Shown here piece after piece: positions 1 to 38,458 of a stretch of 38,458 bases of DNA. Source of the DNA: Nakamurella lactea (GTDB lineage Bacteria; Actinomycetota; Actinomycetes; Mycobacteriales; Nakamurellaceae); the NCBI GenBank assembly GCA_044463405.1, contig JBIQML010000001.1, positions 1 through 38,458 on the forward strand. Direction: 5' to 3'. Numbering within the stretch: position 1 is the stretch's first letter; each line of letters begins with the position of its first letter. The position numbers were made by a program, and so were the translations under genes. The notes under the pieces are model-generated. The model was not told the origin of the DNA and ran no database searches. It saw nothing but the letters and a program-made list of their open reading frames with translations.

Positions 1-2
1 TC

Positions 3-422
3 ACCGCGGACGACATCGACGTGCCGCTGACCTACGACGACGTCGCGGCCGCCGGGTCGCTGCTGGGCACCACGGCGCTGATGATCTACAACGAGACGGT
101 GTCGGTGCCGTGGGCCGTGATGAAGTGGGCCGAGTTCTACCGCGACGAGTCGTGCGGCAAGTGCGCGCCCTGCCGGGTCGGGACGTTCTGGATGAGCGGC
201 GTCCTGCAGCGCATCGTCACCGGACGCGGCACCATGGAGGACATCCAGACCCTGGACGACACCGCCTTCAACATGTTCGGCCGGGTGTTCTGCGCGCTGG
301 GCGATGGTGCCGCCACGTCGGTGACCAGCGCCATCCAGCGCTTCCGGCAGGAGTTCGTCGACCTCGTCACCGGGGTGACTCCTCCCGTTCTTGAGGCCAG
401 CGAACTGGTGGGGGCGCATTGA
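3..422 (+). CDS. nuoF: NADH-quinone oxidoreductase subunit F, C-terminal part (5' end outside window)
   Basis: FYRDESCGKCAPCRVGT and FCALGDGA match the NuoF N3 [4Fe-4S] motif; lies directly upstream of nuoG; frame is open from the window edge. Confidence 0.95.
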   Translation, partial: TADDIDVPLTYDDVAAAGSLLGTTALMIYNETVSVPWAVMKWAEFYRDESCGKCAPCRVGTFWMSGVLQRIVTGRGTMEDIQTLDDTAFNMFGRVFCALGDGAATSVTSAIQRFRQEFVDLVTGVTPPVLEASELVGAH

Positions 423-423
423 T

Positions 424-2988
424 GTGACGACATCCGCACAGGTCCCGACCAAGGACCGCCCGCCACTGCCGCCGGGCCATGTACGCCTGATCATCGATGG
501 TATCGAGGTGACCGCGCCCAAGGGCGAGATGGTGATCCGCACCTGTGAGCGGGTGGGCATCGAGATCCCGCGGTTCTGCGAGCACCCACTCTTGGACCCG
601 ATCGCCGCCTGCCGGCAGTGCATGGTCGAGGTGCAGATGGGCGGACGGAAGTTGCCCAAGCCGCAGCCGGCGTGCGCCACGGTGGTGGCCGAGGACATGG
701 TGGTGGCGACGCACCTGACAAGTGCGATCGCGGCGCGCGCGCAGAAGGCCAACCTCGAGTTCCTCCTGGTCAATCACCCGCTCGACTGCCCGATGTGCGA
801 CAAGGGCGGCGAGTGCCCGCTGCAGAATCAGACGTTGGTCAACGGGCCAGGCGAATCCCGCTTTCACGAGGCCAAGAAGGTATTCGTCAAGCCGGTGCCG
901 ATATCCACCGAGATCCTGCTGGACCGCGACCGGTGCATCCAGTGCTACCGGTGCACCCGCGTCTCCGAGCAGATCGCCGGCGACCCGTTCATCGACATGG
1001 CTACCCGCGGCACCGCGATGCAGGTGGCCACCGGGCCGGGCGTCCCGTTCCAGTCCTACTTCTCCGGCAACACCATCCAGATCTGCCCGGTCGGGGCGCT
1101 GACGTCCACCGCGTACCGGTTCCGGTCGCGGCCGTTCGACCTGGTGTCATCGCCGAGCATCTGTGAGCATTGCGCCGCCGGCTGCGCGCTGCGCACGGAT
1201 CACCGCAGCAACGTGGTGCTGCGCAGGCTGGCGGGTGACGATCCCGAGGTCAATGAAGAGTGGAACTGCGACAAGGGCCGATTCGCCTTCAACTACTTCA
1301 GCGGTGACGATCGTCTGAGGTCGCCGCTGGTGCGGAACGCGCACGGCGAACTGGTGCCGGCGTCCTGGACAGACGCCATGGCGGCCGCTGCGACCGGTCT
1401 CGCAGCGGCCAAGCGCACCGGCGGCGTGGGCGTTCTGGCCGGCGGCAGGCTGACCGTGACCGACGCCTACGCGTACGCCAAGTTCGCACGGGTGGTGCTG
1501 GGCACGAACGACGCCGACTTCCGCGCACGAGATCACTCCGCCGAGGAGCTGACGTTCCTCACAGACCGGGTGGTTGGCACGTCGCCGCGGACAGGTGGGC
1601 TCACCTACACCGCGCTGGAGACCGCCCCGGCGATCCTGCTGGTGGCGTTGGAACCCGAGGAAGAGTGCCCGATTCTCTTTCTCCGCCTGCGGAAGGCTAG
1701 CCGCTGCGGCACCCGGATCACCGCGATCGCGCCCTGGGCCAGCGCCGGATTGTGCAAGACCGCCGGCGCGCTGATAGCCGCCGGTCCCGGCGACGAGCCA
1801 GCCGCCGTGCGCCGGCTAGCGGAGCCCGACGGCGATACCGGTATAGGGCTGCGGCAAACGGGTGCTGCGATCCTGGTGGGTGAACGTGCCGCGCAGATAC
1901 CGGGCCTGCTCACGGAGGTTGGTCATCTGGCGGATACCACAGGGGCAGGACTGGCGTGGGTACCCCGGCGGGCGGGGGAGCGTGGTGCCTTGGAGGTCGG
2001 CGCCGTCCCGACACTGCTGCCCGGTGCACGGGCGGTCGTGGACCCGGCGGCACGTGCCGAGGTTGAAAGCGCTTGGGGACTCGGCAGCGGGGCGATACCG
2101 TCCGCGCCGGGTCGGGACACCGCGGACATCCTGGCCGCGTCGGCGGCCGGCGAACTCGGCGGACTGCTGGTCGGCGGCGTGGAGCTGGCCGACCTACCCG
2201 ACCCCGCTGCCGCGCGGGATGCCGTTGCTGCCGCCGGGTTCGTGGTCAGTCTCGAACTTCGGCGTAGCGAGGTCACCGACCTTGCCGATGTGGTCCTCCC
2301 GGTGGCCGCCGCCGCGGAGAAGGCCGGAGCCTATCTGGACTGGGAGGGCAGAGTGCGGCCGTTCGACAAGGCGCTGAAGCTGGTCGGCGGCATGGACGAC
2401 GCTCGCGTGCTGGACACCCTCGCCGCCGAGATGGGAGTGGACCTGTGCACCCGCACCCCCCAGGCGGTCTCGGCCGACCTCGCCCGGCTTGCAGGAGGGC
2501 AGACCGCCGGCTCGCCGGGACCGTCCCCGGCCGCGACAACCGCGACGACCACGACCGATGCACCTCCGCCCCCCGCGGTGTCGCCGCCCGGCCAGCTGCG
2601 ACTGGCCTGCTGGCGGATGCTGCTGGATGACAGCCGAAGCGAGGACGGTGAGTCAAACCTGGCCGGTACCCGAAGGCCCGTCACCGCCCGGATCCACCCG
2701 GAGGTGGCCGCAGGTCTGGGACTCGATAAGGGTGACCTGATCACGATCACCGGGTCCACCGGCTCGTTGACCCTGCCGGCCCTGGCGTGCGACATCGTCG
2801 AGGACGTGGTGTGGGTCCCCGGGCGCATCGGCCGGCGCTCCACGTGTGCGCGGCTCGGCGTGGCGGTCGGAGACGTGGTGAGTGTCGCGAGGGCGGCCAC
2901 CGACGCGGTCCCGGACACGCCCGAACCCATCAATGATTCGCAGTCGCGCCTGGGTGACCGCGTCTCCGGGATGGGCGGGATGACCTGA
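424..2988 (+). CDS. nuoG: NADH-quinone oxidoreductase subunit G
   Basis: Fe-S motifs [66 protein letters not shown] start at 424 chosen just after the nuoF stop (ORF track starts 391). Confidence 0.95.
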
Positions 2989-3091
2989 TGATCCGCGAGG
3001 GATGCTCGTCGGATCCCGGCCGCGGGTACCGGCGGCTGCTGAACCTGCCACGAGCACGACTCATCGAAGCACCGAGGAACCGGAGGTAGCG

Positions 3092-3715
3092 GTGTCGATA
3101 TTTGACCCCCTCAAGGGCTTCGGCGTCACCTTCGGCACCATGTTCCGTCAGGTCGTCACGGAAGACTATCCGGCCAACCCGGCATTGACCGCGCCGCGAT
3201 ATCGGATGCGTCATCGGCTCAACCGGCACCCCGACGGCCTGGAGAAATGCATCGGGTGCGAGCTCTGCGCCTGGGCGTGTCCCGCAGACGCCATCTATGT
3301 GGTGGGAGGCAACAACACGCTCGACGAGCGGTACTCGCCCGGGGAGCGGTACGCGAAGGACTACCAGATCAACTATCTGCGATGCATCGGCTGTGGCATG
3401 TGCGTGGAGGCCTGTCCCACTCGCTCATTGACGATGATCAACGAATACGAATTGGCCGACGACGACCGCCAACGGTTGATCTACACCAAGGACATGCTGC
3501 TGTCGCCGTTGCTGGCCGGCATGGAGGAGCCGCCGCACGCGATGCGCCTCGGTGACGAGAAGGCCTACTACGTCGATGGTCCGGAATTGCTGGCCGAGTT
3601 CAATGAACGCAACCGGTCCCAGGGCAACCGCATTCCACAGCCCCCGCCACTTCCGCCGCTGGGCGTCGCGACAGGAAGGTCGGCCCGCAGGGTGTTGCGG
3701 TCGACCGGCCGCTGA
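3092..3715 (+). CDS. nuoI: NADH-quinone oxidoreductase subunit I (2x[4Fe-4S])
   Basis: [11 protein letters not shown]-terminus, [17 protein letters not shown] and [24 protein letters not shown] at 3082-3086 precedes GTG 3092. Confidence 0.95.
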
Positions 3716-3928
3716 GCAGGGCGGGTCCTCCTCCGGCGGGGATCCGGCCCCGATTGGTCTGCAGGCTCCACGACCCCGACCCGCCACAACAGGGACTTTT
3801 GCCTCTGGTCCGCGGAGGTGGACGTGGCGATGGTGGGTACAGGCAACTGCAGGTTCGTCGCGACGAAGCTGGGTACAGCCCGTCGGCCGGGCCTGAAGCG
3901 CACGGAACCGGGGGCGTGGAAGGACGCG

Positions 3929-4279
3929 ATGACGTTGGCCGTTCCGGCAAGTTCGAGCATCGTGTGGACCGCGGACTGTTCGTCGACGGTGGAACTGTGC
4001 CGTTGCGACGGGCCGCGCACCGGTGTTCTCCGACCGCCCGCATGTTTCACATCGCGTCACCAGAAGGCGCCGGTCGCGGAGTTCGACCTCTCGGTTCCCG
4101 CTAACAAGCTGGCGCTGTACGAATGCCTCCTACGCAGCGGGACGGCATTCGACATCTATTACTGGATCAACCTTTCGGACCTCGCGCAGCTGTGGCCCCG
4201 CATACACCTCGAGCGAGGGATGCGTGCGGAATGGTCCAGAGCCCTTCGCGCACTGGGGTTCAGCGCGGCCACAGGGTGA
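3929..4279 (+). CDS. Small hypothetical protein resembling actinobacterial proteins encoded next to AbiEii-type nucleotidyltransferases (putative antitoxin/regulator)
   Basis: GPxxGV..FDLS.P..LYExLLRxGT..DI..WIN..L..LWPRIxL...RxEW pattern recalled from that family. ATG 3929 has GGAAGG upstream; start could be as early as 3818. Confidence 0.5.
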   Translation: MTLAVPASSSIVWTADCSSTVELCRCDGPRTGVLRPPACFTSRHQKAPVAEFDLSVPANKLALYECLLRSGTAFDIYYWINLSDLAQLWPRIHLERGMRAEWSRALRALGFSAATG

Positions 4280-4525
4280 TCCGGAGTCGACGAAGACATA
4301 TCGGCGCTGCTCGAATCGGTGACGCCCCCTCAGGGCGCGCCATAGTTCACGCCGCCGGGTTCGACCGGCGGACCGGGGGCCGACCGATCCCTCCGGTGCT
4401 TGCACGGGCATACCTGCTCGCGGGTTCCGGATGTCGGTCGGCCCCGTCTGTGGTGTCGTCGGGATGATCCCACCGCCGCCAGCGAGGCCCGACTGGCGCC
4501 CGGCGTGCTGCGCCATGGGCGCGCG

Positions 4526-5353
4526 TCAGTCGCCGGGCGCGGGATTGGCGATGCGTCCCCAGGTGGACTTGTTGCCCCAGATGTTCTGACGCAGCCCTTC
4601 CAGTTGCAGGACCTGCGAGTGGTCGACGAACAGGTTGACCTCGTTGCCGTAGTTCTTCACGTACCACTCAAACACCGGTGGGTCGGCCGCTTCGAACATG
4701 ACGTTGCGCGCCCCGAGGCCGTTCATGATGGCGGCCGCAGCGCTGGTGTTCCACTCGGCGACGTTCTCGGTGATCCCCTCCGATTCGATCATGATGATGC
4801 TGGCCCCGGCGTCAAGCGCCCTCGTGCCACGGTCCACAAGATCGCCGATGTCCTTGCGGCTCTCGGCTGCCAGTTCGGCGATCGACGAGTCACCGCCGGA
4901 GCCGAACTGGATGCCCAGCTCCGGCTTGGCCTTCAGTCCCGCCTTGACGACCTGCTCCACCAGGCGCAGCAGGCCCTCGGTCGGGACGGACAGGAACCCG
5001 GTAGATATCTCGATGACGTCGAAACCGGACTCCTTGGCCTCCTTGAGGTAGTGCGCGACGGCATCCGGCCCGTAGCGCAGCACGGTCTCGACCCAGCCGC
5101 CGGACGAGATGTAGGCGTCGTGGGAATGGGCAAGGTCGGAGAACGCCCGAACCTGCTCGCGGGGCAACAGCGCAAACGACCCGCCCGCCCATTTGACGCC
5201 GTCGACCCACTGGCCGGCCACGTCCAGCACGTCGGCCAGGTGCCGTGTGCCGTAGGTGGAGTAGTAGGGGCCGCGGACCTCCGTGAGCCCGAAGGTCCTG
5301 GGCTTTTCGGGCCGGTAGGCGCGGGGAATGAAATCGAAACTGGTGTCAGCCAT
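4526..5353 (-). CDS. Phosphosulfolactate synthase (ComA) family TIM-barrel protein, HSA32-like subgroup
   Basis: RPEKPRTFGLTEVRGPYY, VDGVKWAGGS, GFDVIEISTG, IMIESEG, MFEAA, YGNEVNLFVDHSQVLQLEGLR. AAGGAG RBS before ATG 5353. Confidence 0.9.
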   Translation of the reverse strand: MADTSFDFIPRAYRPEKPRTFGLTEVRGPYYSTYGTRHLADVLDVAGQWVDGVKWAGGSFALLPREQVRAFSDLAHSHDAYISSGGWVETVLRYGPDAVAHYLKEAKESGFDVIEISTGFLSVPTEGLLRLVEQVVKAGLKAKPELGIQFGSGGDSSIAELAAESRKDIGDLVDRGTRALDAGASIIMIESEGITENVAEWNTSAAAAIMNGLGARNVMFEAADPPVFEWYVKNYGNEVNLFVDHSQVLQLEGLRQNIWGNKSTWGRIANPAPGD

Positions 5354-5417
5354 GATGGCTCCTTCCTGCGATGGGCAGCAACCGGCTGCCCGGTGGATGC
5401 GGCCGACGGAATGCCGG

Positions 5418-6806
5418 CTACCCGCCGCGGCCCCTCGGAACCACGGCAAGCAATCGAGTGAGGTCGGTGACGGGACCGTCGGCCAGATGCTCGATCGCGC
5501 CCGCGATGTCGTCGGCCAGCGTGCCTCCGGTGAACGGGACGAGCAGCCGGCGGTACTTCGTCATAGCGGTCTGCCAGTCCAGTGGCTCGGCTGTCGAGCC
5601 GCGGTATGATGATGCCTCGGCGACCAGGTGTGTGCCGTCATTCATCTCGACGTCGACGCGGGCGGGCATCTCGGCGGGGAACCGCGCGGTGAAGCCGTCG
5701 TCCGGGCGGACGTCCACGCGGTGCAGAAGGGTCTGCGCGTCGTCGGCGATGATGCGGTCATGATCGAACTGGGCCGGCTCCACGGCGCCGTCCAACAGCG
5801 CGACCGCTACCAGGTATGGCAGCGAGTGGTCGGCCTCCTCCTTGGTGCGGATCGTCCGCTTGTCGCCCTCCTCACCGCCACCGATGATGTCGAAGGCCAC
5901 GCGGAATGTCGTGACGGTGACGTGGCGGACCCGGGAGGCGTCGAATCCGCGCCGGCAGGCGATCTCGACGGCTGACTCCAGCGCTGTCTGGGAGTGGATC
6001 TCGGCGTTGTACTTCTTCACGATCGTGCCCAGCACTCCGTTCAAGTCCTCGGCGTCCCAGTCGATCTCGAAGTCACCGGCGATCGTGTCACGAAATCCCT
6101 TGTTTCCCTCGAAGACCAGCCGGGGGCCCGTGATGCCAGCCTGGGCCAGCAGCGCCGCATGCATGCCTTGCATGGCGACCTGCGGGTAGGCGAGCCCCTT
6201 CCAGTGCGACAAGTCCCCGGTCCGGGTCACGCGCAGCGCGTTGCCGGCGGTCCCGGATATCGCGATTGCGTTCGCCGTCTGCTCCGCGGTCAGCCCGAGG
6301 ACCCTCCCGACACCTGCCGGCACCGCGTACGCCCCCTGCACGGTGTGGTCGAATCCTCTCGCCCGCACCGGCGCCACGGTCGACAGCCGAGTCTGCACCT
6401 GGTAGGCGACCGCAAGTGCCGTCAGGAACTCGCGGCCCGATGCCCCAGCCGTCTCGGCCGCTGCCAGCACGGCGCCCATGTTGTCCGACGGATGGCATGT
6501 CTCGCCCGGCGCCAGGTAACTGTCCATGAAATCCAGGTATCTGCTCAACGCGGTGTTGTAGAAGGCCACACGATCCGGGGCAGACGATCCTCCGCCGATC
6601 AGCGTCGCGGCCCCCGCGCCGCCCAGGCGGTCGGCCAGCCGGCGGATGGCCCGGATCGGTTCGGCATTCAGCGCAGCGATCGCGACGCCGACCGTGTCCA
6701 GGACTCGGATCGTGAGTTGGTCGCGGGCCGCCGGGCTCATTGCGTGCTCATCGATGCGTGTGACGAAGTCGGCGAGGCGCTCGACCTCTGACAGTTCCGA
6801 GGCCAT
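5418..6806 (-). CDS. MmgE/PrpD family protein (2-methylcitrate dehydratase-like)
   Basis: RYLDFMDSY...CHPSDN, LSHWKGLA, ITGP..VFEG.KG, KEEADHSLPY. GGAGGGAGG RBS before ATG 6806. Confidence 0.9.
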   Translation of the reverse strand: MASELSEVERLADFVTRIDEHAMSPAARDQLTIRVLDTVGVAIAALNAEPIRAIRRLADRLGGAGAATLIGGGSSAPDRVAFYNTALSRYLDFMDSYLAPGETCHPSDNMGAVLAAAETAGASGREFLTALAVAYQVQTRLSTVAPVRARGFDHTVQGAYAVPAGVGRVLGLTAEQTANAIAISGTAGNALRVTRTGDLSHWKGLAYPQVAMQGMHAALLAQAGITGPRLVFEGNKGFRDTIAGDFEIDWDAEDLNGVLGTIVKKYNAEIHSQTALESAVEIACRRGFDASRVRHVTVTTFRVAFDIIGGGEEGDKRTIRTKEEADHSLPYLVAVALLDGAVEPAQFDHDRIIADDAQTLLHRVDVRPDDGFTARFPAEMPARVDVEMNDGTHLVAEASSYRGSTAEPLDWQTAMTKYRRLLVPFTGGTLADDIAGAIEHLADGPVTDLTRLLAVVPRGRGG

Positions 6807-7215
6807 CGCTGGCCTCCCTCCACCCAAGCGTTCGACGGGGTGTCTCTCCGCCGGCGCAGGCGCGTCACCGTCGGTCCGAGACTGCCGGTGCCCGACGGGC
6901 GCACCGTCACCGCTGAGCGGACCAGTCGCTCGCGACGCGCTGACACCATCGTCGTCATCGTTGATGTCTCGCTGCCAGGGACCAACGTCCTATTTCGCCC
7001 AGTTCGGCATGTCTGCCTGGTCACACGAAACCGTGCTCGGGCGCCGCGCTCGCTGTGGCATGGACCGTCGCTTTGAATCCCGTTGGGATGTGCACGGCTC
7101 GGCGGTAGGTCCGTTCCTCGTGCCCGGTGGTTCCGGTTGCCGAAGGCGCTCTCGCGCGTGAAACTGGTTGGGCCGCCGTCGCGTCGATCGGAACGTAGAA
7201 TAGACGAGGAGACAG

Positions 7216-8448
7216 ATGACACGTGCGGTGCAGCAGATCGTGATCATCGGTGGCGGCCTGGCCGGCACCGGCGCGGCAGTGTGCCTCCGCGAGGAGAATT
7301 TCACCGGTCGCATCGTGTTGATCAGCAGTGATGCGGCACTCCCGTACGACCACGTTCCGCTGTCCAAGAACTACCTCCGTGGCGAGCCCGGCCATCACCA
7401 GTTGTTCCTCCACGACGAGTCCTTCTACCGGCAACGGAGCATCGACCTGCGCCTGGGCACGACCGTCACCACGATCGATACAGCACGTCACCGCGTGCGT
7501 CTCGACTCGGGCGAGCATCTCGGCTATGACAAGTTGCTGATCGCGACCGGGTCGTCGAACCGGCAGCTTCGAGTACCGGGCGATGATCTCGGCGGCATCT
7601 TCTACCTACGTACGTTGGCCGATGCGGACCGGCTCAAGAGCGCGTTGGCACACGCGGGCACCCTGATCGTGGTCGGAGCCGGCTTCGTCGGGTGCGAGGT
7701 CGCTGCCTCGGCTCGACAGATGGGTCTGGACGTGACGCTCATCGGCCGCGAATCGCAGCCGATGCTGAAGGCCCTCGGGCCCATCGGGGCTGGGTTCTAT
7801 GCGGACCTTCACCGCGCACACGGCGTGCACCTGCACATGGGCGTGGGGCTATCGCACTTCACCGGCAACGATGGTGAGGTTCACGGCGCGGTGCTGGATG
7901 ATGGCACCGAATTGCCGGCCGACCTGATCATGGTGGGTGTGGGTGCCGAGCCCGCCGTGGGCATGGCGGCGGCGGCCGGCATCCCCATCGACCGGGGCAT
8001 CATCACCGATGAAACCCTGGCCACCGGCGTGGCGGACGTCTACGCGGCCGGTGACGTCGCGAGCGTTCGCAGCGCCCTGTTTGCTGATCGGCCGGGCGGC
8101 GGTCACTTCGCCGCCGCGCTCTCGCAAGGGCCGGTAGCCGCGCGGAGCATGCTCGGTCAGCCGGCTCGATATGAGTCGATGCCATTCTTCTTCAGCGACC
8201 AGTACGACGTGTGGATGGAATTTACTGGTCATCCCGTGGCAGATGCCGACGTCGTGACGCGGGGTGATGTCGCCGGTGGACAGTTCGTCGTCTTCTGGCT
8301 GCGCGGAGAGAGCCTCGTCGGCGCGATGAACGTCAATGTTCTCGGCGTGCCGGATATCGTGACGCCGCTGATCGCCGGCGGCCGGTCGGTGGACCGAGCG
8401 GCTCTTGCCGACCCGACCATAGATCTGGAGAGCCTGGTTGACGAGTAG
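7216..8448 (+). CDS. FAD/NAD(P)H-dependent ferredoxin reductase-like oxidoreductase
   Basis: IIGGGLAG, LPYDHVPLSK, LIATGS, VGAGFVGCE, YAAGDVA, PFFFSDQYD. GAGGAG RBS. Confidence 0.9.
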   Translation: MTRAVQQIVIIGGGLAGTGAAVCLREENFTGRIVLISSDAALPYDHVPLSKNYLRGEPGHHQLFLHDESFYRQRSIDLRLGTTVTTIDTARHRVRLDSGEHLGYDKLLIATGSSNRQLRVPGDDLGGIFYLRTLADADRLKSALAHAGTLIVVGAGFVGCEVAASARQMGLDVTLIGRESQPMLKALGPIGAGFYADLHRAHGVHLHMGVGLSHFTGNDGEVHGAVLDDGTELPADLIMVGVGAEPAVGMAAAAGIPIDRGIITDETLATGVADVYAAGDVASVRSALFADRPGGGHFAAALSQGPVAARSMLGQPARYESMPFFFSDQYDVWMEFTGHPVADADVVTRGDVAGGQFVVFWLRGESLVGAMNVNVLGVPDIVTPLIAGGRSVDRAALADPTIDLESLVDE

Positions 8449-8561
8449 TCGCCGCCCGCCACGCACGCGACCCACCGCTCCCCATCACAGCGGGCCGGCG
8501 TCATTCGGGCACGACCGGGACGTGATGGCCTCGCACCGGGCACGATCGTGACGGACCGGCC

Positions 8562-9272
8562 ATGACCGTCGTTCCGACGCTGCGCGTGATTGCCGCCGGC
8601 GCGTCGCGTGACCTGGTGAATCGCCTGATCCCGGAGATGCCGGGCGGTATCACGGTGTCGGCGCGCTTCGGGCCGGTCGGTGAGGTACACGACCGGGTGT
8701 CCGGCGGCGAACCGTGCGACGTGGTGATCACCAGCGCGGCGGGGCTGGCGGACCTGGTGGCCGACGGGCTGTTGGTCGGTAGATCGTCACGCGACGTGGG
8801 TTCGGTGGTGACGGCGCTGGCCGTCCGCGACGGTGACGAGACACCCGACCTGACGGACGGTCTCGACCGCATCCTGCTCGATGCGGATGCGCTGTACTGC
8901 CCGGACCCGCGGGCCGCCACCGCCGGCAGGCACCTGTGGTCGGTGCTGGGCCGCATGGGGATCGTCGACATGCTGGTGCCCCGGCTGCGGGCCTTTCCGC
9001 ATGGCGCAGCCGCCATGGCCGCGCTGGCGGAATCGGACGCCGCAGCGCCGATCGGCTGCACCCAGCTGACCGAGATCCTGGCCACGCCCGGTGTCCGGCC
9101 CGCGGGCGCGCTGCCGGCGCCATACGATCTGGCGACCGTCTACCGGGTCGCGGTCGGGGTCGGTGCCGGCGACCCCGAGTCGGCGGCTCGGTTCGTCGAC
9201 CTCGTCACCGGGACGGCTCACGCGGGCCTGCGGGCATCGCTCGGTTTCGAACCGGTCGGGCCCTCACGATGA
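8562..9272 (+). CDS. ModA-like substrate-binding-fold protein with no signal peptide
   Basis: LRVIAAGA, FGPVG...GEPCDVVI, PDP.AATAGRH, FPHGAAAM, IGCTQLTEI, GALP.PYDLATVY. No hydrophobic N-terminus and no permease genes nearby. Confidence 0.75.
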   Translation: MTVVPTLRVIAAGASRDLVNRLIPEMPGGITVSARFGPVGEVHDRVSGGEPCDVVITSAAGLADLVADGLLVGRSSRDVGSVVTALAVRDGDETPDLTDGLDRILLDADALYCPDPRAATAGRHLWSVLGRMGIVDMLVPRLRAFPHGAAAMAALAESDAAAPIGCTQLTEILATPGVRPAGALPAPYDLATVYRVAVGVGAGDPESAARFVDLVTGTAHAGLRASLGFEPVGPSR

Positions 9273-12200
9273 GCAGGTCAGCCGGGCGTCCGCCCAGTCG
9301 CCGTGATCGTGGCCGTTGCCGTCACCGCCCTCCCCGACAACCAGATCGACCATCTGCGCGCCGCTGATGTCCACGTCCATCGGGTACGGGTCCGAGGATC
9401 CGTATAGCACCGGCGTGGTCGACAACGGCTTCCCGTCCGCGACGACGCTGAAGGTCACCGACCCGCTGTTGCCGACCTCGTCGTCGACGCCGACGGTCGC
9501 CTGGAACCGGGTGCACTGCCCGCCGAGATACAAGGCCACGTCACTGGGGGAGTTGGTGCCCAGCCCATGCGCGAACTGCTGGCCGTTCAGGGTGATGGTG
9601 CTCCCGTCGCCGGCGGCGGTCTCTCCGTTGCTCATGTCGCGCTCCACCGGGCCCCACCCGTTGCTGGCCGAGAAAAACGGCAGCGCGCTGACCTCGACAT
9701 TTCCGGTGGGTGGTGTCGGTAGCGCCCGGATGTCCCGCACGGTCGTCAGCTGCTGGGCGCCGTGCCGGCCCGGCTCACCCTGCTGGTAGTCGGCGACCAC
9801 CGCCAGCTCCGAGATCGTCGGCAGCGAGTCGGGCGCCGTCACCGTCCAGGAGGCGGTGAACGAGTGCCCGGGGGGCACCGGATGGCTGGCGCTGGTCGGT
9901 GTGGTGGGTGTCGCCGTCCAACCGTCCGGGATCGTCAGGTGCAGCCGCACGTCCCGCGCCGCGCCCGCGCCGGCGCCACTGTCGGTCGAGAACGTCGCCG
10001 ACACCGTCGCGGTGGACCCGGGGGACATCGAGCCGGGAACGTGCGCCGTGAGCGAAGCGTGGTGCGGGGCCGGCATGCGGTAGGTGGTCGCGTCGTAGCC
10101 CGGGCTCGATACCGGCGGCACCCGCAGCGACGACACCGGGGATCCGTAGCTGAACAGCGACACCGTCCCCAGTCCACCGGTGCTGCCGTCCTCGTTGGTG
10201 ACGGCGATCGCGATGGTGTTGCGCCCGTCCGGGTTCAGAATCCCGGTCGGGATCACGAACTCGTGCTGCGGGCCGATGTTGTTGATGTACTTGCCGAGTT
10301 GCCAGCCGTTGACGTAGATGAAGGCCCGGTAGGCGCGGCTGGGGTCGTCAGAGATGCGCAGTCCCACTGAGGTGTCCTGGTCCTTCGGGAGGTTCAGGTT
10401 GACGGTGGTGCGGTACCAGGAGACCCCAGGCGTGGTGTCGGTGGTGGGCAGTGTCACGTTCTGCCAGTGGTTCTCGGGGAAGCCGGGCAGCGTCCAGCCG
10501 GCCCGCTCTCCGTACAGGCCCCCGGTGTTCAGCGGGCCGCGGACCGGGTCGAGGCCCTGCTCGCCACCGCGGGTGCCCTGAATGCGCCAGGTGATGGTGG
10601 CCAGCGGCGAGCCCGCGACCGTCGCACCGGTGAGGCCGCGGGCCTCCTTGTTGGTGTTCTGGACGTTGTAGTCCTCGTTGTGCCCGGAGGTGTCTACCAG
10701 CACCGAGACCTCGTTGTCGGAATCGACATTCACGACGCCGGCCGGGAAGGCGAAGGTGTGCGTCGCGTCGTCGGAGTGGCCCAGGTAGGTGCCGTTGAGC
10801 CACACCTGGTAGTTTCCGGCCGTTCCGGTGATCGCCGACAGGGTGATGCCGGTGCTCGCCGTCGTGGCGTCGAAGTGCCCGCGGTACCACACATCGCCGT
10901 AGTGGAAGCCGTAGTCGTCCTGGAACAGCACCGGCAGGGTGACGGGGGTGGTGGTGCTGTTCGAGGTCATCTTGTCGGCGACCTGCCAACTGGAGTCGTC
11001 GAAGGCAGGCTGCGATTCCGGCGACCCCTGCATGCGCTTCCAGTGCGTCAGCGCCGGCAACTGCACCGGTTGCGGGCCGCCGATCTCGCCGAGCCGCGAT
11101 CCGCTGGGCGTGGGTGCGGTGGCGAGCCTGTTGCCGTTCCAGGTGTAGCGCGAGGCGTCCGAGGCGAAGACCTCGATCTGCTGCGCGTCGTCGGAGTCCC
11201 CGGTCAACTCCAGGGTGCCGCGCGACAGCTCCGCGGAGCGCAGCAGATCCGTTCCGTATACCAGCACCGGGCCGGCGGAATCCGCGGCCAGCCAGAACTT
11301 CTCGGCCTGCTGGTCGGTCCCGATCAGAAGCAGGAGTGGCCGGACGCCGCCGCCGGTGATCAGGACGCGCGCCAGTGCGTGGTGGGTGTAGTTGAGCCGC
11401 AGGTCGCCGGTGGCCGCGTCCCAGGTGGTGGCGATGTCGCCGGAGAGCACGTGCACGTCGGGCTTGGCGGTGTAGTTGAGCACCGTCTCACCGTCGGTAC
11501 CGTCGGCGCCGTACAGCACCGCCACGTCCCGATCGCCGATGGTCTGGTTGGTCAGGATCTCGGAGGTGGAGTACTGCATCCGGGTCTGGCCGAGCAGGTA
11601 GTTGGCCACGATGATCGCGGAGTCCCGGCCGTTCAGGGTGATCGAGGTTCCGGGCTGCTGCGGAACGCTCGGATACACCCTGGCCGATCCGCTGGGCAGG
11701 TCGATGGCGTCCAGCGAGACGAACGTGCCGGCGGAGGCCGGGTTGCGTTGGCCGGTGACGACGATCTTCAGGGTGTGCGCGGTGTCGGGGAGGCCGCTGG
11801 CGGTGTACTGCACCTGACCGTTCACGGTGCCCGACGAGTAGCCGTCGACCGAGGCGACCTTGTTGCCGTCCAGGTAGACGTCGGCGATGCCGTGGTTGGC
11901 GGCCGTGGAAGCGATCCAACGGATGGCGGTTCCGGTGAAGGGGATTGTCACGCTGTCGCCGGCGGTGTCGGAGAACGACTCGGTCTGCTGGTACTCGCCG
12001 TGCGTGTAGCTCTGCTCGGGGCCGACGTGCGACCAGTTCCCCTCGTAGTGCAGGTCGGTGGTGTCGGCATCGTCGTAGGTGTAGGTGGAACTGGCGCCGA
12101 GATCGATCGAGATGTGCGTGGAGTCCGTGGACGTGGCGGTGGAGTCCCGGTGCCGCAGCACGTGGAACTGGGTGTGCGTGTCCGGGTTGATCCGGGCGGT

Positions 12201-13493
12201 GTCCACGATGGCGTCATCGGGCGGGGCGCCGACTCCGAGCGCGTCGGTCTTGGTCAGTGGCGCGACGGCGTGGGTGAAGTAGCCGATCAGCTTGTCCTGC
12301 TGATACTTCGCCGTCAGTTGCCGGGCCTCGGTGATCGGTGCGCCGTAGTCGTAGGAGGTGTAGACGGCGGGCTCGGCCTGGTTCCCCCAGTTCGTGCCGC
12401 CGTAGGTCATGTAGAAACTCTGCATGGTGGCGCCGACGGCGATGTTGTTCTTGTAGAACACATTGGCGAAGTCAGCACCGGTGAGTTGCCGGCACTTGTC
12501 GTAGCCGGGGCCGCCCCATGGGTCGAAGGCACCGCCCTGGTACTCCGGGGTGTAGAGCGGGCTTTCGTTCGGGTGGTCGTAGGAGATGTTGTCCACCGGA
12601 CGCCATTGTGTCGGATTCGAGCAGTTGAACCCCTGCGGGTACGAGTCGGGTCCGTCGATGTCCAGCGCTGCCCGCCCCGAGTTGAAGGTGCCGTTGTTGT
12701 TCCCGGTCAGCGGCACGGTGATGCCGTCGGAGCGAACCTTGGTCTCCAGCTTCTCCATGTAGTCACGGCCGGCGGTGGAGCCGTCGTAGTACTCGTTCTC
12801 CACCTGGTAGGCGATGATCGGCCCGGTGCCGTTGGTCATCTGGTGGCGGGCCAGGATCGCGTCGATGTGCGTGAGCCACTGGTTCGCGTAGGTCAGGTAG
12901 TCGGGATCGGCGCTGCGGTCCAGGCCGGGCTTGGTGCCCAGCCAGGCGGGGAAGCCGCCGCCGTCCACCTCGGCGTTGATGTACGGGCCGGGCCGGGCGA
13001 TCACGTACAGGCCGACCTGGTCGGCGATGTCCAGCAGCGTGTCGACGTCCCGGACGCCGGTGAAGTCGTACACGCCGGGTGCCGGGGAGTGGTAGGCCCA
13101 GTCGAAGTAGATGGAGACGCCGTTGAACCCGGCGGCCTTCATCTTTTGCAGCACGTCACGCCACAGGCCGGGGCTGGGCAGCCGGAAGTAGTGGAACTCG
13201 CCGGAGTAGATGTACGTGCGCTTGCCGTCGATCTTCAGCGAGTACTGGTCGTAGGAGATCGTGTGCGGGACACCGCCGCTCAGGGTGCGGGCGGCCGGAT
13301 CTGCCGCCGGTGACGCCGTGTGTGCCGTCGTGGCCGCAGTGGCGGTGACGGGGGTTGCCGACGCACCCGCGTTCGGCGCCGCCAGCGAACTCATGCCGAG
13401 GGTGACGGCCAGAGCGGTGAGACCCGCGGCCACCCGGCGGGGGCCCGACCGGTTCCGGGAGCGGCGGACGGCGGCGGATGTGGTGAACGGCAT
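9264..13493 (-). CDS. Secreted GH35 beta-galactosidase with an internal carbohydrate-binding-like domain and C-terminal NEW3 + NPCBM domains
   Basis: YSGEFHYFRLPSP, ARPGPYINAE, YQVENEY (acid/base), TPEYQGG (nucleophile), YTSYDYGAPI; C-terminal NGWGPVERD..HGLGTN..DHGDWADA. Signal peptide; GGGGAG RBS before ATG 13493. Confidence 0.92.
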   Translation of the reverse strand: MPFTTSAAVRRSRNRSGPRRVAAGLTALAVTLGMSSLAAPNAGASATPVTATAATTAHTASPAADPAARTLSGGVPHTISYDQYSLKIDGKRTYIYSGEFHYFRLPSPGLWRDVLQKMKAAGFNGVSIYFDWAYHSPAPGVYDFTGVRDVDTLLDIADQVGLYVIARPGPYINAEVDGGGFPAWLGTKPGLDRSADPDYLTYANQWLTHIDAILARHQMTNGTGPIIAYQVENEYYDGSTAGRDYMEKLETKVRSDGITVPLTGNNNGTFNSGRAALDIDGPDSYPQGFNCSNPTQWRPVDNISYDHPNESPLYTPEYQGGAFDPWGGPGYDKCRQLTGADFANVFYKNNIAVGATMQSFYMTYGGTNWGNQAEPAVYTSYDYGAPITEARQLTAKYQQDKLIGYFTHAVAPLTKTDALGVGAPPDDAIVDTARINPDTHTQFHVLRHRDSTATSTDSTHISIDLGASSTYTYDDADTTDLHYEGNWSHVGPEQSYTHGEYQQTESFSDTAGDSVTIPFTGTAIRWIASTAANHGIADVYLDGNKVASVDGYSSGTVNGQVQYTASGLPDTAHTLKIVVTGQRNPASAGTFVSLDAIDLPSGSARVYPSVPQQPGTSITLNGRDSAIIVANYLLGQTRMQYSTSEILTNQTIGDRDVAVLYGADGTDGETVLNYTAKPDVHVLSGDIATTWDAATGDLRLNYTHHALARVLITGGGVRPLLLLIGTDQQAEKFWLAADSAGPVLVYGTDLLRSAELSRGTLELTGDSDDAQQIEVFASDASRYTWNGNRLATAPTPSGSRLGEIGGPQPVQLPALTHWKRMQGSPESQPAFDDSSWQVADKMTSNSTTTPVTLPVLFQDDYGFHYGDVWYRGHFDATTASTGITLSAITGTAGNYQVWLNGTYLGHSDDATHTFAFPAGVVNVDSDNEVSVLVDTSGHNEDYNVQNTNKEARGLTGATVAGSPLATITWRIQGTRGGEQGLDPVRGPLNTGGLYGERAGWTLPGFPENHWQNVTLPTTDTTPGVSWYRTTVNLNLPKDQDTSVGLRISDDPSRAYRAFIYVNGWQLGKYINNIGPQHEFVIPTGILNPDGRNTIAIAVTNEDGSTGGLGTVSLFSYGSPVSSLRVPPVSSPGYDATTYRMPAPHHASLTAHVPGSMSPGSTATVSATFSTDSGAGAGAARDVRLHLTIPDGWTATPTTPTSASHPVPPGHSFTASWTVTAPDSLPTISELAVVADYQQGEPGRHGAQQLTTVRDIRALPTPPTGNVEVSALPFFSASNGWGPVERDMSNGETAAGDGSTITLNGQQFAHGLGTNSPSDVALYLGGQCTRFQATVGVDDEVGNSGSVTFSVVADGKPLSTTPVLYGSSDPYPMDVDISGAQMVDLVVGEGGDGNGHDHGDWADARLTCSS

Positions 13494-13520
13494 GAACAAT
13501 CACTCCCCAGCGGATGTGCC

Positions 13521-13549
13521 GTGATGGTGATGGCGGTGATGGTGATGGC
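13521..13549. repeat. Tandem direct repeat GTGATGGTGATGGC x2 (15-bp period) between the GH35 genes
   Basis: Identical 14-mers at 13521-13534 and 13536-13549. Confidence 0.8.
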
Positions 13550-13581
13550 AGTGCAGGCGGCAGCGGGAATGCCGGCGCGCG

Positions 13582-16500
13582 TTACGGACAGATCACCTGC
13601 GCGCCCCCCCAGTCCCCGTTGTCGTGTCCCACGCCGTCGCCGGCGTCACCGACGACCAGGGTCAGCGTGGACACGCCGGTGACGTCGGCGGACATTTGCT
13701 GCGGCGGATCCCCGCCGCGCATCACTCCGGTCTGTGCGAGAACGGTCCCGTCGCCGAGCACCTGGAACGTCACCGATCCCTTGCCGCCGGCGCTCAGATC
13801 CAGCCCGACGTCGCTGGAGAACGAGGTGCACTTGCCGGCCAGGTCGACCTCCACCGTGCTCACCGCGTTGGTGCCCAGGCCCTTGGCGTAGGCCGTGCCG
13901 TCGATGTTCAGCGGTGCTCCGTCCCCCTCGCCGGTGCCCTCGACGTTCTGGTCGCGCTCCACCGGACCCCAGCCGTTGGTGGAGGAGATCCACGGCATGT
14001 CGCTGATGTAGACCAGGCCGTGCGCCCGCACCGACACCGATCCCGACGCGCCGGTGCTTAGATCCCGCCCGTCCTGGTGGTAGCCGGCCAGGATCGCCAC
14101 CGGGTACCGGCCGCCGGCGGCGTCGGTGGGCATCGTCACCGTCCAACTCACCGCCGCGGTGCCTTCCGGGGCCAGCGTGGCCGGTGCCGGTTGCACGGCG
14201 GCGGCGGTCCAGCCGTCCGGAACGTCCAGCGTCGCCTGCAGATCGGTGGCGATCGGCCCGGCGTCGTTGCGGATGGTGCTGGCCACGGTGAAGGTGTCCC
14301 CGCCGCTGAGCTGGTCGGCTCCGGTGAACGCCGGCGGGTCCACGGCCACGTCCAGCATCGGTTGCGAGGCGCCCCAGTCGGCGAGATCCCAGCCGGGGGC
14401 GTCGTTCTGCGCGACCGTGACGCCTCCGCGCACGGTGCCCAGGTCGACGAGCCGCACGTTCTCCAGGCCGTTGCCGGCACCGCCGTCGCTGGTGACCTCG
14501 ATGGCCAGGCGGTTGTTGCCGTCGGGGTTCAGGATCCCGGTAGGCAGCACGAAGGTGTGCTGCGGGCCGACGTCGGCGATGTACTGGCCGACGTTCCAGC
14601 CGTTGAGGTAGATCAGCGCCCGGTAGTTGGCGCTGGACTGCCGAACCGAGGGGTCGCCGATCGTCAGGCCGATGGAGGCGTCGTCGGCCCTGGGCAGGTG
14701 CAGCCGGAAATCGGTGGCGTACCAGCTGGTCCCGGGGACGGCCGCGGCGGCGGGCGCCGGCACCGTGGCCGTCGACCATCGGGACGTCGGGTAGCCGGGC
14801 AGGTACCAGCCGTGCCGGTCCCCGTAGCTGCCGTTGGCGTTCATGATGCCGCGCGCCGTGTCGACCAGGTCCTCGCCGCCCTTGTTGCCCTGGATGCGCC
14901 AGGTGACCTGCGGTGTCTCGGCGTCACCGGCGCCGTCGGCCATGGTCATCGAGATCAGGCCCCGGCCTTCCTTCTGCGCGTCGTTGACGCCGCCGTCCTC
15001 GTTGTGCCCGTCGTTGCGGACCATCACGGCCAGCACGTGCGGTCCGGCAGTGCGAAGTGACTGCGGCACGGCGAATTCCACCGTGCCGGTGGTGGCCGGG
15101 GACGACTGCCCGGTGGCCAGCACGTCCTGCCCGAGGTACACGCCGTCCAGCCACGCCTGCAGCATGCCGGCGCCACCGCCGCCGTAGTGCAGCGTGATGC
15201 TGGCCGGGGACGCGCCCGCATAGTGGGCCCGGTACCACACGTCACCCTGGTGGAATCCGTAGTCATCCGCGGTGAGTACCACGGCACCGTCCGGTGGCGG
15301 GGTGGTGCTGTTGGTGGAGGTCCTGTCGGCTACCGGCCAACCGGAATCGTCGAAGGACGATTGGGACTCCGGCGAGCCGAACTGCGTCTTCCACGTCACC
15401 GCCGACGCGGGGCCGCTCAACTCGGGCAGGCTGATGCCGACCGGGCCGGGCAACCGGCGTTGCGCGGTCAGGCTCTGGTCGGCGACGGTGCGGGCGGCGG
15501 CGACGTGCCCGCCGTTCCACTTCAGGTGCTTGATCCGGGACGGTGCCCACACCTGCAGGTCCGAGGGCTGGGAGGTGTCGCCCGTCAGGAACAGGTTGAC
15601 TCCGTGCACCGTCGCGCTGCGGACCAGTTCGGGGCCGCGAACCAGCACCGGTCCGGCGGAAGTCTGCGGCTGCCAGAAGGTTCCGGCGGTGTCGGTGTCG
15701 GCCACCAGCAGGGTCAACGGTTCGCGGCCGCCTCCGGTGATACGCACCTCAGCGAGGCCGTCGTGCGTGTAGTTCAGTCGCAGGTCGCCGGTGGCGGCAT
15801 CGTAGGAGGTGTCGACCGAGCCCCCGGCGACCTGCACATGCGGGTTTGTCGGGTAACGCAGCACGGTCTCGCCGTCCTCGCCGTTCGGCCCGTAGAGCAG
15901 CGCCAGATGACCGCCCGTGACGTCCAGGTGCGTCATGATCTGCGAGGTCGAGTACACCAGGTGCGGGCTCGCGGTCCCGGCCGCCGGGTCCAAGTTGTAG
16001 TCGGCGACCAGGATCTTCGAGTCCTGGCCGTCGATCCGCAGGGTGCCCTGCTGTGGCACGGTGTAGCTGCCGTCGGCCGTGTCGATCGGGAACGTGAACG
16101 TGTCGTTCCCGGTCTCGTTGGACGGATCGTGCATGGCGATGTAGAAGTGCGTGCCGGTGTCCGGGTTCACGTCATCGTAGATCTTGATCTTGTCAGTGCT
16201 GGGCGCGATCATCGACGCGGGGTCGACCTTGGTCAGCGGCGCTACGGACTGCACGAACAGTCCGAGTTCCTTCATGGTGGTGGCCTTGGGGCGGATCTGC
16301 CGCGCCTCGCTGATGGCGGCGCCGTAGTCGTAGGAGGTGTAGACGACGGGGGCGGGCAGCCATCCCCACGATGTGCCACCGAATCCCATGTACACGTTGT
16401 GGATGTCGAGCCGGTTGGCGATGTCGGTGCCGTAGGTGACGCGTTCGTATCCGGAGCCCTCCTGCAACGCCATGCACGGGTAGCTGCCAGGGCCGCCCCA

Positions 16501-17568
16501 GTAGTCGAACCATCCGCCGCCGCGCTCGGCGACGAAACCGGGCGTGTTCGGTGAGGCCGATGCGCCGCCGTGCGCTCCGCCCGGACCCCAGATGCCCCAG
16601 TCCGGGGCGACGGTCGGGGAACCGGGGGTGTTGTTGCTATGGCAGGAGCCGCCGCCATAGCCGTCGAACGCGTACAGGTCGGTGGGTCCGGGCACCGTTC
16701 CCGGCACATCGGAACCGGAGGGTACCCAGATGCCGTTGCGGCCCTTGTCGTTGTGGAAGATCGGCACGGTGATGCCATCCGAGCGGACCTTGTCGTACAG
16801 GTGCTGCATGTAGCGCTGCTGGCTGCTGCCGGTGGAGGCCAACTCGTTCTCGATCTGGTAGAGGATGACCGGTCCGGATCCGTCGGTGTACTGGTGGCGG
16901 GCGAGGATGGCGTCGATGTGCGTGAGCCATTCGTCGGCGGCGGCCAGATAGTCGGGCGCGTCGCTTCGGGCGCGTCCCGCTTGCGTGGTCAACCAGCCCG
17001 GGAAACCTCCACCGTTGGTCTCTCCGTTGATGTACGGGCCCGGCCGGGCGATCACGTACAGGCCGACCTGGTCGGCGATATCCAGCAGCCTGTTCACGTC
17101 GCGGACGCCGGTGAAGTCGTAGACGCCGGGCGCGGGGGAGTGATAGGCCCAGTCGAAGTAGATCGACACGGCGTTGAAGCCCTCCGCCTTCATCTTCTGC
17201 AGCACGTCGCGCCACAGATCTGGGCTGGGCAGCCGGAAGTAGTGGAACTCTCCGGACCAGATGTAGGTGCGGTGGCCGTCGATCGTCAGCGAATACTTGT
17301 CGAAGCCGATGGTGTGCCGGTGGCCGTCCCCGAGCATGGGCCCTTGCCCGTCCGGTGAGGATGGGGCGGCCGCGGGCGACGACGACGCAGTGGGCGCGCT
17401 TACGGGTGACGAGAAAGCCGCCGAGCCGGTCGCCGGTGACGGGGACTCCGCGGCCCCGGCCGTTCCACCCAGTGAGGTCATGCCGAGCGCGAGGACCACG
17501 GCCGACAGGGCCGCGATGGTGCGGCGGTGCAGCGGGCGATGGACGGACCGGGTTCCGATCAAGGGCAT
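13582..17568 (-). CDS. Secreted GH35 beta-galactosidase paralogue with C-terminal NEW3 + NPCBM domains
   Basis: WSGEFHYFRLPSP, ARPGPYINGE, YQIENEL, FVAERGGGWFD, YTSYDYGAAI; NGWGPVERD..KGLGTN..HDNGDWG. Signal peptide plus Ser/Pro linker; GAAGG before ATG 17568. Confidence 0.92.
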   Translation of the reverse strand: MPLIGTRSVHRPLHRRTIAALSAVVLALGMTSLGGTAGAAESPSPATGSAAFSSPVSAPTASSSPAAAPSSPDGQGPMLGDGHRHTIGFDKYSLTIDGHRTYIWSGEFHYFRLPSPDLWRDVLQKMKAEGFNAVSIYFDWAYHSPAPGVYDFTGVRDVNRLLDIADQVGLYVIARPGPYINGETNGGGFPGWLTTQAGRARSDAPDYLAAADEWLTHIDAILARHQYTDGSGPVILYQIENELASTGSSQQRYMQHLYDKVRSDGITVPIFHNDKGRNGIWVPSGSDVPGTVPGPTDLYAFDGYGGGSCHSNNTPGSPTVAPDWGIWGPGGAHGGASASPNTPGFVAERGGGWFDYWGGPGSYPCMALQEGSGYERVTYGTDIANRLDIHNVYMGFGGTSWGWLPAPVVYTSYDYGAAISEARQIRPKATTMKELGLFVQSVAPLTKVDPASMIAPSTDKIKIYDDVNPDTGTHFYIAMHDPSNETGNDTFTFPIDTADGSYTVPQQGTLRIDGQDSKILVADYNLDPAAGTASPHLVYSTSQIMTHLDVTGGHLALLYGPNGEDGETVLRYPTNPHVQVAGGSVDTSYDAATGDLRLNYTHDGLAEVRITGGGREPLTLLVADTDTAGTFWQPQTSAGPVLVRGPELVRSATVHGVNLFLTGDTSQPSDLQVWAPSRIKHLKWNGGHVAAARTVADQSLTAQRRLPGPVGISLPELSGPASAVTWKTQFGSPESQSSFDDSGWPVADRTSTNSTTPPPDGAVVLTADDYGFHQGDVWYRAHYAGASPASITLHYGGGGAGMLQAWLDGVYLGQDVLATGQSSPATTGTVEFAVPQSLRTAGPHVLAVMVRNDGHNEDGGVNDAQKEGRGLISMTMADGAGDAETPQVTWRIQGNKGGEDLVDTARGIMNANGSYGDRHGWYLPGYPTSRWSTATVPAPAAAAVPGTSWYATDFRLHLPRADDASIGLTIGDPSVRQSSANYRALIYLNGWNVGQYIADVGPQHTFVLPTGILNPDGNNRLAIEVTSDGGAGNGLENVRLVDLGTVRGGVTVAQNDAPGWDLADWGASQPMLDVAVDPPAFTGADQLSGGDTFTVASTIRNDAGPIATDLQATLDVPDGWTAAAVQPAPATLAPEGTAAVSWTVTMPTDAAGGRYPVAILAGYHQDGRDLSTGASGSVSVRAHGLVYISDMPWISSTNGWGPVERDQNVEGTGEGDGAPLNIDGTAYAKGLGTNAVSTVEVDLAGKCTSFSSDVGLDLSAGGKGSVTFQVLGDGTVLAQTGVMRGGDPPQQMSADVTGVSTLTLVVGDAGDGVGHDNGDWGGAQVICP

Positions 17569-17628
17569 AGCTACCTTCGAAGCGCGTGTTTGATTGTGGT
17601 GTGTCGTGTGGAGCACTGCGGTAGATCG

Positions 17629-17657
17629 ACCGTAACCACACAGATACGCACGGTCAA
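17629..17657 (-). promoter_or_regulatory. Sigma70/HrdB-type promoter for the GH35 operon
   Basis: Minus strand reads TTGACC-17 nt-TACGGT, about 60 bp upstream of the start codon. Confidence 0.65.
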
Positions 17658-17971
17658 TACGCCGATCAGATCCACTGCGCTCCCGAGGTGCCGGGGTGGA
17701 GGCGCCGCTACCGTCACTGTCTGTAGTGATCTACGGCGGCCGCCGCTGCGTGTCTCGTCCGGACGGGGGTGCGGTACGTGACCGCGGCCCGCCCACTGCA
17801 CGATCATGATCGTTTCCCGCCCTGACCCGGGCGGCGCTAGCGATTGTGGGCGACCGTGTTGATTAGCCGGGTGCGCGTCCGCGCCGGAGACGCTCGACGT
17901 CTGGTCACGAGGGCGCCGCATGTCCGGGCCGCGTCACGGCGGTTGGCGCGTCACGCTGGCACAGTGGCGTC

Positions 17972-20005
17972 ATGGACGACAGCGATCGAGCCCTGAATGC
18001 CCCGAGCACTGACAGCGCCCAGGACGATCCCGCGATCGACGCCCGCACCCTTGATGGCACGGCGCTCCGCCGGCTACTGGATGGTCGTTATGCGGAGATC
18101 CGCGATCGAGTCCGTCGGGAGATCAGCAGGCACGCGGACGTGACCGCGGCGCGGGATCGGGGTCGGGACGAATACCGCGATCGGGCGCTCGACGTCGTCC
18201 TGGAGATGACCGGCGCCGGGATCACCACCATGGGCCTCCCGGCGACGTACGGCGGCGGGGGAGACCTGGGTGCGTCGGTGGCCGCCTTCGAGACGCTCGC
18301 GTTCGGCGATCTCTCGGTGTTGGTGAAGATGGGCGTCCAATTCGGTCTGTTCGGCGGTGCCATGCTGCAGTTGGGCACGTCACACCACCACCGCAGGTAC
18401 TTGGCGGACATCGCGGCCGGACGGCTGCTGGGGTGCTTCGCGATGACGGAGACCGGCCACGGATCGGACGTGCAGGCGCTCGCCACCACTGCGACCTATC
18501 TCCCAGCGGACGGCGAGTTCGAGATCCACACCCCGGATCGTCTGGCGCGCAAGAACTACATCGGCAATGCTGCTCGGCACGGACGGGTGGCGATCGTGTT
18601 CGCGCAGTTGCGCATCGGTACCGAAGGGGAGTCGCAGGGCGTGCATGCCCTGATCGTTCCGTTGCGTGATGAGGCTGGGAATACGTTGCCCGGCATCGAT
18701 ATCACAGATGACGGGGAGAAGGTCGGTCTGAACGGCGTCGACAACGGCCAGATCGGATTCGATCACGTCCGGGTTCCGCGAGAGGCGCTGCTGGACCGAT
18801 ATGCCACCGTCACCCCTGACGGCGAATACCACTCGCCCATCGAGAACCCGGACCGGCGATTCTTCACGATGCTGGGCACCCTCGTGCAGGGCCGGGTATC
18901 CGTCGGCGGCGCCGGCATCAGCGCGGCCAAGGTGGCGCTGACGATCGCGGTGAAGTATGCGGTGCGGCGCAGGCAGTTCTCCGGCGGTGACGGGGAGGTT
19001 CTGCTGCTCGACCACCGGATGCACCGCCGTCGCCTGCTGCCGCTGCTCGCCCGCACCTACGCGCTGCACGCGGCGCAGGCGGTTCTGGTGGACGAGCTCG
19101 AAGAGTTGTTGTCGGGCCCGGTGCGTGACCCCGATGGCACCACCGGGAATGCGTCGCCAGGGGTCGAGCGGCGGCGCCGGGCGCTGGAGTCCCGCGCGGC
19201 CGGCACCAAGGCGCTGGGCAGTTGGCACGCGGTGCGCACCATTCAGGAATGCCGGGAGGCATGCGGGGGCGCCGGGTACATGGCCGAGAACCGCCTCGGT
19301 GCGTTGCGGGCCGACACAGACGTGTTCGCGACCTTCGAGGGTGACAACCATGTTCTGCTGCAGCTGGTGGCCAAGGGGCTCCTGACGGACTACACGACCT
19401 CGTTCGAGGAGTTGGATCCGTTGGGCACCGTGCGACTGGTCGCCGAGCAGGCGGTGGAGACGATCATCGAACGGACCGCCGTGCACCAGTTGGTGGAGCG
19501 CATCCGGGACATCTTCGCCGGCAACGACCACTGGGACGTCGATGCCGGCGTTCGGGACCCCGAGTACCAGCTGGCCATGTTGCGCTGGCGCGAGGAGCAC
19601 CAGCTCACAGCGGTGGCTCGGCGGATGAAGCACTGGTCCGGGCAGGGACTTTCGAGTGATGAGGTCTTCCAGCGCGTTCAGGCACACTTGATCACCTGTG
19701 GGCGCTCCCATGTCGAGAGGCTGGTGCTGGAGGCGTTTCTCGTCCTTCAGCAGGCGATGCCCGAGGGTGCGGAGCGAGACACCATGAACGTGCTGTGTGA
19801 CCTGCACGCGTTGTCGACGATCGAGGCCGACCGGGGTTGGTGGCTGGAGCACGGACGGCTCAGCGCGGAGCGGAGCAAGGAGATCAGTCGCACGGTGGAC
19901 GCGCTGTGCGACCAGACCCGGCCCATCGCCGAGGATCTAGTGGATGCCTTCGGGGTGCCGCGGGAGTTCTGGGACGTGCCGATGCTCGATCAGTCGCGGA
20001 GGTGA
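17972..20005 (+). CDS. Acyl-CoA oxidase / acyl-CoA dehydrogenase family protein
   Basis: VKMGVQFGLFGG, GCFAMTETGHGSDV, KNYIGNAA, GLNGVDNG, QECREACGGAGY, TFEGDNHVL. Confidence 0.9.
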   Translation: MDDSDRALNAPSTDSAQDDPAIDARTLDGTALRRLLDGRYAEIRDRVRREISRHADVTAARDRGRDEYRDRALDVVLEMTGAGITTMGLPATYGGGGDLGASVAAFETLAFGDLSVLVKMGVQFGLFGGAMLQLGTSHHHRRYLADIAAGRLLGCFAMTETGHGSDVQALATTATYLPADGEFEIHTPDRLARKNYIGNAARHGRVAIVFAQLRIGTEGESQGVHALIVPLRDEAGNTLPGIDITDDGEKVGLNGVDNGQIGFDHVRVPREALLDRYATVTPDGEYHSPIENPDRRFFTMLGTLVQGRVSVGGAGISAAKVALTIAVKYAVRRRQFSGGDGEVLLLDHRMHRRRLLPLLARTYALHAAQAVLVDELEELLSGPVRDPDGTTGNASPGVERRRRALESRAAGTKALGSWHAVRTIQECREACGGAGYMAENRLGALRADTDVFATFEGDNHVLLQLVAKGLLTDYTTSFEELDPLGTVRLVAEQAVETIIERTAVHQLVERIRDIFAGNDHWDVDAGVRDPEYQLAMLRWREEHQLTAVARRMKHWSGQGLSSDEVFQRVQAHLITCGRSHVERLVLEAFLVLQQAMPEGAERDTMNVLCDLHALSTIEADRGWWLEHGRLSAERSKEISRTVDALCDQTRPIAEDLVDAFGVPREFWDVPMLDQSRR

Positions 20006-20260
20006 AAGCATGCGGCCGGGCCGCCGAAGCGGTCGGCGTGGGGAAGCCGGCAAGGGCCGGCCATCGCTGACTGCGAGTTTGGATCGTCGCGTCGAGAGTG
20101 GACTTTTGTCCAGGATCTCTGCTCGTGGGCGCGTTGCGGGGTTCCCGGTCCGCCGGGGCAGCTTCGGCCTATGGCTGAAGGGCATGCGGCGAGCGCCGCA
20201 GGGTTGACGGCCCTGGCGTAGGGGTGGGTCGTGCCGTTGTCGTTGGCGGGCAGACTGCCG

Positions 20261-21199
20261 TCAACCGGGCTGGTTGACCAGGACGCTGTGCCATTCGCGG
20301 ACCTTCAGCGGAGCGGTGCTGGTGACGGTGACCTGCTGACTTCCAGCCTCGCCGGAGGACACGTTCCACCTGATCGTCCAGTGCGCGGTAACCGTGACGG
20401 TCCATGTCCCGGTGCCGTTGGTGCGCCCGGGCAGCGACTTCCAGATGTATGTGTAGCCGCACGGCGGGTGCATCCGATCCATGCCCGGTCCGTATTGCGT
20501 CCCGGCTCCTTCGCAGGTCACTGGTTGAGGGAACTGCGAGTGCGGGTGCTGCACGTCGACCGGCTCACCCATCTGCCAGGTCGTCGAGTTCAGGGTTGCG
20601 GTGACGGTAGCCGTCAGGGTGCCGGCCGATGCGGTCTTGACGATCGGTCCGTCGTAGTCGATCCAGAGCCACACCGGGATCTTGACGGCCACTTCGTCGG
20701 CATCCGGGCCGAAGTGCGGCTCCGGGGTCGGGATGGTGAGCTCGCCAGTCGCCTGCTTCGCCAGCGCCAGGGGATCAATTCCGGGATCCTGGCCAGGCGG
20801 CGTTCCGTCCGGCACGTAGTAGGTGCCGATCAGTCTCGGCGCTCCTTGCTTGCTACTGCCGTCGGGGTTATGAAGTTCGATATACAGCGAGTCTGGACAC
20901 CAAGTTCGCCACAACCGACCGTGCTTAGGATCGTGCCCGTGCCACGCGGGGCCGGGATCTGGCTGAGGACTGACTTGCACGTAATAGCACGGGTCCGGGT
21001 CAGGCACAGATTGGTCGGGGTAGTAGGTGTGCTGGGTCGGTGGAACGACGGGCTGAACCCCTCGATCGGTCAGGACCCACCAGCAATTGCTGTGTTCTGC
21101 ACCCAAGCAGGATTGTGACCAATCGGCAAATGCGGGAATGGTTACAGCCAACATCAGGGTTGTAACGGCGGCAACGACCACAATCATGCGTTTCAGCAT
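20261..21199 (-). CDS. Secreted hypothetical protein with a C-terminal PKD-like beta domain (actinobacterial family often mislabelled ATP/GTP-binding)
   Basis: Signal peptide MLKRMIVVVAAV...PAFA; C-terminal IPVWLW, TWQMG..VTCEGAGT, CGYTY, WTVTVTAHW. Start overlaps the upstream stop (ATGCTGA). Confidence 0.75.
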   Translation of the reverse strand: MLKRMIVVVAAVTTLMLAVTIPAFADWSQSCLGAEHSNCWWVLTDRGVQPVVPPTQHTYYPDQSVPDPDPCYYVQVSPQPDPGPAWHGHDPKHGRLWRTWCPDSLYIELHNPDGSSKQGAPRLIGTYYVPDGTPPGQDPGIDPLALAKQATGELTIPTPEPHFGPDADEVAVKIPVWLWIDYDGPIVKTASAGTLTATVTATLNSTTWQMGEPVDVQHPHSQFPQPVTCEGAGTQYGPGMDRMHPPCGYTYIWKSLPGRTNGTGTWTVTVTAHWTIRWNVSSGEAGSQQVTVTSTAPLKVREWHSVLVNQPG

Positions 21200-22179
21200 G
21201 ATGCACTGTCGATCGAAGTCATTTCTTTCACACGCCATCGATCAGAGCTATCTTTGACGATGACCACCGATTGCGGGTGTCTCCCGCCGCGCCCTGACTT
21301 GACTGATTGACCATCGGCATTAAGGATATCTTGGCCGCGGTTATCAATACATACAGCTAACTTCACTCGGTCCGTTGACGCGCTTGTGACGGTCGCAGTG
21401 TACGTCTCATGACCAACAAAGTGGACGTTGTTTGAGGCAACAAGAGCTATATCAGCGAGCAAGTCGTGTGCTGCTGGGTCAATTGCGGCTTGGTGGATTC
21501 TGCTCGACCATGCCTGATTTGGGCTCCTGAGCGCGGCATCGTAAGTCGTAACCGTGTCTCGATACGCCCTCCGGGCGCCATCGATGTCGATTCCTTTGGT
21601 TTGGATTGAACTGGCAACCGTGACTGTCACCCTGAGCGTCGGCGCCAAACTAATGCTGCTCTCGGGCGGCGGGGTCCAGGGGTGGCCGCTCGTCGATCTG
21701 GCCGGCTTGCCGGTGGACGAGGTCGTTGGCGGCGTGGTCGTCTTGGTTGCCGTCGTCGGTGTCGATCGGGGTGTCGGCGTCGTGCTGCTGTCCGCGACTC
21801 CGCCGCCGCTCTGGTCGCCGCTGCCGGAGCGCGTGGAGACGCTAGACGATGTCGACTGATCCTGGGAGCTCTCGGAGAGCGACGACGACGCCGACCCTGA
21901 CGCACCGGACGAGGCGGGCGCCGAAGCCGCCGAATCCGACGCCGACGACGCAACGTCGGACGTTCCGGAAGCAGATGCCGTCGACGAGCCCGAGCCGTCA
22001 CCGGCGCTCGCGCTCTGGGAGAGCGGGGGGAGCACGACGGGTGCCGTCCCGCCACTGGAACACCCGGCCGCTACGACGAGGGCGACCCCCACCGCAACAG
22101 CGGCAACGCCCCGACGGCGGCTCCACGGCGTGCGCGTCCGCCGATGATCTGTGTTCGCACGCGCCGCAGTGCCGCGCAT
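21193..22179 (-). CDS. Lipoprotein with long Ser/Thr-rich linker and small C-terminal domain
   Basis: Arg-rich n-region, hydrophobic h-region, lipobox VAAG-C, about 130 aa of S/T/P/G, then AY..(V)CID....W.V domain. Confidence 0.75.
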   Translation of the reverse strand: MRGTAARANTDHRRTRTPWSRRRGVAAVAVGVALVVAAGCSSGGTAPVVLPPLSQSASAGDGSGSSTASASGTSDVASSASDSAASAPASSGASGSASSSLSESSQDQSTSSSVSTRSGSGDQSGGGVADSSTTPTPRSTPTTATKTTTPPTTSSTGKPARSTSGHPWTPPPESSISLAPTLRVTVTVASSIQTKGIDIDGARRAYRDTVTTYDAALRSPNQAWSSRIHQAAIDPAAHDLLADIALVASNNVHFVGHETYTATVTSASTDRVKLAVCIDNRGQDILNADGQSVKSGRGGRHPQSVVIVKDSSDRWRVKEMTSIDSASC

Positions 22180-22382
22180 CGTCACCCCCGGTGGATGGTG
22201 GTCGGCCGAAAAGACCTTACCGCCGTCGGGGCCGGCGCTGCCCGGGTTGTCCACAGAAACCGCCGGGACGAACACTCACAGTGTTACCGAACGGCACCGA
22301 ACCCGGCTATGTGCCCGGATCAGGTGAAGAGCGGTCATCACAGTGTGATGCTCTGTCGTGCCGGCCGATCCTGTTGGCACCG

Positions 22383-23159
22383 TCACCGCTCGAAGGGCAG
22401 GGTCCCGTCCTCGGCGCTTGGGCCGAGGTTCCCCGAACGATGGTGGGCTCGGCACAGCACCTGATAGCGGATCTCATCACCGGCACTGGCCGTGTCGGCC
22501 ACCACGACCTGCGCGCCCTCCCTGGCCACCTCACCATTCACCACGCGCGCGTTGAACCGGGCCGGTCGGCCGCACCAGCACAGCACCTCGACCTGCAGGG
22601 GCACGGTCTCGTCGGCGAGCTCGAACAGCCGCGCCGATCCCGGGAACATCCGCCCCCGGAAATCGGTGGCGATGCCGAACGCGTACACGTCGACCTGCAC
22701 GTCGTCGGCCAGCTTCGCCATCTGCTCGATCTGCTTCGGGGTGAAGAACTGGGCCTCGTCCACGATCAGGTAGTCGACCCGCCGGCCCGCCGCCCACGAG
22801 GCTCGCACCAGTTCGGCGATGTCCAGGGCGTCGTCGGCCTCGACCGCGGGCCTCGTCAGCCCCATGCGGGAGGTGATCTGGCCGCGGCGCGAGCGGTCCA
22901 GCCGGGTCAGCAGGATCCCGCGCCGCCCCTGCCGCGCGTGGTTGTGGTCGAGTTGCAATGCCAGCGTGGACTTTCCGCAATCCATCGGGCCGTAGAAGAA
23001 CTTGACCACCCCGGCCGGCACCATTCCCCTGCGTGACCCGGCCGCCGGCACCGACGACAGCGCGGACGTGGGATCCGGCGCCGCGGGCATGCCGGGCCGC
23101 GCGTCGCCGCGCGGGTCGGTCGCCGCAGCCGATGCTGAGGTCGCCTCCGGCACGGTCAC
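22383..23159 (-). CDS. tdk: Thymidine kinase
   Basis: FYGPMDCGKST P-loop, ITSRMG, LIVDEAQF, FGIATDFR..FPGS, LCWCG, YQVLCRAHH. Start uncertain (23024-23234). Confidence 0.9.
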   Translation of the reverse strand: MTVPEATSASAAATDPRGDARPGMPAAPDPTSALSSVPAAGSRRGMVPAGVVKFFYGPMDCGKSTLALQLDHNHARQGRRGILLTRLDRSRRGQITSRMGLTRPAVEADDALDIAELVRASWAAGRRVDYLIVDEAQFFTPKQIEQMAKLADDVQVDVYAFGIATDFRGRMFPGSARLFELADETVPLQVEVLCWCGRPARFNARVVNGEVAREGAQVVVADTASAGDEIRYQVLCRAHHRSGNLGPSAEDGTLPFER

Positions 23160-23277
23160 GACGGGGACTGTACGTGCTGGTGGACGCCCGGGGCCATGCC
23201 ACGCCCGTGTCCGGCGGGCTCGCCGACCGGGCACCCGCGCAACACGCGCATCCCGCGGGACACCCCCATCCAGAGCC

Positions 23278-24036
23278 TCAACTCCAGGACCCCCGCCGCT
23301 GCAGCACGTCCCGCAGCACGTCCGGACGGTCGGTCATGATCCCGTCCACCCCGAGATCCAGCAGGCGCTCCATCTGGCCGGGGTCGTCGATGGTCCACAC
23401 GTGCACCTCGAGCCCGGCCGCGTGCGCCGTGCGGATGAATCGGGGGGTGGTGACCGGGATCCGGCCGAAGCGCACCGGGACCTGGGCCGCGATCGCGGGC
23501 GGCAACCGGACCGGTCGGGACCGCGCTCCGCCCAGAACCAACCGTCGAACCGCATTCGGGCCGAGCGAGGTGGCCAGCGCCGGCCCCGCGGCGCCACGGA
23601 TCGCGCGAAGCCGCCGGTCCGAGAACGCGCCGATGCACACCCGATCGACCGCGCGCATCTCGTGCAGCAGGTCCAGCAGTGGGCCGACCGCGGAGTCCGT
23701 CTTCGGGTCGATGTTGAACCGGGCGTCCGGGCAGGCCTGCAGCACCTCGCTCATGGTGGGGATGCGTTCCCGGCCGCCGATCCGGACATCGCGCAGCTGC
23801 CCGTAGGTGGTATCCGCCACCCGACCGCGAGCGTCCGTCACCCGGTCCAGCACCGTGTCGTGGAACGCGACCAGCACCCCGTCGGCGGTCAGGTGAACAT
23901 CCGTCTCCAGGTAGCGATAGCCCTCGTCGACCGCGCGGCGAAACGCGGCCAGCGAGTTCTCGCAGCCGGCCAGGTCGCCGGTGTGCCACCCACGGTGCGC
24001 GAACGCCCGCGGCGCCGGGCCGTCCAGGAATGCCAC
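23278..24036 (-). CDS. Glycerophosphodiester phosphodiesterase
   Basis: AFAHRG, ENSLAAF, YLETDVH.TADG.LVAFHD, NIDPK, VHVWTIDD, GVDGIMTDRP. Confidence 0.92.
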   Translation of the reverse strand: MAFLDGPAPRAFAHRGWHTGDLAGCENSLAAFRRAVDEGYRYLETDVHLTADGVLVAFHDTVLDRVTDARGRVADTTYGQLRDVRIGGRERIPTMSEVLQACPDARFNIDPKTDSAVGPLLDLLHEMRAVDRVCIGAFSDRRLRAIRGAAGPALATSLGPNAVRRLVLGGARSRPVRLPPAIAAQVPVRFGRIPVTTPRFIRTAHAAGLEVHVWTIDDPGQMERLLDLGVDGIMTDRPDVLRDVLQRRGSWS

Positions 24037-24187
24037 GCAGGTGAGTGTGTCAGACCACCGGGGGAGCCGGCCCCCGACCGACCCGCGCCGACGCGGCGGT
24101 GACGGATCCCCGCAGCACGGCGACGGGGCGGGACGGAGCGTGTCGATGCCCGATCGCCGGGCCGGCGACCCGTACCCTCGGCACATC

Positions 24188-24619
24188 ATGAGCCGTCCCG
24201 CCACCGCCGTCGCCGATCGCCGGCCGGCGACCCGACGCGCCCGATCGACCGCCGGATCCCCGGCCGACCCCGAGACCTCGCACGCCCGCCGGGCACGCAG
24301 CGCACCGGAACGATGTGCCTGGTGCGGCCGGCAACTGCCCGATCAGGAGGGTGTCGGCCGGCGCCGGCAGTACTGCGCGCAGTCCTGCCGCCAGCGGGCG
24401 TACGAGAACCGGACCGCCCTGGAGCGCAGTTCGCTTCCCGCGGATGCCGTGGTGCTGTCCGTCGACGAGCGTGACGACCTGGCCGATCGGCTGTACCAGA
24501 TGCGCTGTGCCGCCGAGGATGTCGCGACGGCGCTGGCGGAGTCGGCACCGCGCGCCGCCCTCGCCGAACTGGTCGACTCGCTGATGGATGCGGCCCGAGC
24601 GGCCGAGCGTATCCGCTGA
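24188..24619 (+). CDS. Conserved actinobacterial Zn-finger protein (CxxC...CxxxC) with helical C-terminus
   Basis: RCAWCGRQL...GRRRQYCAQSCRQRAYE. TACCCT -10-like hexamer just upstream of ATG 24188 suggests a leaderless or short-leader transcript. Confidence 0.7.
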   Translation: MSRPATAVADRRPATRRARSTAGSPADPETSHARRARSAPERCAWCGRQLPDQEGVGRRRQYCAQSCRQRAYENRTALERSSLPADAVVLSVDERDDLADRLYQMRCAAEDVATALAESAPRAALAELVDSLMDAARAAERIR

Positions 24620-24652
24620 CCCGTCCGCCGAGCGCCACCGAGCCGGGTCCGA

Positions 24653-25108
24653 TCAGTCGGGGATGATCGGCAGCCCTCGCTCGTCCAGCGGCCACCCGGG
24701 GTTGTGCGCGACCTCCCACAGATGTCCGTCCGGGTCGGCGAAGTAGCCGGAGTACCCGCCCCAGTCCGCCGCCTGCGGAGCCTTGACGATCCGGGCTCCG
24801 GCGCCCTCGGCGGTGGCGAACGCCGCGTCCACCGCCGCCCGCGATTTCAGGTTGATGGCGAGCGCGACACCGCGGAACCCCGTCGACACCGCGCCCGCGG
24901 AGTCCTCCGGCAGGTGCGCATCGGCCGCCAGGTCCGTGATGCCGAACAGGCTCAGCGCCGCGCCCGCGGTGGGGAAGAAGGTCACGACTCCGTCCACCGA
25001 GGAGCCGGCGCGCGGCCATCCGAGGGCCGTGTAGAAGGCGGTGGCACGGGGCAGGTCGGACACTCCGAGGGTGGCCAGGCTGATCCGGGCCGGAATCGCA
25101 TCGGGCAT
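24653..25108 (-). CDS. VOC / glyoxalase family protein
   Basis: ISLATLGVSDL..ATAFY..LGW, WGGYSGYFADPDGHLWEVAHNP. GGAG RBS. Confidence 0.9.
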   Translation of the reverse strand: MPDAIPARISLATLGVSDLPRATAFYTALGWPRAGSSVDGVVTFFPTAGAALSLFGITDLAADAHLPEDSAGAVSTGFRGVALAINLKSRAAVDAAFATAEGAGARIVKAPQAADWGGYSGYFADPDGHLWEVAHNPGWPLDERGLPIIPD

Positions 25109-25257
25109 GGACGTCTCCGTTCGGTAGGGATGTGGACCGCCGGCACATGCACGGATCACAGTGCGGTACCGCGCCGCCGTGCGGCACCCCGCCACGATGG
25201 CATGCACCGCCGACAGCGGGTGGCCCGCGGTCCCCGTCACCGCCCGGGACGGGGCAC

Positions 25258-25914
25258 TCACATCGCCGGGCTGCTCTCCAGGTATGCCAGCACCGCCAGC
25301 ACGCGCCGGTTGTCGTCCTCGTGCTGCTCCAGCCCGAGCTTGGTGAAGATCGAGTTGGTGTGCTTGCCCACGGCCTTCTCGGTGATGAACATGGTCGCGG
25401 CGATCGCCGCGTTGGACCGGCCCTCGGCCATGTGGCCCAGCACTTCTCGTTCCCGCGGGGTCAGCGACGCCACCGGCGAGGACTCCTTGTGCTTGGTGAG
25501 CAGCTGGCTGATCACCTCCGGATCCATGGCGGTCCCGCCGGCCGCCACCCGCCTGATCGCGTCCACGAACTGCGCCACGTCCGACACCCGGTCCTTGAGC
25601 AGGTAGCCGACGCCGCCGGTGCCCTGGCTGAGCAGCTCGCGGGCGTAGAGCTGCTCCACGTACTGGCTGAGCACCAGCACCGGAAGGCCGGGGATCTGCT
25701 CGCGGGCCGCCAGCGCCGCCCGCAGCCCCTCGTCGGTGAAGGTGGGCGGAAGGCGCACGTCGACCACGGCGACGTCGGGCCGGTGGGTCGTCAGCGCCCG
25801 CTGCAGCGACGGGCCGTTGTCCACGGCCTCCACCACGTCGAACTGGTAGGCCTCCAGCAACCGGATCAGCCCGTCGCGCAGCAGCGCCAGGTCCTCCGCC
25901 AGCACCACCCGCAC
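25258..25914 (-). CDS. NarL/LuxR family response regulator
   Basis: MRVVLAED, PDVAVVDVRLPP, VLSQY, GYLLKDRV, LTPREREVLGHMAEGRSN HTH. GGGAGG RBS. Confidence 0.95.
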   Translation of the reverse strand: MRVVLAEDLALLRDGLIRLLEAYQFDVVEAVDNGPSLQRALTTHRPDVAVVDVRLPPTFTDEGLRAALAAREQIPGLPVLVLSQYVEQLYARELLSQGTGGVGYLLKDRVSDVAQFVDAIRRVAAGGTAMDPEVISQLLTKHKESSPVASLTPREREVLGHMAEGRSNAAIAATMFITEKAVGKHTNSIFTKLGLEQHEDDNRRVLAVLAYLESSPAM

Positions 25915-26112
25915 GTCGCTCGCCTCCCGTGAGCCTGCGCTACGGCCGTTTCGTCGCCCCGGACTCTATCGCCGCCGCTCGTGTCCGGGGCGGCCGCCGT
26001 CCCGCAGAATGATCTACCTGGGGGGCGACGCCCGGCGCCCGGATCGGACTGCAGGAGCGTCCGACTGCGGCGCTACCCTCTAAGTCACCTTTCGAGATGG
26101 AGGACGATTCTC

Positions 26113-27453
26113 ATGGCAGAGACGAGGACCGGATCATCCCGCCGGCGTGCGACCGCGGTCCGCCTGCGGGTGCTGTCGGCTGTCGCCGTGGGCGGCCTGG
26201 TGCTGGCGGCCTGCGGCAGCGCGCCGTCCGCTGGATCGGGCAGCGCCTCGTCGTCTGGTTCCTCCGCCAGCTCGGCAGGCACGTCGGGCAGTGCCCCCGG
26301 GAGCGCCAGCAGCGCCTCGGGAACCTCTGGCAGTGCTTCCAGCGCCTCCAGCGCCTCCAGCGCCTCCAGCGCCGGCGGGAGCGGATCCAGCGCGTCCAGC
26401 GCCGGATCGGCCAGCGGCGCCTCCAGCGGCAGCGGTTCGGCCTCCGAGGGGTCCGCGGCGAGCGGGCCGGCAGTGTCCGGGTTCGGCAACGCCTGCATGG
26501 TGACCGACACCGGCGGCATCGACGACCGCTCGTTCAACGCCGCCAGCTGGAAGGGCGTGCAGGACGCGACCAAGGCGCTGGGCATCAAGTCACAGCTGCT
26601 GCAGTCGCAGTCCGAGAGCGACTACGTCCCCAACATCAACACGTTCGTGCAGGGCGACTGCGGCCTGATCATCACGGTGGGCGCGCTGATGTCCGACGCG
26701 ACCGAGAAGGCCGCCAAGAAGTACCCGGACCAGGACTTCGCCATCGTCGACGTCACCTATCCCAAGACCATCCCCAACGTCCGGGGGCTGGCCTTCGACA
26801 CCTCGCAGTCCGCGTTCCTGGCCGGGTATCTGGCGGCCGGCATGACCAAGTCCGGCAAGGTGGCCGAGTTCGGCGGGCTGCCCATCCCGCCGGTGGAGCT
26901 GTACATGGACGGCTTCGCCTACGGCGTGCAGCACTACAACGAGAAGCACCAGACGAAGGTGCAGGTGCTCGGGTGGAACACCAAGACGCACCAGGGTCTG
27001 TTCGCGGGCGGCTTCACCGACACCGCCAAGGGTCAGCAGATCACCGAACAGCTGATGAGCCAGGGCGCGGACATCATCTTCCCGCTGGCCGGGAACGTGA
27101 ACAACGGCGCGGTATCGGCGGTCGCGCAGTCCGGCAAGGGCAAGGTATTCGTCATCTGGGCCGACACCGACGGCTGCGTCAACGACAAGGCACACTGCGA
27201 CCTGTTCATCACCAGCACCGAGAAGCACATCGCCGTCGCCGTGGAGGACGCCATCACCCAGGCCGGGCACGGCAACTTCCAGGCCGGCAACTACGTCGGC
27301 ACGCTGGCCAACGACGGGGTGGGCCTGGCCCCCTACCACCAGTTCGCGGACAAGGTGCCGGCCGGCCTGCAGAAGGAGATCACCGACCTGAAGCAGCAGA
27401 TCATCGACGGCAAGATCACCATCTCGTCCGAGTTCAAACCGCAGACCGGATGA
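26113..27453 (+). CDS. BMP family (PnrA/TmpC-like) nucleoside-binding lipoprotein with Ser/Gly/Ala linker
   Basis: Lipobox LAA-C; VTDTGGIDDRSFN, AFLAGYLAAGMTKSGKV, GADIIFPLAG, IWADTD, GTLANDGVGLAPYH. GGAGG RBS. Confidence 0.92.
   Translation: MAETRTGSSRRRATAVRLRVLSAVAVGGLVLAACGSAPSAGSGSASSSGSSASSAGTSGSAPGSASSASGTSGSASSASSASSASSAGGSGSSASSAGSASGASSGSGSASEGSAASGPAVSGFGNACMVTDTGGIDDRSFNAASWKGVQDATKALGIKSQLLQSQSESDYVPNINTFVQGDCGLIITVGALMSDATEKAAKKYPDQDFAIVDVTYPKTIPNVRGLAFDTSQSAFLAGYLAAGMTKSGKVAEFGGLPIPPVELYMDGFAYGVQHYNEKHQTKVQVLGWNTKTHQGLFAGGFTDTAKGQQITEQLMSQGADIIFPLAGNVNNGAVSAVAQSGKGKVFVIWADTDGCVNDKAHCDLFITSTEKHIAVAVEDAITQAGHGNFQAGNYVGTLANDGVGLAPYHQFADKVPAGLQKEITDLKQQIIDGKITISSEFKPQTG
26338..26373 (+). 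repeat. Perfect 9-bp tandem repeat (TCCAGCGCC)x4 encoding (SSA)4 in the BMP linker
   Basis: Read directly from the sequence. Confidence 0.85.
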
Positions 27454-28724
27454 TGACGGGGATCGACGACACGCTCGCCGACGAGGGGGAACGCCGGATC
27501 GTCTGGGCGGCACGGCATTCCCCGGTGATGCACTCGCTGGTCACCGACCGGCTGGCGGACGGGGCACTGACCGGGCGACGGCTGGCCGTGGTCGTGCACC
27601 TGGAGGCCAAGACCGCGCACCTGGCCGCCCTGCTCGCCGAGGCCGGCGCGGACGTGGTGGTCGCCGGCAGCAACCCCGCCACCACGGACGACGCCGTGTG
27701 CGCCGCGCTGCGCCGCCGGGGCCTGCCGGTGCACGGCCGGCACGGCGCCGACCCGGCGGAGTTCGAGCGGGACCTGTTGGCGGCGGCGGACTTCCAGCCG
27801 GAACTGATCATCGATGACGGGGCCGAGCTGACCAGCCGCATCGAACGGCACCGGCCGGACCTGTTCGACGCGCTGGCCGGCGTCAGCGAGCAGACCACCA
27901 CCGGCGTGGCCCGGCTGCGCGCGCTCGCCGAACGGCATCCGTTGCCGTTCGGGGCCATCGCCGCCAACGACGCCCGCTGCAAGCACCTGTTCGACAACCG
28001 TTACGGCACCGGGCAGACCGCCCTGTCGGCGGTGCTGCGGTTGACCAACCTGCTGGCCTCCGGCCGGCGCTGGTGCGTCGTCGGCTACGGCTGGGTCGGC
28101 AAGGGCCTGGCCCGCTACGCCGAGGGCGCCGGGGGCAGGGTCACCGTGGTGGAGACCGACCCGGTCGCGGCCCTGGAGGCGCACATGGACGGCCACGACG
28201 TGGCGTCGCTGGCCGGCGCGCTGCCGGACGCCGACGTGGTGATCACCGCGACCGGGGGCGCCGGCGCGGTGCGCACCGAGCACCTGCCGCTGGTCAAGGA
28301 CGGCGCCCTGCTGGCCAACGCCGGGCACGACGACCAGGAGATCGACGTCGCCGGGTTGCAGCGCCTGGCCGAGTCCGTGGAGCAGGCCCGCGAGGGCGTG
28401 ACGCGGTACGTGCTGCCGGGCGGGCGGCGGCTGCACCTGCTGGTGGGCGGCTCCCTGGTGAACATCGCCGGCGCGCGCGGACACCCGATCGAGATCATGG
28501 ACCTGTCGTTCGCTGTGCAGGCCACCGCGATCCACCACCTGGCCTCCGGCGGGATGCCGCCCGGGCTGCACGCGTTCCCGGCGGAACTGGACGCGGCGAT
28601 CGCCCGGACCAAGCTGACCTCGCTGGGCATCGACATCGAGCCCAGCACGGCCGCCGCGCACGTCCGTGCCGCCGTCAGCGAGGCCGGAGCAGCCGAGGCC
28701 GGAGCGTCGGGGGATGCGTCATGA
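27450..28724 (+). CDS. ahcY: Adenosylhomocysteinase (SAH/SIH hydrolase) family, paralogue 1
   Basis: VHLEAKT, IIDDGAE, SEQTTTG, NDARCKHLFDNRYGTG, GYGWVGKG, NAGHD, GHPIEIMDLSF. ATGA overlap with the BMP stop. Confidence 0.88.
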   Translation: MMTGIDDTLADEGERRIVWAARHSPVMHSLVTDRLADGALTGRRLAVVVHLEAKTAHLAALLAEAGADVVVAGSNPATTDDAVCAALRRRGLPVHGRHGADPAEFERDLLAAADFQPELIIDDGAELTSRIERHRPDLFDALAGVSEQTTTGVARLRALAERHPLPFGAIAANDARCKHLFDNRYGTGQTALSAVLRLTNLLASGRRWCVVGYGWVGKGLARYAEGAGGRVTVVETDPVAALEAHMDGHDVASLAGALPDADVVITATGGAGAVRTEHLPLVKDGALLANAGHDDQEIDVAGLQRLAESVEQAREGVTRYVLPGGRRLHLLVGGSLVNIAGARGHPIEIMDLSFAVQATAIHHLASGGMPPGLHAFPAELDAAIARTKLTSLGIDIEPSTAAAHVRAAVSEAGAAEAGASGDAS

Positions 28725-29965
28725 GCGGCCCATCCACCACCGCAGGTGCTGATGCCGGCGGCCTTCGCATCGACTGGGCCGCGAGCTGGGCCCCGGTGCT
28801 CACCGGCGTCGGCGACGACCTGGCCGCGGACGGCAGCGTCCGGGGACGCCGGGTGGCGATCGTGCTGCCCATCGAGCCCAAGACGGCCTACCTGGCGGTG
28901 ACGCTGGCCCGGGCCGGCGCGGACGTCACCGTGACGTCCCCCGGTGCGCTGGTGGACGGCGACGTCGCCGCCGCCCTGGCCGCGCGGGGTGTGCGGGTGC
29001 TGGCGCGGCCGGACAGCACGCCCGACCAGCAACGGGAGTTCTACGGGCAGGTGCTGGACTCCCACCCCGAGGCGATCGTCGACGATCGCGCCGACCTGAT
29101 CCGGATGGCGCACACCACCCACACCCACGCCCTGGACCACCTGCTGGGCGCCGCGGAGGAGACCACCTCCGGGGTCAGCACCCTGCGCGCGATGCACGCC
29201 GACGGGGCGCTGCGGGTGCCGTGCCTGGCCGTCAACGACGCCCGCTGCAAGCACCTGTTCGACAACCATTACGGCTCCGGCCAATCGGTGCTGGCGGCGA
29301 TCGCCGACAACACCAACATGCTGATCGCCGGAGCCCGCCTGGTGATCGTCGGCTACGGGTGGGTCGGCAAGGGCCTGGCACGCCGCGCCCGCGGGATGGG
29401 TGCGCGGATCACCGTCTGCGAGATCGATCCGTTCGCCGCGCTGCAGGCACACCACGACGGATTCGGCGTGGCACGGCTGGCCGATGCGGCGGCGAGCGCC
29501 GACCTGGTGATCACCACCAGCGGCTGCCCGGCCACCCTGGCCGGGGACGTCCTGGACGCGCTGCCGGACGGCGCGGTGATCGCCAACGCCAGCGGCATCG
29601 ACGACGAGATCGACATGGCCGACCTGACGGCCAGGGCCACCGCCACCCGGGAGGTGCAGCCGCAGGTCGTGGAGTACCGCATGCCCAGCGGCCGGTCGAT
29701 CTTCGTGATCGGCGACGGCGTGGTGGTCAACCTGTCCGCCGGCGAGGGCCACCCGGTGGAGATCATGGACGTCACCTTCGCCGCGCAGGCGCTGGCCGTG
29801 CGGCACCTGCTCACCCGGGGCCGCGACCTGTCGCCGGGGCTGCAGCCGCTGCCGGAACGGATCGACCGGGACGTCGCGGTGCGCGCGGTCGCAGCGCTCG
29901 GGCTGGACCTGGACGCCGTCACCGACCACCAGCGCGAGCTGATGGCCGCGTGGAGTGGCCGGTGA
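28721..29965 (+). CDS. Adenosylhomocysteinase-like protein, divergent paralogue 2
   Basis: LPIEPKT, IVDDRAD, EETTSG, NDARCKHLFDNHYGSG, GYGWVGKG, GHPVEIMDVTF. ATGA overlap with paralogue 1. Confidence 0.85.
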   Translation: MSGPSTTAGADAGGLRIDWAASWAPVLTGVGDDLAADGSVRGRRVAIVLPIEPKTAYLAVTLARAGADVTVTSPGALVDGDVAAALAARGVRVLARPDSTPDQQREFYGQVLDSHPEAIVDDRADLIRMAHTTHTHALDHLLGAAEETTSGVSTLRAMHADGALRVPCLAVNDARCKHLFDNHYGSGQSVLAAIADNTNMLIAGARLVIVGYGWVGKGLARRARGMGARITVCEIDPFAALQAHHDGFGVARLADAAASADLVITTSGCPATLAGDVLDALPDGAVIANASGIDDEIDMADLTARATATREVQPQVVEYRMPSGRSIFVIGDGVVVNLSAGEGHPVEIMDVTFAAQALAVRHLLTRGRDLSPGLQPLPERIDRDVAVRAVAALGLDLDAVTDHQRELMAAWSGR

Positions 29966-31356
29966 CGGGAGCTCGGGCGGGCCAGCCGGTGACGGGAGAC
30001 CTGGCAGACCCAGCGGTGACGGGCCCACCGGCCGGCGCCGGATCGGGCGGGGGTGTCCGCTACCGGGCGGACGCCGTGGTCACCGTCACCGACCGGGTGC
30101 GCGTGCACCGACCCGGGGTGGTCGATGTGGTCGACGGCCGGGTGGTGACCGCCGGTACGCCGCACCCGGGCTCCGCACCCCCGGGTCCGGAGCGGCGGCT
30201 GTCCGGCCTGCTGATGCCCGGCATGATCAACACCCACGCGCACGGGCCGATGACGCTGTTCCGCGGTGCTGCGGAGGACGTGCCGCTGTCCGCGTTCCTC
30301 ACCGAGGTGCTCTGGCCGCGGGAGGCGCACCTGTCCGATGAGGACGTGTACTGGGGCATGACGCTGGCCTGCGCCGAGATGCTGCGCAGCGGCGTGACCA
30401 CCTCGTGCGAGATGTACTACTTCGAGCAGGGCCTGCTGCACGCCGTGCGGGACTCCCGCACCCGCTGCCTGATCACCCCCGGCGTGGTGGACATCCCGGA
30501 GTGGACCCACCTGGGCAGCTGGCAGCAGCGGCTGACCGCCGTCGCGGACTTCGCCGATGCCAACGCCGTTGTCGACCCGCGGGTGCAGGTCGGGTTTGCC
30601 GCGCACAGCGCGTACGCGCTGCCGCTGGAGGCGCTCGAGCAGACTGCCGCCGCGGCCCGGGAGCGCGACGCGCTGCTGCACATTCACGTCGCCGAAACCC
30701 GGGAGGAGGGCGCCGATCTGGAGCGCGAGCACGGCCGGACGGTGCCGGCGCTGCTGGCGGACCGCGGTGTGCTGGAAGGTCGGGTGCTGGCCGCGCACGG
30801 CGTGCACCTGACCGACGCGGATATCGCGCTGTTCGCCGAGCACGACGTGGCGGTGGCGCACTGCCCGGGCAGCAACGCCAAGCTCGCCGCCGGCACCGCC
30901 CGGCTGACCGACCTGATGGCGGCCGGGATCCGCGTGGGTCTGGGCACGGACGGGCCTGCCTCGCACAACGACCTGAGCCTGTGGCACGAGGTGCGGCTGG
31001 CGCCGCTGCTGGCCAGGCTGCGTTCCGGTGCGGCGTCCACCATCTCGGCCGCGCAGTCCGTCGAGCTGGCCACCGCCGGCGGTGCCCGGGCACTCGGCTA
31101 CGCCGATCTGGGCACCCTCGCGCCGGGTAGCTGGGCCGACATGCTCCTCGTCGACACCGACGATCTCGCCTTCGGCCCGGTGCTGTCGGACACCGACGTG
31201 CTGGCACACCTGGTGTGGGCCTGCACCGACCGGCAGGTCCGCGCGGTATGGGTGGCCGGCGAGCAGGTGGTCGCCGACGGGGCCTGCGTCACCGTGGACG
31301 TCGATCGGGCACGGGCCGAGGTGCAGAACAGAGCCGCAGCGCTGGCCGCTCGCTGA
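29962..31356 (+). CDS. Amidohydrolase, MtaD/DadD-like (SAH/MTA/5'-deoxyadenosine deaminase family)
   Basis: PGMINTHAH, LWPRE, SGVTT..EMY, HSAYA, HIHVAET, AAHGVHL, HCPGSNAKL, GLGTDGPASHN. GTGA overlap with paralogue 2; alternative GTGs at 29989 and 30016. Confidence 0.85.
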   Translation: MTGARAGQPVTGDLADPAVTGPPAGAGSGGGVRYRADAVVTVTDRVRVHRPGVVDVVDGRVVTAGTPHPGSAPPGPERRLSGLLMPGMINTHAHGPMTLFRGAAEDVPLSAFLTEVLWPREAHLSDEDVYWGMTLACAEMLRSGVTTSCEMYYFEQGLLHAVRDSRTRCLITPGVVDIPEWTHLGSWQQRLTAVADFADANAVVDPRVQVGFAAHSAYALPLEALEQTAAAARERDALLHIHVAETREEGADLEREHGRTVPALLADRGVLEGRVLAAHGVHLTDADIALFAEHDVAVAHCPGSNAKLAAGTARLTDLMAAGIRVGLGTDGPASHNDLSLWHEVRLAPLLARLRSGAASTISAAQSVELATAGGARALGYADLGTLAPGSWADMLLVDTDDLAFGPVLSDTDVLAHLVWACTDRQVRAVWVAGEQVVADGACVTVDVDRARAEVQNRAAALAAR

Positions 31357-31387
31357 GCGATGACCCGGCCGACCCGGCGGCGGGGAG

Positions 31388-32776
31388 TCAGGCCGTGGCC
31401 GGGTCGAGTTCGCACGGCACGGTGATCGTCACGATCGTGGGGCCGCCGGTGGGGCTGGCCACCGAGACCGATCCGTCGAACGCGGCCATGCGCCGTTCGA
31501 TGCCCGCCAGCCCGCCGCCCGGGGTGATCTGCGCCCCGCCGACGCCGTCGTCGCCGACCAGCGCGGTGAGCGCGATCCCGTCGTGCCGGAGCCACACCCA
31601 GGTGTGCCGGGCCCCGGCGTACTTCGCGGAGTTGGTCAGCGCCTCGGCCACCGCGAAGTACACCGCCGACTCCACCGGCTCGGGCGCCCGGCCGGACAGC
31701 ACCACGTCGGTCTCGACATCCCGCGGGTGCGCCAACGCCAGTGCCTCGATGCCGCCGGTCAGGCCACGGTCGGCCAGCACCGGGGGATGGATGCCGCGTA
31801 CCAGCGACCGCAGGTCGGCCAGGGCGCTGCGGGAGGACGTGCGAGCCTCGGCGATCAGCGCCGCGGCGGCCTGCGGGTCCCGCGTCACCAGCTCCTCGGC
31901 CAGGCCCAGGTTCATGCCGAGGGCGACCAGCTGTGCCTGCGCACCGTCGTGCAGATCGCGCTCGATCCGGCGCAGCTCGGCGGCCGAATGGTCCACCGAT
32001 TCGGACCGGGACTCCTCCAGCTGCCCGATCCGTTGCTGCAACGCCTGCTCGCCGGACGGGCCGATGATGGCGCGGGTGGTGGACGCCCAGATCCGCAGCA
32101 ACATCGGCGAGAGCCAGTAGCCGATCGGAAAGATGAAGAACGCGATGAGCGCGGACAGGCTGATGGCAAAGCCGAGGCTGATCGCGAAGAACAGGTAGGC
32201 CACGTCGCGCCAGCGCGCCGGGTCTGTCAACGTGGTGTGCAGCCGGATGAAGATCCCGCCGGACGGGGGGCGCCGGTAGGTGGTCCGGATGCGCTCGCCG
32301 AGGATCCGGCCGGCCACGGTGCGGTAGGTGCCCGTCACGCCGCGCATCACACCGGCCGTCGCCAGCCACAGCACCAGCCCGACCCAGGCCACGGCAGAGG
32401 CCACCGAGCCGATGAGCAGGCCGATGGTGAACCAGGCCGGGATGACCAGGAATACCAGCGTCCACGAGATCAGGAAGAGCTGGGGCCGGCCGGCCGGGCG
32501 GCGGCGTCGCGGCGCACCGGATGAATCGGGCGCGTCGGCACCCAACCGGTCGGGTGTCCGATATTCGCTGCTGGCCTCCGGTGCTGCACCGGTCGGGTAG
32601 GGCGGGGAGGGCGGGTACAGCGCCGTCGTCGGATACGACGCCGCGGTGCGGGACGCCTGCTGGTCCGGTGGCGGTGCCTCGACCGGCCAGCCGGGCATGG
32701 TGGGCGCGTCGGGGCCGTACGGCTCGTCGTGCCGCGCGGCATACGCCGGAGGGCCGGCAGGTCGGGGTGCGCTCAC
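31388..32776 (-). CDS. NarL-class (HisKA_3) membrane sensor histidine kinase
   Basis: TM segments, ELRRIERDLHDGAQ, GIHPPVLADRGL, AEALTNSAKY, DDGVGGA..GGGLAG, SPTGGPT. CACAAT just upstream of GTG 32776 suggests a leaderless start. Confidence 0.92.
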   Translation of the reverse strand: MSAPRPAGPPAYAARHDEPYGPDAPTMPGWPVEAPPPDQQASRTAASYPTTALYPPSPPYPTGAAPEASSEYRTPDRLGADAPDSSGAPRRRRPAGRPQLFLISWTLVFLVIPAWFTIGLLIGSVASAVAWVGLVLWLATAGVMRGVTGTYRTVAGRILGERIRTTYRRPPSGGIFIRLHTTLTDPARWRDVAYLFFAISLGFAISLSALIAFFIFPIGYWLSPMLLRIWASTTRAIIGPSGEQALQQRIGQLEESRSESVDHSAAELRRIERDLHDGAQAQLVALGMNLGLAEELVTRDPQAAAALIAEARTSSRSALADLRSLVRGIHPPVLADRGLTGGIEALALAHPRDVETDVVLSGRAPEPVESAVYFAVAEALTNSAKYAGARHTWVWLRHDGIALTALVGDDGVGGAQITPGGGLAGIERRMAAFDGSVSVASPTGGPTIVTITVPCELDPATA

Positions 32777-32808
32777 CCGTTCATTGTGGCCGCTCGGTGG
32801 CTCCACGG

Positions 32809-32853
32809 CAGTGGGGGTAAGCCCCCGATTCGCGCAGGGGTCTACCGCCAGTG
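32809..32853. promoter_or_regulatory. Candidate response-regulator operator between the divergent kinase and htrA genes
   Basis: Palindrome GGGGG-TAAG-CCCCC (32813-32826). CAGTGGGGGTAAGCCCC and the reverse complement of 32837-32853 (CACTGGCGGTAGACCCC) match at 13/17. Confidence 0.45.
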
Positions 32854-33035
32854 GCCCGCGGGCCCGCGCCAACGAGCAGCGGCCCGGAGGCCGTCGATCG
32901 GGCGCGGCGATGCCTGGCCGGCTGATGATCACGCACCGGATCGGACCGCGGGCACCGCCGGGCGGTCGCGGTGCGATGCCGAACCGTGACGTCGTCCCGG
33001 GCGTATTCCCACCCCGATGCCGGGTATTCGTGCAT

Positions 33036-34259
33036 ATGCGTCTGTCACATCGCTCCACCATCGCCGCGGTGACATGCGGACTGGCCCTCCTGCTGTCCGG
33101 ATGCACCTCACAGCCCTCCAGCGTCGGCACCACCGCTGCGTCCTCGGCGGCGGTCGGTTCCGGCACGTCGGGATCCACCCCGGGTCCGGTCGCTCGGTCC
33201 GGCAGCGCCGCCGGGTCCGGGACCGTCGGATCCGCTTCCACAGGATCCGCTTCCGGGGCGTCCGCAGCGGCGTCGGGATCGACCCCGGGCCCGGGCGCGA
33301 CGTCCGCTCCCGCGACCGCCGCCCACGCCGCCCAGGCCCTGCAGAAGGCCTACACCACCGTGTCGGCGCGGATCCTGCCCTCCGTGGTGGAGATCCGCAC
33401 CAGGACCGGCCTCGGGTCGGGCATCGTCTACGACGCCGCCGGGCACATCGTCACCAACCATCACGTGGTCGGTGACGCCACCACGTTTGCCGTCCGGCTG
33501 TCCAACGGGCACTCCTACCAGGGCAGCCTGACAGGCAGCTATCCCGAGGGGGACCTCGCCGTGATCAAGATCGACGGCGCCGAACACCTGCACCCGGCCC
33601 GGTTCGGAGACTCCAGCCAGTTGCAGATCGGCGACATCGTGCTGGCCGTGGGCAACCCCCTCGGCCTGGAGGGCAGCGTCACCGAGGGCATCGTCTCGGC
33701 GGTGGGGCGGACGATGACCGAACCGCCGGCCGGAAACCAGTCCGGAGCAACCCTGCCCAACACGATCCAGACCAGCGCCCCGATCAACCCCGGCAACAGC
33801 GGCGGCGCGCTGGTCAACCTGGCCGGCCAGGTGGTGGGCATCCCGACGCTCGCGGCCACCAGCGGGCAGGAGGGCGGGGCGGCACCGGGCATCGGATTCG
33901 CCATCCCCAGCAACGTCGTCACCGGTATCGCCGACCAGATCATCGAGTACGGCGAGGTCCGCAACACCCACCGGGCCGCGCTGGGGGTCCAGGTCACCAC
34001 CGTCTACGACCAGCGCACCGGCAGCCCCGCCGGCGTCGGCATCGTCGAGGTGAATCCCGGCGGCCCGGCCGCGACCGCGGGGCTGAAGGCCGGCCAGGTG
34101 GTGCTGGCCGTCGACGGCACCAAGACACCGACCACGGCGGTGCTCAGCGAGGTGCTGGCGCAATTCCAACCCGGGGACCAGGTCTCGGTGACGGTGAGCA
34201 CCCGCAGCGGCAACCAGCACACCGTCACCGTCACGCTGGGTCAACTACCGGCCGGCTGA
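33036..34259 (+). CDS. HtrA/S1C serine protease lipoprotein with PDZ domain
   Basis: Lipobox LLSG-C, S/G/A/T linker, LGSGIV..IVTNHHVV, DLAVIK, AVGNPLGL, IQTSAPINPGNSGGAL, PDZ GGPAATAGLK. Confidence 0.92.
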   Translation: MRLSHRSTIAAVTCGLALLLSGCTSQPSSVGTTAASSAAVGSGTSGSTPGPVARSGSAAGSGTVGSASTGSASGASAAASGSTPGPGATSAPATAAHAAQALQKAYTTVSARILPSVVEIRTRTGLGSGIVYDAAGHIVTNHHVVGDATTFAVRLSNGHSYQGSLTGSYPEGDLAVIKIDGAEHLHPARFGDSSQLQIGDIVLAVGNPLGLEGSVTEGIVSAVGRTMTEPPAGNQSGATLPNTIQTSAPINPGNSGGALVNLAGQVVGIPTLAATSGQEGGAAPGIGFAIPSNVVTGIADQIIEYGEVRNTHRAALGVQVTTVYDQRTGSPAGVGIVEVNPGGPAATAGLKAGQVVLAVDGTKTPTTAVLSEVLAQFQPGDQVSVTVSTRSGNQHTVTVTLGQLPAG

Positions 34260-35398
34260 CCGATCCTCGACCGCAGCGTGAGCACGGTGACCTCGCTGGG
34301 CGCGAACACCCGCAGCGGTGGCCCCCAGAACCCGCTGCCCCGGGTGGTGTACAGCACGGTGCGCCCGCCCGGACGGGTCAGCCCGTGCAGGGTCTTCTGG
34401 TCGGCGCGCACCAGCAGGTGAAACGGCCAGATCTGCCCGCCGTGGGTGTGCCCGGATAGCTGCAGGTCGATCCCGGCGGCCACCGCCGCCGCCACCGTCT
34501 TGGGCTGGTGCGACAGCAGCACCACCGGAGCGCCGGCGGGGCTGCCGACCAGTGCCGCATCCAGGTCGGCGCCGTGCCCGGCCACCCCGGACCGGCCGGC
34601 GGTGGCATCGTCGATGCCCGCCAGCACCAGGGCGTCGCCGCCGCGCCGCACGACCACGTGCCGGTTGTGCAGCACCGACCACCCGGCGGCATCCATGTGC
34701 TCGACCCACCCCGGTGCGTCGGAGAAGTACTCGTGGTTGCCGGTGACGTAGATCCGGGCGAGGGTGGCCTTCATGTCCGCCAGCGGTGCCGCCTGTTCCC
34801 GGCGTCGTGGCACCGTCCCGTCCGCGATGTCCCCGGCGTGCGCCAGCACGTCCGCGTCCAGGGAGTTGACCAGGCTCGCTAGCCGGCGCGACCATCCGGC
34901 GCGATCGATCGGGCCGTAGTGGGTGTCCGCGACGAGCACCAGCCGAAGGCCGTCCAGGCCGGCGCCGGCCCGGGCCAGCGACACGTCGATCCGGCGCACC
35001 CGAGGCAGCCGCATCGCCTCCACGAGCCCCCAGCAGCACAGCCCGGCGACGACCGCGAGCACCGCGATCGCCGCCACCCGGGCCGCCACCGTGGAGTCGG
35101 CCCTGGCGTCCACCGCGACGTTGAACCCGAGCGCCCCGAAGATCGACCAGACGAACAGCTGCCAGACGATGCCCAGCCAGGTGTCGCCCGTCATCGCCGC
35201 CGCATCCGAGCCCACCGGGCCGTGACCGAGCAGCATCGCCAGCGGGAAGCCCAGCATGGCGACCACCGTCACCGCCGTGAACGCCACCGTCACGGGCGCC
35301 GGCCACCCCGGCGCCCACACCAGCAGCCACCACGGAAGCCCGTGCAGCAGCGCCAGCACGCCCAGCAGCGCAGCGATGAAACCCAGCCGGCGCAACAC
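34241..35398 (-). CDS. Membrane-anchored metallophosphoesterase (YkuE/YaeI-like)
   Basis: N-terminal TM helices; ADTHYG, AGDIADG, VTGNHEY, LSHQP, LSGHTHGGQ, RGSGFWGPPLR. Confidence 0.9.
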   Translation of the reverse strand: MLRRLGFIAALLGVLALLHGLPWWLLVWAPGWPAPVTVAFTAVTVVAMLGFPLAMLLGHGPVGSDAAAMTGDTWLGIVWQLFVWSIFGALGFNVAVDARADSTVAARVAAIAVLAVVAGLCCWGLVEAMRLPRVRRIDVSLARAGAGLDGLRLVLVADTHYGPIDRAGWSRRLASLVNSLDADVLAHAGDIADGTVPRRREQAAPLADMKATLARIYVTGNHEYFSDAPGWVEHMDAAGWSVLHNRHVVVRRGGDALVLAGIDDATAGRSGVAGHGADLDAALVGSPAGAPVVLLSHQPKTVAAAVAAGIDLQLSGHTHGGQIWPFHLLVRADQKTLHGLTRPGGRTVLYTTRGSGFWGPPLRVFAPSEVTVLTLRSRIGQPAGS

Positions 35399-35412
35399 GG
35401 ATCGACGCCCGC

Positions 35413-36390
35413 CTAGAACAGGCCCTGACCGCTGACCGGGTCGGGGGACTCGAACAGGGCGCTGACCGACTCGCCGTCGTGGATGCGTCGCATGGCCTCG
35501 GCCAGCGCCGGCGCCACGGACAGCACGGTGAGCTTCTCGGTGCGCTCGGACTCCGGGATGGGCACCGTGTTCGTGCAGACGATCTCCGCCACCTCCGGCT
35601 GGGAGCCGATGCGCTTGATGGCGCCGTCGGCGAACAGTCCGTGGGTGCACGCCACCCGGATCTTGCGGACCCCCTGCTCGCGCAGCACCCGGATCAGCTC
35701 CAACGTGGTGCTGCCCTTGGCGATCTCGTCGTCCAGCACGATCACCTCCCGGCCGGCGACGTCACCGATGATCGAGCTGATCGACACCTGGTCGCCCGCG
35801 AAGCGCTCCTTGGCGCCCGCCGCCACCGGCACGCCCAGCATCCGGGCGAACGCCGACGCCGGCTTGGCGTTGCCGAGATCGGGGGACACCACCGTGGTGC
35901 TCTCCAGGTCGTCGCCGGTGGCGGCGAAGTGCGCGGCGAGCTCGCGCAGCGCGTGCAGGTGGTCCACCGGCACCGAGAAGAATCCGTGCACCTGCGGGGA
36001 GTGCATCGTCATGGCCAGCACCCTGCTGGCACCGGCGGTGACCATCAGGTCGGCCATCAGCCGGCCGCCGATGGAGATCCGGGGGGCGTCCTTCTTGTCC
36101 GATCGGGCGTAGGCGTAGTGCGGGAGCACCACCGTGGTGCGCGCCGCCGAGGCGCCGCGGGCCGCGTCCAGCATCAACAGCAGCTCGACCAGGTGCTCCT
36201 GCACCGGCCGGACCAGCGGCTGGATGAGAAACACGTCCCGTTCCCGGCAGTTGGCCTGCAGCTGCACCTCGAGGCAGTCGTTGGCGAAGCGCTGCAGCCG
36301 GACCGGGAGCAGCGGCACGCCCAGCTCGGAGCAGACCTCGGCCGACAGTTCGGGGTGGGCACTGCCGGAGAACACCGCGATGTCGCGCAC
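35413..36390 (-). CDS. prs: Ribose-phosphate pyrophosphokinase
   Basis: FSGSAHPEL, PHYAYARSDKKD, HSPQVHGFF, VVSPDLG, VLDDEIAKGST, ACTHGLF, CTNTVP. Confidence 0.92.
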   Translation of the reverse strand: MRDIAVFSGSAHPELSAEVCSELGVPLLPVRLQRFANDCLEVQLQANCRERDVFLIQPLVRPVQEHLVELLLMLDAARGASAARTTVVLPHYAYARSDKKDAPRISIGGRLMADLMVTAGASRVLAMTMHSPQVHGFFSVPVDHLHALRELAAHFAATGDDLESTTVVSPDLGNAKPASAFARMLGVPVAAGAKERFAGDQVSISSIIGDVAGREVIVLDDEIAKGSTTLELIRVLREQGVRKIRVACTHGLFADGAIKRIGSQPEVAEIVCTNTVPIPESERTEKLTVLSVAPALAEAMRRIHDGESVSALFESPDPVSGQGLF

Positions 36391-36554
36391 GGGACAAGGG
36401 TGCCACGGACGGCGGGCCGCCGCCGCTCCTGGGTCGCTCGATCACCGGTGGGGAGCGAACACTCGAGCGAACCCTCGGCGCTCGGTGCCGCCGGGGTCCC
36501 CTGCGCGCGGGAACGAATCGCTCCCCACCGGTGATCAATCCGTGGTGGTCGCCC

Positions 36555-37664
36555 TCACGGGGCCACGTAGTACGTGCTGCCTCCGCTGGTGACCCAGATC
36601 AGGTTCCTGGAGAGCCTCGGCGGGTTCGGCCCGTGCGTCCACACGCCGTAGAACTGATCGAAGATGATGTTCCGGGACACGACGGTGTGCACGTTCTGTG
36701 CCGGCCCGAGCGTGCTGACGACGACGCCCGCGGTGTTGTCGACCTCGGCGCCGGGCGGCGGGCCGTACAGCTGGTTGTTGGCGGACAGGATGTTCCGGTC
36801 GACCACCACGTTCCTGGTCTGCGAGCCGGGCGCTGCGGCGTGCACGATGACGCCGGCCTCGCCGGATCGGGTCACGACGTTGCGGGCGATGGTGATGTCG
36901 CGGACGGTGCTGCCCGGGCCGTTGCTCTGCGCGACGATCCCGCCGACGTCGGCGCCGACGCCCGGCTTGACGCCGGTACCGACGACGGTGTTACCGGTGA
37001 TGTCCACGTTCCGTGCGGTGTTGTCGGTGTTGAAGGCCGACACCACGATCGCGCAGCCGTTGTAGTTCGCCCACAGGATGTTCCGGGACACCGTGACGTC
37101 CCGCACCGGCACCGGCTGGTCCGGCGAGGTTCCGAGGCCGATGATGTGACCCGGGTCGAAGGGGCCGGTGTCCATCACGCCGATGCCGCCGCGGCCGTTG
37201 TTGTAGACGGTGTTGCCGGTGACGACGGCGCGCGACACCCCGAACAGGCTGATGCCGAACGCCTGCGGCAGCTCGCCGGGATTGCTCGAGTCGTGGGAGG
37301 CGGGCACCGTGGTGTGGAAGCCGTTACCGGTGACGACCGAGCGTCGCACGGTGACGTGCGAGGTGTTCTCCACCAGGATGCCGGCGGCGTTGGCACCGGT
37401 GACCCGCACCCGGCTGATGGTGACGTGGGACGCGGCGTCCGCGACGTAGATGCCCACGTCGCATCCGGCGGCGTCAATGGCGCGCCGGGAGATGATCTGG
37501 CCGGCGTGTGCCACCACCTTCGCGGTGAAACCGGATGTGCCGGCCTGACGGCATCCGGTGTCGGCGGCGGCGACCCCCGCGCCGGCCACCATCAGGCCGG
37601 CGACGAGAACCCCGCTGCCGGCGAGGATGCCCATCCGTTTGAGTGTTGATCTGATCATGCTCAT
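36555..37664 (-). CDS. Secreted right-handed parallel beta-helix repeat protein
   Basis: Signal peptide ending AGVAAA; repeated V.GN.V.NN..GGI.V units (VTGNTVYNNGRGGIGV, IARNVVTRSGEAGVIV). GAAGG RBS. Confidence 0.75.
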   Translation of the reverse strand: MSMIRSTLKRMGILAGSGVLVAGLMVAGAGVAAADTGCRQAGTSGFTAKVVAHAGQIISRRAIDAAGCDVGIYVADAASHVTISRVRVTGANAAGILVENTSHVTVRRSVVTGNGFHTTVPASHDSSNPGELPQAFGISLFGVSRAVVTGNTVYNNGRGGIGVMDTGPFDPGHIIGLGTSPDQPVPVRDVTVSRNILWANYNGCAIVVSAFNTDNTARNVDITGNTVVGTGVKPGVGADVGGIVAQSNGPGSTVRDITIARNVVTRSGEAGVIVHAAAPGSQTRNVVVDRNILSANNQLYGPPPGAEVDNTAGVVVSTLGPAQNVHTVVSRNIIFDQFYGVWTHGPNPPRLSRNLIWVTSGGSTYYVAP

Positions 37665-37710
37665 CGCCTTCGAGTCGGCGGCTCGGGCGCACGGGGATGA
37701 ACGCCCTGTA

Positions 37711-37732
37711 GTCACATTCACGTCACTCTCAC
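37711..37732. promoter_or_regulatory. 11-bp tandem direct repeat (GTCAC-n6-GTCAC), OmpR-family (MtrA/GlnR-like) box candidate
   Basis: GTCACATTCAC GTCACTCTCAC lies about 50-70 bp upstream of the beta-helix gene. Confidence 0.4.
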
Positions 37733-37846
37733 GCTTCGTTCGCGTCAAGGGACCGATCGGGCGATGCCGACGGCGCGGCGGGGCCCTCCGGATGACGATC
37801 CGACATCCCCACTCGGATCGGACGGGTGGGCCCGCGGGGCCGGTGG

Positions 37847-38458
37847 TCAGTCGCTGCCGCCGTCCAGGTGCCCCTTGGCGAGGTTCGGCGGCATCGGCTC
37901 GTAGCCGTGCGGGGCGCGGCTGAACACCCCGGTGCCGCGCGAGATCGAGCGCAGATCGATGGCGTAGCGCAGGATCTCGGTGGCCGGGATCTCGGCGTGG
38001 ATCACCGTGCGGCCGTCCTCGGCCGGTTCGGTGCCGTTCACCCGGACCCGGCGGGTCTGCAGGTCGCCGAGCACCGCACCGACGAACTCGTCGTCGACCG
38101 TCACCTCGATCTTGTCGATGGGTTCCAGCAGTGCGACCGTCTTCGTCGAGGCGGCGTCCCGCAGCGCCAGCGCTCCCGCGGTCTGGAACGCCATGTCGGA
38201 GGAGTCCACCGAGTGCGCCTTGCCGTCGAACAGCGTCACCCGCACGTCCACCATCGGGAAGCCCGCCAGGACGCCCTTGTCCAGTTGCGCCCGGACACCC
38301 TTCTCCACGCTGGGGATGAACTGCCGGGGCACCGCGCCTCCCACCACCTTGTCCACGAACTCGAAGCCGGCGCCGCGCGGCAGCGGCTCGACGGTGATGT
38401 CGCAGACCGCGTACTGGCCGTGCCCGCCGCTCTGCTTGACGTGCCGGCCGTGCCCGTT
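37847..38458 (-). CDS. Elongation factor G-like protein (EF-G2 type), domains IV-V (5' part outside window)
   Basis: GHGRHVKQSGGHGQYA, VVGGAVPRQFIPSVEKG, FDGKAHSVDSSDMAFQTAG, LLEPI, YAIDLRSISRGTG. No tuf downstream, so unlikely to be the str-operon fusA. Confidence 0.88.
   Translation of the reverse strand, partial: NGHGRHVKQSGGHGQYAVCDITVEPLPRGAGFEFVDKVVGGAVPRQFIPSVEKGVRAQLDKGVLAGFPMVDVRVTLFDGKAHSVDSSDMAFQTAGALALRDAASTKTVALLEPIDKIEVTVDDEFVGAVLGDLQTRRVRVNGTEPAEDGRTVIHAEIPATEILRYAIDLRSISRGTGVFSRAPHGYEPMPPNLAKGHLDGGSD

What the first reader, a model, noticed from the sequence alone, without database searches (positions are those of the whole stretch)
26113..31356. Coupled operon: nucleoside-binding lipoprotein + two SAH-hydrolase paralogues + MtaD-type deaminase
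Seen: four genes joined by ATGA/ATGA/GTGA overlaps. Known: BMP proteins bind purine nucleosides. MtaD/DadD amidohydrolases deaminate SAH/MTA/5'-dA, and in Methanocaldococcus SAH is deaminated to S-inosylhomocysteine (SIH) before hydrolysis. Both hydrolases carry the HxExKT-type (archaeal/Thermotoga-like) signature and short C-terminus, not the HxTxQ form typical of actinobacterial SahH. Inference: this is not housekeeping methyl-cycle recycling but a pathway to capture and break down an external 5'-modified nucleoside (SAH, SIH, MTA, or a nucleoside natural product) via deamination.
Basis: partly seen in the sequence, partly recalled or inferred. Interest (0 to 1): 0.85.

Follow-up and report, generated by a model that had tools for sequence, protein, structure and literature searches.

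The report
Nucleoside-scavenging cassette with histidine-less hydrolase
Four overlapping genes, inserted as one block, encode a nucleoside-binding lipoprotein, a deaminase and two old sister copies of the enzyme SAH hydrolase, one of which has lost both catalytic histidines yet is conserved in many bacteria and likely performs a different, untested reaction on scavenged nucleosides.

Summary
The four genes and their overlaps are real. The 5.5-kb block separates a sensor kinase from its response regulator, adjacent in 5 of 5 congeners, and 0 of 76 congeners carry it. The genome has a separate canonical sahH. Hydrolase B has Pro for His55 and no gate His301, in 119 of 119 close homologues, while keeping NAD-binding and 3'-oxidation residues. 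A and B are ancient sister clades. A-B is tandem in 9 of 9 non-Rubrobacter loci; the deaminase orthologue follows in 5, a BMP adjoins in 4 (0 of 91 ordinary hydrolase loci). That deaminase lacks the arginine position kept beside ordinary SIH hydrolases. B also occurs fused to A, fused to a deaminase, alone behind an ECF importer, and as the annotated AhcY of Bifidobacterium and Actinomyces. Best reading (0.35): imported MTA or 5'-deoxyadenosine is deaminated and B releases hypoxanthine by NAD-dependent oxidation-elimination; non-housekeeping scavenging overall about 0.75. No activity is shown. The scan found the histidine-less pair before on other DNA (four notes); no paper describing it was found.

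The parts
25915..31387 (.). Inserted block lying between a sensor kinase gene and its response regulator gene
   Evidence: Orthologous kinase and regulator overlap or lie within about 35 bases in 5 of 5 congeners examined; no B- or A-type gene in 76 congeners
26113..27453 (+). BMP/PnrA-family lipoprotein (lipobox LAAC, Ser/Ala/Gly-rich repeat linker), likely nucleoside-binding; no cognate permease in the block
   Evidence: Pfam PF02608 E 8e-52; PnrA/TmpC structures; 59% identical to the BMP of the complete ABC operon on C64 beside cdd, deoA, add
27450..28724 (+). Hydrolase A: HxExK-type SAH/SIH hydrolase relative with His55, Asp131, Lys186, Asp190, His301; this copy has Gln156 and an altered tail
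28721..29965 (+). Hydrolase B: histidine-less sister (Pro55, Gly301, DDR, changed SNP loop) keeping ExK, Asp131, Glu156, Lys186, Asp190, Asn191 and GxGxxG
   Evidence: model pLDDT 89.5, TM 0.93 to 3X2F; tree
29962..31356 (+). MtaD-like metal-dependent adenine-nucleoside deaminase relative with Pro at the Tm0936 Arg136 position
25258..25914 (-). Response regulator (host gene, left flank)
   Evidence: Pfam; congeners
31388..32545 (-). Sensor histidine kinase (host gene, right flank)
   Evidence: Pfam; congeners

Best explanation
The block is an inserted four-gene cassette, separate from the host's own sahH, that likely scavenges adenine nucleosides with a small 5' group (methylthioadenosine or 5'-deoxyadenosine): the lipoprotein would bind them, the deaminase would turn them into the hypoxanthine forms, and the histidine-less subunit B, probably assembled with A, would release hypoxanthine. 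Steps: (1) uptake, inferred, through the host's BMP-type ABC permeases on C64 since none is in the block; (2) deamination, inferred from intact metal and ribose-binding motifs; (3) B binds the hypoxanthine nucleoside through its ExK motif, NAD+ and Lys186 oxidise C3'; with no His55/His301 to act at C5', the 3'-keto intermediate would eliminate the base across C1'-C2', add water and be re-reduced, as GH4-type glycosidases do (mechanism recalled); (4) A, where intact, would hydrolyse SIH/SAH and also serve as oligomer partner; in this genome A may be mainly structural. Shown: genes, motifs, clades, neighbours, insertion. Inferred: every substrate and reaction.
For: B substitutions are fixed, not decay: Pro55 and Arg of DDR in 119 of 119 best homologues, no His301 in any, Asp131/Lys186/Asp190/Asn191 in 119, Glu156 in 118; among 49 distant representatives with non-His xxEPK, Lys186/Asp190/Asn191 49, Asp131 47, Glu156 47, His301 0 of 46 aligned (group defined by the motif itself). 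One His-less clade (support 0.97) sister to one A clade (0.96). His55 acts at Hcy elimination and binds the 5'-OH, Lys/Asp/Glu act in 3'-oxidation and 2'/3'-OH binding (PMC13406329 sections 2 and 5.3); Lys of ExK binds O6 of inosine (PMC10978960); free base was a side product in all SAHH assays (PMC10978960). B persists without an intact A in the same chain: behind a QueT-type ECF importer in 8 of 12 family-f36 loci; with a short N-terminal remnant resembling the start of an AHCY NAD domain in Actinomyces/Bifidobacterium/Micrococcales proteins (weak HMM scores, best 13-18 bits against 6-9 in 370 shuffles); fused to a second deaminase family (P0300, P0366). Matched change in the deaminase: Pro in 5 of 5 cassette copies, Arg in 13 of 15 controls. 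Importer linkage: BMP within 3 kb in 4 of 9 tandem loci, 0 of 66 HxExK and 0 of 25 HxTxE loci (34 of these 91 with full flanks); NZ_CP084754.1 has LacI, A, B', ABC importer, amidohydrolase, nucleoside hydrolase. A-B' fusion P0257, 8 members. Complex prediction weak support: 0.52, best control 0.00; mark reached by 116 of 157 solved and 2 of 215 mismatched pairs, but at 0.60 or under by 18 solved and both mismatches; runs agree in at least 94% of contacts, partner pLDDT at least 90; may be memory of solved homo-oligomers. MTA and 5'-deoxyadenosine can be growth substrates (PMC10986504).
Against: No activity, ligand or expression data. The residues kept in B serve ribose binding as well as catalysis, so a non-catalytic binder fits too. 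A keeps the SNPxST loop (Ser 120, Asn 120, Thr 120 of 120), recalled as the homocysteine site, which points to SAH/SIH. A second Arg (residue 190) is invariant in 5 deaminases and may replace Tm0936 Arg148 (alignment ambiguous). No deaminase orthologue in 5 of 5 family-f36 genomes tested, 4 of which carry B, nor in G849, nor beside L033. A nucleoside hydrolase in the NZ_CP084754.1 operon would partly duplicate a base-releasing B. The DDR arginine is not universal (4 of 49 representatives). The host already has an MTAP-like phosphorylase on C102. Whether Actinomyces/Bifidobacterium genomes hold a separate A gene could not be checked (searches gave no loci).
Confidence: 0.35

Rival explanations
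1. A is the only catalyst, an SIH hydrolase fed by the deaminase with imported SAH/SIH; B is a non-catalytic, nucleoside- and NAD-binding partner that tunes or stabilises A (like eukaryotic AHCYL1/2, recalled).
For: A family keeps all catalytic residues and the SNPxST loop; A-B tandem in 9 of 9 non-f36 loci; 44 of 48 f36 genomes with a B-level match also have a second hydrolase match, the other 4 being 51-79% complete (includes unpublished G1117, G1162, G1165, G1166); fusion P0257.
Against: Window A has Gln156 and a lost tail while B is family-typical; A works without B in complete G101; B is fused to a deaminase and has only a remnant of A in many actinomycete proteins; deaminase lacks Arg136.
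Confidence: 0.25
2. B (with A) is a sugar epimerase: 3'-oxidation and re-reduction convert arabino- or xylo-inosine into inosine, so the cassette eats or detoxifies Ara-A-type nucleoside natural products.
For: Same retained redox residues; a downstream ribonucleoside hydrolase in NZ_CP084754.1 would then have a normal substrate; two SAH-hydrolase genes sit in the Ara-A/pentostatin cluster (PMC12648386); an epimerase role for that pair is recalled, not verified.
Confidence: 0.15
3. Both subunits cleave or form 5'-thioethers, specialised by direction or thiol as reported for PenG/PenD; B uses Asp131 or water in place of the histidines, for example to convert methylthioinosine to inosine and methanethiol.
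For: PenG forward, PenD reverse (PMC12648386); B's loop at the thiol channel is hydrophobic (FQGxMV consensus); Asp131 kept.
Against: In AgmF, H56A and H299A abolish 5' elimination chemistry (PMC8599513); His55 protonates the leaving sulfur.
Confidence: 0.1
4. The block is a spare SAH-detoxification module or a decaying acquisition with no special pathway in this genome.
For: A-type is the only complete hydrolase in f36 genomes; window A carries rare substitutions; absent from 76 congeners; no RNA evidence.
Against: All four frames open with host-like GC3; B invariant residues all kept; BMP recruited separately here and in family f77; related strains carry the block in public runs.
Confidence: 0.1

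Closest known systems
DadD/MtaD deaminase plus HxExK SIH hydrolase route (M. jannaschii, T. maritima, P. furiosus; PMC10978960)
   Same: MtaD-like deaminase beside an HxExK-type hydrolase, short C-terminus, about 40-45% identity to 3X2E/7R37.
   Different: Known route is housekeeping with one homotetrameric hydrolase; here a separate sahH exists, there are two sister subunits, one lacks His55/His301, the deaminase lacks Arg136, and a binding lipoprotein is attached.
PenD/PenG SAH-hydrolase pair of the pentostatin/Ara-A cluster (PMC12648386)
   Same: Two SAH-hydrolase homologues in one nucleoside locus.
   Different: Biosynthetic context; sequences not available here, so relationship to A/B untested; no synthase genes in this block.
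AgmF angustmycin dehydratase (PMC8599513)
   Same: SAH-hydrolase scaffold with bound NAD+ re-used for another nucleoside reaction.
   Different: AgmF needs His56 and His299, exactly the residues B lacks; AgmF is a single biosynthetic enzyme.
Bifidobacterial AhcY, NCBIfam NF004009
   Same: P0393 (Bifidobacterium amazonense) scores 735 against cut-off 485 and falls in the His-less B clade.
   Different: Named adenosylhomocysteinase from sequence only; the passages read report no assay (PMC7817509, PMC8660834); carries an N-terminal remnant instead of a tandem A.
GH4/GH109 NAD+-dependent glycosidases (recalled, no call)
   Same: Proposed chemistry: C3 oxidation, elimination of the aglycone, hydration, re-reduction.
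   Different: Unrelated sequence family and substrates; a works-like comparison only.

Membership tests
SAH/SIH hydrolase, hydrolase A | Family profile above curated cut-off | tested here: met
   NF004005 483.9 bits against 275; below TIGR00936 cut-off
SAH/SIH hydrolase, hydrolase A | His55, Asp131, Lys186, Asp190, Asn191, gate His, GxGxxG | tested here: met
SAH/SIH hydrolase, hydrolase A | Glu156 (2'-OH binding) and His-Phe gate Phe | tested here: not met
   Window copy has Gln156 (119 of 120 homologues have Glu) and Asp at the Phe position (family mostly His)
SIH-preferring subgroup, hydrolase A | HxExK fingerprint | tested here: met
   HLEAK; fingerprint from PMC10978960
SAH/SIH hydrolase, hydrolase B | Fold and family profile | tested here: met
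   NF004005 465.8 bits; TM 0.93 to 3X2F
SAH/SIH hydrolase, hydrolase B | Catalytic His55 | tested here: not met
   Pro in window and 119 of 119 homologues
SAH/SIH hydrolase, hydrolase B | GHF gate (His301-Phe302) | tested here: not met
   Gly/Ala-Ile/Val in 119 of 119
SAH/SIH hydrolase, hydrolase B | NAD-binding motif and 3'-oxidation residues | tested here: met
   GxGxxG, Glu243, Lys186, Asp190, Asn191, Glu156, Asp131
SAH/SIH hydrolase, A and B | Reversible SAH or SIH cleavage; homotetramer | not testable with these tools
   No assay; A+B prediction only weak
MtaD/DadD SAH-MTA deaminase | Metal ligands and catalytic motifs (HxH, WPxE, HxxY, HxxET, GTD..N) | tested here: met
MtaD/DadD SAH-MTA deaminase | Arg136 of Tm0936 (homocysteine carboxylate binding, role recalled) | tested here: not met
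   Pro173 in window and 4 of 4 orthologues
MtaD/DadD SAH-MTA deaminase | Arg148 of Tm0936 | tested here: inconclusive
   Aligns to Trp187; invariant Arg190 lies three residues on
MtaD/DadD SAH-MTA deaminase | Curated equivalog cut-off | tested here: not met
   Best NF006549 319 against 540; NF012037 186 against 779
BMP/PnrA nucleoside-binding lipoprotein | Bmp domain and lipobox | tested here: met
   PF02608; LAAC at residues 31-34
BMP/PnrA nucleoside-binding lipoprotein | Cognate ABC permease and ATPase genes in the operon | tested here: not met
   None in the block; complete sets on C64 and C197
BMP/PnrA nucleoside-binding lipoprotein | Purine nucleoside ligand | not testable with these tools
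   Ala replaces a Phe found in the 5 closest compared BMPs (VGF motif)
AgmF-type dehydratase (hydrolase B) | His56 and His299 | tested here: not met
PenD/PenG-type pair | Orthology to PenD and PenG | not testable with these tools
   No sequence returned by any search

The most novel reading that the evidence does not exclude
The histidine-less B clade is a new NAD+-dependent nucleoside-remodelling enzyme built on the SAH-hydrolase scaffold (base release or sugar epimerisation through a 3'-keto intermediate), spread from soil Actinomycetota, Dormibacterota and a proteobacterium to the gene called ahcY in Bifidobacterium and Actinomyces, and defines an undescribed import-deaminate-cleave route for SAM by-products; those AhcY annotations would be wrong.
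Probability: 0.45. Interest if true: 0.82.

Novelty: new variant of a known kind. Interest (0 to 1): 0.64.

Why it matters
SAH hydrolase is treated as a uniform homo-oligomer with invariant catalytic histidines. A conserved sister clade without them, paired with or fused to a normal copy or a deaminase and tied to three kinds of importer, implies either a two-subunit form or a new reaction. It would add a route by which soil and gut bacteria feed on other cells' methylation waste, and it questions the AhcY step written into bifidobacterial metabolic models. The test is cheap: two small soluble proteins and an HPLC panel.

Tried and rejected
Family f35 had no B (0 of 21). Class searches with P0300 and P0423 gave no B' locus: one search returned only the amidohydrolase half, in futalosine (mqnC) loci; one search found 0 of 301 with no positive control, so it shows nothing. 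Viral contigs gave no B. No RNA holder listed. No sigma-70 promoter and no terminator above chance; no target-site repeat marked the insertion; GC profile flat. Paper searches for an epimerase pair or a heteromeric bacterial hydrolase found nothing relevant. The tandem sahH pairs in other members of the order are a different thing (canonical HxTxQ plus HxTxE, both with histidines) and were not counted. A regex mislabelled four ordinary hydrolases as B in the first tree; one search prints the motifs. Tail loss in A by frameshift: no other frame restores the Trp tail. Rejected: B as a pseudogene; recent duplication (A/B 44% identical, separate clades). Supplements of the papers were not opened; the alignment supplements of PMC10978960 could bear on the homocysteine-contact residues that I give from recall.


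Full report
Observation. The four ORFs and their ATGA/ATGA/GTGA overlaps are in the sequence at the stated coordinates, with GC3 0.91-0.95, and contigs of public runs bridge each junction. Gene 1 is a Bmp lipoprotein. Genes 2 and 3 (A, B) exceed the NF004005 cut-off and are closest to the P. furiosus and T. maritima structures; they are 44% identical. Gene 4 is closest to MtaD-type structures but below every curated cut-off. Residue numbers below are the human ones, recalled, mapped by motif.

B is a conserved histidine-less relative. In the 119 best homologues (of 1639 found) His55 is Pro in 119, His301 is Gly or Ala in 119, DDG is DDR in 119 and the SNP loop is replaced, while Glu and Lys of the fingerprint, Asp131, Lys186, Asp190, Asn191 and His353 are invariant and Glu156 is kept in 118. 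The model has the hydrolase fold (pLDDT 89.5; TM 0.93 to 3X2F). Among the 150 best 50%-cluster representatives, 49 aligned domains have a non-His xxEPK motif; these keep Lys186/Asp190/Asn191 in 49, Asp131 and Glu156 in 47, and have no His301 in the 46 aligned there (grouped by the motif, so it is not an unbiased sample). A 73-sequence FastTree places all His-less sequences in one clade (0.97), sister (0.97) to one A clade (0.96), inside the HxExK hydrolases (a first tree, agrees). The B clade holds the window copy, Gaiellaceae, Acidimicrobiales and Dormibacter records, R. radiotolerans and a plasmid labelled Roseateles, and proteins of Rarobacter, Actinomyces, Bifidobacterium and Alloscardovia named adenosylhomocysteinase.

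A. The 120 best homologues (of 5019) keep His55, Asp131, Lys186, Asp190, His301 and the SNPxST loop; the gate Phe is mostly His. The window copy is unusual: Gln156 (1 of 120), Asp85 (0 of 120) and no tail Trp (8 of 120). The Gln codon is confirmed by an identical contig.

Host context. A canonical sahH half sits at the end of contig C354 and a full BMP ABC operon with cdd, deoA and add on C64. None of 76 congeners has an A- or B-level match. The kinase and regulator that flank the block are adjacent in 5 of 5 congeners tested, two with the same outer neighbours, so the block entered as a unit. Its BMP is 59% identical to the C64 BMP and 32-35% to BMPs of other cassettes: it was recruited separately.

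Synteny. B was found in 6 of 351 genomes of family f77. All 6 have A directly before B; the deaminase orthologue follows in 5; a BMP adjoins in 4, convergent or divergent; 5 of 5 tested have a third, HxTxE housekeeping hydrolase. With L033, L035 and L193 the tandem holds in 9 of 9 non-f36 loci; BMP, A, B and deaminase all occur in 3; none repeats the window's co-transcribed order. Controls: BMP within 3 kb in 0 of 66 HxExK and 0 of 25 HxTxE loci, of which 27 and 7 had full flanks; a deaminase lies by 15 of 66 HxExK loci. Those control deaminases (plus L209) keep the Arg of Tm0936 position 136 in 13 of 15 aligned, the cassette ones have Pro in 5 of 5; that this Arg binds the homocysteine carboxylate is recalled. 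NZ_CP084754.1 carries LacI, A, B', a sugar-type ABC importer, a second deaminase family and a nucleoside hydrolase. In family f36, 48 of 104 genomes have a B-level match, 44 of them a second hydrolase match (motifs checked in 15 loci; four of the 48 are unpublished genomes G1117, G1162, G1165, G1166). There B is unlinked from A, follows a QueT-type ECF importer in 8 of 12 loci read (Pfam run on 4), A is the only complete hydrolase, and no deaminase orthologue was found in 5 genomes: this counts against a universal deaminase link. The named R. radiotolerans record may duplicate one of these loci and is not counted apart. Fusions: A-B' (P0257, 8 members), B'-amidohydrolase (P0300, P0366), and many B' proteins with a weak N-terminal remnant of an AHCY NAD domain.

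Mechanism. By the published mechanism Lys and NAD+ oxidise C3', Asp takes the C4' proton, and His55 protonates the leaving sulfur and binds the 5'-OH (PMC13406329, sections 2 and 5.3 read); HxExK enzymes prefer SIH and the Lys contacts O6 (PMC10978960, parts 1-4 of 8 read); AgmF loses activity without either His (PMC8599513, passages). B therefore keeps purine, ribose and redox machinery but not 5' chemistry, and the neighbouring deaminase has lost a homocysteine-side residue. I infer a hypoxanthine nucleoside with a small 5' group, and base release through the 3'-keto form, a side reaction seen in all assays of PMC10978960. I put this at 0.35, a non-catalytic B at 0.25, an epimerase at 0.15, direction-specialised thioether chemistry at 0.10 and a spare or decaying module at 0.10. 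Non-housekeeping nucleoside scavenging as the umbrella is about 0.75. The A+B prediction is weak support only (0.52, best control 0.00) and may reflect solved homo-oligomers.

Known and new. It works like the DadD plus SIH-hydrolase route extended by uptake, but B fails two defining features of the hydrolase family and the deaminase fails one of MtaD. PenD/PenG is a precedent for a pair (PMC12648386, passages); my recollection that such a pair is an adenosine 2'-epimerase was not verified, and PMC13696763 (passages) calls that pathway uncharacterised. Bifidobacterial ahcY is described from annotation only in the passages read (PMC7817509, PMC8660834). Other papers seen as passages: PMC11188666, PMC10986504, PMC5676521. 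Searches of the open-access library showed no paper on a histidine-less bacterial clade; subscription papers are not covered. Four earlier notes of this scan report the same pair on other DNA; they agree but are not independent support.

Verdict: real, new variant of a known kind, interest 0.64; most novel reading 0.45 likely, 0.82 if true.

Noticed in passing
L159-L162, L014-L024, L194: Many other actinomycetes carry a different tandem: canonical HxTxQ sahH next to a short HxTxE-type copy, both with histidines, often after a MerR-like gene.
   Followed up: partly
P0300, P0366; L200-L204: The amidohydrolase fused to B' is 45-50% identical to one lying beside mqnC in futalosine loci, so likely an aminofutalosine-deaminase relative.
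   Followed up: partly
P0258, P0276: Two other double-length hydrolase fusions with strongly altered motifs, outside the A/B pattern.
   Followed up: no
L151:6730-7536: An MTA/MTI phosphorylase-like gene lies directly before B in one f36 genome.
   Followed up: no
L145, L146, L149, L152, L153: In f36, B or its ECF genes often follow a TIGR03842 F420 oxidoreductase and NCS1 permease genes.
   Followed up: no
window 9264-17337: Two tandem very large GH35 beta-galactosidase genes with NPCBM domains.
   Followed up: no
window 4526-6806: ComA (phosphosulfolactate synthase) family gene after an MmgE/PrpD gene.
   Followed up: no
window 26200-26480: The BMP linker is built of 9-base repeats and varies by in-frame indels among related strains.
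   Followed up: partly
window 25258-25914 and 31388-32545: The insertion uncouples a two-component pair; the regulator keeps its own GGAGG site.
   Followed up: partly
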